From positions 1 through 64,000 of the forward strand of contig JAVJNR010000010.1 in assembly GCA_040217195.1 (NCBI GenBank): a stretch of 64,000 nucleotides of DNA, in the 5' to 3' direction. The notes under the pieces were generated by a model. The model was not told where the DNA came from. It worked only from the letters and a program-made list of their open reading frames with translations, and searched no databases. The translations under genes and the position numbers were made by a program. Shown here one piece after another: positions 1 to 64,000 of the stretch. The first letter of the stretch is position 1. Each line of letters begins with the position of its first letter. The DNA comes from Leptospiraceae bacterium (GTDB taxonomy: Bacteria > Spirochaetota > Leptospiria > Leptospirales > Leptonemataceae).

Positions 1-1641
1 ACTTTTTTGCGCGGGCATGCGCCCAGGGAAGGTATGTCCCTTTTTGGTTTTCTGGACCGGGGATACAGTTACCTGCTTTCGCGGGCTCTACAAAAAAGAA
101 CCCTGATCGTGGGGCTTTCCCTTTTGCTGCTCGTTTTAGGCGGATGGGTAGGCAGGAGCCTTGGAGGAGAGTTCATTCCTACACTGTACGAAAGGGCCAT
201 TGCCATGCAATTCGTCCGGCCTCCATCCATTTCGGTCGATTCCTCGGTAAAGCTGGAGCGTTTGTCCCATAAAGTCATACAATCCTTTCCGGAGGTAGAT
301 CAGGTATTTACTCGAATTGGAGCGGCCGAAATTGCCACCGACCCCATGGGGGTTAATATCGGGGATAGCTACATCATGTTAAAACCAAGGCAGAAGTGGC
401 CGGAAGTAGACGGTGAAGTTCGCACGCCGAATCAGCTCAGGGATGCGTTAAGGTCTGCTGTGCAGAAGGCCGTTCCCGGCCAGAGAATCCTGATGAGTCA
501 GCCTATTCAGCTGCGATTCAATGAGCTTCTGGAAGGTTCTCGGTCCGATTTAACGCTCAAGATCTATGGAGACGATCTGGAGAAGCTGCAGCATCTAAGC
601 GAAGAAGCTGCAGCGTTGCTGTCTTCCGTTCCCGGCTCCGGGAACCCTGAATCGGAGATTCGAGGACAGATACCCATCATAAAGGTCGAACCCCGAACCG
701 AAGTACTGCAAAGACTGGGGCTATCGCGAAAGGAAATACTGGACACGGTGCAGATGGGCCTGGGCGGCCATGATACCGGCTTTCTCTATCGAGGAGTGCG
801 TCGATTCCCTATCCGAATTCGGCTGAAGGAGGAAGATCGCAGTCTGTCCGGGCTGTCCGAATTGCCGGTAGGAGTAACCGATAGCTCCACGGAACCTCTG
901 GACAAGCTTGCCCGGATCTATGAGACGCGCACCTTCGAAATGATCAAACGGGATTCCATGCAACGACGGGGTGCCATTCTAATCAACCCCACCGGCGGAG
1001 ATACGGCGGGCTTTGTGGAAGTCGCGAACCGGGCACTGAAGGATCTGGAATTGCCACCAGGCTATTACACCGAATGGGGTGGCAGCTTCGAAAACCTGCA
1101 GAAGGCCAGAAGCCGGCTCCTGATCGTTGCTCCGCTGGCCTTTCTTATTGTTTCGTTGATGATCTATTCTGCATTTCGGAGCTGGATTCGGACCCTCATG
1201 GTGCTGGCCGGGGTACCTTTCGCTCTGGTGGGCGGCGTACTGGCACTTGCCATTTCCGGCCAGTCCCTCAGCATTTCCGCTTCCGTGGGCTTTATTGCAC
1301 TTTTCGGTATCTCCGTCTTGAACGGAGTCGTACTCATGAGTCGCTACCGGGATCTATCACAGGAAGGTATCGAAGGAGAGGAATTGGCCTTGCAGGGCGC
1401 GCGAAGCAGACTTAGAGCCGTGGCCATGACGGCACTAACAGATATTTTTGGCTTCATGCCCATGATGCTGGCCACAGGTCTGGGCGCTGAAGTTCAGCGG
1501 CCTCTGGCCACCGTTGTAGTCGGAGGAGTGCTCACCTCTTCGTTTGTGATTCTATTTTTCTTTCCGGTCATTCACACATTCCTAGAAGGAGTCCTGAACC
1601 GCGGCGAAGCAGGCAAAATCCAGGGGGATGACTTTCAATGA
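1..1641 (+). CDS. CusA/CzcA-family heavy-metal RND efflux permease, 5' end outside the window
   Basis: Open from base 1; GGEFIPTLYE, ATDPMG, SQPIQLRFNELLEG, GFIALFGISVLNG, RLRAVAMTA and GAEVQRPLATVVVGG are typical of the CzcA/CusA C-terminal half. Confidence 0.95.
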   Translation, partial: TFLRGHAPREGMSLFGFLDRGYSYLLSRALQKRTLIVGLSLLLLVLGGWVGRSLGGEFIPTLYERAIAMQFVRPPSISVDSSVKLERLSHKVIQSFPEVDQVFTRIGAAEIATDPMGVNIGDSYIMLKPRQKWPEVDGEVRTPNQLRDALRSAVQKAVPGQRILMSQPIQLRFNELLEGSRSDLTLKIYGDDLEKLQHLSEEAAALLSSVPGSGNPESEIRGQIPIIKVEPRTEVLQRLGLSRKEILDTVQMGLGGHDTGFLYRGVRRFPIRIRLKEEDRSLSGLSELPVGVTDSSTEPLDKLARIYETRTFEMIKRDSMQRRGAILINPTGGDTAGFVEVANRALKDLELPPGYYTEWGGSFENLQKARSRLLIVAPLAFLIVSLMIYSAFRSWIRTLMVLAGVPFALVGGVLALAISGQSLSISASVGFIALFGISVLNGVVLMSRYRDLSQEGIEGEELALQGARSRLRAVAMTALTDIFGFMPMMLATGLGAEVQRPLATVVVGGVLTSSFVILFFFPVIHTFLEGVLNRGEAGKIQGDDFQ

Positions 1642-2372
1642 AAAAGAATGTTCTCGTACTGGGCGGCTACGGCCTGGCTGGCCGTAGCATTGTGGAAAGC
1701 CTCCTGGATGCAGGGCCCGGGGTGGTGGCCGCCGGTAGAAACAGGAACAAACTCCTGGAACTGGAAAGAAGCCCGGGATCTACGCCTACTCCGGAGGCCC
1801 GGCCTACGTCGCTGAAAACCTGCGTGCTGGATGTTTCGGACAACTCCGAGGCGGGCATTACTGCTCTGAAGCAGGCTATGAACGAGGCAGATGCAGTCAT
1901 AAACTGCGTGGGACCGTTCATCCTCCATGGTAGCCGGATGGCACAAATAGCCATCGATGCGGGAGCCCATTACTTGGACATAGCTTCGGAGCAGGAGCAT
2001 TTGCGGCGTATTGTTGATCTGGATGGACCGGCCCGTAAGGCCGGGTTGAGTGTTCTACCGGGGGCCGGCGCCTACCCTGGTTTGAGCGGCCTTCTCCTTG
2101 GCCGCCTGCTGGAGTGTTATCCCGAAACCGCTGAAGCTACAATCGAGTTGGCTATGTCCTCTAACCCCACCGGTCAGGGCGTGGCCCAGTTGTTGAGCGG
2201 GGCACTGGAAATGATTTTCCCCCTTAACGAGCCCGAAGTAAATTCGCAGAAAGCCATCTTTCCAGGCACAGTTGAGAATCGAGAATTTCCTGCCCCTTTG
2301 GTGTGCTTCCCGCTTTCCGGACCTTATTGTCAGTACCGGTGTATTCGTGATTGTAGTATTCGGTGCAATTAG
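1638..2372 (+). pseudogene. Saccharopine dehydrogenase-like NAD(P)-binding protein, probably 3'-truncated
   Basis: VLVLGGYGLAG Rossmann motif, INCVGPF and HYLDI; the sequence stops looking family-like after REFPAPL (about 2300) and is short for the family. Confidence 0.65.
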
Positions 2373-2467
2373 AATTCTCAAGCTGGCCAAATAACCGGTT
2401 TCCGAGATCTCAATCCTGGATAGAGCGGGATGACGTTATGAGCGAGAAAAGCTGGCAAGCAGATTGT

Positions 2468-2706
2468 CAGCTATCGCGGATTATATGAGCTCGCCGCTTT
2501 CGCTTTGTAGACTCTCGGCAGAGTGCGGTCCATAGTGCCAGAAACCGCTGTGTCAGACTGTATTCGGAAGCTGGGGTGATATCCATACATGATTGTGTAT
2601 CCCGTTCGGGGCTTCGGGATCAGCCACCGGACCCGCTCGGAACTCTCCAGAATATGGTTTTTCCCAGCCGTCTATTCCCGCCGCCGCTCCCGTCCATGCT
2701 GATCGG
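2468..2706. repeat. Diverged direct-repeat copy of 9759-9997; pseudogenised 3' end of the phage head-completion gene
   Basis: Ungapped manual alignment over 239 bp, 28 mismatches (about 88% identity); TAC changed to TAG in the minus-strand frame. Confidence 0.95.
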
Positions 2707-2709
2707 ATT

Positions 2710-3660
2710 CTATCGATATTTTGAACCTTTAGCTATTATCCTCGCCGCAACAGGCGAGGTAATCATCTGGATCACTGCAAAAAAAGTTGCCGGAATCGCT
2801 ATTTCCGAAGGCAGGCCGGATGCCGCTACGAATGCAGCAGCAATGCTAAATTCCTTCTTGCTCACTGTGAAGAGAAAGGCAATCACGTTGGCGCGGTCCG
2901 CAGTCAGGAATCTCGAAGACATTCCCACCAGATACCCGATCAGGTTCAGGCTCAGTGCGGCACCCGCAATCAAAAAGGCATACCAGCCATACCCGATGAT
3001 GCTTTCTGCGTTCGGCCCCACTACAGCAAGCAATATCATTAGATATATGATTGAGCCAAGCCCTGCGTATGTGGAATCATATTGCGCAAAGAATGTTGGA
3101 AGCATTGTACGAAGGCCTACGCCAAGCAAGGTCGGAACCAGAACAATCAAGACCAATTCCAGAATGATCCAGCCCAGGGGCGCTTCCAGCTGAATACCGG
3201 TCAATGACAGAAATAAGAATGGAACGATAAACGGAGATAGCGCCGTGTTGATTGCGTTGAAAACGGCAGCCATGGCAACATTGCCCCGGGCCATCAATAC
3301 TAAAAGCGGGGAAGACACGTCGGTCGGTAGTGTGCCAAGCAGGGTCTGGCCCGCTGCCAATGGGCCACTCCCGAAAAAAAGACGACCGGTCAATAATCCA
3401 GCTACAGACATGGGCCCGTAGACCAGACCCATGGCCAGAAGTTGCTGTGAGGGTTTACGAAAAACGATTCGTGCTTCATGCGCATCGAAAGCCAGGCTTA
3501 TAACCAGCATCAGAAGGGCAAGCAGCGGCCCGATGGCAATTTCTATGAGCTTTCCTGGCCCAGGAAATAGCAAGCCCAGGGCTGCTACACCCATCACAAA
3601 CCAAACAAGATTGGATTCGACGAAGATGATGAATAGTCTCATGTTTCCAGGTTCAGTCAC
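2710..3660 (-). CDS. Bile acid:sodium symporter / Acr3 superfamily transporter (alternative start 3642)
   Basis: About 9-10 hydrophobic segments; LPTDVSSPLLVLMARGNVAMA motif. Confidence 0.85.
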   Translation of the reverse strand: MTEPGNMRLFIIFVESNLVWFVMGVAALGLLFPGPGKLIEIAIGPLLALLMLVISLAFDAHEARIVFRKPSQQLLAMGLVYGPMSVAGLLTGRLFFGSGPLAAGQTLLGTLPTDVSSPLLVLMARGNVAMAAVFNAINTALSPFIVPFLFLSLTGIQLEAPLGWIILELVLIVLVPTLLGVGLRTMLPTFFAQYDSTYAGLGSIIYLMILLAVVGPNAESIIGYGWYAFLIAGAALSLNLIGYLVGMSSRFLTADRANVIAFLFTVSKKEFSIAAAFVAASGLPSEIAIPATFFAVIQMITSPVAARIIAKGSKYR

Positions 3661-3976
3661 CCGCGAATACCAGGAAAGATGTATTCGGGGTTTCCGAATC
3701 CTATAGGGAAGAATTCTTCGGACTAAGGCACTTTAAGTGTGGTGCGAAGTTGAGTGGTTCCTGAATTCTACAGAGCTCGATGGAATGCCGGATAATTGAG
3801 GCGCCCTCGTACTCGCTTTGAATTGGAGCGCCTGAAATGGACCACCCGCCGAATCCTGTCTGATTGGAATGTCCGTAATATGAGTTTCAAGGATGGTTGC
3901 ATGTATAGCCTATGAATGCATGGTTAATAATCGTAAATATACACGGCGTGGCATAATTTCTACTGCCCCTCCCAAA

Positions 3977-4705
3977 TCAGGTCTGGAATAGAACTCCGTT
4001 GTGCAGCAGCCCGTTCAGCGTTTGGGTTCCGTATGGAATTATGATAGAGGGATCCCCTTTTATCTCCTCGGCCACCATATTCAACGCCGGGCCTACGGAA
4101 AGGCCCTGTTCGGTCAGAAGTAAAAGAAGCGTGTAGGTGCTTGCATTTAGCTCCATGAATTGAACGCGGTCTTCGCTGTTTCGGAAGGCAACCAGAAACG
4201 TGGGCGCGGGTGTTTCGGGAATGAAATCAGCAGAAATCAGCTGCACTGGATAGGAATACTCATGTAACACCGCAAGCCGGCTCAGCCGTAGGGTATCGCC
4301 AGAATCGATTGGCGGCGGGTTCCGAAAATCTTCTTCCAGCTCGGACAGCTCCAGAAATAGTTCCAGCCACTCGTAGTAGGCCAGCTCCCGGACAAACGGA
4401 AAGGGAAACGATTCGGGCACCGCCGAGATAAAGTCCAGAAAATCCCGGGCAATGTTGCGAAAAAGCGGGGATTGGCATCGATGCTCTGTGAGAAACGTTC
4501 GGATGGCTCGGTGCCAGGTTTCTTTTGCTGCAATGCTGTGCAGGACCGGAAAGGCCCGTCGAATTAATCCTTCCAGATTGTTAAATACAAGATCCCGATA
4601 GATTTCGCAGGCCCGGCTATGGTATTGCTCGGGCGCCCGGGCGCTATCCGGGGCACGTAAATGGGCGGTGAACCGCTTTTGAAGTTTCTGAAAATCCCTT
4701 TCCAT
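3977..4705 (-). CDS. DUF2063 / HvfC-like RiPP maturation partner protein
   Basis: QKRFTAHLR, IYRDLVFNNLEG, SPLF, ELAYYEWLEL; lies directly downstream of DUF692. Confidence 0.9.
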   Translation of the reverse strand: MERDFQKLQKRFTAHLRAPDSARAPEQYHSRACEIYRDLVFNNLEGLIRRAFPVLHSIAAKETWHRAIRTFLTEHRCQSPLFRNIARDFLDFISAVPESFPFPFVRELAYYEWLELFLELSELEEDFRNPPPIDSGDTLRLSRLAVLHEYSYPVQLISADFIPETPAPTFLVAFRNSEDRVQFMELNASTYTLLLLLTEQGLSVGPALNMVAEEIKGDPSIIIPYGTQTLNGLLHNGVLFQT

Positions 4706-4777
4706 TGGTTTAGCCAGTCATTTGAAATTTCTGAGACATTGGTATAGCCGGGCGTTCGAAAATCCTCTGAAATTGGC

Positions 4778-5659
4778 TTAATCATACATGTCAATATCAC
4801 CGGGCGCCTGACCCGATGATGGATCCGCGGCCGCATCATTCTGTAGCTGGCGGATCCGATTTATTTCTTTCATAAGCGAATCCATTTCGGGTATGTTGAA
4901 GTCCCTTTCCAGAAGCGTTGGTTTTACTCCATGCAATTCATAGGCAAGTGCCAGAAGAGACCAGACCGGATCGATTACATCGCTTCCATGGGTGTCGATC
5001 AGCGTTCCATCCAGCTCTTTCAGATGGCCTGCAATATGATAGTATTCGATTTGCCGGGCTGGAATCTTGGAAATAAAATCCCGGGCATCGTATCCATGAT
5101 TCTGGCTGTTAACATGAACGTTGTTTACGTCCAGCAGGATCCGGGCCCCGGATCGGGCGATGATTTCCAGAAAGAAATCCAGTTCTGACATCTCCGCCCC
5201 GGGTTGCGCATAGGCCGAAACGTTCTCCAGGATAAGAGGCCTTTCCAGGATATCCTGCACTATGCGAATCCGTTCCGACACATATTCGATGGCTTCTTCG
5301 GTGAATGGAATGGGCAGAAGATCATACAGATGTCCATCATCGCTGCAATAACTCAAATGTTCGCTGTAGTACAACACCGCGTGCATTTCGAGAAAGGATT
5401 TTACCTCTTTGACGAAATCCAGGTCCAGAGGAGCCGGGGAACCGATGGAAAGGGACAGACCGTGACAGAAAAACGGAAATCGTTCCGTGTAGGAGCGAAG
5501 GATCCGTCCCGGTCGGCCCCCGATGCCCATCCAGTTCTCCGGCGCCACCTCAAAAAAATCCAGGTTGCTGGCAGTTGCAGACTCGGGGCCGTTCAGGGCC
5601 GCAAGCATATCCCGTCGCAGGCCCAGCCCGGCATAGAGTTCAGTGGTCGTGTATGACAT
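4778..5659 (-). CDS. DUF692 multinuclear non-heme iron oxidative enzyme (MNIO, HvfB-like)
   Basis: GLGLRR, EVAPENW, HGLSLSIG, YSEHLS, LENVS, LLDVNN, HIAGH, IDTHG, LLERD motifs. Confidence 0.95.
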   Translation of the reverse strand: MSYTTTELYAGLGLRRDMLAALNGPESATASNLDFFEVAPENWMGIGGRPGRILRSYTERFPFFCHGLSLSIGSPAPLDLDFVKEVKSFLEMHAVLYYSEHLSYCSDDGHLYDLLPIPFTEEAIEYVSERIRIVQDILERPLILENVSAYAQPGAEMSELDFFLEIIARSGARILLDVNNVHVNSQNHGYDARDFISKIPARQIEYYHIAGHLKELDGTLIDTHGSDVIDPVWSLLALAYELHGVKPTLLERDFNIPEMDSLMKEINRIRQLQNDAAADPSSGQAPGDIDMYD

Positions 5660-5705
5660 GGAATTCAGAAGAGTCTCACGGAGCCAGCAAAGTCATGCAG
5701 GATTG

Positions 5706-5963
5706 TCAGTCCTTGTCTTCGCCACATTTACCTTCGCCGCACTTTCCCTCTCCGCATTTACCTTCGCCACATTTACCTTCACCGCACTTTCCCTCGCCGC
5801 ATTTACCTTCCACGGCCATGGTATTCTGGTAGCCATGCGGCAGTATTTCTGCACTAAACGGATTTTGCGAACTCTGCGCATTGGCCGAGCCTGCCGCCAT
5901 GAGTCCGCCGGCCAGGGTCATGCCCACCGCCCAGGTCATTTTTTCAAACTTGTTATTCATCAT
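5706..5963 (-). CDS. HvfA-like RiPP precursor: signal peptide plus six EGKCG repeats
   Basis: Sec-type signal ending SANA, an NPF motif, (EGKCG)x6; GAGGAGG ribosome-binding site. Confidence 0.92.
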   Translation of the reverse strand: MMNNKFEKMTWAVGMTLAGGLMAAGSANAQSSQNPFSAEILPHGYQNTMAVEGKCGEGKCGEGKCGEGKCGEGKCGEGKCGEDKD

Positions 5964-5986
5964 ATAGAGAATCCTCCTCTGAAATA

Positions 5987-6012
5987 TTCGGGGCCTCTCT
6001 TTGCTCGGTTAC
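5987..6012 (-). promoter_or_regulatory. ECF-sigma promoter GTAACC-N16-CGAA upstream of the RiPP precursor
   Basis: Exact match on the minus strand; same consensus as Caulobacter SigF-type promoters of DUF692 operons. Confidence 0.7.
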
Positions 6013-6708
6013 ATTGTTCCTGCGATCCTGAGCCTTTGGGACAAGAATCCCCGGGAAAGACCAGGTGCGTCTGGCCGAGAGTGGTGTCCCAACATTCCTA
6101 TCGATAGGCGGACTGAACCCGGCTGAAACTCGGCTTTCGCCGTCTGATCCATTGGATGGGGCTTGATACGCTGACAACCATTTCGGTTTCACGCGGGGCG
6201 GGATTCTTTGCTGGGTTTGATAGAATATCAGGACTCTTCTTATAAGGGGCTCTATAAATTGTGGGCACCCATTTGGAAAATCTCAGAGTAAAAGGTCAAG
6301 ATGAAGAAGTCAAAAATACTCCGTATAGTTTCAGGGGGGGGGATGGTTCGGAAGATTCCATCGCAAGAGGAGCCCCTCCAAAAACAAAAAATGGATTGGT
6401 CCAGACTTTACTAAAGCGGATATCTTATGGAGCAAGCCTGAATAAAGCTTGGCTTTCTAATACTGCCTGGGTCTCTGCAGGCTCGGAATCGGATATCTAA
6501 CTACATCAAGCGGCCTCCAGTCGGAGAAGAAAGCGTAGATATCTCGAAAATGAGTCCCGTAATCAATTTGCAATGCAAAAAATTGGCCGAAGGGCGTCCG
6601 AAAAAATTGAAGCAAACCGGTTTCGGACTATGGGTAGACCTTCATAATTTGCGCATGGGCAAATTTTCGGAAAACCCAGGCAATTGTTTGTTTTTTCTCT
6701 CCTGCCTA

Positions 6709-6740
6709 TTGACTCTAAACCCTGCTTGAGGCTTTACATT
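6709..6740 (+). promoter_or_regulatory. MerR-family long-spacer promoter/operator
   Basis: TTGACT-20 bp-TACATT with an imperfect CTC...GAG dyad in the spacer, immediately before the merR-family gene. Confidence 0.65.
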
Positions 6741-6744
6741 GAAT

Positions 6745-7215
6745 ATGAGCATGAAGATAGGCGAAGTTGCAAAAAGGACCGACCTGGCTGTTTCGGCCAT
6801 TCGATATTATGAATCTATAGGTCTGGTTAAGCCCGTGAATCGATCGGAATCCGGGTACAGGCTGTATGATCCGAAATGCGTGGACCGGATCTTGTTTATT
6901 CGAAAGGCACAGCAGTCCGGATTGGAACTACAGCAAATTTCCGAGCTGCTAAATCTACAGGGGAAAGAGTTTACCTCTCAGGTATGTAAGACCGTGCAGG
7001 CTTTGATTCAGCGGCGGCGAAACGAATTAAGCGATAGGATCCAAAAGATGCAGCAAATGGATCGGGCCTTGCAAAAACTGGAGAAGGCCTGTGTGACCAG
7101 AGGCGTGGATTTCTGTCCTGCCATCTCATCGCTCATAGACGAAACGATGGAGGAAAAAAGTGCAAAGACCCAAAAAACAAAACCTGGTAAATCGAAACAA
7201 GGAAATCGATTTTGA
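6745..7215 (+). CDS. merR: MerR-family heavy-metal-responsive regulator
   Basis: MKIGEVAK...IRYYE...RSESGYRLY HTH; three Cys at metal-sensing positions (VCK, ACV, FCP); precedes merTP-merA. Confidence 0.85.
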   Translation: MSMKIGEVAKRTDLAVSAIRYYESIGLVKPVNRSESGYRLYDPKCVDRILFIRKAQQSGLELQQISELLNLQGKEFTSQVCKTVQALIQRRRNELSDRIQKMQQMDRALQKLEKACVTRGVDFCPAISSLIDETMEEKSAKTQKTKPGKSKQGNRF

Positions 7216-7314
7216 GCCAGCGCGTTTGAATTTTCAAGAGACTCCGGGGCACCCGAGAGGTCGCGGGAGCGTATCAGGGATAGAGTCCGATCTGGAAACC
7301 AAAGGAGATGTGTG

Positions 7315-7926
7315 ATGAAGAACAAGGAAACCACCAGTAAATACATGGGGGCGGGATTATTGTCTGCAACAGTCGCTTCGCTGTGCTGCATTACTCCGGT
7401 GCTGGCACTTATATCTGGAGCATCCGGTATAGCATCGGCATTCTCCTGGATGGAGCCTGCCAGACCGTATCTCATTGGTTTAACCGTGCTGATCCTGGGG
7501 TTTGCCTGGTATCAGCAGCTCAAGCCAAAGACTGCCGAGGAGATTGAGTGCGAATGCGACGAGGATGGGAACAAGCCATTTATCCAGACGAAAAAGTTTT
7601 TGGGGATCGTTACTGTTTTCGCTGCCCTGATGCTTGCGTTCCCATATTATTCCCGGGTGTTCTTTCCTTCGAGCAGCAATAAAGACCTTGTAGTAGTGAA
7701 TGCTTCTGACGTTGAAACCGTGACTTTTGCCGTGCAGGGCATGACCTGTAATAGTTGCGTTGCGCACGTAGAAAATGAGGTCAATAAGCTTCCGGGTATT
7801 GTTGCGGTGACCGCGAGTTACCGGGAGGGGGTTGTCCGCGTTGAGTTCGACCGAGCCAGAGTTGGCCTCGCAGGAATTGAAGAAAGAATAAACGCCACCG
7901 GCTACGATGTCGTGGGGAGGAGATAG
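7315..7926 (+). CDS. merTP: Mercuric transport protein MerT-MerP fusion
   Basis: ASLCC in the first TM helix, CEC loop, C-terminal HMA domain GMTCNSC. Confidence 0.9.
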   Translation: MKNKETTSKYMGAGLLSATVASLCCITPVLALISGASGIASAFSWMEPARPYLIGLTVLILGFAWYQQLKPKTAEEIECECDEDGNKPFIQTKKFLGIVTVFAALMLAFPYYSRVFFPSSSNKDLVVVNASDVETVTFAVQGMTCNSCVAHVENEVNKLPGIVAVTASYREGVVRVEFDRARVGLAGIEERINATGYDVVGRR

Positions 7927-7927
7927 A

Positions 7928-9580
7928 ATGGATAATGAAACGATAAATCTTAGAGTCTCCGGAATGACCTGTAATCATTGCGCTACAAGCATTGAAAAGC
8001 TGCTTTCCGGTAAAGATGGGGTAACGGATGCAACGGCGAGTTATTCCGGGGCCAGTTGTGCCTGTTCCTTTGACCCTTCCAGAACTACCAGAGAAGAGAT
8101 CATCAATAGCATCAATAGTACAGACAAATATCGGGTTGAGGGTGAGGTCTCGATTGCTGAGGGCGGTAGCGGGGAGCAATTCGATCTCATTATTATAGGT
8201 GGAGGTTCGGCTGCGTTTTCCGCAGCCATCAAGGCCGAGGAACTGGGTCGTTCGACACTGATGGTAAACGCTGGCTTGCCGTTCGGTGGTACCTGCGTGA
8301 ATGTAGGTTGTGTTCCTTCAAAAACCTTGATCCGTGCCGGCGAAGCCGCTTATCAAGGCAGGCATTCGAACTTTCCGGGTATAAAACCTCGAGGTGTGGA
8401 TCTTGACTTTGCTAGCGTTATTAAAAAAAAGAAACACTTGGTTTCGACCCTACAGGAAGAAAAGTATATGAAAGTCATCCGTGACTTCGAGAACCTAACC
8501 CTGCTCACGGGGTGGGCTACATTTCTAGACGATAGAACCATTGAAGTGAATGGTGTAAAATACAAAGGTAACAAATTTCTGATCGCCACGGGGGCTACGA
8601 CTAATGTTCCGAGCATCAAAGGCTTGAACGAAATTGATTATCTCACAAATACTTCTCTTTTTGATCTGGAGGAGAGACCTGCAAGTCTCACTATCATGGG
8701 GGCCGGTTATATAGGGCTGGAAATTGCAATGGCCTACAATCGACTCGGTGTGAAGATCAGAATTATCGAATTTACGGATCGTGTTTTACGGACACAGACA
8801 CCAGATATAAGCGCCGCTCTCGAGTCTCAGATGCGGAAGGAAGGTATAGAAATACTGCCCAATTTCAGGGCAGTGAAATTCGAAAAGCAAGACAATGTAA
8901 CAATTATTCATTGTAAACGTCCGGATGGATCGCTTATGGAAGTGGTGGAGGAAGGACGGGTTGTCATCGCCACCGGCACAAAACCCAATACCGATAAGCT
9001 GGGATTGGAAAATGTAGGCTTGGAATTCACACCAAAGGGGGAAATTGCTGTAAATAGCAGGATGGAAACGAACCTGCTCCACATTTTCGCAGCCGGCGAT
9101 GTAACAAATACCCCCGCCTTTGTCTATACGGCCGCATTTGAAGGCAAGTTGGCTGTGGAGAATGCTTACGGTGCCCCGGGACACCATGCAGACTACTCTT
9201 ATCTGCCATGGGTAGTGTTTACCGACCCCCAGGTGGCAGGTGTGGGAATGGATGAAGCCGAGGCCGAAGCCAGTGGTATTCCGCATGAGGTTTCTAAACT
9301 CGGTCTGGAAAATGTTCCGAGAGCCATCGCTGCACAGGACATGCGCGGCTTCATCAAGCTGATCAGGAATTCGGAAAATGATAAACTCATGGGCGCCAGG
9401 ATAGTTGCACCGGAGGGCGGAGAGCTCACCATGCAACTGAGTATGGCGATCAGGTACGGAATAACCGTACAGGATCTTGCGCAGACTTTCTACCCATACC
9501 TGACGCTAGGCGAAGGTGTAAAACTGGCAGCCATAGCTTTTGGGAAGGATGTATCAAAATTAAGTTGCTGCGCCAGTTAG
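7928..9580 (+). CDS. merA: Mercuric reductase
   Basis: N-terminal GMTCNHC domain, GGGSAA, GGTCVNVGCVPSK, FYPYLT, C-terminal LSCCAS. Confidence 0.97.
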   Translation: MDNETINLRVSGMTCNHCATSIEKLLSGKDGVTDATASYSGASCACSFDPSRTTREEIINSINSTDKYRVEGEVSIAEGGSGEQFDLIIIGGGSAAFSAAIKAEELGRSTLMVNAGLPFGGTCVNVGCVPSKTLIRAGEAAYQGRHSNFPGIKPRGVDLDFASVIKKKKHLVSTLQEEKYMKVIRDFENLTLLTGWATFLDDRTIEVNGVKYKGNKFLIATGATTNVPSIKGLNEIDYLTNTSLFDLEERPASLTIMGAGYIGLEIAMAYNRLGVKIRIIEFTDRVLRTQTPDISAALESQMRKEGIEILPNFRAVKFEKQDNVTIIHCKRPDGSLMEVVEEGRVVIATGTKPNTDKLGLENVGLEFTPKGEIAVNSRMETNLLHIFAAGDVTNTPAFVYTAAFEGKLAVENAYGAPGHHADYSYLPWVVFTDPQVAGVGMDEAEAEASGIPHEVSKLGLENVPRAIAAQDMRGFIKLIRNSENDKLMGARIVAPEGGELTMQLSMAIRYGITVQDLAQTFYPYLTLGEGVKLAAIAFGKDVSKLSCCAS

Positions 9581-9731
9581 CCATGAACCGATGTCCGGAA
9601 CCGATCCAGCGAAATCCCGGGGCGGAATTGTAAGGAGTCAGGGAGTCGCTTGGGTCGTCCGATACTTATCTTTAAGAGCTTCCCGCGGATAGTGATGAAA
9701 AAAGATAGGGAGTCTTGAAAGGTTAGCGAAG

Positions 9732-9755
9732 GCCCCGCCCGGTTCGCGGCGGGGC
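9732..9755. terminator. GC-rich hairpin between convergent merA and the phage gene
   Basis: GCCCCGCC-N8-GGCGGGGC perfect stem; U-tract is weak. Confidence 0.5.
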
Positions 9756-9758
9756 TGA

Positions 9759-9997
9759 CAGCTATCGCGGATTATACGAGCTCGCCGCTTTCGCCTTGTA
9801 GATTCTTGGCAGAGTGCGGTCCATGGAGCCGGAGACAGTGGTGTCAGACTGGATCCTGAAGCTGGGGTGATATTCATACATGATCGTGTATCCGGTTCGG
9901 GGCTTCGGGATCAGCCACCGGACCCGCTCGGAACTCTCCAGAATAAGCTCTCTCCCGACCCTGTATTCCCGCAAACGCTCCCGTCCATGCTGATCGG
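9759..9997. repeat. Second copy of the 239-bp direct repeat (intact gene end)
   Basis: About 88% identical to 2468-2706. Confidence 0.95.
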
Positions 9998-10859
9998 TTT
10001 CCTTCGAAAAGCAATTCAAAATCTTGGATACGGGCGCATAGGATAGCCGGTCCGATGGCCCTTCACGAAAGGGGACATACTGGCCGTTCCGGACGGTCGT
10101 CGTTAGAAGGGTGAGGATGTCTCCTTCTCCCATCAGGATCCGGCCTGGCACTGTGAACTCCACTTCTCCAGTCTCCAGGGGCATCATTGTTCGCTCGGTT
10201 CCCTCGCTCTTCATATCCATTGTCCTGTAGGCGACCTTGATGGGATTGAACACCCTGATGGCTGCGTTGACCAAACCGGTTTTCCGCTCCGCCAGGGTTA
10301 TATGCTGAAATCCAAAGCCGGTCCAGTTCAGGGGTGCGCCATCGATGTAGAGTTCATCTACGCCAATCAGAACCCCGTCAATCGGTAGATCCAGGCGTTC
10401 CGAGTTTTCGATGGGCAATTCTTGGAGGGTCATTCTTTCGACCAGGTCCACGTCATAGGCGGCGACAACTGCATGCCAGTCCTCCAGATACTCCTCCACC
10501 TGGATCCGCTCGGACTCTATACGCTTGATTGAGAGCGGTCTGCCTTCTCCTTCGCCCAGCCATTCCGTAGACTGCACTCCGGACACCGGTGCAAAACGGG
10601 GATAGATATAGTTCCCATCACAGTAGACCTTTTCATTCTCGATGGTTATGGAGTCCTGGAAAGACTTCACGTAGCCGTCTATGCAGGCACGGCAATCCGG
10701 TGTACGTTCCTCGGGAGGGCAGGGGCACGGCTGCAACCGGAACCAGAGCGCGGATTCTCCCTTGCGCTCGATTAAATCCTCGACTCCGACCGGGCTGAAG
10801 ATGTTGGGCCGGATGGTCGGGTTAAAGGCTGTAAATCCGCCCCTGCGTACCCTTCTCAT
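9762..10859 (-). CDS. Phage virion head-completion/neck protein
   Basis: IERKG...W...CPC...CxxC..GY pattern as in Herelleviridae head-completion proteins. Confidence 0.65.
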   Translation of the reverse strand: MRRVRRGGFTAFNPTIRPNIFSPVGVEDLIERKGESALWFRLQPCPCPPEERTPDCRACIDGYVKSFQDSITIENEKVYCDGNYIYPRFAPVSGVQSTEWLGEGEGRPLSIKRIESERIQVEEYLEDWHAVVAAYDVDLVERMTLQELPIENSERLDLPIDGVLIGVDELYIDGAPLNWTGFGFQHITLAERKTGLVNAAIRVFNPIKVAYRTMDMKSEGTERTMMPLETGEVEFTVPGRILMGEGDILTLLTTTVRNGQYVPFREGPSDRLSYAPVSKILNCFSKETDQHGRERLREYRVGRELILESSERVRWLIPKPRTGYTIMYEYHPSFRIQSDTTVSGSMDRTLPRIYKAKAASSYNPR

Positions 10860-10862
10860 GAA

Positions 10863-11156
10863 TCAGTCCTCTACCGGCCGGGCGATTCCTTTTCTTGCGA
10901 GCCGGTCGATGAAGGACCGGCGGTGCCGGATGGTCCGAGTTCCAATCCTGCGGACGATACGCCTGTGCTTTCGGGGGATCAGCGGATGGCGCATGTATAC
11001 GTCCTGCTCTGCATTGCTCCAGGGATCGACCAGGTCCAGATACTCCCTGTGAACTCGTTGTTTCAGTGTTGTGACCTTGATAAGGCCCGCCGTGCGCCAG
11101 CGTGACCCGAAGGCGCCGCGCCAGAGGGCCAGGGCAAAGCAGCGGATTCGTTTCAT
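10863..11156 (-). CDS. Hypothetical basic protein
   Basis: ATGA-coupled to the endolysin, GGAGG RBS. Confidence 0.6.
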   Translation of the reverse strand: MKRIRCFALALWRGAFGSRWRTAGLIKVTTLKQRVHREYLDLVDPWSNAEQDVYMRHPLIPRKHRRIVRRIGTRTIRHRRSFIDRLARKGIARPVED

Positions 11157-11722
11157 ATCAGAAACCCTCCGCCGGAAAGCCTCAGAAGGGGAGTATATCG
11201 CCGGGCCTCCTCAAGTAGGCTCATTGTCTCTTCCAGTTTCTGCTCAGGAGTCCTCTGCTTCAGGCGGTAGTACGCTGCACGGAATTTCCGGATGTAGGAA
11301 TAGGCCCGCTTCGGGATCCGGTATCCATTCCGTTTCACGGTTCCCGGGCCTGTGTAATAGCCTGCCAGGGCCAACGGTAATGAGCCGTTGAACTTGTCCA
11401 GGAGGTATCGCAGATAGGCAGTGCCGCAATGAACGTTATTTCTGGGCACGAAAAGCGCCCGGCCCCGGAGGCCGCAGAACCATGCTCCCGTCGCTGGCAT
11501 GATCTGCATGAGTCCAAGGGCTCCAGCATGGGAGATTGCATAGGGCCGATGAGAAGACTCGATTTCTGCGACAGCACGGACAATGTCCGGATCCAGTCCA
11601 TTCAAGAAGGCCGCTTCCAGGTATAAATCTCTTTGTGGTTCGGTGTCCGCTGCGGGGAGGGGATGCAGGCAAATGCCGATAAGCAGGGTTGCCAGCAAAG
11701 TCGTGAGAATAGTGCGATTCAT
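11153..11722 (-). CDS. SLT lytic transglycosylase (endolysin) with N-terminal signal
   Basis: AVAEIESS, GALGLMQIMPAT, GTAYL, LALAGYYTG motifs; GGAGG RBS. Confidence 0.92.
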   Translation of the reverse strand: MNRTILTTLLATLLIGICLHPLPAADTEPQRDLYLEAAFLNGLDPDIVRAVAEIESSHRPYAISHAGALGLMQIMPATGAWFCGLRGRALFVPRNNVHCGTAYLRYLLDKFNGSLPLALAGYYTGPGTVKRNGYRIPKRAYSYIRKFRAAYYRLKQRTPEQKLEETMSLLEEARRYTPLLRLSGGGFLI

Positions 11723-11766
11723 AGGGCACCTCCGGTTGCCGTTCGGAATTTCCGAACGTGGATGGC

Positions 11767-13422
11767 TTACCCTACAACAACCGGAAATCTTCGGGCAATA
11801 TACTCCCGCACCCAGGACGGTCGGTCATCATGGGCCGGATCCTCGCAAGCGCAGGTCCGCTCATGCCAGACACCGCGCACTTCCATAGGAGCGATCCGAG
11901 ATTTCCCGTAGTATTCTTCTTCGGCCTTCTGTTGGCGTTCGGCCATGCGCCTGTCCAGGTCCGCAAAGTGCTCGCTGAAGTCGTAGTCTTCTTCATCCGG
12001 GGGCTCCCAGGATTGGTAGCTGTGATTGCAGTTAGGGTGGACCGGTGTGCAGATCCACCAGTCTGAATAATGCCGGTTGGCGTTCGTCTTGCCGGGCCAG
12101 ACCGCATACTCTGCGTAGGGATCATTCTGCATCAGATCGCCGCCAGCATAGAATTCCGACCGTGCAAACTCCGCGTAGCTGGCAAAGACTCGCAGGATGG
12201 GTTGGGAGGCTTCCCACTCTCGGCAATACTCGCACATCTTTGGAACGAGGCCTGCTTTCTGGACCTGGTAGGGCGGCGGGGTTTTCTGTTTGATTTTGTT
12301 GAATCCTGCCGTATTATTTTCGATACCGGCCAAGTGGGAGCCTGGTGAACTACTGGTTATAGTGCCCGGGGTCGGTGGTAGATGCCGGTTCGGCGATCCA
12401 GGCTCATCCCGCTCCTTGGTGGTGGGACTGGCTTCATAGATCACTCGGGGTAGTGATGATTTCTGTTGACTGTTTCCGGGTTTTTTGCGATCATTATTTT
12501 GATCGGCCAAACTGGAATCGCCTGGGCTCCCGGGGGAATTAGAGGCGTGGGTCGACGCCTGATTCGCGGGCTGTAGTCCAGGCTTTTCCTCTACTTTGTG
12601 AGTATAAAACATGAGTACTTCTTGCCGGTTACGATCCACCGTTCGGCAGACAATGTCCACCTTTCGCTTTTTTCCATCGATTATAGCTTCTGCAGAAAAG
12701 TAATCTATTCCGTAGACGTTAGTGCGTCCCCTTGAATCTGGGGCCGCTCCTGTTTTTTTGGCCGTTGCAACTAATGCAGGCAACGACGGGACGACGGCAA
12801 AGTCAGATGTAGTCCTTTGCTCGCTGAGTGCCTTCTTGAATCCTCTGTTTGAAGGAAAAGTGATTTCAGACCCCGTGGAAAGATTCAGGACCTTACTCTC
12901 GGTGAATCTTTGCGCTGCCTTGCTGGCCCTTTCCCGTGCTGCTTTATGACTTAAATGCCTCCATTCGTCCGTGGAAATGCTAATGTTGCCAGAGGTGGCA
13001 TCGTAACCTTGCAGCTCCGAAAGATACTTAGGTTTCCCCGACGGCCAGTAACCGACCACAATTCCGCCGCGCGATCCGGGGCCGCTTTCCTCGGATTTCG
13101 TAATATCGAAGATAACACGGGGCAGGCCTGATTTCTGTTGACTTTCGCTGAAATTCTTGCCACTCTCGATACTGAGGCTGGAATCAGAGAATCCCGCTGA
13201 TTCACCGTCATCGGCATCGGGGCCCATCTTGCCGTCAGCCTCACCTCCTTTATCAATTTCCCATTGACCCTTGACGGAAAATGGTACATCCATAGAATCA
13301 GGAAGGTCAGAGGCAGCATACAGTGCTTCCGGGTAACTCTGAAGAATGCCAATCCTGCTCTTCAGGGCCTCCTTTTCTCTTTCACGGTCTCTGTGGTGTC
13401 CGGATTCACGTGAATATAACAT
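11767..13422 (-). CDS. MuF C-terminal part fused to an LPD3-like polyvalent domain
   Basis: GSRGGIVVGYWPSGKPKY motif; LPD3-like VLNLSTG...DSRGRTNV...IDGK...FYTH; CEYC...VHPNCNH MuF terminus; ATG at 13422 follows GAGG. Confidence 0.7.
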   Translation of the reverse strand: MLYSRESGHHRDREREKEALKSRIGILQSYPEALYAASDLPDSMDVPFSVKGQWEIDKGGEADGKMGPDADDGESAGFSDSSLSIESGKNFSESQQKSGLPRVIFDITKSEESGPGSRGGIVVGYWPSGKPKYLSELQGYDATSGNISISTDEWRHLSHKAARERASKAAQRFTESKVLNLSTGSEITFPSNRGFKKALSEQRTTSDFAVVPSLPALVATAKKTGAAPDSRGRTNVYGIDYFSAEAIIDGKKRKVDIVCRTVDRNRQEVLMFYTHKVEEKPGLQPANQASTHASNSPGSPGDSSLADQNNDRKKPGNSQQKSSLPRVIYEASPTTKERDEPGSPNRHLPPTPGTITSSSPGSHLAGIENNTAGFNKIKQKTPPPYQVQKAGLVPKMCEYCREWEASQPILRVFASYAEFARSEFYAGGDLMQNDPYAEYAVWPGKTNANRHYSDWWICTPVHPNCNHSYQSWEPPDEEDYDFSEHFADLDRRMAERQQKAEEEYYGKSRIAPMEVRGVWHERTCACEDPAHDDRPSWVREYIARRFPVVVG

Positions 13423-14287
13423 ACTTCCCGCCCTCATGGACTTGCTGCAGTAGTAGGCCGTTGTTGAATGATATTGCTGCCTCGGTAACAGCCACGCGGA
13501 CCATGTCACGGTTCAGGTGCTTAAGCATGAGCTCCTGGAATCCCTTCTCATCGATGGATCCGTCAGGATTGATATACCTTCCGGACTGTGCTTCCGTACT
13601 GGCGTAGATCAGTTCCTGGCGGATCTCATCCAGGGACAGATCATTGTCTATAGCGATCTGCACGATGTCGCGCACCATGTCCCTGGTAACCTCGTAGCTG
13701 CGGCCTGCCCTCTGGCCGTTTTCGTCGTAGATGGCAAGCCAGCGGGCTCCCTCGGACTCATTGAAGATGGAGGCGTAGATTGAGGATTTCCGGACGCCGG
13801 TCTTTTCCAGGAAGTCGTCCAGGTTTCCCAGACCTGCGTATCCTTCGGATTGCATCTCCGAGTCCAGGTCCTGGAGGCTCAATTCCTTCAGTCGGTTCAG
13901 GTCGAATCCCTTGCGCTGGAAGTGCTGGGCGATCATTCCGAGCACGGTACCCTTGTAGTTCTCGCCCCGGTAGACTTCGTTGTAGTTCACCCGGAGCCAG
14001 TCGAAGGCCTCCGATTCGTATTCATTCAGGGAATCTTCATCCAGCTCGGTGCCAACCTGGATTGATGGGGCAGGGAAGGGAATCCGCTCCATGAGGCGTC
14101 CCAGGAAGCCGTTGGCCCGCTTCCAGACATCGCCGAGCATGGATTTGTTGACCTGTATGCGGGAGACGGTCCCGCCTACAAGGGTCGCCTGCATCCAGGC
14201 ATAGTACTCCAGCCAGGCGTATTGCCATTCCCGGAGAAACCTGAAAGGCAGGAACGGACCCTCGAACTGTTCGCGTTTCTCTGCCAA
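13406..14287 (-). CDS. MuF-like head morphogenesis protein, N-terminal part
   Basis: LNRDMVRVAVTEAAISFNNG motif near the end; stops before the CxxC/HPNC motifs. Confidence 0.65.
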   Translation of the reverse strand: MAEKREQFEGPFLPFRFLREWQYAWLEYYAWMQATLVGGTVSRIQVNKSMLGDVWKRANGFLGRLMERIPFPAPSIQVGTELDEDSLNEYESEAFDWLRVNYNEVYRGENYKGTVLGMIAQHFQRKGFDLNRLKELSLQDLDSEMQSEGYAGLGNLDDFLEKTGVRKSSIYASIFNESEGARWLAIYDENGQRAGRSYEVTRDMVRDIVQIAIDNDLSLDEIRQELIYASTEAQSGRYINPDGSIDEKGFQELMLKHLNRDMVRVAVTEAAISFNNGLLLQQVHEGGKYVIFT

Positions 14288-14291
14288 CGCC

Positions 14292-14603
14292 TTAGTTGCG
14301 CAGTTCGGCCTCGATTGCTCTCACAGCCAGATTCAATGCTGTGGCGGGCGGCAATTTCTGGGTAGCATAGGACTGGATCTTGCTCCAGAGCCGCTGCTGG
14401 ATGAAATCGTCCAGGCTGGAAATGTGGTCTGCCAGGACGCTCGCATAGCTGGCCGCTTGCTCGGATTCCTTCTCAGGCTCGGGCTCCGGATCCGGCGGCA
14501 CTCCTTCAGTGCTTTCGGTTTCCTGCTCGGTATCCTCTGCAGGGATTTCCGGATTCCCTGGCTCCGATTGCTGAATGTCTTCGGCTTGTGTTTCGTTTTC
14601 CAT
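14292..14603 (-). CDS. Hypothetical protein with acidic N-terminus
   Basis: ORF preceded by the CCGAT motif and abutting the MuF gene. Confidence 0.75.
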   Translation of the reverse strand: MENETQAEDIQQSEPGNPEIPAEDTEQETESTEGVPPDPEPEPEKESEQAASYASVLADHISSLDDFIQQRLWSKIQSYATQKLPPATALNLAVRAIEAELRN

Positions 14604-14634
14604 GGCTGGATACTATCGACTTCTGGATTATCGG
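14604..14634 (-). promoter_or_regulatory. Putative leaderless late promoter
   Basis: CCGAT-N14-TAGTAT-N6-ATG. Confidence 0.75.
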
Positions 14635-14919
14635 GCAGCCATTGAGTCCGAGCGACTGGCCTATTCCGGGCCAAAGCCTCTGGCGGTAATTTATTGTGGC
14701 TTTGGATGTACGTTTTGCTTTCCTGAATACCATGGAAGAAATGGAAAAGAAGGACCAGACTATAAATGAACCGTTGGAAACAAATTCCGAGGAAAGCCTG
14801 CTTGTTGAGCCGAGTAACCCAGACCCAAATGCAATAAATGTGGAACCAAATCCAGAGCCCAGCGGTACGAGTCTAAACGAACCCAATGAGGTTGAAAAAA
14901 AAGGGGAATCATTGAATGG

Positions 14920-16632
14920 TTAATGTCCCCTTAGTCGTGGATCATTCGGTCCATCGTAGCCCAGCTTTCGCAACAGGCTATCATACTGCCTGCTCTGAAT
15001 GGTGTTCTTTCGTCTTTCCTGCACCTGCCTTGCGGTGTTCTGGTTAGGCTGCTCTTTGGGCTTTGATGCCCGTATTCCCGGCATCTCCCGAATTAGACGG
15101 ACTCCCATCTCCAGAGCGTCCGGCCCGTCCTTGTGTCGGTAGGGGAATTCGTTTAGCTGCTGAAAAAGCGTTTCGGAGTCATCGCGAAGCAATAGAAGGC
15201 CGGAGGCTACCAACGGCTGCAGTGCGCCCATGATCCTGGCTTCCTTGTCGGAGGTGTTGGACAGCTCCACAATCGGTATGGTTATCTTCTTGGCACTGGC
15301 CTTATTGAACTCAGATACCAATCGCCGGAAGTTCAGGAGGAAGTATTCCTGGTTGGCGTTGCTTTCGATGCCGCAGATATTCCAGGGGAGCGTCTGGAGT
15401 GCCAGCATTAGATCCCGTTCGATAGCATCCGGTCGCCGCCTCTGGATGTCGGAGTAGACTTCGTAGAACTTCCCATCCGGACCGAGACCCACGCCTATTA
15501 TGGCGCTGTAGTCTGATTTCTCGGACTTGCCGAGGGATAGGTCCACGGCAAGTGCAAGCGTCCAGTCACTCCAGCTCGGGGCAGGTGGGAAACGGTACCT
15601 CTGGATTAGGCCTTTGAATCGCTGATCTACTTCGGCCAGCGGTTCGTTCTGTCGTTCCTGGGCGAATCCGATGGGATCCTGTGCCCGTTCTTCCTGGAGT
15701 GCCTTCAGTGGCCATGTCTGCGGCCAGGTGGAGAACTCGTTTCCGTCTTCATCCACCTCGATGGCCTTGAACTTCTTGCGGTCCCAGTGCCCGTACTTCT
15801 GGTTATCCGTGAATATCTGCTCACCGACGCAATTCGGGGCAATGGTGGTGTAAGCCACGATTACATCCAGGCCCCAGGCTCCGCCCAGGCGCAGGGCCGC
15901 GCGGTCCAGCCACCGCATCTTGCGGACCATGGTCGATTCGCTGGCAACGTCCTTCTCTTCATCCGGGTCATCGATAAGCAGTGCATCCGGCCTGGACTCT
16001 TTTCGTCGCTTACCGCGGATACTGTTCAGGAATCCCTTCGCCAGGATCCGGGCTCCGCCCTGGAATACGATGTCTCCGTCTTTCCAGGAAACGGTCTGGC
16101 CCTTCTGGTCCTTCTTCGGTCGCAGCTCCGGGTAATGCTCCAGGAGCACTGCATTGTCCTCGCATTCGTCGATGATCGCCTGCAGGAATCCTTTTGCAGA
16201 TTCGAGGCTGCTGGAAATGATTATGGGGAAGTTCCATGTCCGTGTGAGAATGAGCCAGAGCGTGCCGCAGAGCGTCAGTACGGTGGATTTACCGAATCCA
16301 CGGGAGAGGGCTCGGGTCATCTTCACCGGATCCCTTTGCCGTCCCCGTAAGGCCTGAATGTCTTCGATCAACGCTTTTTGCTGGGGGCCGAACGGGCTTC
16401 CAAAGTAGTGCCCGAAGTAGTGCCGAAGGAAGAAATGGAACTGCCCGCGCTTGCCCGTTGCCCTGCGCCTGCAGACGGACTTCTCCCGGTTTGCAGACTC
16501 GGTAATCTGGCCCGCATATTCCCGTTCCACTCTCCGAAATGCCAGCTCAAGAACCTGCGGAGGAAAGCGATTCAGTCCGGAAGACCCCAGCTCCGAAAGG
16601 ATCCTCTGTCTAATTGACTGATTCGATGCCAT
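14920..16632 (-). CDS. terL: Terminase large subunit
   Basis: SRGFGKST Walker A, LLIDD Walker B, AVDLS and HKDGPDAL nuclease motifs. Confidence 0.93.
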   Translation of the reverse strand: MASNQSIRQRILSELGSSGLNRFPPQVLELAFRRVEREYAGQITESANREKSVCRRRATGKRGQFHFFLRHYFGHYFGSPFGPQQKALIEDIQALRGRQRDPVKMTRALSRGFGKSTVLTLCGTLWLILTRTWNFPIIISSSLESAKGFLQAIIDECEDNAVLLEHYPELRPKKDQKGQTVSWKDGDIVFQGGARILAKGFLNSIRGKRRKESRPDALLIDDPDEEKDVASESTMVRKMRWLDRAALRLGGAWGLDVIVAYTTIAPNCVGEQIFTDNQKYGHWDRKKFKAIEVDEDGNEFSTWPQTWPLKALQEERAQDPIGFAQERQNEPLAEVDQRFKGLIQRYRFPPAPSWSDWTLALAVDLSLGKSEKSDYSAIIGVGLGPDGKFYEVYSDIQRRRPDAIERDLMLALQTLPWNICGIESNANQEYFLLNFRRLVSEFNKASAKKITIPIVELSNTSDKEARIMGALQPLVASGLLLLRDDSETLFQQLNEFPYRHKDGPDALEMGVRLIREMPGIRASKPKEQPNQNTARQVQERRKNTIQSRQYDSLLRKLGYDGPNDPRLRGH

Positions 16633-17194
16633 GCTTGGATAGGATGTTGGCCATGATTCCAGCGGCCTCCTGGATGGCTTTTTCTCTGTCCGCCTGTTCG
16701 TCCGTCACGTAGAGCAGGCCGGTGCGTTCCAGGTAGCGGAGGGCAATGGCATTATCCTGGGGGCTCTGTCGCTCAAAGGATTTCCGGAGAGCTGCTCTGG
16801 CCATCCTTGCAGTGATCCTTGCCTCGGCGAGAAGGTCCCCATCCTCTTCATCCAGAAGGAACTTCACAGCTTCGATGAACGCGGTTTTCTTCCTCCAGCG
16901 GTAGAGGGTTCTCCGATCTATTTTGAGCGTCTTGGCGATCTTCTTGAAATTGATACCAGAAGCCACCAGCTCTGCAGCCCGCGCTTCATCCTCCTTTAAT
17001 CCAGGGAAGCTGAAGGCCGTCTCCTTTAGTGCTGGCTTTTGTTCTGCCTTTGTAGACCGTTTTGACTTCTTTGCAGCACTCTTTTCGTTCCCAGTCTTTG
17101 CATTGTTTCGTGAGACAGTTTTTGGGACATCTGGGACATCGCTTTGATTTGTTGCCCTTTTCTTTTGTACTGCGGCCTTCTTGCTTCGTGCCAT
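16610..17194 (-). CDS. Probable terminase small subunit (HTH)
   Basis: IAKTLKIDRRTLYRW HTH; overlaps the terL start. Confidence 0.75.
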   Translation of the reverse strand: MARSKKAAVQKKRATNQSDVPDVPKTVSRNNAKTGNEKSAAKKSKRSTKAEQKPALKETAFSFPGLKEDEARAAELVASGINFKKIAKTLKIDRRTLYRWRKKTAFIEAVKFLLDEEDGDLLAEARITARMARAALRKSFERQSPQDNAIALRYLERTGLLYVTDEQADREKAIQEAAGIMANILSKHGIESVN

Positions 17195-17196
17195 GA

Positions 17197-17571
17197 TTAG
17201 ATCCTTTCGATTGTGATTGCTACCCTGCCACCCTGGGCACGGTGTACGTCGCCGCGATATACATGGATTTCGGAAATCTGAGAGTCATCCGAGTAGAGAA
17301 CATCATTCCCCAGGGCGTCCAGTAGCGCCTTCAGGGAATTGTCTATGTCTCTCTTGCGCCGGTCCGGTGGGAACAGAATGGCAATGACCCTCAGAGGATC
17401 TGGATCCTTGAAGACGTGGCCCCTGGTCTTGGATAAGACGGGATACCGGACCGCTTCTTTATAGCTCCGGCCCTTTGCGGAGAGGACCATTTTCCCACGG
17501 TATTTTCTCCAGTAGGTATTGACCGTGGGAGGGTAGGGAAGGTCCAGTGATATGCGTTTCCGCTTTGCCAT
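17197..17571 (-). CDS. rusA: RusA-family Holliday junction resolvase
   Basis: LPYPPTVNTYWR, PPDRRKRDIDN, KALLDAL, DDSQI. Confidence 0.95.
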   Translation of the reverse strand: MAKRKRISLDLPYPPTVNTYWRKYRGKMVLSAKGRSYKEAVRYPVLSKTRGHVFKDPDPLRVIAILFPPDRRKRDIDNSLKALLDALGNDVLYSDDSQISEIHVYRGDVHRAQGGRVAITIERI

Positions 17572-17600
17572 TCAGCGAGCCTCTGAAGCGTCCTTTCTCA

Positions 17601-17708
17601 CTATTCCCATCCTTCCAGAATGCAGCGAATGCCAATAATTACCAGAGTCGTTATGCCGCCGCCAATAGCCCCTCCCAGGGCCGCGTATGCGATTGTCTCC
17701 CAGATCAT
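17601..17708 (-). CDS. 35-aa single-TM peptide (not in the ORF track)
   Basis: MIWETIAYAALGGAIGGGITTLVIIGIRCILEGWE; GGAGG RBS; fills the gap between genes. Confidence 0.6.
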   Translation of the reverse strand: MIWETIAYAALGGAIGGGITTLVIIGIRCILEGWE

Positions 17709-17732
17709 TTCAAGTATCCTCCCTCTGTTGCG

Positions 17733-18596
17733 TTACCTTAATCCACGAACTTCTTCGCGGTAATCCTGGACCTGCTGTAGAATTGAGTTTGCAGCTTCAT
17801 ACATCCCGGCTTCCACCTCCGCCAGGTAGGATTGCGAGATCCCGAGAGCGTGGGCAAGACCGGACTGGGTAAGCCCGAGCTGCTTGCGGATGGTTCGGAT
17901 CTCCAGGCCGGTTGCGCTGTAACGTGAGTCCCGCTCCCAGTACCGTGAGCGCGCTTTCTTTAAGCTGTCAGAGAGGACTGCCTGCATCTTATCCGGACCT
18001 GAATTGATCTGCTGGCTGTGCAGGGATACCTGACAGATGTAGAGGCCGTCTCCGGCATCGATCAGGTTCACCTTTGCCTTGCGGTATTTTGAGCGCCATT
18101 CCTGGGCGACCATTTCCTGAGTGACCTTTTCGCTCGTTTCGCCACGGATGTAGGAGAGATCCTTGAGGACCGTATTTTCGGAGATCCCGATTTCCGGTGC
18201 AATCTCTCTCACTCTCTTTCGGGTTATTCGGGCCTCCAGGTCCCAGAACTCCGGCGCGATTCTCTCATAGATGCGGTTGCGGATCCTGCGAGTAACCGAC
18301 TGCCGACCGGTGTTGGATCGAATGAGCTTTCCTATGCTGCTTTTCAGGGGGATATCACGGATCTTTCCGGGGATCCTGATCCATTCGAGCAGTTTGCAGG
18401 CCTTGACCCGTTTGTGTCCGGAGATTATATATCCTTCTCGGTTTACGAGAATCGGCTCTTCCAGGCCATCCCGGGCAATGGAAGCGGCCAGATTCTTGAT
18501 GAATTGTGCACTGGCCTTGAATATGTAATTGTCTGGATGCTCTTTGAGATCGGCGATATCCAGATCCACGACCTTTTCGGCATGGTGGCTCTTCAA
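17733..18596 (-). CDS. ParB/Srx N-terminal domain protein with C-terminal XRE HTH
   Basis: LAASIARDGLEEPILV...ISGHKRVKA; IRKQLGLTQSGLAHALGISQSYLAEVEAG; TTG start after GGAGG. Confidence 0.8.
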   Translation of the reverse strand: MKSHHAEKVVDLDIADLKEHPDNYIFKASAQFIKNLAASIARDGLEEPILVNREGYIISGHKRVKACKLLEWIRIPGKIRDIPLKSSIGKLIRSNTGRQSVTRRIRNRIYERIAPEFWDLEARITRKRVREIAPEIGISENTVLKDLSYIRGETSEKVTQEMVAQEWRSKYRKAKVNLIDAGDGLYICQVSLHSQQINSGPDKMQAVLSDSLKKARSRYWERDSRYSATGLEIRTIRKQLGLTQSGLAHALGISQSYLAEVEAGMYEAANSILQQVQDYREEVRGLR

Positions 18597-18639
18597 TGTG
18601 TTCTGCCTCCCATACCCGGTATTCTTCTGATTTTTTCGT

Positions 18640-18996
18640 TTATCGGGCAATGTCTCGACTGGCAATGTTCTTCGCTCCTGATCTGTATAATTCAATCTCC
18701 GGGATGGCGTCCTTCCCACGAACCTCCGATCCACCCGCATACTGGATATAGGCGCAGGCTACTTGGCCATGTCCGCAGCAGGCGTTGATTGCTCCGGGAA
18801 TGTGCCCAATGCAGCCATCAAATCCTTCAGCGGTTCGATTAAGGCCGCAAAATCCGCACGGCCGGGATTGCCATTCATTGGTTGTGAGTGCATCGTTATC
18901 GAGGTAGCGATACTGCTCGCCGTCCCAGTAGATTGGGTGGCCTCTAAGCAGCCCATCGCTCCTAACTGGCATTGATTCCCCCCGGGTTTTCTCCAC
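18640..18996 (-). CDS. Hypothetical Cys-containing phage protein
   Basis: CGFC, DGCIG, NACCGHG; part of a tightly packed operon. Confidence 0.65.
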   Translation of the reverse strand: MEKTRGESMPVRSDGLLRGHPIYWDGEQYRYLDNDALTTNEWQSRPCGFCGLNRTAEGFDGCIGHIPGAINACCGHGQVACAYIQYAGGSEVRGKDAIPEIELYRSGAKNIASRDIAR

Positions 18997-19264
18997 TTGA
19001 AAGGCCGAGGTCTATCTTTGCCCGGCGCAACATATCGCCCATGTCTTTCGCCCGGGGATCGCGCTTATTGTCTATGTCCGCACAGGCATCCGCGTGAGCC
19101 CAGCCAACTCCGTAGATGACTGCTTTGGCTATCTGCTGCTCCAGCCTATCCAGGCACTCCGTCGTCGGGTAGATTCCTTCCGGCGAAGGCGTATCGAGCA
19201 TTTCACTGACGATCCTTGAAAGGTCTCTTCTCCAATCTGTTACACTTAGAGTTTCTTCATTCAT
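18962..19264 (-). CDS. Hypothetical phage protein
   Basis: Operon packing. Confidence 0.65.
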   Translation of the reverse strand: MNEETLSVTDWRRDLSRIVSEMLDTPSPEGIYPTTECLDRLEQQIAKAVIYGVGWAHADACADIDNKRDPRAKDMGDMLRRAKIDLGLSSGENPGGINAS

Positions 19265-19270
19265 TTCTTT

Positions 19271-19639
19271 TTACCATCCTTTCATTACTAATGGTTCCAG
19301 CATGGCTGCCTCTCTATCGAGGCCATGATCCAGAAGCCAGAGCCACTTATCTCGAACCGCAATCTGCTTATCATAGCATTGCGGGTTTCCTGGCCATGAG
19401 TGCCAGAACCGGTGGAGCGTTGTTATCCATTCGGGATCATAGGCGCAGTAATCCCGATGCGGAAATCTTCGGGGGAGCAGATGCGCTGAATCGCAGGGCT
19501 TCCCGCCGGTCTTTCTGCAGCGGCCCCCGTTCAGCTTCTTGCGTTTCCGCATTGCCCATTCGGTCTTCATGGAGAGCTTTGCGAACTCCGGGAAGTCCGG
19601 GTATATCTCGGCAAGGCGCTGGGAGTGCGTCAGGAGCAT
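19271..19639 (-). CDS. Hypothetical protein, possibly HNH/NinG-like
   Basis: CRKTG, CDSAHLLPR, TLHRFWH pattern. Confidence 0.5.
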   Translation of the reverse strand: MLLTHSQRLAEIYPDFPEFAKLSMKTEWAMRKRKKLNGGRCRKTGGKPCDSAHLLPRRFPHRDYCAYDPEWITTLHRFWHSWPGNPQCYDKQIAVRDKWLWLLDHGLDREAAMLEPLVMKGW

Positions 19640-20457
19640 ACCGGTACCTCTATGCGCTCCATAAGAGTCTTGATTACTTCGGCGGCCAACGCCGGGACTA
19701 TGGCATTCCCATAGGCGCGCAATCGTCCCATTCTTGCGCGTATCCCATGAGCCATCGGGCTAAGCCCGGATTGTATTGGCCTCGGCCTACCAATGGGGAA
19801 GGGGATGCGGTCAAATCCGTCCCAGGGGCCAGACCCGCTATCGCAGCCTGTCGTGGGAGCTGGTCGAGGCGGACTCGGGGGGATCCGTCCGGGTTGACTC
19901 CGGCAATGCTCTGCCCCGGGGAGTCTTTCCAGTCCCGTGCTGCCGGTGTTACCCAGCCACCCAACAAACCAGAGTCGCTGTCTGATGTGCGGTGCGCCGA
20001 CGCTACAAGCTGGTAGTACTGTCGCCCCCGTGGAGTAACCTTCGTCTTCCAGTGTATCGAGTAGATCATCGAGCCAGGAGTCCCGGTCGACTGCAGCGGC
20101 AACCTGTTCACCAAAGATGACAGAAGGCCGGAGGGCTCTGACCAAACGAATCCATTGGGGGGCAAGGTGCCTTTCGTCTCTGATTCCCGCCTGTCTTCCA
20201 GCAAGGGAGAACGGCTGACATGGTGGTGATCCGGTAAAGACGGGCCGATCATCCGGCCATCCTGCCTGTCGGAGGGCAAGGCTCCAGCCTCCGATTCCAG
20301 CGAAGAAGTGGTGCTGTCGATACCCGGTAAGGTCGTTTGCTCTGACATCCGCTATGCTCCTAGTGTCCACGTCGCCGTCGGCTATGAGCCCTTCATCTAT
20401 GAGATTCCGGAGCCATTGTGCGGCGAAAGGGTCTATTTCATTGTAGTATGCCGTCAT
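19630..20457 (-). CDS. C5 DNA cytosine methyltransferase, alpha polypeptide
   Basis: YYNEIDP, FFAGIGG, GSPPCQPFS, GEQV, PHIRQRLWFV, YGNAIVP; no motif IX in this frame. Confidence 0.9.
   Translation of the reverse strand: MTAYYNEIDPFAAQWLRNLIDEGLIADGDVDTRSIADVRANDLTGYRQHHFFAGIGGWSLALRQAGWPDDRPVFTGSPPCQPFSLAGRQAGIRDERHLAPQWIRLVRALRPSVIFGEQVAAAVDRDSWLDDLLDTLEDEGYSTGATVLPACSVGAPHIRQRLWFVGWLGNTGSTGLERLPGAEHCRSQPGRIPPSPPRPAPTTGCDSGSGPWDGFDRIPFPIGRPRPIQSGLSPMAHGIRARMGRLRAYGNAIVPALAAEVIKTLMERIEVPVCS
19698..20348 (-). CDS. Nested alternative-frame beta polypeptide of the C5 methyltransferase (TRD plus motif IX)
   Basis: WVTPAARDWKD and NPGLARWLMGYAQEW; start position uncertain. Confidence 0.75.
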   Translation of the reverse strand: MSEQTTLPGIDSTTSSLESEAGALPSDRQDGRMIGPSLPDHHHVSRSPLLEDRRESETKGTLPPNGFVWSEPSGLLSSLVNRLPLQSTGTPGSMIYSIHWKTKVTPRGRQYYQLVASAHRTSDSDSGLLGGWVTPAARDWKDSPGQSIAGVNPDGSPRVRLDQLPRQAAIAGLAPGTDLTASPSPLVGRGQYNPGLARWLMGYAQEWDDCAPMGMP

Positions 20458-20459
20458 TG

Positions 20460-21293
20460 TTATCTCGCATGCACGAAATCGGGGAAAAGATCCTGCTGAC
20501 CGAGGGCCTTCTGGCAGGCCGGATTCAGCCAGAGGCACTCGATTCTCTCATTTCGCTTGTTGTCTCTGGTTCGCTTTTCGACTCGCTTCCACCCAGCTCG
20601 CTCAAAAGTGATTTCGTAGAGCTTCGATGGATAGCCGCAGAGGACGATCATGGAGAGGCTTTTTCGGAGCCTGAGAAATAGAATGAAGTGCTCCCAGATG
20701 CTCATCATCTCATGTGTGTAGGCTCTTCCGGCCTTGCGGCAGATTCCCAAATAGGGAGGATCGACGAAAAAGAGAGTCTCGGGGCTGGAGCACTCCTTGA
20801 GGAGCTTGCCATAGTCCTTGCTTTCGATTACCACTCCCCGAAAACGCATTGCAGTCCGGTACAAGGGCCGAAGGTCTGCAAACATCGAGGCCGGTCGGTA
20901 TCCGCCGCTGGAGAATACATTTCCATAAGACCGGAATGAGCCACCCGCCCGGTTATTGCTCATGTTCATCCAGCAACGGGCATAGAATCGACGGGCTGTT
21001 TCCAGTTCGGATTCCGTCGAAGTCCGGGTTATCTCGAATTCGTCACGCGAGTAAGCGGTGAATCGAATGGAGCGTATCAGTTCCCGGGGTCGATCCCGGA
21101 GCACTCGAAAGAAAGTGCAGAGCTCTCCGTCCACGTCGTTGTAGTATTCAAATCGGGCGCGGTCCTTTCGCAGAAGCACGGATCCGCCTCCGCCAAAAAG
21201 GTCAACATACACCTTGTGCGCCGGGAAGTGCTCGAGGATCCAGTCGGTGAGAAGCCATTTCGAGCCGTTGTATTTCAGAACGGGTCTTTCCAT
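20460..21293 (-). CDS. Dam-family (D12 class) DNA adenine methyltransferase
   Basis: KYNGSKW, VDLFGGGGSV, YND, FVDPPY. Confidence 0.92.
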   Translation of the reverse strand: MERPVLKYNGSKWLLTDWILEHFPAHKVYVDLFGGGGSVLLRKDRARFEYYNDVDGELCTFFRVLRDRPRELIRSIRFTAYSRDEFEITRTSTESELETARRFYARCWMNMSNNRAGGSFRSYGNVFSSGGYRPASMFADLRPLYRTAMRFRGVVIESKDYGKLLKECSSPETLFFVDPPYLGICRKAGRAYTHEMMSIWEHFILFLRLRKSLSMIVLCGYPSKLYEITFERAGWKRVEKRTRDNKRNERIECLWLNPACQKALGQQDLFPDFVHAR

Positions 21294-21301
21294 GGATCCT
21301 C

Positions 21302-22054
21302 TCAGCGTTTAGAAACGATTACCTCGTTTATGGCTTTCCTGGCGGACTCCAGTTTCTGAATGTCCTCCTGCTTCAGGCCGCCGGTTGCCAGCTTGATGAA
21401 TTCCCGGGCTGCATAAATGCGGTCTGGTTGTCCCGGATCGAATCCGGCTTCTTTTAGAAGATCCCAGAGCATCTCAAGCTCCTGGTTTCGGCGTTCAAGG
21501 CGGGCTTTGTCTCTTCCAAGGTTTAGTATCTTCTCTGCAGTCTTATAGGCGATGAAGTGGCCGAGTTCTCGATCGCTCCGCTTTCCATCTTTGAGATCCT
21601 GGAAGTAGTCCCTTCGTGCATCACGGCCAGATATGTCTCTGGTTATCTCGCAGCGACACATAAGGAGATAGCGATACAGGCTGTTCGGGATCGGTCCCTT
21701 TCGGTAGACCGCCTTCTTTTTCGTGAAGACTTTCGTTTTCGTGCTGGCTACGGTAAGCAGTCCTGCTTCCGGAGGCAGTTCGTCCGGTCGGATGATTCCA
21801 GGAGGGGCTACAAAATAGAATTCATTGCAATAGTCCAGGTACCCATGCCACTTTGAGTCCCTCGTGAAATCAGAGCGGGTTACCTTGATTTCGTAGCCGA
21901 TAGCACTCGGCCTGCTCCAGGACTTTTTCATGGCCCAAGCATCCAGGATAAGCAAGCCGTTACCCGTGGGTCCGGTCTTTACCTCATCGACAAAGACATC
22001 ATCCTTGTGGCGGGAGCGGAGGAGCCGGAGGATTTCGTTCGCGGTGCACTTCAA
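21302..22054 (-). CDS. MmcB-like PD-(D/E)XK nuclease domain protein
   Basis: EVK...LDAWA...GYEIKVTRSDF..D.KW..YLDYCNEFYFV. Confidence 0.75.
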   Translation of the reverse strand: MKCTANEILRLLRSRHKDDVFVDEVKTGPTGNGLLILDAWAMKKSWSRPSAIGYEIKVTRSDFTRDSKWHGYLDYCNEFYFVAPPGIIRPDELPPEAGLLTVASTKTKVFTKKKAVYRKGPIPNSLYRYLLMCRCEITRDISGRDARRDYFQDLKDGKRSDRELGHFIAYKTAEKILNLGRDKARLERRNQELEMLWDLLKEAGFDPGQPDRIYAAREFIKLATGGLKQEDIQKLESARKAINEVIVSKR

Positions 22055-22362
22055 TTGCGCACCTCCCGGCCTCTCTGCTTTTGTCTATGGATAGAGAGCG
22101 GCCCAATTTCCTGGCCGGACGAGGCCCTGGCCAACGCCTGGGCCAGTTCATCTCGGCGAAAGGAAAGAACGTGGTCTCCTTCTACCACAAGGATTACATA
22201 GTCGCGGTCGACCACCGTATAACCGTCGCCCTTTAGATGAAGGGAGCCTGCTGACGTGATCGCTGGTGGCTGATCGACAAATTTGAATAGTGCCGACAAG
22301 CGAATTGCATCGGTGATTCTTCTTAGCTCCTTCCGGAACTGGGATTTGTTGGGGAGCTTCAT
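22051..22362 (-). CDS. Hypothetical phage protein
   Basis: ATGA coupling at both ends, GGAGG RBS. Confidence 0.65.
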   Translation of the reverse strand: MKLPNKSQFRKELRRITDAIRLSALFKFVDQPPAITSAGSLHLKGDGYTVVDRDYVILVVEGDHVLSFRRDELAQALARASSGQEIGPLSIHRQKQRGREVRN

Positions 22363-23087
22363 TTTCGTACCTCCAGAACTTTGAACGATAGCACCCATAC
22401 CGGAGGATTCTGTGCCCAACCGTATCGTCGCCGCTCCTTCGGGCCACGCCCGTTGTTAAGAAAATCCCAGAGGATTCGGAACCTTTCGACTGCTGAAAGA
22501 GTCTTGTACTCACCGGTGATGGGAACCGGTCCACAAGTGGAAACGCCTTCGGCAATCGCATCGGCTTCGGTAATCGAGCAGAGTCGTTCGGCTCTTAAGG
22601 CTGTGACCTCCAGCAAGATCCTGGAAGCCCATCGCGGCATGTGAATGGAGGGAACCTGGCCGCCAAAAATGGCACCGTTGTGACTGGCCAGCCTGCCCCA
22701 GGCTTCGCTGGCTTCCTCGGAATTCTCAATAGGGATGAAGGAACCATCGGCCTCATATTGGACGCCGTCCAATCCAGACTCCAGCTCCTTGGCGCGGCAA
22801 TTCTCACGAACCCAGAGGCGGGTTCCGACGTGCCCATAGGGACATCGCTCCAATAGCTCTGCGTTGGTCAGGTTGTGATACCGGCCCTGTTTATCCTGAA
22901 TCAGCCAGTCGAATTGCTTGAAATCGCTTTCTCGAATGCTCTTGATTTGTCCCCACCCGGAAAGTCGATTGATGATCCGGCGGGTAATGGTCTTTCCGTT
23001 GCCGGGCGAGTAATACCCGTCCAGAATCCTCCGGACCATGTCTCCGCTGAAGATCATGGGCTTTTCCTGGACCTTTACGGCGCTCAT
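22359..23087 (-). CDS. Conserved phage protein (ASCH/PUA-like)
   Basis: PMIFSGDMVRRIL, CPYG..G.RLWVRE, PSIHMPRWASRI, NPPVWV. Confidence 0.75.
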   Translation of the reverse strand: MSAVKVQEKPMIFSGDMVRRILDGYYSPGNGKTITRRIINRLSGWGQIKSIRESDFKQFDWLIQDKQGRYHNLTNAELLERCPYGHVGTRLWVRENCRAKELESGLDGVQYEADGSFIPIENSEEASEAWGRLASHNGAIFGGQVPSIHMPRWASRILLEVTALRAERLCSITEADAIAEGVSTCGPVPITGEYKTLSAVERFRILWDFLNNGRGPKERRRYGWAQNPPVWVLSFKVLEVRK

Positions 23088-23581
23088 TTTGCGGCCTCCA
23101 CGGCAAAGAGCTCCGGTTGAGATCGCTTTGATCGATTCAGGTAGGCCTCTGCTTCATCCATAAGGACCTCAAGAGCCCGGATGCACTTCTGGGGAAGAAC
23201 CGGACCATCCATGTCGTTTAGGTCCTCTTCGGGGAGGTACGGAGTATTCAGGACCAGTGGACTGTTGGAGTCGTTCAGTCCTCGCATCGATGTGATGCTG
23301 GCTCCCAGGATCTCGTCCTCACCTGCGTAGCCGAAGGTGACTCCACGGATGGAGTGGCGATAGAATTCGGCTTCCATGTCCTCCGGGTGCAGTTCGCAGA
23401 TTTCGATAACGGAAGGGATCAATCCCTGGAGGGCCTCCACAAAATCTGGATGTGGTTCATCCAGGCTGCTCATGGAGTATTCGTCCCAGGCATCCCCGTT
23501 TGACTTCTCCCATACCAGGGAAACCCGAAGTGGATCCCCGGTGTATTTGATCTTTCTGAATCTAATTCTATCTCTGTTCAT
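23084..23581 (-). CDS. Hypothetical phage protein
   Basis: AAGGAG RBS; coupled to the next gene. Confidence 0.7.
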   Translation of the reverse strand: MNRDRIRFRKIKYTGDPLRVSLVWEKSNGDAWDEYSMSSLDEPHPDFVEALQGLIPSVIEICELHPEDMEAEFYRHSIRGVTFGYAGEDEILGASITSMRGLNDSNSPLVLNTPYLPEEDLNDMDGPVLPQKCIRALEVLMDEAEAYLNRSKRSQPELFAVEAAK

Positions 23582-23801
23582 TTCGCACTCCTTGATAGGT
23601 TGCAAGATGGATCAGTTGTCCATCTTCAGGAACTTGCTCTGGGCGCTGTCGCGTAGCTGCCTCGATCTGCTTTCCCACTACAATGGCCCACTCGAAGCCC
23701 AGGATGTAGCAATGAGCAAGGCGGGCATCGAACTTGATGCTCTCGCTGAGCTCGCTCCCTGAGTCTTTATCCAGATTTTCGTATTGGGTTCCCATACCCA
23801 T
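23568..23801 (-). CDS. Hypothetical protein
   Basis: Fills the operon gap; start uncertain. Confidence 0.4.
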   Translation of the reverse strand: MGMGTQYENLDKDSGSELSESIKFDARLAHCYILGFEWAIVVGKQIEAATRQRPEQVPEDGQLIHLATYQGVRNEQR

Positions 23802-24591
23802 CTATCCCGAGACGCTCCATGCGCTCTAACTCTGCATTTATTCGCTGTTCGACCGTAAGCTCCCGGCTCGTGTTTGAAAGTGCCGGATCATTTTTTCGGG
23901 TTCTGCCATAATGGTCCGGATAATTGCTTCTGGATGGTTTTTCCCGTACCAAGCGGCCATTCTCATGACCTGCGTCCGGATTTTGTCCGGAACGTCTTTT
24001 ACGAGACCCTGGATCCCGTGCTCGGATAGACCGCTGTTTCTGGAAATCTCCATGGCATACGCCTTTCGGATGCGTTGCGTTTCCGACTGCCCGTTGTGGG
24101 TCTGGGTAGGTTTGGTTTTTGTTGCCTGCATGGCGGGCTCCTAATGCTTCCAGCCTGGGGCCGGGTGGTGTTGTTTTCCCTGTGCCGTTTTGGGGTGATC
24201 TTTTATGTTCCGCACCTCTGGACCGCGATTCATGTTTCGCTGCTCTGGGCCGCGATTCTGGATTCTCATGGGCGGTGAGATTCTCACTTCTCTGCGAATC
24301 AGTGTGAACTTGGTACAAGTTGCTCCTTCCATATCCGCGTCTCTGTACCGTAATCCAACCAGCTTGCTTGAGCTGCTGGATCACCTGGCTTATTCTGCGG
24401 GTTTTGATTTGCGACTGACCATGATCTTCAAGTCGTTCGGCTATCGCCTCCAGAGTGGGGAAGCAGACTTTGTCTTTGCCTTGGAAGGAGGCCAATGCCG
24501 CATATACCTGCAGTTCCTGCCGGGTCATTTGGGCAATCGCAGCAAGCGGAACCTTTGCCCATATTATGCTAATGTTTGGATTGTGACTCAT
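23767..24591 (-). CDS. HTH-domain putative replication initiator
   Basis: VYAAL...CFPTLEAIAERL...ISQVIQQLKQAGWI..RR...SNLY; downstream of the recombination genes. Confidence 0.7.
   Translation of the reverse strand: MSHNPNISIIWAKVPLAAIAQMTRQELQVYAALASFQGKDKVCFPTLEAIAERLEDHGQSQIKTRRISQVIQQLKQAGWITVQRRGYGRSNLYQVHTDSQRSENLTAHENPESRPRAAKHESRSRGAEHKRSPQNGTGKTTPPGPRLEALGARHAGNKNQTYPDPQRAVGNATHPKGVCHGDFQKQRSIRARDPGSRKRRSGQNPDAGHENGRLVREKPSRSNYPDHYGRTRKNDPALSNTSRELTVEQRINAELERMERLGIDGYGNPIRKSG
23838..24131 (-). CDS. Nested alternative-frame ORF inside the replication gene
   Basis: AGGAG 6 nt before ATG; helical, protein-like sequence. Confidence 0.45.
   Translation of the reverse strand: MQATKTKPTQTHNGQSETQRIRKAYAMEISRNSGLSEHGIQGLVKDVPDKIRTQVMRMAAWYGKNHPEAIIRTIMAEPEKMIRHFQTRAGSLRSNSE
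24205..24258. repeat. Two 27-bp tandem repeats inside the replication gene (possible iterons)
   Basis: atgttccgcacctctggaccgcgattc / atgtttcgctgctctgggccgcgattc, 4 mismatches. Confidence 0.6.
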
Positions 24592-24761
24592 TGTTACCTC
24601 ACCAGGGATGTATTGCGTAATAAACGGAGAAGATCAGCAAGATGCTGATTCCATAGGATATGAGCAGGAACCGACGGTTTCGGTGTCGGTCCGCTCTCCG
24701 CTTTCTGCTGAGATGCCGCATATCCGATGCGAAGAAGCTGGATCGTATCGTTGCTTCCATT

Positions 24762-25058
24762 TCAGTCTCCCGTGTAATCGTGGCGGCGACCTGAAGGCCG
24801 CTCTCTGTTTTCTATCCGGATTGTATAGTCCGGAATCTCTATGACCTTCCCCGAATAGCGCTGCAGGCGCGTTATGGCGAAGGCCAGGTCTTTCTGTAGC
24901 TGAAGGGCCGTTTCTCGGTCTTCGATTGGATGACCGTCCAGAAGTAGCTGGAAGTCCGCGTACTGGATCCGTCCTTCGAAGACCTTTCGACCATAATCGG
25001 GCGGCTTTGGTGCTACAGAGGTCTCATTGTCTGTTCGATTGATATTCAATGACTCCAT
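24762..25058 (-). CDS. Hypothetical phage protein
   Basis: GGAGGGAG RBS. Confidence 0.65.
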   Translation of the reverse strand: MESLNINRTDNETSVAPKPPDYGRKVFEGRIQYADFQLLLDGHPIEDRETALQLQKDLAFAITRLQRYSGKVIEIPDYTIRIENRERPSGRRHDYTGD

Positions 25059-25099
25059 TGCTGTGCTCTCCCTCCAAACGGATGATTGCCGAAAGCGGC

Positions 25100-25930
25100 C
25101 TATGCGGCCGCGTCGGCGGAATCGCTGGGGTCGTAATTCTTCTGGATGGTCCAGATTCGGAAGGCAGAGGAGAATGCGGCCAGAGCCCTGGAGCGATCCT
25201 GGTCGGACCAGATCTTGCTGAAGTAGCGTCCAGGTTGGTTCTTGTCCATGACCAGACTGGCCACGGCGTCAATCGTCATCATTTCCTGATGCTCCATGGC
25301 CTCTGCGTATGCAGACATCTGATAGCACCATTCTTCGTAGAAGTTGGGCTTCGGCTGACCTTTCTTGTCGTCTTTGACGTACTGGCTCTTTATATCTGCC
25401 AGGACGGTTCCTATGCCCGGAATCTCAAGAAGGAGGTCCGCGGTACCCGCATACCCTTCGGTAACGACGACCTTTTCGGATGCCAGGATCCTGGCGTCCG
25501 TCTCCCGTAGCCATCGCCTGAAAGCGACCACGTGACGAGCCACGGTTCGGAAGTCCGGTGAGAGTTCTCCGGTTTTTGCGAAGTGTTCGATGGCCGCATG
25601 GATCTGCTTTCCGGTGTCCGCTGCGCTGCTGGTCTCGGATTCCATATCCTCAACCACTCGCTTTGCGAAGTCTTCCGTCGGTTCATCCTTCTTACGGGGG
25701 AGGGTAAGGGAAGCCATGATAGCCTGCTCCAGCTTCCAGGACTCCAGGCCAGGTTTTGCTACGACCTTTAGCACTGTAGTCACGGAGGGCAGAAGGCCAA
25801 GTTTTCGAGCGTCTGCCAGGGTGGTTGGCTTTCGGTCCTTCCGCTTTTTGTCGGCATAGGGAACTGTATGCATTGGCTCCCCGTCCCGGGTATACCAGTG
25901 TGCGTCACTTTTCCGCTGGATCAGGCTCAT
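25100..25930 (-). CDS. PD-(D/E)XK exonuclease (partner of the annealing protein)
   Basis: LPSVTTVL, G..IH..IE, SE, YAGTADL, DIKS, QMSAY. Confidence 0.85.
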   Translation of the reverse strand: MSLIQRKSDAHWYTRDGEPMHTVPYADKKRKDRKPTTLADARKLGLLPSVTTVLKVVAKPGLESWKLEQAIMASLTLPRKKDEPTEDFAKRVVEDMESETSSAADTGKQIHAAIEHFAKTGELSPDFRTVARHVVAFRRWLRETDARILASEKVVVTEGYAGTADLLLEIPGIGTVLADIKSQYVKDDKKGQPKPNFYEEWCYQMSAYAEAMEHQEMMTIDAVASLVMDKNQPGRYFSKIWSDQDRSRALAAFSSAFRIWTIQKNYDPSDSADAAA

Positions 25931-26808
25931 TTGGCACCTCCTGCAGGCGCGAATAGCCCCAGACCAGGTTCTTCAGAGGGCTCGACTGCACCGGGCTGTT
26001 CTTCCTGTTCCTCGGAGTCGCCCGGGCGTTGCACGTTCTCCAGGGCCTGGGTCACCTGTTGGATGGCCGAGTCTGCGGCATTTAGCAGGCTCTCCTTTTC
26101 GTTTTCCGTAACGATGCCTTCCAGTTTCTGCTCGATGTAGCTTCGGATTCGTTGTAGGCGTTCCAGATCAAGTTCGCCCATGGCCTCTTCGATACCATTG
26201 TTTGCCCTGATGGACGTTTCGGAAGGCTCGGATTGAGGTGCTTCCGGCGCCTCATTAATGGTCTTTTCCGTACGGCCAGAACCAAAACCTTCGCCGAAAT
26301 CCATTACCTCTTCGGGAACGTAAAGGCCTTCGGCGACCTCCGGTGCGAGTGCCTTTACACCTTCGGAAATTACCCGGGCGGATAGCATTTGCCTGGGATA
26401 CATCTTCCAGTTCTGCTTGTCCGTGAGACCTGCCTTCTGAGCCATCTCCATGGTCCATTTGATTGTGATGACATTCCCCTGGCGGTCTGCGAACTCGGCC
26501 TCGCATACGCGATCGTCTCTCCGGATCCATCGCACCTGGTTTCCGGCCTTCTTGAAGTCTGCCAGCATTGTCTGGCTCTTCAATGCCGGTCGCCCCTGGA
26601 TGATGTCATAACGCTGCACTGCCTTCATCGGGTGCATGCCCGATGCCTGGCAAAGAAGCATCAACGCCATGGCCTGAGATTGGTCTTTCATCCCAAACAG
26701 GCCAGATTTCACGATTGTGTGGGCCATCTTTTCGAGTTCCGGCAGCGAATACTGCGCCGGAAGCTCGGGCGACTGGTCCTGTCGCATTGCTATGTCTTTC
26801 TCGGACAT
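25927..26808 (-). CDS. RecT/Red-beta-like single-strand annealing protein
   Basis: IIQGRPAL, AQKAGL...WKMYPRQML.AR...GLYVPEE; GGAGGGAG RBS. Confidence 0.8.
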   Translation of the reverse strand: MSEKDIAMRQDQSPELPAQYSLPELEKMAHTIVKSGLFGMKDQSQAMALMLLCQASGMHPMKAVQRYDIIQGRPALKSQTMLADFKKAGNQVRWIRRDDRVCEAEFADRQGNVITIKWTMEMAQKAGLTDKQNWKMYPRQMLSARVISEGVKALAPEVAEGLYVPEEVMDFGEGFGSGRTEKTINEAPEAPQSEPSETSIRANNGIEEAMGELDLERLQRIRSYIEQKLEGIVTENEKESLLNAADSAIQQVTQALENVQRPGDSEEQEEQPGAVEPSEEPGLGLFAPAGGAK

Positions 26809-26846
26809 ACACTCCCTCCAAATTCTAAGCTCACGCAGCGGAAACG

Positions 26847-27077
26847 CTACGGTCTGTATGTATTGATTAATTGCTGTGATTCTCGAAGATCCGGCTCCAG
26901 GCACTTCCAGCACCTGTCGTACTGGTAGAGCTTCACTCCCTTCGCTCCGCACCCTGCGCAATGGGGCTCTGCAATGGCGGACTCCAGCATATCCTGAAAG
27001 CCCGTCCCGCCGCCCGTCGAGGGGGCCGGTGCGATTGCAGGTGGCGCGGTCATTCTTTCAGTGCTCGTTACGATCAT
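26847..27077 (-). CDS. Small Zn-finger protein
   Basis: CAGC...CWKC; AAGGAGG RBS. Confidence 0.6.
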   Translation of the reverse strand: MIVTSTERMTAPPAIAPAPSTGGGTGFQDMLESAIAEPHCAGCGAKGVKLYQYDRCWKCLEPDLRESQQLINTYRP

Positions 27078-27420
27078 GGTTTGCCTCCTTTGCCTCGATG
27101 ACATTGAGCGTTTTGCTTCTGTAGCTCTCCTGATTTTGTAGCGGTAGAATAGGGCATTCGCTTGCCGGGTCGTGCTCCAGCACCGAATCGATCACTCCGA
27201 ATCGGACCTGGGCGAGGACCGTTGGGTGGTGGCACTGGATCGAGATATAGGCATCCTGGATGTGGTGCTCCAGTCGGACATGCGGGCAGTGGTAGCAATG
27301 GCTGCAGTCCTCTCGGGCAAGATAGGCGCGAGTCCATCTGTCCAGGGCACCAAGGGCCTTCTCATGTGCCTGATCGTGCTGGGTGGCCCGTGCTTTATGC
27401 ATTGCAGGCCTCCGGTTCAT
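27058..27420 (-). CDS. Hypothetical Cys/His-rich protein
   Basis: CSHCYHCPH, CHHP, CP; operon packing. Confidence 0.6.
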   Translation of the reverse strand: MNRRPAMHKARATQHDQAHEKALGALDRWTRAYLAREDCSHCYHCPHVRLEHHIQDAYISIQCHHPTVLAQVRFGVIDSVLEHDPASECPILPLQNQESYRSKTLNVIEAKEANHDRNEH

Positions 27421-27760
27421 CGTCGCCGTAACGACGCTGGTGGATCGAAACCAGAGATGCGGTCACGATGTAGAATAGGCCCGGGTGCTTGGACTCCAGC
27501 CGTTCCCTGCTGTTATCAAGAACCTGCAGGATGTAGTCCGGGGCGAAAATGCCGATCATGGCCAGGTATTCCAGCCAGAGTGTTGTGTGCTCTGGTCTGA
27601 CGACCTGCCCATATCGCTTGATCTCCGGGCGCATGCGTTCTGCCAGAGCAGGGGATAGCTGGAGACCTGCCTGGTATTCCAGATACAGGGCCGACGAAGC
27701 CATGTTCTCTTCTTCAGCTTCCAGGTTTCCTTCAAGCCCAAGCAGGGTCCGGGCACTCAT
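27395..27760 (-). CDS. Hypothetical phage protein
   Basis: ATGA-coupled to the antirepressor. Confidence 0.65.
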   Translation of the reverse strand: MSARTLLGLEGNLEAEEENMASSALYLEYQAGLQLSPALAERMRPEIKRYGQVVRPEHTTLWLEYLAMIGIFAPDYILQVLDNSRERLESKHPGLFYIVTASLVSIHQRRYGDDEPEACNA

Positions 27761-28497
27761 AGCAGGCCCTCCCGTTTTAGGAGTTTTCGTATTCCGTCGA
27801 CGCCCCGCTGGTAGACTCGGGTTCTATACGTGACCCCGGTTTCACCGTCCTTCTTCGGGTATTGCTGCTCCACGACTCGGAACCATCCGAGTTCGATATA
27901 TTGCTGGTAGGGGAGGTTGTCGGACTTCAGGACCTTTTGTCTTCGCAGGAACTGAAAGAGCTTGTTTGGCCCCATTCCCGGCACCTGAAGATTCTTGGCT
28001 ACGTCGCCAATGAGAAGGGTGTCTTTGGAATCTATGATGGCATCGTAAAACTCAACCTTCGGTTGCTGCTGCTCGATCTTACGCTGGAAATCCGCTGCGA
28101 GCTGCAGGGCATCGGCGAACGATTGAGGAACCTGATACCCGCCTGTCTTGCGGATCTGAGGGAGAACTTCGTGGGTCACCCAGCGCTTGAAAGCGCGCGC
28201 CTGCGATTTGTTGGAAGATATGATTAACTGGTAGAGTCCCGGCTCATTTATGCAGTTCACCTGAATCGTCAGACTGGCATTTTGGGGGTGGGTTACTTTT
28301 AATAACCCCCTTTCATCCGCATCGAGACGGTCCATTGCCCTGCTAACCTGGGACAGGCCGAGTGCTTTACAGACATCAGCCGCAACCCACCAGGGCTCAC
28401 CATCCCGGATTACCAACCGGACAGAATGGCCTCCGAAATCGAAAACCTGCGGTTCTTGCTCATGCTGGACCAGTGTTAGAGTCCTTTGACTGCTCAT
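27757..28497 (-). CDS. Phage antirepressor (BRO-N plus KilAC/ANT)
   Basis: GEPWWVAADVCKALGL, INEPGLY, FKRWVTHEVLPQIRKTGGY, PKVEFYD, PYQQY. Confidence 0.93.
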   Translation of the reverse strand: MSSQRTLTLVQHEQEPQVFDFGGHSVRLVIRDGEPWWVAADVCKALGLSQVSRAMDRLDADERGLLKVTHPQNASLTIQVNCINEPGLYQLIISSNKSQARAFKRWVTHEVLPQIRKTGGYQVPQSFADALQLAADFQRKIEQQQPKVEFYDAIIDSKDTLLIGDVAKNLQVPGMGPNKLFQFLRRQKVLKSDNLPYQQYIELGWFRVVEQQYPKKDGETGVTYRTRVYQRGVDGIRKLLKREGLL

Positions 28498-28799
28498 CGC
28501 GCTACCTCCTGTGGTTGAATAAGGCAGACTGCGATATCGACTCCGTTAGTCCGGGCATGGCCCTGAACGCAGTCTACAAGCTCCTGGAATTGCTCATCTT
28601 CCCAGACTGACGGTGAATCTAACCCGACGATAGGGGTGTTCGGCTTCTCCGGAATGTATTCAATCCAGGACCGAGTCGGGTAGTGATGCTCGATGTGATC
28701 CCGAATCCCTTCTGGATCCCGGCTCAGGACCGCGTTGGCCAGGTAGAACTCTTCTGCCAGTTTCACCGCTCTACCTCCTTGAATTCCATCGAATCGCAA
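28494..28799 (-). CDS. Hypothetical phage protein
   Basis: Coupled to the antirepressor; start uncertain. Confidence 0.55.
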   Translation of the reverse strand: MRFDGIQGGRAVKLAEEFYLANAVLSRDPEGIRDHIEHHYPTRSWIEYIPEKPNTPIVGLDSPSVWEDEQFQELVDCVQGHARTNGVDIAVCLIQPQEVAR

Positions 28800-28814
28800 T
28801 CCGATAGGGGGTGC

Positions 28815-29063
28815 ATGAACGAAGAGATACGTGCTGAAGTTGAAAGACTCCTGAAGGAATGGATTACGGATTTACCCAAAAAAGGGGAGGGGCCTCCGGA
28901 TCGACATGAAGTGCAGACGAAATTCTGGAAGTTCATCATCATTCTGAATCACCGCCTGGTTGAGCTTTGTCGGGATTCCCCCCAGGATTATATGGACAAT
29001 ATGGATTATTGCATTCGGATGCTGGAGGATGCGCTATTTGATCCCCGGATCCCGGAGGAGTAG
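28815..29063 (+). CDS. Hypothetical protein antisense to the early operon
   Basis: AGGGGG RBS; helical, protein-like sequence MNEEIRAEVERLL. Confidence 0.55.
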   Translation: MNEEIRAEVERLLKEWITDLPKKGEGPPDRHEVQTKFWKFIIILNHRLVELCRDSPQDYMDNMDYCIRMLEDALFDPRIPEE

Positions 29064-29171
29064 CTTTCGGACGTAAACCGGCACTGCGGCCCGCAAAGCG
29101 GACCTTGTCGATTTCCTCCTGGCTAAGGCCATAGACAGGAGCCAAGCCCTCTAATTTCTTTCTTGAATCGC

Positions 29172-29429
29172 TCACCGCTCCACCTCCAGGACCTGGATTC
29201 CGAGGTCGGACGGAGTGACGCCGAAGTCAGCTTCGAGTGCTCGGATTGCGCGGTAGGTTTCGGTACCTTTGAATGCGTATTTTGGGCGCCGATAGAAAAG
29301 CCTTGTCAGGATTGGATTGCGCAGGTTGTGCTTGCGGCACCATGGCCGAATGGTCCCATGTTCCCGGATTATTCGGGCCTTGACTTCATTGCCCGAAAGG
29401 ATTTCTGCTTGTGTTGTATTTTTGCTCAT
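29172..29429 (-). CDS. Cro/Ner-like small regulator
   Basis: VKARIIREHGTIRPWCRKHNL; divergent from the repressor and first gene of the early operon. Confidence 0.6.
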   Translation of the reverse strand: MSKNTTQAEILSGNEVKARIIREHGTIRPWCRKHNLRNPILTRLFYRRPKYAFKGTETYRAIRALEADFGVTPSDLGIQVLEVER

Positions 29430-29450
29430 GGTATTACCCCGGTTAGGCCG

Positions 29451-29519
29451 ATGTTGCTTGTAGGAAACAATAGATGCGCCGAAGCAACAAGTCAAACCAA
29501 ATGTTGCTCGGAGGAAACA
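29451..29519. promoter_or_regulatory. Operator-like sites between the divergent regulators
   Basis: ATGTTGCT-N3-AGGAAACA at 29451 and 29501, plus an AGCAACA half-site at 29483. Confidence 0.7.
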
Positions 29520-29524
29520 TTTTT

Positions 29525-29920
29525 TTGAGAATAGATAGCGAAATTCAAGAAATGCTCTTGGAAAGGACAGGACTGAAGTATATCCAATTGGCTGAGCTAC
29601 TGGGGTTCAATCGGTCAGTGCTCTCGAAGATTGCCAGCGGCAAGCTGGAGATATCTGCCGAATACAAGATGCGTTGCGTAGAGCGACTCCGCCGACCAGG
29701 ATACCGTTTCAATATTTTCTGGTTTGAGGATCCTGAGAAGCACCCGTTCTGGGTGCCGGAGGACTACTGGCTGAACCAATTCGGACCGGAATTCCAGGTT
29801 CTTGCCCAGATGAAGCCTGATTTCATGGAGGCTCTTAAGCGTGTGGCGCGGCTGCCTCCGGAAAAACAGGAGCGATGGCTCAATATGGCCCGGGACTTGT
29901 TCAATCTGGGAGAGGGGTAA
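29525..29920 (+). CDS. XRE-family HTH repressor (cI-like)
   Basis: GLKYIQLAELLGFNRSVLSKIASG; TTG start after GGAGG (alternative ATG 29552). Confidence 0.75.
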   Translation: MRIDSEIQEMLLERTGLKYIQLAELLGFNRSVLSKIASGKLEISAEYKMRCVERLRRPGYRFNIFWFEDPEKHPFWVPEDYWLNQFGPEFQVLAQMKPDFMEALKRVARLPPEKQERWLNMARDLFNLGEG

Positions 29921-30063
29921 GCGGAAGAAGAAACCCGTGGCAGGATTGTCCTACGGGTCGGTTATAGAAGAATTTGAAAAGTTGTGGAAAACGTGTGTAA
30001 ACGTTTGTGTAGTGTCTCTCTCGGATCCTACGATGTGCCGATCAGATAAAGAGAGGGCGCTCC

Positions 30064-30219
30064 ATGGACTTGGAAGACTACGCAGGGAAAATGGAACAAC
30101 TAATGGGATTACTGGAAGAATTGGAGGAGGAAGCCGAAAGGGAATCGGAAAACGGACGGCAAGCGGAGAGGAGCAAAGGAGTGCTCGAGGTGGCCAGGAG
30201 CCTGCTGGGATTGGAGTAG
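30064..30219 (+). CDS. 51-aa acidic helical peptide (not in the ORF track)
   Basis: MDLEDYAGKMEQLMGLLEELEEEAERE...; GAGAGG RBS. Confidence 0.55.
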   Translation: MDLEDYAGKMEQLMGLLEELEEEAERESENGRQAERSKGVLEVARSLLGLE

Positions 30220-30232
30220 ACCGAGCGTTGAG

Positions 30233-31402
30233 CTAAAATAGATCTACCACATTTGCGCCGCCATTTTGAGCAATCCGCTCCGTTTTCTGGAATACCTTGG
30301 CCCCAATGAGTGAGTCCAAATCCGAATCGGGGAGGCCCATTTTTATGCGAATGAATTCCTTGAAAGCTTTGTTGCTGCTCTCCAGAAGATCAAAGGCTTG
30401 AGGAAGGAAGGTGGGCTCTTCATACGGGACATACTCGTCCCCGGGCTCTGATCGACGGAAACCCATTCTGGACATCTTCTTGTACAATCCCTGGGCCTCC
30501 AGAGAACCGATCAGTTCCAGATCCTTCATCCGGTGGACCACGGCCATCATTGACACCCGCCATTCTCGTTTAAGGTCCATGAGGTCTTCCAATCGGGTCC
30601 CGAAATACTGAACCCGTTCCGCGAAAGTTTCTGATGGCATCAGCAGTGAGGCTGCAAACATATCCGCCTGGCGTTCGATTTCTCGAAAGAGCTTTCTGTT
30701 TAGATCCTTTTCCCTTACTCGACGATGCAGAACCATATGTCCGAGTTCGTGGGCAGCATTGAAACGGAGTCTCCCAGGCGAGTCCTTGATAGAGTCGAGG
30801 AGAATGTATGGACGACCGTCCTTCGGCCAGTAGGAGAAGGCATCGACTGTGTTGGCGATTGCCATCTGGGCAACGACGATCCCTGATTTCTCAATCGAGT
30901 CGACAAGGTTCAAAATCGGGCTTTCATTGTTGAGACCGAGAATGCGCCGTGCCTGTGCGGCCATTGCTTCAATCTCCCTTTTGGAATAGTCTATCCGGGT
31001 TCCATCGAACTGTTCCCAGGCCTTGTGGTCAGGAAAGTCTACATGCTCCTCTATTAGGCTAAAGATTTGCTGGAGCCACTGCACCCGCCTCGTTGCTTGC
31101 TTTTTCAGTTTGGCGGGTAGATCTGCCAGACTTCTGAAAAAGATCAGGTCTTTGCCGGGGACAGGGCCTCGGGGAGAATCATTTTGAAAAAAGTAACGAC
31201 TGGAGACACCCAGGATTTGGCCGAGTTCGTTGACGTTCAATACAGTAGGCGCGGCCTTTCCCGTTTCCCATGACTGTACAGCCGTAGGGGAGACGCCGAG
31301 ACGCCGTCCAATTTCGGCCATTGTTAGCCCCCTGGCTTCTCGAATTGCAGTCAGTCTTTCCCGAGAAAACTCAGGTCGCACTAGCATCCTCCTCTGCTTC
31401 AC
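30233..31402 (-). CDS. XRE HTH fused to ImmA/IrrE (peptidase M78) metallopeptidase
   Basis: REARGLTMAEIGRRLGVS...WETG; RFNAAHELGH; ERQADMFAASLLMP. Confidence 0.92.
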   Translation of the reverse strand: MKQRRMLVRPEFSRERLTAIREARGLTMAEIGRRLGVSPTAVQSWETGKAAPTVLNVNELGQILGVSSRYFFQNDSPRGPVPGKDLIFFRSLADLPAKLKKQATRRVQWLQQIFSLIEEHVDFPDHKAWEQFDGTRIDYSKREIEAMAAQARRILGLNNESPILNLVDSIEKSGIVVAQMAIANTVDAFSYWPKDGRPYILLDSIKDSPGRLRFNAAHELGHMVLHRRVREKDLNRKLFREIERQADMFAASLLMPSETFAERVQYFGTRLEDLMDLKREWRVSMMAVVHRMKDLELIGSLEAQGLYKKMSRMGFRRSEPGDEYVPYEEPTFLPQAFDLLESSNKAFKEFIRIKMGLPDSDLDSLIGAKVFQKTERIAQNGGANVVDLF

Positions 31403-31979
31403 GGGACTTCAGTTTGGGTGCTGGTGTAAGAGTGCTCGGTGCTGCCTCCAAGTAACGGGGGCTGACTGATTTCGCCGATTGAGTGTGGATACTTACAAAC
31501 TCTCCGATTTCCAAGTCATAAAGTGAAGGTTCGACGCGAACATGGCCGTTATTCTGGGGGACGGTATTTAGTACAACAGGTAATAGGCCTTCAAAGTAGA
31601 TATCATCGGGTCGGAACAAGGGCTCTGCTCGGTGGACGCCGAAAAGCCGGAGGGTCTTATTTCGGCGGGAAGAGAAATGCAGCATTATTCTAGTTGCCGA
31701 CCCCTTTCCGTAGACGTAGTTCCATACGTTACCATTTGATGAGTGCTCAATTTTGTAGCCGCCCGCTTTGAGAACAATTTGGAATGCCTTCTGTGCCCGG
31801 TCATGATGTTCTAGCCATATTGCGTTGTACGGTAGATTAGCCTCTCTCCGCTCTTGGGCAGCCTGTTGCCGATCAAGGTAGATTTGGCTCAAACGCTTCG
31901 AAAGCTCTATACAAAGCGTTGGGCCGACATTCTCCTTGATTATCTGTGTGGCTTCGTTGAACGTGAGAGCGGTCTGCAT
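31371..31979 (-). CDS. Hypothetical protein upstream of the ImmA/IrrE fusion
   Basis: Long ORF overlapping the next gene's start. Confidence 0.65.
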   Translation of the reverse strand: MQTALTFNEATQIIKENVGPTLCIELSKRLSQIYLDRQQAAQERREANLPYNAIWLEHHDRAQKAFQIVLKAGGYKIEHSSNGNVWNYVYGKGSATRIMLHFSSRRNKTLRLFGVHRAEPLFRPDDIYFEGLLPVVLNTVPQNNGHVRVEPSLYDLEIGEFVSIHTQSAKSVSPRYLEAAPSTLTPAPKLKSREAEEDASAT

Positions 31980-32270
31980 GGATTCAACCGGAGGATTCCT
32001 TCCGAGAATTGCAATTAAAAAATGCGGGAAAATTTCCGAATTTGCCAACTTTGGGGTCTTTTTCTGGGAGATTCAGGCCAAACCCTTTGATTTCTGGTGG
32101 ATGTACGCTCCTTATCAATAGAAATGAGACATAATTTGTATTATCGGAAGAGATCTATCGAACCTGGGACAGTGCCAGTGCATAGCAGGCTCCTGCTACG
32201 TACTGCAAAAAGTGCTTGTAGGAGCCCTTTACGAATACACTTTTTGGGTCGAGATTAAAAGGGGGTTACC

Positions 32271-32534
32271 ATGGGTCGAACGCAACAAGCCAGTGAAGCA
32301 ACGGAAGGCGCTCCTTCCGCTTTTGTGGACGTATCGAAACGGATTTTTAATACCGTCCCAGAAATATTGGCTCAGATTCGTGCGGAGTCCGCGCAGCAAG
32401 CCATCAGAAAACTCGAAAAAGACCAAGGCAAGGATCTCGAAGAACTAATCGAAAAGGTCATGAGCGATCATGAGGCACGAAACCAGGCGTTTGCGAATGC
32501 CTTGGAGCGCGCCACATCATCGAAAAAAAAGTGA
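32271..32534 (+). CDS. Hypothetical helical protein
   Basis: AGGGGG RBS; paired with the next gene. Confidence 0.6.
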   Translation: MGRTQQASEATEGAPSAFVDVSKRIFNTVPEILAQIRAESAQQAIRKLEKDQGKDLEELIEKVMSDHEARNQAFANALERATSSKKK

Positions 32535-32537
32535 TTC

Positions 32538-33431
32538 GTGTCCTATATCGTTCTCATCGCGCTACCTGGAGTAGTGTTCTTGCTACTAATGCGCTACTTG
32601 CGTCCCGATCGGTCCCAGGTCGGATGGGAACACCTGTTGCGGGCAGTTCTCATGGGGGTGTTTTCAATTTACCTGGCTTTCACCTTCAAAGATATGACGG
32701 GAAGTGGGGGCGATTTTCCATGCATTACCAGTGAATGCGTTAGTATCGAAAACCTTCTTCAAGACTCCACATTCCAGTCCGCATATGCCTTCTCATTTGC
32801 TGTCGCAGTTCTCTTGGCCTTTGCGACAAACATTTCCATATGGTTTCTCCATTTGAGGTGGCCCTCCCGAATTCTTGTTGGGCTATTTCGTTTCAAGAAT
32901 ATGCCTGGACAGACAGATGATCCTCTGCTCGGGCTCAAACCACATCAACCCTACTTTGTTTCTTTGCAGGATGGCCAAGTTTATCTTGGGCTATATATCG
33001 CCCACACCAGAGATCCGGATGCAGAGGATAGAACTTTGGTCTTTCAGGTCTTCCTAAGTGGGCGCCGAGTCGATACGCCAAGGTCTTATGTTCGTTATAA
33101 TTACGTTTCGCCATACACTGCGCACCGGAAGACGTACATTCCCTTTGATTCTATCCTTTCGATCAGCGAATTTCGCTTTGATGGATTTATGAATACCGTT
33201 ACGCGGGGATATAGTGAACTATCGCGCTCGGATATAAGGCGCCTATGGACCAATTTTCTTCAATGCGGCTATATGAGGTATGAGGATTTCTTCCCTGAGT
33301 CACCAAATTATGTGTTCCGCGATGAACCGCCAATTTCAGACAACTTCTCGAGCCCTGCACGAGAACCCCCGAGCCGACCTCGTCCGAAAAAGAAATCAGC
33401 CATAAAGAAACGATCTACAAAAAGGGAATAG
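32538..33431 (+). CDS. Hypothetical membrane protein (three N-terminal TM segments)
   Basis: Hydrophobic N-terminal third followed by a soluble domain. Confidence 0.7.
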   Translation: MSYIVLIALPGVVFLLLMRYLRPDRSQVGWEHLLRAVLMGVFSIYLAFTFKDMTGSGGDFPCITSECVSIENLLQDSTFQSAYAFSFAVAVLLAFATNISIWFLHLRWPSRILVGLFRFKNMPGQTDDPLLGLKPHQPYFVSLQDGQVYLGLYIAHTRDPDAEDRTLVFQVFLSGRRVDTPRSYVRYNYVSPYTAHRKTYIPFDSILSISEFRFDGFMNTVTRGYSELSRSDIRRLWTNFLQCGYMRYEDFFPESPNYVFRDEPPISDNFSSPAREPPSRPRPKKKSAIKKRSTKRE

Positions 33432-33537
33432 ACGACCAGAATTACTCTGGAGCTTCCGTGATCTCGTTTCTATGCTGGTCTGATGGTTCAGCGCGACAAA
33501 TCTTCCCACGTTGGTGTCAGACTGATAGGATCAGCTG

Positions 33538-33756
33538 TTAGCTCCAGCTCCCTTCCCCTGGTTGATCCGTGATGGTCGCCGGAGCCCCGGCTGCATGCGC
33601 GTCCGTCTGGCCGTTCACCGTTACATTGACCGTTCCGGACTTGATGAACCGCTCTACAATCGCTGCATATTCGGCGTTGAATTGTTCTACAGTCTCGATA
33701 TCATCCCGTTTCATTAGAGCATTGAGCTCCGATTCGAAGGTTGCCTTGTCTGCCAT
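33538..33756 (-). CDS. Small baseplate/spike-associated protein
   Basis: GGAGG RBS; follows the spike gene. Confidence 0.6.
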   Translation of the reverse strand: MADKATFESELNALMKRDDIETVEQFNAEYAAIVERFIKSGTVNVTVNGQTDAHAAGAPATITDQPGEGSWS

Positions 33757-33770
33757 TTGATCCTCCAGTC

Positions 33771-34430
33771 CTATGGTCCAACCTGCATGGGCTTCGAAGC
33801 CGGGCCAGGGAACGATGCCTTCAGGTGCCCATGCTTGGAAGCTGGCATTTCTTCCGGAGTACCTTTCTTCCAGGTGACTTCGCCGGTCACATCCAGGTCG
33901 CCCTCGATGCGCACCTTGTCCGTTTTGATTGTGATTTCATCGCTGGAGAAATCGATCTTGAAGACCGTTTCCGTTCCCTTCTTGATTACATACTCTTCAT
34001 CCTTGTAGCGGACACTCCAGCCGGAAGGATGAAAGTCCGCAAAGTCTTCGCTGTCTCCGGCTTCGACGAAGCTACCGGACTCGGGCGTTTTCTCGAATTG
34101 CTCCAGATCCTTAGAATGCTTCTCCTGTCCAGGAGTAGGATACCAGTTCACGACCACCGGGTTTTCAGGGGAACCGCCTACGAAATCGATAAGGACTCTC
34201 TGGCCCTCCCGGAACTCTGCCAGTCGGCCCTTTGCCTCTGCGTCTATGACCGATCCCCCCGGGAGTAATACGTTCTCCAGGTAGTCTCCTGTCAGCGTCT
34301 GGACATTGCACCGGAATCGACTCTTCACTTTATCAATGTATCCCCAGAGCGCCGGTGCTCCCCGGCGGGTCAGTGGAGCGGCGAGCGCCTTGAGGCCGAT
34401 TCCGATGGGCCTTTCGTCAATCATGCCCAT
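33771..34430 (-). CDS. Baseplate central spike (gpV/gp5-like)
   Basis: OB-like GQRVLIDFVGG...PVV, HPSG, beta-strand repeats IEGDLDVTGEV, terminal HGH. Confidence 0.75.
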   Translation of the reverse strand: MGMIDERPIGIGLKALAAPLTRRGAPALWGYIDKVKSRFRCNVQTLTGDYLENVLLPGGSVIDAEAKGRLAEFREGQRVLIDFVGGSPENPVVVNWYPTPGQEKHSKDLEQFEKTPESGSFVEAGDSEDFADFHPSGWSVRYKDEEYVIKKGTETVFKIDFSSDEITIKTDKVRIEGDLDVTGEVTWKKGTPEEMPASKHGHLKASFPGPASKPMQVGP

Positions 34431-36310
34431 CAGAAGACCTCCAGAAAGAACGTGCGATTGCCGTTTATGGAGGTGACACCTACCAGATAAACCAGAGAAT
34501 TCCCATCCTGGCGGATCCCGGTTATTCGCGTAGACCGGATCCGGGGGTCTGCCTCTATCTTCGCCAGGAGCCGGTCTATGTAACGGTCTTTGAAGAAGTT
34601 TTCCTGGACTTCCCCTATCTTTGCGGGGTTGCCAAAATCAGGATACATTGGCAGTCCGCCCTCCGGCGTATCGATCTGGTCGATCACATTGTTCATCAGT
34701 GCTGGCTCACCCTCGACCACATCCAGATCTCCGTTCGCAGCCACGGCGAAATCCCTCTGGTCCGTAAGTGCCAGGTCTTCCCCGAGCACTCCCCGTTCAA
34801 TATCGGCATTCGTCGGGCTGGCCGGTTGGGAGGCCCACACCTGGAGGTTATGCCCGTAGGGAATTTTAATGGATTCGCTTACGATTCCCTGCCCTCTTCT
34901 CTTCCGATTGTATGCCGCAAGTGCGGAACCCAGATCAGGGTCCTGCATGTACTTCTCTGCGAGCGATTCCCAGGTGTCTCCACCTATGGCTTTGTGGATG
35001 ATGTACTGATTGTCTGTCGCGGCCTTCTTTATATAGGCCTCCAGATCAATCACCGCTGATTTCGCCTCCAGCAGTTGCTCATAGTAAGGTATTTCTATCA
35101 ACGATTCGAAGTTTGATTCCGGGGTTGCCGCATAGGATTCCAGTGGTTGGTTCGGAGAGACGGTAATCAGTCCGAGTTCATCCATGGCAGCCTGAATCTC
35201 CTGGGCCATTTCTCGGAGACGGCGCTGGAACTCGGCTCTCGCAGAATTGGCCTTCTGAATTGCATTTTGTTCTTCTGGCTCTTCCCGAAAGCCCCGCCCT
35301 ACGTTGGCAAACGCTTCGGTGAAGTTGTTGGAAGCCAGACGGCCATCGCTTGAAAAGACTCCCCGCATCGTATCCCAGGAATTCTGGAGCTCGGTTCCTA
35401 TCCGGGAAAGGTTCTTGAAGGCACCCGACATTCTGAGGAACCGGCCTGATAGCTCTGTAGGGAAGTTGACGATGTCCTTCAGATCCTGCATGACCCCGCC
35501 GATTCCCGCTTCAATATTTGCATTGAAGTACCTTTCGAGCTTGTTGGGCAGCTCGAAAGCGGTGTCTTTTTCGTCCTGTATGACGACCAATCCGATTTCC
35601 CACTTGTATGTGTTCGTATCCTGAGTGCTTCGAGAAATCTTGAAACCATCGGGCTGCACTACCACTTCCACATGGCGCCGTCTTGCGTAATCGTGGAACA
35701 TTAAAGCAAAGTTGGAGTAGCTGAACGGGTCTTTCTTCTCCTTGAATTTTGTGAGAATTGCAGCTGCCTGCTTATCCTCCGGTTCATAGAGAATCTTCTC
35801 ATCCCATACCCCGGACATGATTGCCAGAAAGTCAAAGAACTCCATCTCCCCGGACCGGAGTCCCCCCATCCCGGGGACCGGAATGACCCTTTCCATGTAA
35901 CCAACCGAGCGATCGTATAGCTTTTTCGCTGTCCCCGAGTAATCAGTAACGAGCCCCTTTGCATCGTCATAGATTGACTTGGCACCTTCAGTAACATCGC
36001 CGAATCCCAGGCCTTCCTCTCCATCATCGAAACGATCCAGGAAGGATCCGCCTTCGGAGCCCTGGGGCGGTCGAGCCAGAAAGTGAATGTGAAACTCGCC
36101 TTCCAGGGAAAGTATGTTATTGTCCGGGCCGTAATCCACCGTGGAGGACCCGCGATGACCGAAGGTGGGCATTGTGCGGACCCGGAACTTGTATTGCTCG
36201 GAGTAGCGGACTGGCCCGTTCAATAGGAAATATTCTCCCAGGGTTTCACTGGAAGGCTGTCCGTTGTCCTTTCGGGACCTGAGTTCGAATGAGAACAGAT
36301 TCTCGGCCAC
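34430..36310 (-). CDS. Baseplate protein with LysM-like and gp25/gpW-like C-terminal domains
   Basis: GDTWESLAEKY...LAAYN...IKIP; NGDLDVVEG...TPEGGLPMYPDFG...DPRI. Confidence 0.7.
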   Translation of the reverse strand: MAENLFSFELRSRKDNGQPSSETLGEYFLLNGPVRYSEQYKFRVRTMPTFGHRGSSTVDYGPDNNILSLEGEFHIHFLARPPQGSEGGSFLDRFDDGEEGLGFGDVTEGAKSIYDDAKGLVTDYSGTAKKLYDRSVGYMERVIPVPGMGGLRSGEMEFFDFLAIMSGVWDEKILYEPEDKQAAAILTKFKEKKDPFSYSNFALMFHDYARRRHVEVVVQPDGFKISRSTQDTNTYKWEIGLVVIQDEKDTAFELPNKLERYFNANIEAGIGGVMQDLKDIVNFPTELSGRFLRMSGAFKNLSRIGTELQNSWDTMRGVFSSDGRLASNNFTEAFANVGRGFREEPEEQNAIQKANSARAEFQRRLREMAQEIQAAMDELGLITVSPNQPLESYAATPESNFESLIEIPYYEQLLEAKSAVIDLEAYIKKAATDNQYIIHKAIGGDTWESLAEKYMQDPDLGSALAAYNRKRRGQGIVSESIKIPYGHNLQVWASQPASPTNADIERGVLGEDLALTDQRDFAVAANGDLDVVEGEPALMNNVIDQIDTPEGGLPMYPDFGNPAKIGEVQENFFKDRYIDRLLAKIEADPRIRSTRITGIRQDGNSLVYLVGVTSINGNRTFFLEVF

Positions 36311-36341
36311 GGATTGAGTCTATAGTTGCAGGCTCCATCGG
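36311..36341 (-). promoter_or_regulatory. Putative leaderless late promoter
   Basis: CCGAT-N14-TAGACT-N6-GTG. Confidence 0.72.
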
Positions 36342-36362
36342 TCCACGCAGCGAGCCGTTTGC

Positions 36363-36396
36363 CCGATGAAAATATAGCGTATTATTATCGGGCGCA
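36363..36396 (+). promoter_or_regulatory. Putative late promoter (variant spacing)
   Basis: CCGAT-N15-TATTAT-N8-ATG. Confidence 0.55.
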
Positions 36397-37545
36397 ATGG
36401 CGCTGAGCAGATATATCCCGCGTGCGGACGTAGAATACCGCCAGGCACTCGTCAACTACCTGATCTCCAGAGCTTCGCGCCTGTCCAACTTCGGTCCCGG
36501 ATCCCGCATTGGCTCATTGCTGGAAGGTATCGCCATCGTCCTGGCCCGGGGAGACCGGGAAACACTACAGGGCTTCGAGGCTGAAGCGGTAAATGCCGTC
36601 TATGAAGTGTTTGGCTTCCCCCTTCTCCCGGGGCTAAAGGCAACCGGACTGCTCCGCCTGGAGAAATCCGGACATACCCAGGCAATCAATTATCCGATCT
36701 TTACGATCGATCTTTTCGGTCTGCGGTTTGAGACCGTGGAACCTATTACGCTTCCCGTGGGCCAGAATGTGGTTCTGGTAGAATCCCGGGCCATAGAGCC
36801 CGGCGTTTCCGGAAATATTCGCGCCGGGGAGATCGATACCCTGGATGGTCGTGGAACGATATCCCCTCAGATCGAACCCGGAACCCGGGTTTGGAATCCG
36901 GCCCCTTTTGAGGGAGGCACCCAGCTTGAGACGGAGGAATCGCGAGCTGGTCGATTCAGGGATTTCATCAACAACCTGGGCCGTAGCACCCTGCGGGGTA
37001 TATACAATGCGGTCATTTCTATCCCCGGTGTGGCCGGAGCCGTAGTAAACGACAACATCAACCCTATTTCTCTTCTGCCTCAGACCGGATGGGTCAATGT
37101 CTATGTGTCGGATGGAACCTCGAGCCCTCCACAATCGTTGCTTGATGAAGTGAAGAAGGTAGTCGTTGGCGAACTGCACCATCCAGACTACCTGGGGTAT
37201 GCGGCGGGTGGGGCCAGAGTCTACGTTGGCTCGGTTGAGGTGACGGCCGTTAATGTATCCTATGAATACGTCCTTGTAGAAGGAAGCTCCCTGACAGACC
37301 AGGAAGCGGAAGAGAAAATTGAGCAGGCGGCCATCGGATACATCAACTCCCTTCCCATCGGCCAGGACGTGCTCTTCGAAACTCTTCAGGCCCGGATGCT
37401 CACGGCTCATCCAGATATCCTGAGATTGAATCTACTGTCTCCAGGATCAGATGTCGTGATTCAAGATCAAGACCTGCCACGGATCGGAGGGGTCTCCGGG
37501 GGAACCATATCGGGAACGGCGCTGCCCCGGGAGGTCCCCGAGTGA
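36397..37545 (+). CDS. Baseplate J/gp47-family wedge protein
   Basis: NFGPGS..GSLLE, PGVSGN, GGTQLETEESR..RF, IPGV..A. Confidence 0.88.
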   Translation: MALSRYIPRADVEYRQALVNYLISRASRLSNFGPGSRIGSLLEGIAIVLARGDRETLQGFEAEAVNAVYEVFGFPLLPGLKATGLLRLEKSGHTQAINYPIFTIDLFGLRFETVEPITLPVGQNVVLVESRAIEPGVSGNIRAGEIDTLDGRGTISPQIEPGTRVWNPAPFEGGTQLETEESRAGRFRDFINNLGRSTLRGIYNAVISIPGVAGAVVNDNINPISLLPQTGWVNVYVSDGTSSPPQSLLDEVKKVVVGELHHPDYLGYAAGGARVYVGSVEVTAVNVSYEYVLVEGSSLTDQEAEEKIEQAAIGYINSLPIGQDVLFETLQARMLTAHPDILRLNLLSPGSDVVIQDQDLPRIGGVSGGTISGTALPREVPE

Positions 37546-38129
37546 GCGAAATCTTCCAGCTACTGCCCTTCTTTAATCAAACCGGTCCCGTGTTTCGGGA
37601 TCTGGTCGGCGATCCGAACAGGAATGAACTGGATCCGGTCCAGGCAATCAACGATATCAACAAGGGAGCCATTGAAAACAGTATCGAATGGCACCTCCGC
37701 TTCCAACGGCGGGCCGTGCATGAAGTGGATCTTCGGAATGCGCGGGGAATATTTCTACGAAAGTGGGCAGATATCTATGGGATCCCCCGCCCCCCATCGA
37801 TGTCGGATGAAGACTTCATCGGCTACATGATTGGTCGCATCCTCTCCGTAAGCTCAGCCCGACCGGCACTGGTGAGCATCTTTCCTGAGCCAAAGTATCA
37901 GGTCTTCGGCTGCGCACAGGTCGGGGCATTCCTGGATGTTTGTTACTACAATGTGGGTGTTCAGGACCCCAAGAAGACGAAAGTTCGCATGGCGAGCTCA
38001 GTTCTTACGTTCGGCACCAACTCGATCTATGTCTACGTAAAGGATCCGGACCATATCGGCTCCGAGATTAAGAAGAAATTGTATGATACCCTGGCCGCCG
38101 GATTCGCGGTCTACGCAGGAGTCTATTGA
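37542..38129 (+). CDS. Baseplate wedge protein (gpI-like)
   Basis: ARGIFLRKWADIYGIPR...SDEDF; follows baseplate J. Confidence 0.7.
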   Translation: MSEIFQLLPFFNQTGPVFRDLVGDPNRNELDPVQAINDINKGAIENSIEWHLRFQRRAVHEVDLRNARGIFLRKWADIYGIPRPPSMSDEDFIGYMIGRILSVSSARPALVSIFPEPKYQVFGCAQVGAFLDVCYYNVGVQDPKKTKVRMASSVLTFGTNSIYVYVKDPDHIGSEIKKKLYDTLAAGFAVYAGVY

Positions 38130-38899
38130 TGACAACGGTGGAAATCCCCTCTCAAGATAATGAAGTTAAGATCCTCTATGTGGAACCGCTCAGAAGGATT
38201 GAGTCTGAGGACATTAACACGGCGACCGGAGTGAACTTCGAGGGTTCTCAGCTTAAAATCGCAACCCTGGTTGCAAGAGCGATCATTGGCAAGGATCTAA
38301 CGGACACTTGCTATCTGGGATTCAAGCCACCTTCATTTACATCTACGGAAATATCCGTTCAGCGTGGTGTCATTATCACGGAAGAGGCAGTCTTTCAAAT
38401 AGCCCCGACCACTTTGACGCCGACCCCGGAAGCCCACTATGGCATCTATGAATGCGAATTTGTGGAAGAGATTGTGGACGAGGAGGCCCGGGACTTCTGG
38501 AACGCTGCCACAGAGGAAGCGGATCCTGCCATGAGCCCGACCCGAAAAAGATTCGGGATCAAAGTCTACGAGAAATACAATACGTCGGCCAGCTACCCGG
38601 CTGTCACCCCGGGCCGGTTTGAGCTTTTAAGATATCAAAAGCTGGCCGCATTTCAGGCGATTGACGATGTCCAGCTCCAGATCCAGACGGACTTTGATCT
38701 GATTACCGTGACCGACAATATTTCCCAGCTTTTCAGCGAACTAACAACGGAAATAGCAGAACGGCAGTCAGCGGATGATCTGAAAAACTTTATCAGAACA
38801 AGCATTCCCGGTCCTCCAGGAAACCAGGTATTTTTCCGGCAGGATGGAAATTATCTCTACTGGTCTAACGATGGGAGTACCTGGCGCCCTTTCGCATAA
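38126..38899 (+). CDS. Tail fibre / baseplate attachment protein
   Basis: Position after the wedge genes; coiled coil ELTTEIAERQSAD; ends at a slippery site. Confidence 0.6.
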   Translation: MMTTVEIPSQDNEVKILYVEPLRRIESEDINTATGVNFEGSQLKIATLVARAIIGKDLTDTCYLGFKPPSFTSTEISVQRGVIITEEAVFQIAPTTLTPTPEAHYGIYECEFVEEIVDEEARDFWNAATEEADPAMSPTRKRFGIKVYEKYNTSASYPAVTPGRFELLRYQKLAAFQAIDDVQLQIQTDFDLITVTDNISQLFSELTTEIAERQSADDLKNFIRTSIPGPPGNQVFFRQDGNYLYWSNDGSTWRPFA

Positions 38900-38931
38900 C
38901 GCCCTCGTCTGGCCCGGTGGCGGGCGGGGGC
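38887..38931 (+). other. Putative programmed -1 ribosomal frameshift signal
   Basis: C CCT TTC heptamer, 7-nt spacer, 11-bp stem (38901-38911/38921-38931). Confidence 0.7.
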
Positions 38932-39420
38932 TCCAACGGGCATTGGGAGGGCAATGTCAGCACAGCCAGATACGATGTGTTCCCGCAGGGAGCCTATAGC
39001 GTCGGCGATCAGTGGTTCGCGGTGGATAGCCAATTCGATGCTGGAGGCTCCTCTGTTCGGTGCCAGGAAACCGGGTTTGGATACGGAGGGTGCACACTTG
39101 GTTGCTGTCCTGGAGGCTCTGCATTGCTCGGGTGTTGCGGAGTTACATTGCCTGATGGAACCTATTTCTGCAATACTACGGACGACCCTAACTACCATCC
39201 TAATGGTTGGTATTCTGAAATCCGATCGTGTGGCCTCGGATGCGAAAGCAATTTCTATAAGCTCTGCTACAACCCGGATTGGAAAACGCGCTATAATGTA
39301 TACGAATATCGTCCTGCCGAGTGGCAGGAACTGAACGGGATCGAATTCGACCCCGCGAATCCTATGCACGGATGGGTGTTTCGCTACCAGTCCGTGGTTG
39401 ATGGCCTTGTTTATTCATAG
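38893..39420 (+). CDS. Cys-rich C-terminal extension in the -1 frame (possible receptor-binding tip)
   Basis: Open from the slippery site; 10 Cys; no RBS before GTG 38917. Confidence 0.65.
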   Translation, partial: RITPSSGPVAGGGSNGHWEGNVSTARYDVFPQGAYSVGDQWFAVDSQFDAGGSSVRCQETGFGYGGCTLGCCPGGSALLGCCGVTLPDGTYFCNTTDDPNYHPNGWYSEIRSCGLGCESNFYKLCYNPDWKTRYNVYEYRPAEWQELNGIEFDPANPMHGWVFRYQSVVDGLVYS

Positions 39421-39462
39421 GTGTATTTCGATAGCCGGTGATGCCGGGAAAAGGAGAGAAAA

Positions 39463-39783
39463 ATGAACGAATCACAGATATTTCAATATATGAGCCAGAT
39501 GGTTTTCAATGCCACGGCCAAGGGCCAGACCCGCGAAAAGGCTCTGGAGCAGGCCGAGGAAACCGTTTCCGGCATAGTCGACACATCGAAGAAGCTGGCC
39601 TCAGAGCTTGACTCAGAGGAGCTTGGCGAAAGCCAGATATTTCAGTATATGAGCCAACTGGTCTTCAATGATGTGATGAAGGGCAAGGACAGAGAAACGG
39701 CCCTGAAAGATGCAGCCAAAACCGTGAAGGCGATTGCCACGAAGACGAAAGCCCTTGCGGCCAGAGCCCAGCCGAAAGAATAG
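39463..39783 (+). CDS. Hypothetical protein made of two roughly 53-aa repeats
   Basis: ESQIFQYMSQxVFN...KG..RE.AL..A..TV..I occurs twice; AAGGAG RBS. Confidence 0.8.
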   Translation: MNESQIFQYMSQMVFNATAKGQTREKALEQAEETVSGIVDTSKKLASELDSEELGESQIFQYMSQLVFNDVMKGKDRETALKDAAKTVKAIATKTKALAARAQPKE

Positions 39784-39785
39784 CA

Positions 39786-40043
39786 ATGGCCTGCGGGAAG
39801 TGCGGCAGCTCGGCACCGGTGGTCGCAGCCGAATCCAGAGATTGCCGGAAAAATACAACAGCACCCATCCAGGAAGGGTTCAGGGATAGGCGGAATGAAC
39901 GTCTTGCAATCTGCCTGGAGTGTCCGGCATTGAAGCGATACGTCAAAGTCTCGAAGATGGAACAATGCGGACTCTGTGCTTGTTTCGTTCGGGCTAAGAC
40001 TGCGATTCCATGGGAGAAGTGCCCGGCGGGCTTCTGGGAGTAG
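39786..40043 (+). CDS. Small Cys-rich protein (DUF6171-like)
   Basis: RLAICLECP...CGLCACFVRAK...CPAGFW. Confidence 0.7.
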   Translation: MACGKCGSSAPVVAAESRDCRKNTTAPIQEGFRDRRNERLAICLECPALKRYVKVSKMEQCGLCACFVRAKTAIPWEKCPAGFWE

Positions 40044-40046
40044 CTG

Positions 40047-41441
40047 ATGGCGTTTATATCACCCAGAGTTCGACTTATGGCTTACCGCCCCTTTGATAAG
40101 GAGCCAGTGGAGGTGCCTCTGGATCCGATTACAAAGATCAGCTCTAACCGGGGCTTCGGTCCCGGATCAATCAGTCTGACATTTACTCGTGGCGTGGCCC
40201 CGGGAGAAATCCGGAAGGTCATGGATCTCCTGACGGATCAGACCGTGGTCCAACTCCAGGTAAAGCGCAAGCCGGGGGATGAATGGAGACAATTAAACCT
40301 CTGCCATGTCAGTTCCGCGTCGACAACCATTCATGCGAAGGGTGAAGAATCCTGGAGCCCGGAACTGGTTACACTGGATGGAAAGCTCCAGAACCAGGTC
40401 TATTTCATCTCGTTACCCAACGGAGCAAAGAAGCTGACTCCGGAGGAGGCTGCGGGCTTGCCGGAGGGGTCATTCCCCAGGGCTTTAATGCAGTTCGGAG
40501 AGTCCTTCAAGGGTGGAGTAAAGTCGCTGAAGCGCCTGATTGAGAACTTCTGGGATGAGATCATAGTAACGCTCATGAACCCCGAGCAGTATGGCACACG
40601 GACCGTGGTTTTCGGAGGGAAACGGCTTGCAGGGCCGGTGGGTTCCGATGATGCGCTGTCGACTTTGAAAGTGTTTTCTACTCCATCCTACACCGAGCAG
40701 TTCATCTCATTCTTTAGCTTCCTGAATCAGATATCCATTGGAAATAGCCCCAATTTCTACCAGATCATCTCAAGTCTGGCCACCGCCCCGCTGTATGAGT
40801 GGTTTTTCGATCCACTCCAGGGGAACGGGGTGCTCGACGAGGAAACAAAGTACACGGTCAAGAATTCGCAGGGACTATTTATTTTCCGCAAGACCCCCTT
40901 TTTCGATTTGTTCGACCAGTCCGGCAAATGGATCGAACCGGCGGAAACAATTAAGGACATCCACCAGTTGAATTACGGCCACAAAGACTCGGACATATAC
41001 ACCGGTGTGCATGTTGGGCTTACGGCCTTTGATCTCGGGGCCAATGCAATCGTTTTCAAGCCCAAATGGTCCGGGCTTCTGGGGGCTACCCATGGCCATC
41101 GTCCACTCCAGATAAAGATGGATGGCATTAAACCGGGCGATATGGGACCGGATCAAATTACAGACGCACTCTCGAAGATTCAGGACAGGCTATTTACAAT
41201 ATTCTGCGACAGTAAAGTGCCGCGCCGCAATGCCAGCGTCTCGGCGAACTGTACTTTCGATTTCTTCCGGGTGGGACAGCCCTACAGAATAGAAGCCCCG
41301 AAATCCGCAAAGAAGGATTACGGTTCCTATGGCTATGTAACCCAGGTCAAGGACACATTCAGCATTCAGGAAGCCGAAGCCTCCAGCAGCGTATCCCTGA
41401 AATGGATTGATCGCCTATCCGGAATTCCTTCCGAGTCTTGA
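40047..41441 (+). CDS. Probable baseplate hub protein
   Basis: Size, beta-rich termini (GSISLTF; RVGQPY...YVTQVKDTF), PLYEWFFD and FRKTPF. Confidence 0.55.
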   Translation: MAFISPRVRLMAYRPFDKEPVEVPLDPITKISSNRGFGPGSISLTFTRGVAPGEIRKVMDLLTDQTVVQLQVKRKPGDEWRQLNLCHVSSASTTIHAKGEESWSPELVTLDGKLQNQVYFISLPNGAKKLTPEEAAGLPEGSFPRALMQFGESFKGGVKSLKRLIENFWDEIIVTLMNPEQYGTRTVVFGGKRLAGPVGSDDALSTLKVFSTPSYTEQFISFFSFLNQISIGNSPNFYQIISSLATAPLYEWFFDPLQGNGVLDEETKYTVKNSQGLFIFRKTPFFDLFDQSGKWIEPAETIKDIHQLNYGHKDSDIYTGVHVGLTAFDLGANAIVFKPKWSGLLGATHGHRPLQIKMDGIKPGDMGPDQITDALSKIQDRLFTIFCDSKVPRRNASVSANCTFDFFRVGQPYRIEAPKSAKKDYGSYGYVTQVKDTFSIQEAEASSSVSLKWIDRLSGIPSES

Positions 41442-41472
41442 CCGATTCCAGAGTTGGAGGGCACTCTAACGG
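41442..41472 (+). promoter_or_regulatory. Putative late promoter
   Basis: CCGAT exactly 26 nt before ATG; the -10 hexamer is weak. Confidence 0.5.
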
Positions 41473-41853
41473 ATGCCATACATCGGGCCATATATCCCGG
41501 AGGACTACGAGATAGAAGAAATGTTTGCTCAGCTTACCCTTGCCAGAGGGGAAGTCTCATACAACGCAACAAACGTTGCCGTTGGAGACGCCCTGCCTAA
41601 CGATTCGGTTATTGTTGCTCTATGCGTCCGCGTAGAAACGCCCTGGGACGTGCCCGCCAGCATGACAATCGGAAACAACAGCGATTCCGACCTCTATGCG
41701 GACGCAGATTCAATAGACCTGAATCAAGAGGGGCTCTACATGATCGATGTTTACGGGATTACCCTTGGCACATCAACAATCAACGCTTACATAAACGCTC
41801 CTGGTGCAGTAATCGGTAAGGCTACCGTCTTTGCCGTGGTACGCGTCGGATAA
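41473..41853 (+). CDS. Hypothetical beta-rich virion protein
   Basis: ORF between the hub and the protease. Confidence 0.65.
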   Translation: MPYIGPYIPEDYEIEEMFAQLTLARGEVSYNATNVAVGDALPNDSVIVALCVRVETPWDVPASMTIGNNSDSDLYADADSIDLNQEGLYMIDVYGITLGTSTINAYINAPGAVIGKATVFAVVRVG

Positions 41854-41866
41854 TCCGGGATCTTGC

Positions 41867-41897
41867 CCGATAGTAAAAAACCAGCCCAAATGCAGGC
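41867..41897 (+). promoter_or_regulatory. Putative leaderless late promoter
   Basis: CCGAT-N14-CCAAAT-N6-ATG. Confidence 0.68.
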
Positions 41898-42764
41898 ATG
41901 GAATTTACCCATCCCTGCCATATTATCAAAGCCGAAGAGAATTCCGGACGGCTGAAAGTTCTGATTCGAGCCTCCACTGAAGGAGAAGACCGGCACGGCG
42001 AGCGTGTCCTAAAGAGCGCGTTTGCAGACCCGGATATGCAACGGTCTTTTTCCAGGGAAGGCTACTACGACTACAACCACATAACAGATATTCTGGACAA
42101 ACAGATGAAAGGTGTCTCCGGCACCGAACTTGTGGAACTGCAGAAGGCCAAAGCAAGGGCGATCATTGGATATCCCGATCCCGAGAAGTCGTTGTTCGTC
42201 GGGGATGATGGCGTTTATTCCCAGGGGTATCTATTCGCAGACAATGAATACGTCCAGGAAATCCGCAAGGGTCTTGAATCCGGCTGGTCCGGCTGGGGGG
42301 CTTCGATCTCTGGTTTTGCGAGCCCGAGGGACCTGGAAGGCAACACTTTCAAGAAGATGCTCCTGAAAAAGATCGCAATCGCCCCGCTCCAGGAAGTCAT
42401 CAATCCGGATACAAGTGTTCAACTGGCCAAGTCCAAACTCGTTCAATTGCTCAAGGGTGGTGAGGACTACTACACCGAAGAACAGACGGGCGCAACCGAC
42501 ACCTTGCCCGATACAGAAATCCGTGACCAGATAATTCAGGATCTACAGATTCAGGTCGGTCGGCTCACGCGATTGGTCCTTTCGCAACCATCGATGCAGG
42601 AAGCTATCGCTCGAGAAGTGGTGGATGCGATCAAATGCGGCACCCTGCCCCTGCAACACGATCCCATAGTCAGCTTTTTGACCGATAGCTTTGGCTTTGA
42701 TACGGATTTAGCCAAGCAAGTCGCAAACGGCGTACTGCTAACAGGTAACTTCGGAGCGGCATAG
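41898..42764 (+). CDS. Prohead protease
   Basis: ASTEGEDRHGE.V, GYYDYNH, GASISG, IAIAP...INPDT; precedes scaffold and capsid genes. Confidence 0.8.
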   Translation: MEFTHPCHIIKAEENSGRLKVLIRASTEGEDRHGERVLKSAFADPDMQRSFSREGYYDYNHITDILDKQMKGVSGTELVELQKAKARAIIGYPDPEKSLFVGDDGVYSQGYLFADNEYVQEIRKGLESGWSGWGASISGFASPRDLEGNTFKKMLLKKIAIAPLQEVINPDTSVQLAKSKLVQLLKGGEDYYTEEQTGATDTLPDTEIRDQIIQDLQIQVGRLTRLVLSQPSMQEAIAREVVDAIKCGTLPLQHDPIVSFLTDSFGFDTDLAKQVANGVLLTGNFGAA

Positions 42765-42800
42765 CTCCTGAGAGTCCAGAGAAGAGGAGACACTGAACTT

Positions 42801-43487
42801 ATGAAATGGGCAGAAGAATTAATTAGCAAGATTCAATCATTAAACGTTCGCAAAGCGGATGATCCGACCTCCGGCGATAAAGGCGGCGGGTCCATCGAGG
42901 ACCTGGCAATGCAGGCCGCAAACAAAATGGAAAACGGCGAAATTGAACCGGATGCAGATTCCGTTAAGGACTTCCTGGTATCTAACGGTGTCGACGAATC
43001 TGAGGCCGGAGATTTTGCCAAAGATATCATAGATGCCTATTTCTCCGAGGATGATCCGAAATCCGGCGAAGGCGACGGGTCCGGGGACAAAGGAGACGTC
43101 AACAAGTCAAAGGATCCGACCCAGGATGAAGCCAATTCGGACCAGATCCCCATTCAGAAGTCCATGGAGCGAATCGAAGAGGCCCTGAGTGTTCTCGGCT
43201 ATGGCCTTACTCATATCCTGGACGAGCTGCAGGCAACCCGCAAGGAGAATGCTGTCCTGAAAAGCCAGGTGGATGAATACCTCGGCAAGCCAGTTCGCAA
43301 GAGTACGGTTGAGCAAGTGGCCCCAGGTGCTGGCCAGGAGAGCGGCAGATCCACCTCCGAAACAAAGACCCTGATTCTGAAAGGAGTCCAGGCCGGTGAG
43401 CTTACCACTGAAGACATGACTGCCTTCGAAGTGGGCCGAGTGCTCACCGACAAAGCAAAGCAATACATCAATAAGGCAGGAGCCTGA
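42801..43487 (+). CDS. Scaffold-like acidic protein
   Basis: Between protease and capsid genes; acidic, coiled coil, many xxK[A/S] sites. Confidence 0.7.
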   Translation: MKWAEELISKIQSLNVRKADDPTSGDKGGGSIEDLAMQAANKMENGEIEPDADSVKDFLVSNGVDESEAGDFAKDIIDAYFSEDDPKSGEGDGSGDKGDVNKSKDPTQDEANSDQIPIQKSMERIEEALSVLGYGLTHILDELQATRKENAVLKSQVDEYLGKPVRKSTVEQVAPGAGQESGRSTSETKTLILKGVQAGELTTEDMTAFEVGRVLTDKAKQYINKAGA

Positions 43488-43519
43488 TCCCTGAAAGCGC
43501 GACAACAGAGAGGATAGAA

Positions 43520-44941
43520 ATGAGAGAACTTAACGAACTACTGGAGATTAAGAAGGCCTTTGAGGCCAATCCGGGGATTACTGATGTGGCCGAGCTCTTT
43601 GACGGCCCGGCGCTCAGTATGCAATACATCGATGGAACCATGTCCTCCATCGTTGCAAGCGATGTTGACTTCGCTTTCCTGAACAAGCTACCGAAACGAT
43701 CGGTGGACCAGACCATTGCCGAATACAACAAAATGAAAAGCCACGGAGACTCTCCGTATCGCACTTCTTTCGTTGGGCAATCAGAGGATCCCCACTTCGC
43801 TGACGCATACCTGAAAAGAAAGTTCGATGAAATGGCGTATCTTTCGGAAGGGTTCACATACAACCGCGTAATTGCCCGAACCAGGAACACAAACGACCCG
43901 GAAATGGTATCGTCCACGTCCGCCATGCGCCGGATGCTCACTTCCCTGTCCCGGGGCCTCTGGAATGGTGACCGTGACGCCCTTTCGGTTGAAATGGACG
44001 GAATCGTTAAGAAAGTTTCCTCCCTGGGCTCGGACTTCGTTTACGATTGTCGTGGCCAACTACCCGGTGCCGACGTAATCCAGCATTTTGCAGCTCAGAT
44101 CCGAAGTAGATATTTCGGACTGGCCAACGAATTCCACATGGCCGTCGGTTCCAAAAACCTGTTTGATCAGGCAGACCTCGGTGATAAGCAGTATATTTTC
44201 CTGGATGGCCAGAATACCGGTGCAGGTCTGTATGCCAGCCGAGTTGTGGAGGGCCAGAAGGCTTCCTTCGCACTGAACAACAAGATTCAGTATGTACCGG
44301 ATCTCTGGATCGATGAAAGCAATTTCGGCGTTCCAATGGACTATGACCGGTCCACCGACTCCGTGGTCGAAAAGGCCGTAGGTGAAGCTCCTCCGGATAC
44401 CCCTGCTCTGGCGGTCGCTGCTCAGGCTCCGTCCGTACCCGGCTCCAAATGGGAGGCTGGAGACGTTGGCACCGTAGCATACCGTGTGGCCGCTGTAGGC
44501 CCTAAAGGTGCTTCTCAGGCCACAACCTCACAATCCGCCACAGTAGCCGCAAATGGAGCCGTGGAACTGACCATCACTCCGGCTGCAGGAGGCAACTTCG
44601 CAGAGGCATTCCTGATCTTCCGTGAGACAGCTCCTGGCAACGGAGATTTCCGCAAGATTGCCCGTGTAAAGCGTGCAACCAGCGGTGACACTACCTTTGT
44701 GGACGTAAATGAGACGATCCCCGGAACCAGCGTCGGTGTCCTGGGCGACTTCAATAGCCGGTCCACTTCCGACGAAACCAGAACCATGGTTCTGAGTGAG
44801 CTTATGAGCCCGCTCAAAACCACCTTCCCTCCGGGAGTTGGCGGCCTGCGACTGAACGTTGGCATGGTGGAGTATTTCACAACCATCCAGCTCTTCGCCG
44901 AAGAGAAGTTCGTCGTATTCAAGAACATGCCAGTTATCTAA
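43520..44941 (+). CDS. Major capsid protein (Herelleviridae-like)
   Basis: IKKAFEANPGITD...GPALSMQYID resembles KSFxTGYGITP...AGALRREILD; EMDGIVK; strong RBS and terminator. Confidence 0.88.
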   Translation: MRELNELLEIKKAFEANPGITDVAELFDGPALSMQYIDGTMSSIVASDVDFAFLNKLPKRSVDQTIAEYNKMKSHGDSPYRTSFVGQSEDPHFADAYLKRKFDEMAYLSEGFTYNRVIARTRNTNDPEMVSSTSAMRRMLTSLSRGLWNGDRDALSVEMDGIVKKVSSLGSDFVYDCRGQLPGADVIQHFAAQIRSRYFGLANEFHMAVGSKNLFDQADLGDKQYIFLDGQNTGAGLYASRVVEGQKASFALNNKIQYVPDLWIDESNFGVPMDYDRSTDSVVEKAVGEAPPDTPALAVAAQAPSVPGSKWEAGDVGTVAYRVAAVGPKGASQATTSQSATVAANGAVELTITPAAGGNFAEAFLIFRETAPGNGDFRKIARVKRATSGDTTFVDVNETIPGTSVGVLGDFNSRSTSDETRTMVLSELMSPLKTTFPPGVGGLRLNVGMVEYFTTIQLFAEEKFVVFKNMPVI

Positions 44942-44977
44942 TCTTCCCGGCATATCACTCCCAACAAGATACCCCCG

Positions 44978-45005
44978 GCCCCGGCAGTTTGCCGGGGCTT
45001 TTTTT
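44978..45005 (+). terminator. Rho-independent terminator after the capsid gene
   Basis: GCCCCGGCA-GTT-TGCCGGGGC followed by T7. Confidence 0.9.
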
Positions 45006-45010
45006 GAGCC

Positions 45011-45736
45011 ATGCAACCAATCAACCTACAAAGGCTACTGGATCGCGGCGAATTCCCACAGACCGCAAAATACCTGCACAGCCTTACCAGGGCTGCTAAG
45101 GCCAAGTATGAGAGCTACATCAGGAACTTCACACCTTCCTGGTGGGGCCGAATGGCACTTTCGACCGGGCCGGGTGGCGGTGGAGGCCTATTGATTCGCA
45201 AGGTACCCGGTGGACTGGAGATTTACTATGCGAATGCCGGAAAATACAACTACCTCGAAGTGGTAGAAAAGGGGCGCGGAACCTATGATATGAAACCAGC
45301 CCTCCTTAGATCGCCCCGGGCAAGGACGGGGAAGAACGGTCGCTATATCATTATCCCCATGACCCGAAACAAAGACGGCTCCGAAGTCAATGAGGAGAAT
45401 AATACGATCCATAGTGTCGTCCGAAGGACCGGCCACTATATGGATCGAGAAGGAAAGAAGCGGATCAAATACGGGAAGGTTGAAGACCGCTCTGGCCGGG
45501 GCAATGTATATGCATTCGAGCAAGGGCCGGTGAAATCCGGAGAGATGCAGTACAGCTATGCCAAGTTCCTGACCGTCTCGGAGAATTCCTCCGGGTGGAT
45601 TCAAAAACCTATCCAGGGGGCGCGCATAGAACCAGAAATCCAGAAAGAAGTGGATAAGACAGTCCGGAGGGATCCGCGACTCCAGGAGGCGATCTCCAGG
45701 GACGTCGAAAAATTCCTGACCAGGTATTTCCAGTAA
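45011..45736 (+). CDS. Neck / tail-completion protein
   Basis: YDMKPALLRSPRAR.GKNGRYIIIP and TVSENSSGWI, as in Herelleviridae neck proteins. Confidence 0.65.
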   Translation: MQPINLQRLLDRGEFPQTAKYLHSLTRAAKAKYESYIRNFTPSWWGRMALSTGPGGGGGLLIRKVPGGLEIYYANAGKYNYLEVVEKGRGTYDMKPALLRSPRARTGKNGRYIIIPMTRNKDGSEVNEENNTIHSVVRRTGHYMDREGKKRIKYGKVEDRSGRGNVYAFEQGPVKSGEMQYSYAKFLTVSENSSGWIQKPIQGARIEPEIQKEVDKTVRRDPRLQEAISRDVEKFLTRYFQ

Positions 45737-45759
45737 CCCTCTGTGCGGCACTCAGTTCC

Positions 45760-45791
45760 CCGATAGCCTTTTCTATGGCCTACTCGGGTGC
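45760..45791 (+). promoter_or_regulatory. Putative leaderless late promoter
   Basis: CCGAT-N14-CCTACT-N7-ATG. Confidence 0.6.
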
Positions 45792-46493
45792 ATGAAAACC
45801 ATCCAAAAGACTCTGAATTTCATTTTCCAGTGTCTCTGGTTTGCCATCAAGGGATTGATTCCCAGAAAGATCGGCGCCGGGGACAAGATCATTCATTATG
45901 CCCCCAGACTCGTCGTTCAGTTAATACTGTCCTATCTCGTAGGCGGTCCACGTCTCTTCCTGTTCGGAGATTCGAACAGTGAGGTAATGTCCCGCTTGAA
46001 AGTGATGATCGGTTTTGACGTGGTTGCCATTTCTGGCGGTATCGGTGGATCGAGATTGGACCAATGGGTCGATTTCTTTGAAACATGGATCGGGAAACTC
46101 GTCCTATGGCTTGTTGGCGATGCTGAAACGGTCTGCAATCTTGGCGGCAACAATGCTCTCCATCGAAAGATGAAAACGGTTCCGGAATCTGCCCGCGAAC
46201 TTCATGCGATTCGTCCGGATGCCTGGATCATCTTGATACCGCCTATTCACTTCGATTTCTTTTCCATTCTGGTTCAACCGAAACAACTCAGAAAGGATAT
46301 CGAAAAAATCAACAAGGAACTACGCAAAGAGTACAAACCTCGAATTATCGATCCAGAGCCCCTGGTGGACAAAGACGAGAACGGCGAACCGGATCCAGGT
46401 TCACTGAAGGATGCGGTACATTATGCAGACCGGCTTGTCTTTGAGATTCAGACTGTAATCGAGCTTACTGCCCTGGCCGAAGTGGACCGATAA
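45792..46493 (+). CDS. SGNH/GDSL-family hydrolase
   Basis: FGDSNS, GIGGS, LGGNN and DAVH blocks. Confidence 0.8.
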   Translation: MKTIQKTLNFIFQCLWFAIKGLIPRKIGAGDKIIHYAPRLVVQLILSYLVGGPRLFLFGDSNSEVMSRLKVMIGFDVVAISGGIGGSRLDQWVDFFETWIGKLVLWLVGDAETVCNLGGNNALHRKMKTVPESARELHAIRPDAWIILIPPIHFDFFSILVQPKQLRKDIEKINKELRKEYKPRIIDPEPLVDKDENGEPDPGSLKDAVHYADRLVFEIQTVIELTALAEVDR

Positions 46494-46517
46494 GTCGATT
46501 GAACGTAGTATCCGGCC
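46487..46517 (+). promoter_or_regulatory. Putative leaderless late promoter
   Basis: CCGAT-N14-TAGTAT-N6-ATG. Confidence 0.75.
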
Positions 46518-49500
46518 ATGCGTCGGAAATTCCTGCAAGTGTTGAAAGAACGGATGGGGGCTGCCATGGCAGGCCCCCGCTCCAGAGCGCACCTCATTCG
46601 CAAGGTCATCACAAACCGGCGGGGCCACAAGCAAACAGTATACGTCAGGCCAGACAAGGCCGGAAGCCCACCTTCTGCCACTCGAAAACCATCACAGTCT
46701 TCATCCTCTGTCGCGGAGGCTCGAAAGGAGTTTCAAAGAGCCGATGCAGAATTCAGTGCAGCGCTGGAAGAGGCCTATGGCAAGCAAGCGGGAGACAAGC
46801 GGTATTCTCCGGGTCCCCATCCACCTGCAGTAGAGGCTGCAAAGAAGAAACGGATGGAGGCCCAGAAGAAGTGGCATGCGGCACAAGACCAGGCTCGGGC
46901 TTCAGGAAAGGATCCTCTATCCGGGGCACCTGTTGAATCCGAGCAGTCAGAAGCCTCAAACAAAGAGAAGCCGGCGCCGAGTGATGGAGAGGGCAAGACA
47001 GCTTCCGATCCCCCGCCAACCGTCCTCTCCTTCGTTGGTCATGATCAGATCCGGGAGCTGTCTCAGTACACAGACAAGCGCAACTACGATAGAAAGACTA
47101 TCGATGGCATCAAGGCCAGCATCTTGCGGAATGGTTACAATCCGGCCTTTCCTCTCCAGGTCGATACAGACAACGGAACCTACAATATCGTTTCGGGGCA
47201 CCACCGATTCACAGCGGTAAAGGAACTGGTCAGCGAAGGGAAACTACCGGACAACTTTCAGATTCCCGTCATCGTAAAGCAGTATGGAAGCAAAGGCGAC
47301 CGACTAATGGCGCAAATGTCGGAGAATGTTCGCCGCACTGTCAATCCATTGGATGAGGCCCGGGCCATCGGAGAGCTAACCGAGATGGGCCACAGTGTTT
47401 CAGAAATCGCAGAAAAGACCGGAATGAATCCGGGAACTGTCCGGCGACGCAAAGCATTGACCGGGCTGCACAGTGACCTTCAAAAGCTGATCGAGAAAAA
47501 GGACCGAAGTCTGCCCGTAGGTATCGCGGAAGCGATCGGAACTCATGGCCTGAATCCAGACGGGTCTAAAAACGCAACCATCCAGAACAAGGCCCACCGA
47601 TTCTACAATGCCAACCGACATCGTGGATTCGGAGCTGCTGAAGTGATTAGCTACATGCAGGAGCTCAAGTCGCAGAACTCCGATCAAATGTGGTCCGTAG
47701 ATGAAACCCGTACGGAAGCCGAGAAGCAGGCCGTCCAGAGCCTCGGTTCAGAAGAAAAGGCAAAGCGGAACACAGCGCAAATAGACAAGTTCCTGGATAA
47801 CGTACAGAATTCGTTTCAGCGCCTTCTCGGGGACTCTATTGGCTCTCTAAACGAGTCCACTCTCAAAGAACTCTCCAACAGCCTCCTGGCCACGGAAGGC
47901 GAGTCCGGGTTTCGCTCAAAAATGGATCAGCTATCGACACTGATGAACGACCTGGAGACAGTCAAGCGTACTCTCGAGCAGAATTTCAATAAGATCAAAG
48001 AGGAATCATCGAACCATAGTCTCGCATTCGCCCGATCAATGGCAGTGATTGAAGCCAGCCAGGACGCCATTCATGTTCTAAAGTCGGTCCATCGAGAGAC
48101 AGGGGTAATCGATAAAACCAGATTTCTGGAAGTCCTCAAGGCCAAAGCCAAAGGCAAATCGGCGAGGAATCGCGCTCACCTCGTGCGCAAGGTAATAACC
48201 AACAAGAAGGGTCACAAACAGACAGTATACGTGAATCCCGATGAAACCAACCAGGCTCAGGCGGAACAAATCGGGGAGTTCACTCTGAAACGCAGAGGGA
48301 AATTCATCGATGTCCTCGGGAATCTCTTCAAAGAATCCGGCCTGTACATGGCCTTGAATTCTCTAACCGGCAAGAAGGGGAAGCCTATCGAAGGAGAAAA
48401 CGATCAGGGTAGCATTGGTGCTACTTACCCTTACTCAGTCGCTAACTATAAAAAGATCCGGGAGCAGTTGCTGGGAGTTTCCAGGGGGCCTGCCGACAAC
48501 CGAGAGCAGGATTTGAGCCCTGCGGATGTCAGGAATATACCGGATGAGATAGAGTCGGAAGTCAAGGGAGATAAAGCACGATCCCTCTGGAAGCGGGCGT
48601 CCGAGCGATTCCCGAACCTGGATGCCGGAACTTTTGTGGATCATCTGGTTGAGTATTTGCTCCACCGTGACAAATACGAAGACCTTTTTTCGCAACATAG
48701 CCTCTTCCAGGAGCCATCGGAAACTCCGGCGAACTCTGCAAAGGACTCGGGCTCGAAAGGAACGGTTAGCACTCCGAACCCAGCACCGTTCCGGAAAGAT
48801 TTGCTTCGCTTCATCCATGAGCAATGGTCCGAATCGATCCAGAGCGATCCTCGTTCAATAGAGAAGGCTGAAGCAAGGTATAATGCAGCAGAACGGGACC
48901 TTGAAGAGTCCGCCCGGGAAGCCTACGGGAATCGTTCCAGCGACATGCTGGAATACGCAAACTCCAGGGTGCATCCTCCAGAAGTTCAGGAAGACCTGGA
49001 TCAACGCAACGAAGCTCGGGTCTCTCTCCTGGAAACAAGGAAGGAGTCTCAGATTCGAGAATCCCGCATAAGGGCAAGCGTCGAAACAGGTAAAGCACGG
49101 GTCGGCGTTAAGACTCAGCATGCAATCAATGAAGAGGTCCGACAGATCCTGAAATCTGTGCCACCGGAAAAGATGACCGAGGAGCAGAAGGAACTCCTTC
49201 GTCAGTACGAAGGCTGGGGCGGGCAGACCCGAAATGATAAAACGGATTACTCCGGCAAGGGACTTCTTTATGAGTTCTATACTCCTGAGAAGGTCGTAAA
49301 CAAGTCCTGGGAGCTATTGAAGAGATATATCCCCAAAGGGAGCAAGATTCTCGAACCCGCTGCCGGGACCGGACGATTCGCAGAGGGACGATCAGACTAC
49401 AGTTTCGACATGCTGGAGGTAGACGGCACATCAAGCCAGATTGCCGGTATTCTGCACCCGGATGCAAATGTCCGGAAGGGTCAATTCGAAGAGCTGTTCC

Positions 49501-52500
49501 TGGATAATCGGAACCGATCCAAGAAGCAATACGATGGTCCTCTGTACGATGCCGTGGTAACGAACCCGCCCTACGGCGAAATGGGAGGAAAATACAAGGC
49601 ATCCGAAGGTCGAGGCTGGCAGCGCTATGAGGAATACTTCCTCCATCGCTCCCTCGACACCGTGAAGGAAGGCGGCATAGTTGCCATGGTCGTTCCTTCC
49701 AATTTTCTCCGAAAGGGGAAAACCAAAGCAAAGGAGAAGATATTCAACAAAGCAGAACTCCTGGAAGCCCACCGATTGCCGAATGGCGCTTTTGCCCATA
49801 CGGACATCGGCACGGATCTGATCATACTTAGAAAGAATACTACAGCGCACAAAGACAATGCGATTGCCTTCGGGGATGAATACTTCAAGCGGAACCCGAA
49901 TCATCTTCACGGAGAAGAGTTTGAGACGACAGATCGCTGGGGCAAGCCAGACCTGCGGACAAAGGGCAATATAGATACCTTTCTGAATCATAGACCGGCG
50001 GCCCCGAAGGAAATGTCAAAAGCCCACAAGGATGCAATCTCCAGGGGATTGATCGGAAACCAGAACGCAAAGGGGAAGCACAAGGTAGCCAGTTCAAACC
50101 GGAAGACGGTTAAGAAGAAAGCCGTCCGAAATGCGACGAGAAAAACGAAGAACACGGCGAGAGAAAAGCAGAGTCCTCCCCCGAAGCTCCTGAATCAGGC
50201 GGAGTTCAACAAGAAATACGGGCTGAACTTCAGCGAGTCGGATGTCGAATTGCTGAAAAGCACCAATGCTCTCGGATACATTGACCCCGAGACGCCATTC
50301 GATCCGAAGTCGATGTCATTCCACAATGGCGGTGCAATGCCCGACTACCTGTATGCCACTGGCGATATCTATGAGAAATTGAATCAGCTGGAATCGGACA
50401 GAGAAGAGATCATCGAGAAAGGTGGCCTGCAGCTATACCAGAAGCAGCGCCAGATGCTGGAAGAAGCCATTCCGGAGCAAACCCCGCTGAAGGACGTCGT
50501 TCTGGATCCAATCGACCCTTTCTTCAAGACAGTCACCCTGGAAGACGGAAGTTCCCTTCTCGACCGGTTCAAGGAATGGGTCGGTGATCTGGACTACGAG
50601 ACCTTTATGGACTACGCGGCCTCAGCCAGCGACGTTCGGGCCTACTGTGATGCCATACCTGTCCGGGGCAACAACAAGAGCCTGAATGAGAGGATCCGGC
50701 GAGAACGCCGGGAATTGGCAATGAAGCTGGCAGACAGGTTCGTCAAGGAATCCCTGGGTGAGGCCGAGCAGAGTCAGATCCAGCAGGCCTGGAATGAACG
50801 CTTCAACGCCTACGTTCAGGTGGATCCGGCGAAGGTGCCGATTCCGATTGAGGGATTGAATGAAAAGTTCAAGGGTAAAGACTATGAATTGAGGGATGTC
50901 CAGCATCGATTCATTGCAAATTTCCTTTCAAAAGGAATCGGTTGCGCAGCCCACGAGGTGGGGCTGGGCAAGACCATGACCGGCATTATTGCCACAGTCT
51001 CCAATATGCAAATGGGACGGTCGAAGAGGCCTCTGTTCGTGGTCCCAACCTCAGTATTACCCAATTGGGAGGCCTCCGTTAAATCGCTTTATCCAAATCT
51101 CACGGTGAATACAATCGGCACCCCCGAACTGAATCAAATGACCGAAGGCGGCAAGAAACTCGAGATCGAAGAAGGGTCGGTGACTGTAATGTCTTACGAT
51201 GCGTTCCAGAGGATGGGCTTCAGCGAAGAGCGATTCAATGAACTCACAAAAGACCTCCAGGATGCTCACAAGCCCTATGCAGAAGAACCGGCCACCAAGC
51301 GAGGGAAGGCAAAGAAAGAGGAGGAATATGAAGCCCTGGCATCGAGAGCGAGAACGGGTACGTATAATGAAATACTATTCGACGAAGCGGGCTTTGACTC
51401 TCTGACCGTGGACGAAGCGCACAACTTCAACAATATCTTTGCTGACGTAAAACAGGAGAAGGATCAAGACACCGGGAAGGTCAAGACCCAGGCAAATGAA
51501 TTCTCCGGTATCATTGGAGGGGCGACGAGCGACCGCGGGCTAAAAATGTGGCTGGCAGCCCAGCACGTGCTCAAGTCCAACGACAACCGCAATGTGATGA
51601 TGCTCACAGCCACTCCCTTTACGAACAATCCGCTTCAGGTCTACTCCCTACTCTCCACGATGGCCAGGGAACGCCTCCAGAAGATGGGGATCTACAACGT
51701 AAAGGATTTCGTGGCGGCCTTTGTAGAGACTCAGACCGAAAAGGTACTGGAGCCCAACGGAAAAATCAAAGAGAAACAGACGGTCCGCCGTTTCAAGAAT
51801 GCCCATGCCTTTGCCTCGCTAATCAATGAATTCTTCGATCGAAAGACCGGAGAGGATGCGCATATCAAGCGGCCGGACCTGGTAGAGAAGGAGATCGTTC
51901 TTCCTTCTAACAGGGAAATGGATCAGATCCGCCAGAGCCTGGAGAACTATTACGATATGGCTTTCCACCCCGATCCCGATGAGCGAGATCCCTCCGCTGC
52001 ACTAAGGTCCATGACCATGCAGCAAAACCTGAATATCAGTCCGGCCCTCGTAAACGACTATCAATTCAACGATAACCGACAGGATTTCGTCGAACGCAGT
52101 CCCAAAATGAAATTTGTGGCCAAATCCGCTGCAGAATACTACAAACGGATGAAGGAAGCCCAGGGGAATGCTCCGGGCCAGATCATCTTTCTACCCCGAG
52201 GGGTTGAGTATTTCAATGAAGTGAAGGCTTACATGGTTTCCCAGGGAATCCCGGAGGATGCCATCGAGATCATGACTCCCAAGGAGAAAGGGAAAAAGGC
52301 CAGGAGCAAGGAAGCAAAGGCGAAGGGGCAAAGTCGATTCGAAGAAATCAAGTTCGACTTCAATGATCCGAATGGCAAAACGAAAATCATAATTGGCTCC
52401 GATACGATCCAGGAAGGAGTATCCCTCCAGAAAAATACGGGGGTCATGTATAACTGCAGCCTGGCATGGAATCCGACCTCGAACGAACAAAAAAAGGGCC

Positions 52501-53300
52501 GTGGATGGCGCCAGGGGAACACCCAGGAGCGTTGCCACATGTTCTACCCGGTCATGGAGAACTCCATCGACACAAAGCTGTACCAGAAGCATGCCGAAAA
52601 GGTTTCCCGAATCAACGATATCTTTAAGGCAACTGGATCCCCTTTCATCGAAACCACGGACATCAATCCTGATGAGCTGAAATACGAGATCGTGACCGAC
52701 CCGGAGAAAAAGGCCAGGCTGGTTGCATCGGAAGATGAGACGCAGCGTCTGGCCGCCATCAAGGATAAGACCACCGACCGGAACATTCTCCTATCAACCC
52801 TGAATCGAGCAGAAAATCTGGACCGACGCATTAGGGATGCGGACGAGTCACTGAAGCGGTCGCAGCGCTGGGCCGAAATGTACGGCAAGAACTCGACCCT
52901 TGGCCGCTTCCACGCGGAGGATGTAAACCGCATCAGATCCAGACTCAGTCGATTGAAGCGCGACAAAGAAGAGCATGAGACAATGATGCAGCAGAAAGGC
53001 CTGACCGTGGAGAAGCTCCGTTCTCAAGCGGAGGCTCTGGAAAAAGAGATCGCTCAAATGAAAGCAGATTCAACCAAAAAGAAGGAAGAGCTTGAATCAG
53101 AACTGGTAGAGCGCTACCGACGAGAAAAAGAAGAGTATGAGAAGAGCCGTCCAAACAAATCCATCGACCAGATGGTAGATGAGCATGTCTCAAAGCTGGT
53201 TGACTCTTCCCTCGGGAAGTCGGTATACAAGAGCCGAATATACAGGTTGATTCGTGAAGGAAGAACACATGAACGCAGACATCAAGCAGCAGCTCTTTGA
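46518..53300 (+). CDS. DarB-like polyvalent protein: ParB/Srx + N6-adenine methyltransferase + SNF2 helicase
   Basis: IVSGHHRF...ENVRR; YEGWGG, EFYTP, LEPAAGTG, NPPY; HEVGLGKT, VDEAH, LTATP, GRGWRQGN. Confidence 0.9.
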   Translation: MRRKFLQVLKERMGAAMAGPRSRAHLIRKVITNRRGHKQTVYVRPDKAGSPPSATRKPSQSSSSVAEARKEFQRADAEFSAALEEAYGKQAGDKRYSPGPHPPAVEAAKKKRMEAQKKWHAAQDQARASGKDPLSGAPVESEQSEASNKEKPAPSDGEGKTASDPPPTVLSFVGHDQIRELSQYTDKRNYDRKTIDGIKASILRNGYNPAFPLQVDTDNGTYNIVSGHHRFTAVKELVSEGKLPDNFQIPVIVKQYGSKGDRLMAQMSENVRRTVNPLDEARAIGELTEMGHSVSEIAEKTGMNPGTVRRRKALTGLHSDLQKLIEKKDRSLPVGIAEAIGTHGLNPDGSKNATIQNKAHRFYNANRHRGFGAAEVISYMQELKSQNSDQMWSVDETRTEAEKQAVQSLGSEEKAKRNTAQIDKFLDNVQNSFQRLLGDSIGSLNESTLKELSNSLLATEGESGFRSKMDQLSTLMNDLETVKRTLEQNFNKIKEESSNHSLAFARSMAVIEASQDAIHVLKSVHRETGVIDKTRFLEVLKAKAKGKSARNRAHLVRKVITNKKGHKQTVYVNPDETNQAQAEQIGEFTLKRRGKFIDVLGNLFKESGLYMALNSLTGKKGKPIEGENDQGSIGATYPYSVANYKKIREQLLGVSRGPADNREQDLSPADVRNIPDEIESEVKGDKARSLWKRASERFPNLDAGTFVDHLVEYLLHRDKYEDLFSQHSLFQEPSETPANSAKDSGSKGTVSTPNPAPFRKDLLRFIHEQWSESIQSDPRSIEKAEARYNAAERDLEESAREAYGNRSSDMLEYANSRVHPPEVQEDLDQRNEARVSLLETRKESQIRESRIRASVETGKARVGVKTQHAINEEVRQILKSVPPEKMTEEQKELLRQYEGWGGQTRNDKTDYSGKGLLYEFYTPEKVVNKSWELLKRYIPKGSKILEPAAGTGRFAEGRSDYSFDMLEVDGTSSQIAGILHPDANVRKGQFEELFLDNRNRSKKQYDGPLYDAVVTNPPYGEMGGKYKASEGRGWQRYEEYFLHRSLDTVKEGGIVAMVVPSNFLRKGKTKAKEKIFNKAELLEAHRLPNGAFAHTDIGTDLIILRKNTTAHKDNAIAFGDEYFKRNPNHLHGEEFETTDRWGKPDLRTKGNIDTFLNHRPAAPKEMSKAHKDAISRGLIGNQNAKGKHKVASSNRKTVKKKAVRNATRKTKNTAREKQSPPPKLLNQAEFNKKYGLNFSESDVELLKSTNALGYIDPETPFDPKSMSFHNGGAMPDYLYATGDIYEKLNQLESDREEIIEKGGLQLYQKQRQMLEEAIPEQTPLKDVVLDPIDPFFKTVTLEDGSSLLDRFKEWVGDLDYETFMDYAASASDVRAYCDAIPVRGNNKSLNERIRRERRELAMKLADRFVKESLGEAEQSQIQQAWNERFNAYVQVDPAKVPIPIEGLNEKFKGKDYELRDVQHRFIANFLSKGIGCAAHEVGLGKTMTGIIATVSNMQMGRSKRPLFVVPTSVLPNWEASVKSLYPNLTVNTIGTPELNQMTEGGKKLEIEEGSVTVMSYDAFQRMGFSEERFNELTKDLQDAHKPYAEEPATKRGKAKKEEEYEALASRARTGTYNEILFDEAGFDSLTVDEAHNFNNIFADVKQEKDQDTGKVKTQANEFSGIIGGATSDRGLKMWLAAQHVLKSNDNRNVMMLTATPFTNNPLQVYSLLSTMARERLQKMGIYNVKDFVAAFVETQTEKVLEPNGKIKEKQTVRRFKNAHAFASLINEFFDRKTGEDAHIKRPDLVEKEIVLPSNREMDQIRQSLENYYDMAFHPDPDERDPSAALRSMTMQQNLNISPALVNDYQFNDNRQDFVERSPKMKFVAKSAAEYYKRMKEAQGNAPGQIIFLPRGVEYFNEVKAYMVSQGIPEDAIEIMTPKEKGKKARSKEAKAKGQSRFEEIKFDFNDPNGKTKIIIGSDTIQEGVSLQKNTGVMYNCSLAWNPTSNEQKKGRGWRQGNTQERCHMFYPVMENSIDTKLYQKHAEKVSRINDIFKATGSPFIETTDINPDELKYEIVTDPEKKARLVASEDETQRLAAIKDKTTDRNILLSTLNRAENLDRRIRDADESLKRSQRWAEMYGKNSTLGRFHAEDVNRIRSRLSRLKRDKEEHETMMQQKGLTVEKLRSQAEALEKEIAQMKADSTKKKEELESELVERYRREKEEYEKSRPNKSIDQMVDEHVSKLVDSSLGKSVYKSRIYRLIREGRTHERRHQAAAL
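46584..46655 (+). repeat. Shared 24-aa module, copy 1
   Basis: RAHLIRKVITNRRGHKQTVYVRPD. Confidence 0.95.
48171..48242 (+). repeat. Shared 24-aa module, copy 2
   Basis: RAHLVRKVITNKKGHKQTVYVNPD. Confidence 0.95.
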
Positions 53301-53475
53301 AGCAGTGCAGGTTGATTTCCCACACCTGGCGAGTCTGGGGCCGGATAGGGTCTACGATTCCCTATCCGCAATTTGTATGCAGGAGGGGAAGCCAGTAACG
53401 GTTGAACAAATGCTCCAATACGCAGTGATTCTGGACAACGACCTGGAGATGGACGATCTACAGACCGGAGACTGA
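53269..53475 (+). CDS. Small acidic hypothetical protein
   Basis: AAGGA RBS; overlaps the end of the 2260-aa gene. Confidence 0.65.
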   Translation: MNADIKQQLFEAVQVDFPHLASLGPDRVYDSLSAICMQEGKPVTVEQMLQYAVILDNDLEMDDLQTGD

Positions 53476-53487
53476 ATCGACAGATGC

Positions 53488-53518
53488 CCGATAGCCGTTT
53501 TCCGGCTATAACGGGTCC
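53488..53518 (+). promoter_or_regulatory. Putative leaderless late promoter
   Basis: CCGAT-N14-TATAAC-N6-ATG. Confidence 0.72.
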
Positions 53519-54937
53519 ATGAATGGCATTCATATTCTCAAGGCGGCCAACAGAGCCCATCTGGTCCGCAAAGTCATTACGAATAAGAAAGGCCGCCGCC
53601 AGACCGTTTACGTAAACCCGGAACAAGAAAAGTCGAAAGAAAAAGGTCGAGGCCAGTCTGGTAAGGCATCCGAAAAAAAGACCGGTGACAAGGAAGCCGG
53701 ATCTTCCCGCCCCAACCAGTCTACCCATAACAAAGAATCTCAACCCAGGAACAACGCGCCCGAGAAGAGCGGACAGAATAAAGAGGGCACCCGGAAGAAA
53801 CCGAAAGAACGTAAGTACAAAGACCCGGGGGTTAATCAGATATGGGCTCCTGCCGATGTTGAGGCAGCCAAGGCCCAGGCATTCTACAACATTGTAACCG
53901 ACCCGGACATAGGTGATCCGATACCCCGCCCGGGTCGCTGGAATGAGGGGATTCCGGAGGGGATGCCCTCCGAAACCTGGGAAGAGCACTTCACCGGCCA
54001 TCCAGATGAAGGTGGAGAGCCTAAAGAAAGTCGTGAGTTTCTTCACAAAGTAATCAAGCAGAGATTTCTTGAAGGGAAACCTTCTGTGCCGTCCGGTGAG
54101 AAACCGGTTGCAATAATGATGATGGGTGGCCCGGCATCCGGCAAGTCGACCATGGTTAAGTCCGCTGGCCTGGGTAGTATGGAGGATTTCGTTGTCGCCG
54201 ATGCTGACGCAGTGAAGAACATGATTCCGGAATATCGCGTCGGTGTGAACAACCGATTGAAGCAGGCTGCATCAATGGCACATGAGGAATCCAGCTATCT
54301 GGTGAAGCAGATCCGGGAAGAGGCGATCAATGCCCGGAAGAATCTGGTTATTGATGGTACCGGCTCAAAGACCGCTTCCTACGAAAAGAACATCAAGAAG
54401 CTTCGGGACCAGGGATACGAAATCCAACTGATGATGGCAGATACCCCGATGGATGTGGCCCTGGATCGAGCCAAGCAACGTGCAAGAAAAACCGGCAGAT
54501 ATGTTCCGGATGATGTGCTCAAAGATGCCTATGCAGGGATTCCGAACGGGTTCCAGAAGATCGCAGAGATGGTTGATTCTGCAGCCATCTATGATACAAA
54601 CGTGAAGCTGGGAGAGCCTTCACGGCTTGTCTATACAAAGACGAATGCCGCTGAAACCATCCATGACTCCGAGCACTATTCGAAGTTCCAGAGTAGGATC
54701 GGAAAGTCCTGGCTGTTTCAGATCATCAAGTCCAGACTCTCCCGTGAACAACGAATTGCTGTAACGAAGGGAGGAGAAGATATGCAGGAGAAGAAGCAAA
54801 AGCGAACCGATGACGAGCTACTACAGGCAATGGCCCGCGACGAATGGGACTTCACCGAAGAAGAAATGAAACGAATTGAGGCCATGGAAGACGTGGCGGA
54901 CGAAGGGGAAGGAGTGGAAATGGTAGTGGATGACTGA
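53519..54937 (+). CDS. Zeta-toxin-like P-loop kinase with the N-terminal shared module and an acidic tail
   Basis: MGGPASGKST, DADAVK..IPEY, HEESS, NLVIDGT, R...TGRYVP, YDTN. Confidence 0.88.
   Translation: MNGIHILKAANRAHLVRKVITNKKGRRQTVYVNPEQEKSKEKGRGQSGKASEKKTGDKEAGSSRPNQSTHNKESQPRNNAPEKSGQNKEGTRKKPKERKYKDPGVNQIWAPADVEAAKAQAFYNIVTDPDIGDPIPRPGRWNEGIPEGMPSETWEEHFTGHPDEGGEPKESREFLHKVIKQRFLEGKPSVPSGEKPVAIMMMGGPASGKSTMVKSAGLGSMEDFVVADADAVKNMIPEYRVGVNNRLKQAASMAHEESSYLVKQIREEAINARKNLVIDGTGSKTASYEKNIKKLRDQGYEIQLMMADTPMDVALDRAKQRARKTGRYVPDDVLKDAYAGIPNGFQKIAEMVDSAAIYDTNVKLGEPSRLVYTKTNAAETIHDSEHYSKFQSRIGKSWLFQIIKSRLSREQRIAVTKGGEDMQEKKQKRTDDELLQAMARDEWDFTEEEMKRIEAMEDVADEGEGVEMVVDD
53552..53623 (+). 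repeat. Shared 24-aa module, copy 3
   Basis: RAHLVRKVITNKKGRRQTVYVNPE. Confidence 0.95.
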
Positions 54938-54987
54938 ACCCACTGCCATGGATTTATCCGCTTGAATGATGGAATAGGTTATCCGAC

Positions 54988-56439
54988 ATGTTTGGTCTTG
55001 AAAGCCTTATTAACATACTGAAAGCTCGCGGCGCAGCTCTTGGTGAGATCCACCATTGGGCCAATGGCGATTATATGAAAACTCCGCAGGGCTGGAAGGA
55101 AGTCAAGAAAGACGTCCGGAAGCATCTGGACAAGCTCACAAAACGTATGGCTCCCGCAGACGAGAAGGCCCGCGAACACCGCTTCGCCATGGAGGACCTG
55201 AAGTCCAGGATTGACGGGATCAAGAGCAAACTCAGCGAGCACCCCGATTCAGATTACTACAAAAATGAGCTCAAAGAGGCGGAGAAGCGGCTGATTTTCC
55301 ACAGCGTAAAAGCGGAACAGGTTGGAGGACGTGCCCGGCGCCGGGCCGAGGACTACCTGGATAAGGTTCGCGAGTACCTGAAAGACCATCACGAAACTCA
55401 CATAAACGCCAAGTATGCCGATGCACTGAGAACGTTGGATGAACGGATGGCTTCACTTGAAGAAGGTGGGGATCGTCACAATGAAATAATGGAAAAGCAT
55501 CGAAAGCTGGTAGGCTCTGAATACGAGGATGAGGACGATGCTGAGTCAGCAGCAGAAGATGAGATAGAGATCGAAAGGGAGACGATAGAGGAGAAGCAAA
55601 CAGACCTTCACGACCTGATCTGGGAGAAGGTTGGAAACCGCCATGACCAGATCGATGACCGGTTGGACAAACTGTTGGAGGACAGTGCAGACGACACGCG
55701 GGAAGCGTTTGAAATGCGCCTGGATGACTTCGAGGAAATCAAAGCCCGCTATCCAACCAGCGTAGACCGGGATCCGGATACTCCGATGAGCAAGGTAAGG
55801 GAGAGAATCCGGAAGAATCTCGGTTTTCGCAAAAGGCTGGCCGACAGACTGAACCTGAAATCCAATCTGGGCCGAATGCTCGCAGTATTCAAAGCCGGAA
55901 ACCGGCAGGGTCTTGTGAAGAAGGTCATAACCAATCAGGCAGGCCACCGGCAGACGGTCTGGGTTCGGCCGGACGAAAGCCCCGGCCCTCGCCCCGTAAA
56001 AAAGGATAGTGGCCCATCCTCCAAAAAACCCGGTGCAGGCTCAGTAAAGCGCACAATGGCGCCCCAGCGCGGCGGAATGCCGTCCAAGAAGCCCATGGCG
56101 GCAAAACCGCCCGAAGATCATGTTGTTGTCCAGCAGCGGCATGAGGATTTTGAGAAACGAGCACGGGAGCAGCGAAAACGCAAAGGACCCAATGCAAGCG
56201 TGGAGTCAGCCGATGCTGGCGATATAGTGCAGATTACCAACCCGAAATCCAGAGTACGCAACCAGATAGGGAAAGTGGTTCAGAAACTGGAGGACGGATT
56301 GAAGGTAATGATGGCCAACGGGATTTTCCAGGACTTCACTTTCGATGAACTGGCCTTCGCGAAGTCCCGGCCGCTCGGATTTCGACCGGATGGACTGCAG
56401 ATCCTAAAAGCCCGTATCGAAACCCGATCCGAGAATTGA
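54988..56439 (+). CDS. Multi-module protein: coiled-coil/acidic core, shared module, KOW-like C-terminus
   Basis: ILKARGAALGEIHHWANGDYMKTPQGW; GDIVQITN...QIGKVV. Confidence 0.8.
   Translation: MFGLESLINILKARGAALGEIHHWANGDYMKTPQGWKEVKKDVRKHLDKLTKRMAPADEKAREHRFAMEDLKSRIDGIKSKLSEHPDSDYYKNELKEAEKRLIFHSVKAEQVGGRARRRAEDYLDKVREYLKDHHETHINAKYADALRTLDERMASLEEGGDRHNEIMEKHRKLVGSEYEDEDDAESAAEDEIEIERETIEEKQTDLHDLIWEKVGNRHDQIDDRLDKLLEDSADDTREAFEMRLDDFEEIKARYPTSVDRDPDTPMSKVRERIRKNLGFRKRLADRLNLKSNLGRMLAVFKAGNRQGLVKKVITNQAGHRQTVWVRPDESPGPRPVKKDSGPSSKKPGAGSVKRTMAPQRGGMPSKKPMAAKPPEDHVVVQQRHEDFEKRAREQRKRKGPNASVESADAGDIVQITNPKSRVRNQIGKVVQKLEDGLKVMMANGIFQDFTFDELAFAKSRPLGFRPDGLQILKARIETRSEN
55903..55974 (+). repeat. 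Shared 24-aa module, copy 4
   Basis: RQGLVKKVITNQAGHRQTVWVRPD. Confidence 0.9.
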
Positions 56440-56461
56440 CATCAAGCAACTGGCAGAAAAG

Positions 56462-56791
56462 TTACCCGGCCTTCTGGATTCTTGCCTGGGCCTCCGCCAG
56501 GTGTCGCCTGCGCTCCAGAAAGAGCACCGTACCTCGACCATTGTCGATCTCCGCTTTCCGCATCTCTGCCGCAGAAAGAGTTTCCCTCAGCACTTCGATC
56601 ACTTCGGCCAGATATTCCGCCTCCTGGGCTTCCTGCTCCGCCTGAATCTGCCCAGCAATTTCGGACTGGTGTGCTTCTGCGATCTGGTATGCGTCCTGGC
56701 CATGCTCACGTTTGCGGAATCCCTCTTTGAAATCTCGATCCAGGCTATTCTGGATCAGACGCACCGCACGTTCTGATTCGGTCATTTTCAT
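56462..56791 (-). CDS. Hypothetical helical protein
   Basis: Coiled-coil-like ORF; start uncertain. Confidence 0.55.
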   Translation of the reverse strand: MKMTESERAVRLIQNSLDRDFKEGFRKREHGQDAYQIAEAHQSEIAGQIQAEQEAQEAEYLAEVIEVLRETLSAAEMRKAEIDNGRGTVLFLERRRHLAEAQARIQKAG

Positions 56792-56864
56792 AGTCCGTTT
56801 CCCGGCTTCATGGATCCGCAAAAAAAGACTTTCGATCTTTTCCCGGAAATATCTACCAGAAACT

Positions 56865-57185
56865 CTAACCCTCGACTTCGTAGTCTCTGCTTTCATACCT
56901 TTCCACCTCACTCGAATCGTACTCGATCCCGGCCCATTTCAAAGACTGGATCATTACGGGAAGATTGAGGGCAATGTGCATTACGAGAGCAAACTCCTCA
57001 CGGTCTGGATTCCTCAGTATATCAATCCTTCGCCGTCCGGTGACCTCAGACACTTCGAAAATCGCAGAAGCGATCATATGATCGGTGTCCGGATGACTCT
57101 TGAGCCATCGATGGTTCTCACCGCTCCAAAACACGCGCTTGGCACAATAATTTCGGAGATGAACCAGGTTTCGGCCTTCTGCCAT
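56865..57185 (-). CDS. Hypothetical protein
   Basis: GGGAGG RBS and its own sigma70-like promoter. Confidence 0.65.
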   Translation of the reverse strand: MAEGRNLVHLRNYCAKRVFWSGENHRWLKSHPDTDHMIASAIFEVSEVTGRRRIDILRNPDREEFALVMHIALNLPVMIQSLKWAGIEYDSSEVERYESRDYEVEG

Positions 57186-57204
57186 CGAATCCTCCCACAA
57201 AAAT

Positions 57205-57233
57205 AAAATAGGCGAGCCCGAAACGGTTGTCAA
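57205..57233 (-). promoter_or_regulatory. Sigma70-like promoter
   Basis: TTGACA-17 bp-TATTTT. Confidence 0.6.
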
Positions 57234-57242
57234 CAGTAAATT

Positions 57243-57497
57243 TTACACCGCATCCACGGTGCGAATTTTTTCGGCGATTTGGACCATTGTGGAGGTTCGA
57301 AGTTTCCCCTTTCCAGAACCTTCTCCGCGACGAAGGTTCTGGATATATGCATGAGATACACCCAGACGATCTGCCGCCTCACGGGTCGAGTATGGTTCCA
57401 GGTGAAGGGTAATCCATTCTTGCAGGCGAGTCCGCAGAGACTCCAGCTTTCGCTCTGTAGCATCCACTTCTTTCAGGATCTTGTCCAGATCATCCAT
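57243..57497 (-). CDS. Small HTH regulator
   Basis: STREAADRLGVSHAYIQNLRRG. Confidence 0.8.
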   Translation of the reverse strand: MDDLDKILKEVDATERKLESLRTRLQEWITLHLEPYSTREAADRLGVSHAYIQNLRRGEGSGKGKLRTSTMVQIAEKIRTVDAV

Positions 57498-57504
57498 CGA
57501 GACA

Positions 57505-57550
57505 ATTCTAACAATGACAGGGCACTCCGTAAACAGTCTTTTTTACAGAG
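57505..57550 (-). promoter_or_regulatory. Leaderless sigma70-like promoter with overlapping inverted repeat
   Basis: TTTACG-17 bp-TAGAAT-7 nt-ATG; CTCCGTAAA-N8-TTTACAGAG dyad. Confidence 0.6.
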
Positions 57551-57573
57551 CCCTTGGAGAGCTTCATTCGTGA

Positions 57574-57604
57574 CCGATAATCAGGAAAGACCCACAATCA
57601 GAGT
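57574..57604 (+). promoter_or_regulatory. Putative leaderless late promoter
   Basis: CCGAT-N14-CACAAT-N6-GTG. Confidence 0.72.
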
Positions 57605-58381
57605 GTGGCCGATCCCCGCCCAACAATTCTGACCGTTCATATTGCTCCGCCCGAGAATACGGTGAAGCTCTGGCTCCAGGGCAATTTGCCTCTGACCGGA
57701 CTTCGAACACGCAACGTAGATGCGCCTGTAATCAATGGCCACCCACTGTTTGTTGAAGGGATTTCTGAGTCCGGATTCGACCGCAATTTTCCCCGAGTTG
57801 GGGTGGAGTGGACCAGAGATATTCGAGAAGACTATATAGGGCACAATTTCCGCCGTTTTAAGCCTACCGATCGTTTTCGGGCCGCCCTTCATAACTACAC
57901 TTCCTCCCTTCCACGTGAATCCCGTGCAGCTCCGGAGGCTGCGGCAGAGGAACTCGGTGAAGCCGACATCGTCGAAACCTGGCTGCACATGGTTCAATCT
58001 GAAGTCATCATTGCTGGCTTCACATCCGGAGGTGCAGGGCGCCCTACTCTCCGCATACTCTATGAAACGGTCGAATCGCTGATGGCTCCGATGGCCCAGG
58101 ATATCATGGAGGCATTCCCCGGAGTCAAAGTTGATATCGATGAAACCCATGAGGTGAACATTACCTCGAACCAATTCGCAAGCCCCGTCTGGGGATTCGA
58201 GATTCCGATCAAACTCCGCCAACCGCGCAGAGTCTTCCGCAAAAAGCCAGCCCACCTCTTCCCCGATATTACGGGCTTTGATATACACATGGAAGATAGC
58301 CGCACGGTTTTCAAGACCCGAGGGCTATTCGACTTCGATGCTGGGTACAGCGTCGTTCAAGGAGAATCCAATGGCCAGTGA
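57605..58381 (+). CDS. Probable tail terminator/completion protein
   Basis: Directly upstream of the sheath; FPRVGV motif. Confidence 0.55.
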   Translation: MADPRPTILTVHIAPPENTVKLWLQGNLPLTGLRTRNVDAPVINGHPLFVEGISESGFDRNFPRVGVEWTRDIREDYIGHNFRRFKPTDRFRAALHNYTSSLPRESRAAPEAAAEELGEADIVETWLHMVQSEVIIAGFTSGGAGRPTLRILYETVESLMAPMAQDIMEAFPGVKVDIDETHEVNITSNQFASPVWGFEIPIKLRQPRRVFRKKPAHLFPDITGFDIHMEDSRTVFKTRGLFDFDAGYSVVQGESNGQ

Positions 58382-58592
58382 GCAGAAGGCGGAGCAGGCG
58401 CAGGACAAACCCAGGGAACCTGCGAAGCAAACAGCGAAGCGGCGCAAATACCCGCCCATGGAGCAATTCCTGACGGACCTTGAAAAGAAAAAAGGTCCGA
58501 TCCCGGCCAAAGTAAAGGAAGTATTCCGCGCCCGTTGCGGATCCCGCAAGGACTTCGAAGCCGTATGGGCCGAACTCTGGAGAGGTAAGTAA
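58371..58592 (+). CDS. Small hypothetical protein
   Basis: AAGGAG RBS; TAATG-coupled to the sheath gene. Confidence 0.65.
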   Translation: MASEQKAEQAQDKPREPAKQTAKRRKYPPMEQFLTDLEKKKGPIPAKVKEVFRARCGSRKDFEAVWAELWRGK

Positions 58593-60367
58593 TGCCAACA
58601 AGAACAGTAGAATTTTTAGGACGCGGATTCATTGTTCCAGGATCTTACTCCGCATTCCGCGCCAAACCACAGTCCGGCGGCATCTCTCCGGACTTCAATA
58701 CGCAAATACTGATCGGCGAAGCGAACAACGGTTGGAACGCCCTGGATACCAGCCTTCCCATGCTCAAGCGAGTGATGGAATTCACTTCCTTTGAGGAAGC
58801 CAAGCAGGTTCTGGTTTCCGGTCCGCTACTCGATGCCATCAAAGCTGCCTTCTCTCCTTCCAGGGATAGCAGATTCGCCGGTGGTCCGTTGCTTATTCGA
58901 GCACTGAATCTGGCGGTCAATACCAGGGCCTCCGCAAGTCTGGATAACACCGCTGCGTCCCAATACTCCGCTAAGTATGTTACTCCCGGTCCCCGGGGCA
59001 ATGAGTCTCGAATCAGGATCTCGGCTGCAGGCGATTCAGTAGAGGTCGGCGACTCCAATGGCATCCAATCTGCTACCGGCCTCGATGCCCAGGATATTAC
59101 AATCACATACAGCGGAGACGCTACCACAGCAGAGCTTTCCTTTGATGGATCCAACCTTACAACAACTCTCACCGGCCAGACCGATGGGACCGAAAACCTT
59201 GATATTCCGGTCGATAGCGTTCCAACCCTGGCCGACCTGGCCGTCCGCATCAATTCGATGGCCGGTTACAATGCCGTTGTCGATAGTTCACCGGATATTC
59301 TCACCAGAAACCTGGACCATGTAAGTGGAGTCGATGCCAAGGCCGGGGCAGTGATTAAGGCCCTGCTCTACCGGCAGGAACAGGTTCTATTCAATCTCGG
59401 AAACATTGAGCTGGAGGTTACCGGAGCCAGGGAGCCCCTGGCGGATACGGTAGGATTCATATACCTCTCTGGTGGAGCATCGACTGCAGCCCAGCCCACG
59501 GACTACACAGATGCAATCGATATGCTGGAGAAGGTTCGAGGCTTCTTCATCAACCTCTGTTCCACCAATCAAGGTGCCGGGGCTTATCTCACGGATTTCA
59601 TCATCAAGTCCAACGGACCGGAAGGAGCCGATGAACGGTTCGGAGGATTCGGAGCCGACCGTACCGACGATTTCACTACCCGGTGCGACAACGCAAAGCA
59701 GATCAACAGCGAATACATGGTCTACGGCCTTTCCCCGGTAACTGTTCGAGGGGCAGACGGTATCACCACAAAGACCTATGATGGATGGCTCCTGGCAGTA
59801 ATCCACAATGCAATCAAAGCATCCTCAAACATGCGGGAATCCGCCCTCTACAAGGATCTGAACATTGAAGATGCGCCGGAGATCCCTGGAACCGGGGACA
59901 TCCGCAGAGCCATCCGGTCTGGAGGCCTTGTTGTGGATCGCAAACCGAACAATGGTCCATTCAAGATCAAATCGGACGTCACCACCTATCAAGCAACAAA
60001 TCAGATCCTGAACAAAGCATCAACCACATGCACGGCCCTCGCCCTGAACAAGGACCTGCGAGAATCTCTTCAGGATGCCTTTCTCGGTGAAGTACCAACG
60101 GATCCGGATGCCTTCGGGACAACTCTCACGGATTCAGACATTCGCACTTTCATCGAGCTGAAATTCGACCAGGACTACGTCCGGAACTTCGGATGGCTAA
60201 CCCGTAACGTATATACCGGTCAGCCAGCGTGGAGGCGCGACTTCCTTATCAGGCGCGACGGCAACGCAATCTACTTCGAGTTCCCGGACGGGAAGCTCGT
60301 CACGTCGCTCGATTACATTTTCAGCCTGCTCAATCTGGACGTTGTCCGGGGGAGCGCGCAATCATAA
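58592..60367 (+). CDS. Tail sheath protein
   Basis: IVPGSY, ILIGEANNG...FTSFEEAKQVLVSGPLLDAI, LSGG, DVTTY; Twort/K-like. Confidence 0.9.
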   Translation: MPTRTVEFLGRGFIVPGSYSAFRAKPQSGGISPDFNTQILIGEANNGWNALDTSLPMLKRVMEFTSFEEAKQVLVSGPLLDAIKAAFSPSRDSRFAGGPLLIRALNLAVNTRASASLDNTAASQYSAKYVTPGPRGNESRIRISAAGDSVEVGDSNGIQSATGLDAQDITITYSGDATTAELSFDGSNLTTTLTGQTDGTENLDIPVDSVPTLADLAVRINSMAGYNAVVDSSPDILTRNLDHVSGVDAKAGAVIKALLYRQEQVLFNLGNIELEVTGAREPLADTVGFIYLSGGASTAAQPTDYTDAIDMLEKVRGFFINLCSTNQGAGAYLTDFIIKSNGPEGADERFGGFGADRTDDFTTRCDNAKQINSEYMVYGLSPVTVRGADGITTKTYDGWLLAVIHNAIKASSNMRESALYKDLNIEDAPEIPGTGDIRRAIRSGGLVVDRKPNNGPFKIKSDVTTYQATNQILNKASTTCTALALNKDLRESLQDAFLGEVPTDPDAFGTTLTDSDIRTFIELKFDQDYVRNFGWLTRNVYTGQPAWRRDFLIRRDGNAIYFEFPDGKLVTSLDYIFSLLNLDVVRGSAQS

Positions 60368-60395
60368 GGCCCTGTAGCCACTGGAGGAATAATAA

Positions 60396-60830
60396 ATGCC
60401 AGCACCCAAACTTGAAAATCCAGAGGTCCTCACTGGCTGTGATGTAACCATCAAGATGAACGGATCCCCGGTCGGTTTCGGGAAGAACGTCGACATCGAA
60501 GAGAACGTAAACCAGCAACCCGTGGAGGCCATCGGCTACTGGAAGCCACGGGGATTCAAATCGACCCGCTGGGATGGCACCCTGTCCATGGAATTTCACA
60601 TCCTGACCAAAAGGGGGACCGAGGGGGTAATACCGATCGATACCAGTTCCCCAACGGCCGCTTCCGCAGGCTTCTTCATGGAGTTCAACGAAAAGTCCAC
60701 GGGAAAGCGTGTGGCAACTGCAATCGGGCATATCAATACCAGGGGATTTAACATCTCCAACAATGAACTGTCTGGCCAGCGTTGCCAGTTCGTCCTCCGG
60801 GATATCGACTACAAGGAAGGCTATAACTAA
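60396..60830 (+). CDS. Tail tube protein
   Basis: 144 aa after the sheath; VLTG...NGSPVG...QPVEAIG...GTLS. Confidence 0.85.
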   Translation: MPAPKLENPEVLTGCDVTIKMNGSPVGFGKNVDIEENVNQQPVEAIGYWKPRGFKSTRWDGTLSMEFHILTKRGTEGVIPIDTSSPTAASAGFFMEFNEKSTGKRVATAIGHINTRGFNISNNELSGQRCQFVLRDIDYKEGYN

Positions 60831-61164
60831 TGCATCAGAACATTCTGAACCCAAAACGTGACTTCACTATCACCGTCCAGGGCTACACTCTGTTCGGGCT
60901 GATCCCGCTGCCCAAAGAAGAGTTGGCCATCGATCTTAATGTATCCCGAAGACTTGAGGGCCAGCCACTCCAGAGTATCCCGAACCAGACCTATCAATAC
61001 GTTTTGATGGCAGAAACCCTGAACGTTGCCATCCGAGAAAAACCGGAGGCACTGGCCAATCTAACCGACTGGATGGACTTTCCAGACCCGGAATTCGTGA
61101 CAGAGGCCTATGAGCAATACATCAAGAAGCAGTCCGAGTTCTATGCGGGGTTAAAAAAAAATAG
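60830..61164 (+). CDS. Tail assembly chaperone (G-like); as sequenced it reads on to 61444
   Basis: Follows the tube gene; protein-like up to the A9 run at 61153-61161. Confidence 0.65.
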
Positions 61165-61520
61165 TGGGGGAGGATCTACAGAAACACCTGTACAACCCGA
61201 ACGTAATGATGGACCTGTTCATCCTCAACCGGTACAAAACTCTCCCGTCCAGCCAGGGACTGGACAACCTGTATCCGGATCAGAAGTGGTTCCTGATCGC
61301 GGCGGAGTCCCTGCTGGGGGACATGTCCAGCATAACCAATCGAGCCCAGGCTTCCCTGCGTCTCCAAATGTTAGAGTCCCTCAAGGATCCCCTGGAAATC
61401 CTGCCGAAGGGCATGGCCAGCAGTATCTCCCGGGCGGGAATTGATCCCCTCCAGGAGGGCTTGAATAAGATAGAGCTGCAGAAGGAGGCCCTTCAGAAGC
61501 AGCTGAGGGGCGATGATTAG
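61161..61520 (+). CDS. Tail assembly chaperone frameshift extension (T-like)
   Basis: Frame opens at the A9 run; LPS...LYPDQKWFL resembles GT extensions. Confidence 0.6.
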   Translation: MVGEDLQKHLYNPNVMMDLFILNRYKTLPSSQGLDNLYPDQKWFLIAAESLLGDMSSITNRAQASLRLQMLESLKDPLEILPKGMASSISRAGIDPLQEGLNKIELQKEALQKQLRGDD

Positions 61521-61598
61521 TTTCAGTTGCTTGGTTTCAGAAGCCGGTAATGCTGTTTCATCAATCCAGACAAGCGCATGGATGAATGCCGAGATTGA

Positions 61599-62279
61599 TT
61601 AGGGATTAGAAATCCTCTCCAGATCCTTCGCGATTTCCTGCTGAGTGGAGTATTTGTCTGCGCGGATTCGATCGATTACATCAGTAACAGTCGCAGGCTC
61701 GTTTCTTTCCTTCTCATTCTCGGGATCACTCGCCTTGCCAGACGGCACACTTTCAAGGGACAAAATCTTGGCTTTCAGTATATGGGCATCTTCCTTGTTG
61801 ATTACCTCTATCTTGTCCAGGTCTACTTCAAGAACTTCTATCGTAGCTTGCAGGACCGAATCGTCATCCCTTGCGGCCCATTCCTCTAATCTCATCTGAA
61901 CAGACCGAGGTGTGCGTTCAGATGCAGAAAAACGATCTGGGAAGAAAGTACTATAGCTTGTTTCTGCTTCCACATACCAGCCGAAGGCATCATCGCACCT
62001 CAAAACCAACCCGCCGCTACCGGAATAATGGAAAGGATTTGCCTTAGTTGATTTGATTTGAATCCCCGGCCGGAGCAATTCAGAAAAGGCTTTATTGGCT
62101 TGCTTCGCGACCTCTGCTGCCCGTAATTTGAGCCCTTCGCCGGATAGATCGCGCTTCTCTTCCATGATCGGGGCAAGGACCGAACAAATTCGGTCTGTAG
62201 TCAGCACTTCTGGTCGCTGGGCCAGAATCGAGGATCCCGATACACAGAGTGCCAGAAAGACATTTGCTACAACTCGCAT
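61599..62279 (-). CDS. Hypothetical exported protein
   Basis: Signal peptide ending ILA-Q; GGAG RBS. Confidence 0.7.
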   Translation of the reverse strand: MRVVANVFLALCVSGSSILAQRPEVLTTDRICSVLAPIMEEKRDLSGEGLKLRAAEVAKQANKAFSELLRPGIQIKSTKANPFHYSGSGGLVLRCDDAFGWYVEAETSYSTFFPDRFSASERTPRSVQMRLEEWAARDDDSVLQATIEVLEVDLDKIEVINKEDAHILKAKILSLESVPSGKASDPENEKERNEPATVTDVIDRIRADKYSTQQEIAKDLERISNP

Positions 62280-62336
62280 GCGTTGATACTCTCCGGAATC
62301 CTTTGTATTTCAACCATTTTGTCATGCGCCAGACAA

Positions 62337-64000
62337 CTATCCCAGAAAATCTGCCAGACCATCACCCACGTCCTTGATAGTTTCCGTCAGCTTATCCATT
62401 CCTTTAATGGCACCATCTATGCTCTTAAACAGTGTTCCTTGAATTTCCTGAATCCCCTTAGCAATGGGTTCCAAATTGCCGTCCATCGACTCCATGATTT
62501 TCAGAAGTTGCTTTTGAGAGTCATGGGCGATCTGCATTGCTCTTTTGGCCGTATCACTCCTCTCATAGGCCATATCAGTTTCATTTTTCAGCTTCAAAGG
62601 ACTTAAACTATGGGTTTTAATGGAAGCGCTCCCTGCGGGCCGCCTCTTTGAAAAATCGACGTTCGCACCCTCCCCTACAGAGGTCGTGATCTGGGAGTTC
62701 CGCATCAACATGCCCCAGGAAAAATCATTTGCTGCGAAGTTACGCCGCTTGAAATTCTGAAGAATCTTCCGGTTTTGGTCATTACCGATACCCTGCTCAG
62801 CCTGCCGGTATGCTTCAAGGGGGTCCATTCCGGATGCCAGAAGCCTCGAGAGAACGAGGGAGCCCAAGGGTCCACCCTTATCTGCAGCTCGAACGGACTT
62901 GTCGACCGCCTTAGCAATTTCCAATCCTCTACTTGCTGTGCTTCCATTCCTCGACTGGGTGGAGGACATCTGGGCAGCCAGACCGAGGAAATTCTTCATC
63001 TCGGTCTTATCCATGGTGCCGTATCCCTGATCGCGCATCCCTTTGGTATGACCGGCAATCTCCTGGAGGTATTCTCCCTGGCGAAGGTTTTGTACATTAG
63101 CGGCCTTCATGTACCTCACGAACTCCATGGTCTTCATGTCCATGCCACCATAGCGAATCTTTCCCAAAGCGCTGGCTGCCTCCGAGGCTCCCATCCCCTG
63201 GGACGCTGCGAATTTCAGTATGTCATCATCACCGGTACCCTTATTGGAAACCTTGTATCCTCTTCGCATTCCCGATTGTTTCAGAAATTCAAGGTTGGCC
63301 ATACCTACTTCCGGATGGTTAAAAAGGCCTCCGCTATAATGAGTAAATCCTATCGCACGATAAGACTGCTGCTGGGACATCAATACATTGGAGTATTTCT
63401 CGCCCATGGCCGAAATGGCCTTCATCAAGGCACCGGCTATTGCGAAAACAATGCCAATATAAGGGGCCGCTTTCCCCATCCCGGACATGGTTCCGCCAGG
63501 ATTGCCCGGTCCCCCGGAACCTGTCCCAGAGCCACTGCCAGACCCGCTTCCGCCAAGCCCTCGGGCATTTCGAAAGACGGCGTTCTGAACAAATAACCGC
63601 TGGATGGGCTTGTTCTTCTTGTCGTTTTTTTCGCCAAAGAGGCGGCCGAACATACCGCCTCCGGCGTTCGCTGCACTCTGCAGGGCATCGGTGCCACCAC
63701 CGCCGCCTTCCGATTCCCCTCCCCTGTTGTCCTTGTCTTTGTCCCGGCGGAACATGTCCCGGGTACGCTTCAGCGCATCGATCTTGTCTTTTGCGGCATT
63801 GTAGAATCCACCTCTAAGGAACTCTTCTTCGCCGGACTGCGCCTGCTGGGCGGCCTGCTGTGCATTCTGATAGACTTCCCGCTTTTTTTGCTCTTGCCGC
63901 TTCTCCTCCATGCGGCGGCGCTGCACAGCGGCATAGGATTGAGGCCCTGCCTGGCCGGCGTCGACTGCCGTCTTAATGGGTTGACCGGCCTGCTTTCGGA
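62337..64000 (-). CDS. Probable tape measure protein, 5' end outside the window
   Basis: Frame open to the edge; Gly/Ala/Met-rich helical sequence with one hydrophobic segment. Confidence 0.65.
   Translation of the reverse strand, partial: RKQAGQPIKTAVDAGQAGPQSYAAVQRRRMEEKRQEQKKREVYQNAQQAAQQAQSGEEEFLRGGFYNAAKDKIDALKRTRDMFRRDKDKDNRGGESEGGGGGTDALQSAANAGGGMFGRLFGEKNDKKNKPIQRLFVQNAVFRNARGLGGSGSGSGSGTGSGGPGNPGGTMSGMGKAAPYIGIVFAIAGALMKAISAMGEKYSNVLMSQQQSYRAIGFTHYSGGLFNHPEVGMANLEFLKQSGMRRGYKVSNKGTGDDDILKFAASQGMGASEAASALGKIRYGGMDMKTMEFVRYMKAANVQNLRQGEYLQEIAGHTKGMRDQGYGTMDKTEMKNFLGLAAQMSSTQSRNGSTASRGLEIAKAVDKSVRAADKGGPLGSLVLSRLLASGMDPLEAYRQAEQGIGNDQNRKILQNFKRRNFAANDFSWGMLMRNSQITTSVGEGANVDFSKRRPAGSASIKTHSLSPLKLKNETDMAYERSDTAKRAMQIAHDSQKQLLKIMESMDGNLEPIAKGIQEIQGTLFKSIDGAIKGMDKLTETIKDVGDGLADFLG

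Follow-up and report, generated by a model that had tools for sequence, protein, structure and literature searches.

An integrated, myovirus-type prophage in a Leptospiraceae genome carries a short peptide tag that, judging from sequence comparison, probably labels proteins carried in the virus head. The tag occurs in three genes flanked by the capsid genes on one side and the tail sheath gene on the other. We put the probability at roughly 60% that it is a portable basic hairpin that follows a head-protease site and marks cargo carried in the capsid and delivered with the DNA. The reality of the tag, its breadth and portability, its hairpin prediction, its head-gene context and its register with an upstream motif are supported directly. 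All positions refer to the window, the whole 64,000-nucleotide stretch that was analysed.

A six-frame regular-expression scan for [RK]KVITN..G..QTV[YW]V.P[DE] returned four matches, every one on the + strand. Across the whole 4.6-Mb genome, a profile built from the four copies matches these places only. Scan and profile agree with the first-pass annotation, which had listed a fourfold module at the same positions:

46584..46655, + strand: tag copy 1, residues 23-46 of the 2260-aa protein, near its N-terminus (regular expression and profile)
48171..48242, + strand: tag copy 2, residues 552-575 of the 2260-aa protein, between its ParB-like and methylase-helicase parts (regular expression and profile)
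53552..53623, + strand: tag copy 3, residues 12-35 of the zeta-like kinase (regular expression and profile; predicted beta-hairpin, AF2)
55903..55974, + strand: tag copy 4, residues 306-329 of the 483-aa protein (regular expression and profile)

Chance is ruled out as the source of the four copies. Compared pairwise, the 72-nt tag cores show 57-72% DNA identity and 62-88% protein identity, and the identical residues of a pair are encoded by different codons in 55-81% of cases; copies 2 and 3 have 21 residues in common, 17 of them with differing codons. Because the codons of identical residues mostly differ, the peptide rather than the DNA is the conserved thing, and recent DNA duplication is rejected as the origin of the copies on the same ground. 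A low-complexity artefact is likewise rejected, since specific positions of the tag are invariant. By these comparisons the tag is real and selected at the peptide level. The synonymous divergence had been pointed out in the annotation, as had a polar stretch after each copy, which we see as linkers rich in Pro, Lys and Ser.

The tagged proteins differ widely in size and content:

46518..53300, + strand: DarB-like polyvalent protein, 2260 aa (Pfam, PHROG, BLASTP to P1 DarB)
53519..54937, + strand: zeta-toxin-family kinase, 472 aa, with N-terminal leader, candidate site and tag (Zeta_toxin, E 6.8e-33; phrog_16619, 'minor head protein')
54988..56439, + strand: 483-aa protein outside known families; its tag is internal, and it has three I/V-L/F-K-A motifs (sequence, Pfam)

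The largest runs from a leader and a tag through a ParB-like/HTH part and a second tag to an N6-methylase and an SNF2 helicase. It matches phrog_10089 (E 1.4e-67), and BLASTP aligns it with the methylase and helicase regions of P1 DarB in three places (E 1e-31, 2e-23 and 1e-10). On these alignments it is a true DarB homologue, which bears out the earlier link to packaged polyvalent proteins such as P1 DarB. Its ParB-like, N6_Mtase and SNF2 parts, in a gene lying amid capsid and sheath genes, are those of a polyvalent protein. The zeta-like kinase scores 114 bits against Pfam Zeta_toxin, whose curated cut-off is 22.3.

Over its approximately 24-26 residues the tag reads x-D/N-R-S-H-L-V-K-K-V-I-T-N-K-x-G-H-K-Q-T-V-W-V-x-P, followed by a disordered, often Lys-rich linker. 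An AF2 model of copy 3, from the zeta-like kinase, predicts a beta-hairpin with strands at 16-21 and 27-32 (pLDDT 88-96). The hairpin is strongly basic, and several positions are invariant or nearly so over 161 instances from unrelated head lineages. Conserved hydrophobic residues lie on both hairpin faces and could reflect burial in a protein partner instead of DNA binding.

In the three window proteins the tag falls outside every Pfam and PHROG match. It matches no Pfam LPD family, and a PHROGs search with 23 short tagged sequences (20 small proteins and three window segments) gave no family over it. A PDB sequence search with the tag profile found chance matches of 9-11 residues only (E >= 0.17), and the ESM Atlas held no usable match. 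The annotation's remark that this is not a named domain holds for Pfam-A, PHROGs and PDB, which the check covered. In the literature, subscription journals being outside coverage, we found no description of this tag, motif strings giving irrelevant matches only, and no virion proteomics for a tagged protein.

Beyond this prophage, a 30-column tag profile retrieved 186 cluster representatives at E<=1e-3 among 1.84 billion. Among the best 150 of the 186, 147 are genuine and three are low-complexity repeats. A Pfam family is present at E<=1e-4 on 56 of the best 150, the families including Zeta_toxin, InPase, ART-PolyVal, ART, RadC, Topoisom_I, S-AdoMet_lyase, 2_5_RNA_ligase2, LPD1, PBECR2/3, SNF2 with N6_Mtase, and Phage_lysozyme. 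The kinds of tagged cargo range over DarB-like methylase-helicases, zeta kinases, ADP-ribosyltransferases, SAM lyases, topoisomerase IB and others, and many small proteins consist of the tag, one domain and little else. Portal proteins account for 16 of the best 150, and each of the 16 has the tag C-terminal to its portal domain; in two of these fusions SAP domains come after the tag. At 14 viral loci, tagged genes cluster beside terminase, portal or capsid genes, with six in a row at one locus and five at another, where four of the five lie between terminase and portal.

This diversity of cargo, with the head-gene neighbourhoods and the portal fusions, agrees with the earlier picture of a portable module on interchangeable effector-type domains. 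The annotation had also expected a profile of the four copies to find diverse cargo domains in phages of this capsid and protease type. The diverse domains are there, in phage proteins, and the restriction is not: because the tag occurs with at least three portal families, it is not bound to one capsid or protease type.

Cultured Bordetella phage PHB04 (vB_BbrM_PHB04) is tagged, as the sole named-phage match of a 59-residue query (E 0.04), confirmed by the profile; its tagged protein is gp034 (YP_009792700.1), which also contains an FFKA motif. A tblastn search of named phages with the 30-residue tag gave no match, and the loci of Bacteroides phage BS162P1 and cyanophage PSS2, reached via cargo homology, have no tag. 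The tagged protein P0102 matched only Myxococcus phage Mx1 among named phages, within cargo residues 177-286. The 59-residue query found no match in 72,556 PLSDB plasmids. ArdC, relaxase and other conjugation domains are absent from the families reported for these best 150 proteins (up to five per protein, E<=1e-4), and so is the MuF domain. A word-indexed protein search at longer lengths gave ten matches, named only 'hypothetical protein' or 'predicted kinase', and a strict-pattern scan of genome contigs reached close relatives only.

The tagged proteins of the prophage also contain short hydrophobic-x-Lys motifs, placed as follows:

46539..46550, + strand: VLKE, leader end, residues 8-11 of the 2260-aa protein; weaker candidate site (motif position)
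48132..48143, + strand: VLKA ahead of copy 2; the 12-residue Lys/Gly/Ala spacer between them is atypical
53534..53545, + strand: ILKA, candidate protease site; 5 residues separate it from the invariant Leu of copy 3 (motif position)
55015..55026, + strand: ILKA in the N-terminal leader, residues 10-13 of the 483-aa protein (motif position)
55885..55896, + strand: VFKA, candidate protease site; 5 residues separate it from the invariant Leu of copy 4 (motif position)
56401..56412, + strand: ILKA 8 residues before the C-terminus of the 483-aa protein (motif position)

VLKA, ILKA and VFKA thus precede three copies, as the annotation had described. From Ala to the invariant Leu there are 5 residues in copies 3 and 4 and 12 in copy 2, where the spacer varies in length among close relatives; copy 1 lies 14 residues after VLKE. 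The atypical spacing of copies 1 and 2 counts against reading site and tag as one unit. Across the wider set, hydrophobic-x-K-[AGS] is found upstream of the tag in 74 of 126 instances (59%), compared with 4.9% at random positions. In 71 instances the invariant Leu follows the end of a hydrophobic-x-K-A/G motif by 1-12 residues, and in 42 of these by 5-6. In 23 proteins it is the start Met that lies 1-8 residues before this Leu, again most often at 5-6 residues (15/23). By the strict rule, 67 of the 161 instances have neither Met start nor K-A/G motif, and this counts against the reading; LLSEA, YFE and xFA upstream of the tag in such exceptions may, by analogy, represent other head-protease specificities, under a looser classification that is post hoc. 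Scans for genomes of the Glu-type and LLSEA-type portal fusions yielded just one additional locus, again of the K-A type. In the window, the motif falls within the first 22 residues of five of the six head-interior proteins and one of the 51 other ORFs, the groups having been picked after the pattern was seen. We read the upstream hydrophobic-x-Lys-Ala motif as the putative cut site of the head protease.

Three head genes of the prophage bear on this assignment:

41898..42764, + strand: prohead protease candidate with an assemblin-like predicted fold (invariant His61/Ser136/Glu166; I-x-K-A at residues 9-12; Lys187)
42801..43487, + strand: acidic scaffold-like protein, 228 residues (seven hydrophobic-x-K-[AGS] motifs, one at residues 16-19)
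43520..44941, + strand: major capsid protein (phrog_752, E 3e-97; I-K-K-A at residues 10-13, directly ahead of the conserved FEAN)

The openings of the capsid, scaffold and candidate protease proteins have the hydrophobic-x-Lys-Ala motif in common, and in capsids of this type from four of four phages x-K-A stands immediately before the conserved start of the mature capsid region. His61, Ser136 and Glu166 of the candidate protease are invariant in 20 homologues, one of which is named 'XkdF domain' in UniRef. Two features persist across the family, the N-terminal I-x-K-A and a Lys in the linker that follows the catalytic domain; both fall in stretches that the model shows as disordered. The candidate has no Pfam match; the top Foldseek matches of its model are all herpesvirus proteases (assemblins), and they are weak (best E 3.9e-3, TM 0.28-0.42, identity 10-15%). 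In herpesviruses, assemblin cleaves behind the Ala of hydrophobic-x-Ala sequences, one of them a Tyr-Val-Lys-Ala release site. This site resembles the hydrophobic-x-K-A motif of the prophage, where cleavage is predicted. A complex prediction joining protease residues 13-288 to a leader-site-tag peptide scored 0.04, with the mark at 0.32, and counts neither way on binding. The ORF at 40047-41441 was considered as the portal and rejected, the searches giving no evidence for it.

From these sequences we infer cleavage, encapsidation and a binding partner for the tag. The annotation's reading of a packaging or DNA-tethering tag is partly supported. The unit would have two parts, a short upstream motif first and the hairpin tag second. 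A cut by the head protease would take off a short leader or split a polyprotein into its modules, after which each cargo piece would start with the tag, the N-terminus that other phages encode directly behind the start Met. Because the tag is located downstream of the likely protease site, it would remain on the mature cargo, where it could serve as the handle. Candidate readers are DNA, the scaffold, the portal or the protease. Most likely, the cationic hairpin and tail would bind the acidic scaffold core in assembly and DNA later, and the cargo would exit with the genome. A broader version is possible but doubtful: a pan-phage export label, akin to a secretion signal but for the capsid, in which the protease-exposed N-terminal handle would be read by a partner that all tailed phages have in common, the packaged DNA or the portal channel, and would choose the proteins that are loaded and threaded out first into the host.

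The hairpin might instead be a prime-side recognition element of the head protease, an exosite ligand that positions the upstream bond; cargo may then enter the prohead bound to the protease, and the hairpin would have no role after maturation. The tag does begin right at the predicted P1' position, and the assemblin-like head-protease fold, which is general among tailed phages, could explain one tag across head lineages. However, at least 20 proteins start with the tag directly after Met, leaving nothing to cut, and the upstream residues vary by clade whereas the tag is constant, which would be odd if one enzyme pocket read both. We regard this explanation as improbable. DarB-type protection acts on incoming phage DNA, and a tag that worked only in the infected cell, as a DNA-binding hairpin keeping anti-restriction and other effectors on that DNA, would also account for the strongly basic hairpin, its Lys-rich tail and the SAP domains behind it in two portal fusions. 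Such a hairpin would have no capsid-loading role. Yet the tag is also found on cargo without DNA-related activity (zeta kinase, lysozyme, RelA/SpoT), and both the 72,556 plasmids and the reported families are free of tag and conjugation domains, respectively, although conjugative elements use the same cargo domains (PMC5512222); we give this role little credence.

Least probable to us is a mere structural linker or cap, spread by recombination through fast-shuffling phage proteins and carrying no addressing information. The tag always sits between disordered linkers, at module borders, as a linker would. Against this stand positions held invariant or nearly so over 161 instances from unrelated head lineages, the strict N-terminal register and the many small proteins that are hardly more than the tag and one domain.

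A tag that addresses cargo to the capsid has parallels in known systems. Encapsulin cargo-loading peptides are a short conserved address for diverse cargo inside an HK97-fold shell; they are mostly C-terminal, extended rather than hairpin, and bind the shell protein directly. At the level of description, the tag is like them as a short cargo address and unlike them in position and form. In T4, the CTS is carried by IPI-III and Alt, and the gp21 protease cuts after L/I-x-E (PMC9026906). The CTS is likewise a short N-terminal element on unrelated injected head proteins, coupled to a prohead-protease site. Both systems also have many sites in the scaffold and a site-like motif close to the N-terminus of the protease itself. 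The cut motifs differ (x-E in T4, candidate x-K-A here), and the T4 CTS is confined to T4-like phages whereas the tag sequence is conserved among phages whose portal and capsid families differ. The annotation's analogy with the CTS breaks down in one respect. The approximately 10 N-terminal residues of the CTS lie upstream of the cut and are removed, whereas the conserved hairpin lies on the opposite side of the likely site and would be kept; only the short pre-site leaders would fit the T4 arrangement.

P1 DarB is packaged in the virion, and its first 30 residues suffice to load a reporter (PMC9024508). The prophage resembles P1 in having homologous cargo with a signal at its N-terminus. The authors of that study found no consensus signal among the P1 Dar proteins, whereas one tag consensus covers the three prophage proteins and 147 of the best 150 cluster representatives. 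The tag profile stays below 5 bits everywhere in the first 20 kb of P1, darB included, and shows no likeness to the N-terminal 30 residues of DarB. The phage-type polyvalent proteins and portal/MuF-fused effectors of Iyer et al. 2017 (PMC5512222) have the same cargo domains as the tagged proteins (InPase, ART-PolyVal, PBECR, RadC, LPD1, Zeta, 2H/ligase, SNF2-methylase), and the head-gene context and portal fusions match as well. The portions of that paper considered here deal with domains and with processing by metallopeptidases; they describe neither this hairpin nor a head-protease site before it.

The known phage address labels, the T4 CTS and the DarB N-terminus, are phage-specific and share no sequence. 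Here, many uncultured phages and at least one cultured phage share one conserved tag, which is also present on portal fusions and could be a general means of loading proteins into phage particles. It would yield a sequence rule to list head-carried effectors, many of them candidate anti-defence enzymes, and would offer a handle on the exit of proteins from the capsid. The upstream motif suggests a cutting rule, hydrophobic-x-Lys-Ala/Gly/Ser, for a branch of assemblin-like head proteases that has been little studied. If the export-label reading were true, the injected proteome of uncultured phages, new anti-defence enzymes included, would be readable from sequence, and a single tag could address foreign proteins to many different phage heads.

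The three ORFs proposed to share a module, which encode a 2260-aa protein (46518-53300), a 472-aa zeta-like kinase (53519-54937) and a 483-aa protein (54988-56439), translate as the first-pass annotation described. The strict motif occurs four times in a scan of the window, at 46584, 48171, 53552 and 55903, solely in the frames of these ORFs, and a four-copy profile search finds no further matches in the whole 4.6-Mb genome. The synonymous divergence noted between the copies is also evident: their DNA cores are 57-72% identical compared with 62-88% for the peptides, and 55%-81% of identical residues are encoded by different codons. Judged from sequence, selection acts on the tag peptide. The differing codons at identical residues exclude a recent DNA repeat as the origin of the copies. 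As suspected, the tag matches no named domain: neither a Pfam nor a PHROG model covers it, and a PDB sequence search did not find it in solved structures. For the kinase N-terminus, AF2 with a 35-row alignment predicts a hairpin (residues 16-21 and 27-32, pLDDT 88-96).

By Pfam, the 2260-aa protein combines a ParB-like/HTH part, an N6-adenine methylase and a SNF2 helicase, and three of its regions align with P1 DarB (E 1e-31, 2e-23 and 1e-10). The 472-aa protein is a zeta-toxin-family kinase whose top PHROG is labelled 'minor head protein'. Pfam and other searches gave no family match for the 483-aa protein. Its end (window 56401-56439, forward strand) consists of ILKA and then just 8 residues. 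C-terminal trimming has been reported for T4 Alt, and the terminal ILKA, which fits such processing, suggests by analogy that the 483-aa protein may be trimmed C-terminally.

The module had been proposed as a portable tag on interchangeable effectors, and a 30-column profile from the four window copies, searched against 1.84 billion cluster representatives, does match diverse cargo domains. The search returned 186 proteins at E<=1e-3, 12 of them at <=1e-10. Among the best 150 of these, 147 carry genuine tags (161 instances); P0078, P0106 and P0124 were rejected as low-complexity repeats. Across the 161 instances, Leu(-3), Lys(0), Ile(+2), Gly(+7), Val(+12) and Val(+14) are invariant or nearly so, and a Lys-enriched disordered tail follows the tag. 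A Pfam family (E<=1e-4) is present in 56 of the best 150 and absent from 94. The cargo families include Zeta_toxin, InPase, ART-PolyVal, ART, RadC/JAB, Topoisom_I, S-AdoMet_lyase, 2_5_RNA_ligase2, LPD1, PBECR2/3, SNF2 with N6_Mtase, Phage_lysozyme, DUF6908, DUF5856, SAP and DUF7717. This repertoire largely equals that of phage-type polyvalent proteins as laid out in PMC5512222. MuF, ArdC and relaxase are not among the families reported for the best 150 (up to 5 per protein). Portal proteins account for 16 of the 150 (13 lambda-family, 3 Mu-family); all 16 carry the tag C-terminal to the portal domain, often with further domains downstream.

In 14 viral contigs, tagged genes lie within head-gene clusters. 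In locus L007, four of five small tagged genes lie between the large terminase and portal, and L016 has six in a row, flanked by a DarB-like helicase on one side and scaffold and capsid genes on the other. The tagged gene comes immediately after the portal in L017 and second after it in L009 and L014, while L010 and L012/L013 encode giant tagged polyvalent proteins. Arrays of four to six adjacent small tagged genes, found in some phages (L016:3356-10372; L007:4972-7672), look like a variable cargo cassette. The profile matches had been expected in phages sharing one capsid and protease type. The diversity of cargo held, but the tie to one head type did not: the window's capsid type is found just in L015, L016 and L018, and phmmer links no head proteins of the other loci. 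Because most loci have no phmmer-detectable capsid link, the tag crosses head lineages.

One carrier was found among cultured phages, Bordetella phage vB_BbrM_PHB04 (NC_047861.1; locus L044, 24889-49065). Its gp034, encoded directly downstream of the portal, has a tag at 32.7 bits with an FFKA motif in front and a RelA/SpoT-like domain at its C-terminal end. The portal is followed by an effector-type run of gp034, a phosphohydrolase, a phosphatase, InPase gp028, a 2097-aa DarB-like 'DNA methyltransferase', a Ulx-like protein and a large helicase, within which the tag is confined to gp034. We found no report of PHB04 virion proteomics in open-access papers and bioRxiv.

The residues upstream of the tag form a second recurrent feature and delimit its N-terminus. 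Hydrophobic-x-K-[AGS] occurs 3-8 residues before the invariant Leu in 74 of the 126 instances with room upstream, compared with 4.9% of random positions in the same proteins. Hydrophobic-x-E is enriched twofold, and small residues without Lys are not enriched in the same comparison. In 71 instances, hydrophobic-x-K-A/G ends 1-12 residues (5-6 in 42) ahead of Leu; in 23 proteins with the tag at the extreme N-terminus, Met lies 1-8 residues (5-6 in 15) ahead of it. Translation start and putative cut would therefore give the same N-terminus. Window copies 1 and 2 depart from the usual spacing. In other clades the corresponding position is occupied by LLSEA, YFE or xFA, which by analogy resemble either a small-residue P1 or the L/I-x-E rule of T4 gp21 as described in PMC9026906.

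The same motif also occurs in head genes. In the window, the protease, scaffold, capsid protein, kinase and 483-aa protein all have it in their first 22 residues, as does just 1 of 51 other ORFs, although these groups were picked after the pattern was seen. Over its full 228 residues the scaffold contains 7 motifs, and the protease has 6 over 288. In all four phages of this capsid type, the conserved mature capsid start (FEAN, LEAN or LTTG) comes immediately after x-K-A, and the motif likewise occurs in the L015 protease and L016 scaffold.

The candidate protease (41898-42764, forward strand) has 29 homologues, many from Leptospira prophages and one named 'XkdF domain'. In an alignment of 19 of them with the window protein (n=20), Lys11, His61, Ser136 and Glu166 are invariant, and Phe3, His5, Ile9, Ala12 and Lys187 are at least 90% conserved. 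The AF2 model has a confident core (16-178) and disordered flanks (1-15 and 179-204), and in Foldseek its top-ranking matches are without exception herpesvirus assemblins (probability up to 0.99, E 3.9e-3, TM 0.28-0.42). The family (the window protein and P0160-P0187) retains an N-terminal F-x-H-P-x-x-I-x-K-A and a Lys about 10 residues past the catalytic core. Both conserved Lys motifs fall exactly within the disordered flanks of the model and are candidate self-cleavage sites. This would parallel the two-ended processing discussed for T4 gp21: a site-like motif lies close to the gp21 N-terminus, and the C-terminus is cut. In T4, the scaffold also undergoes many cuts, and an N-terminal piece is lost from the capsid protein (PMC9026906). 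The distribution of motifs over the window's protease, scaffold and capsid protein parallels this scheme.

We propose that the unit consists of a putative protease site followed by the tag. In contrast to the T4 CTS, what is conserved here is the segment downstream of the site, which the cargo would retain. Such a unit makes sense of the portal fusions, in which head entry needs no address and every released module would still begin with a tag. The charge of the tag, the Lys-rich tail and the fact that the tag stays constant in unrelated heads favour a generic polyanion as partner, which would be acidic scaffold first and DNA later. A protease exosite or the portal channel are possible readers as well, and the conserved hydrophobics on both hairpin faces could equally reflect burial in a protein pocket or an autonomously stable hairpin.

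As the opening 64 kb of contig C9 (10 contigs in the genome), the window begins with an ORF at 7-1641 (forward strand) whose product is the C-terminal half of an AcrB/RND transporter (ACR_tran in Pfam, E 2e-115). Hence the phage has integrated beside a host gene, with its left end between about 2.4 and 9.7 kb; phage-type PHROG matches lie beyond about 10 kb.

PHROG-assigned features of the element
14920-16632 (terminases), minus strand: small and large terminase, with SLT transglycosylase
Beyond about 10 kb: RusA, ParB-like and methylase genes
Beyond about 10 kb: RecT and exonuclease, anti-repressor, repressor
Beyond about 10 kb: baseplate genes
About 41.9-46.5 kb: head module
58592-60367: tail sheath

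Given this gene set and the host transporter, we classify the element as a temperate myovirus-type prophage integrated in the genome. None of the window ORFs could be identified as the portal gene. Upstream of the head module lies a 464-aa protein (40047-41441, forward strand; phrog_3862, function not annotated), whose L015 homologue adjoins the sheath gene. A 233-aa protein (45792-46493, forward strand), whose N-terminus is hydrophobic and which has a weak match to GDSL lipases (E 0.027), directly precedes the tagged giant and directly follows it in the related phage L015 (15986-16729). A 580-aa protein (11767-13509, minus strand) has the polyvalent-protein-associated LPD3 domain (E 6e-14) without a tag, next to the SLT lytic transglycosylase (11153-11722, minus strand) and with the terminase genes close by. 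This protein may be additional cargo of the head or tail that is loaded by a different route.

Within the order, 9 of 156 genomes contain the tag set, this one included. Of the six other species-level genomes in the genus (G035-G040), five carry the same set at three or four matches per genome, which makes this phage type a regular resident there.
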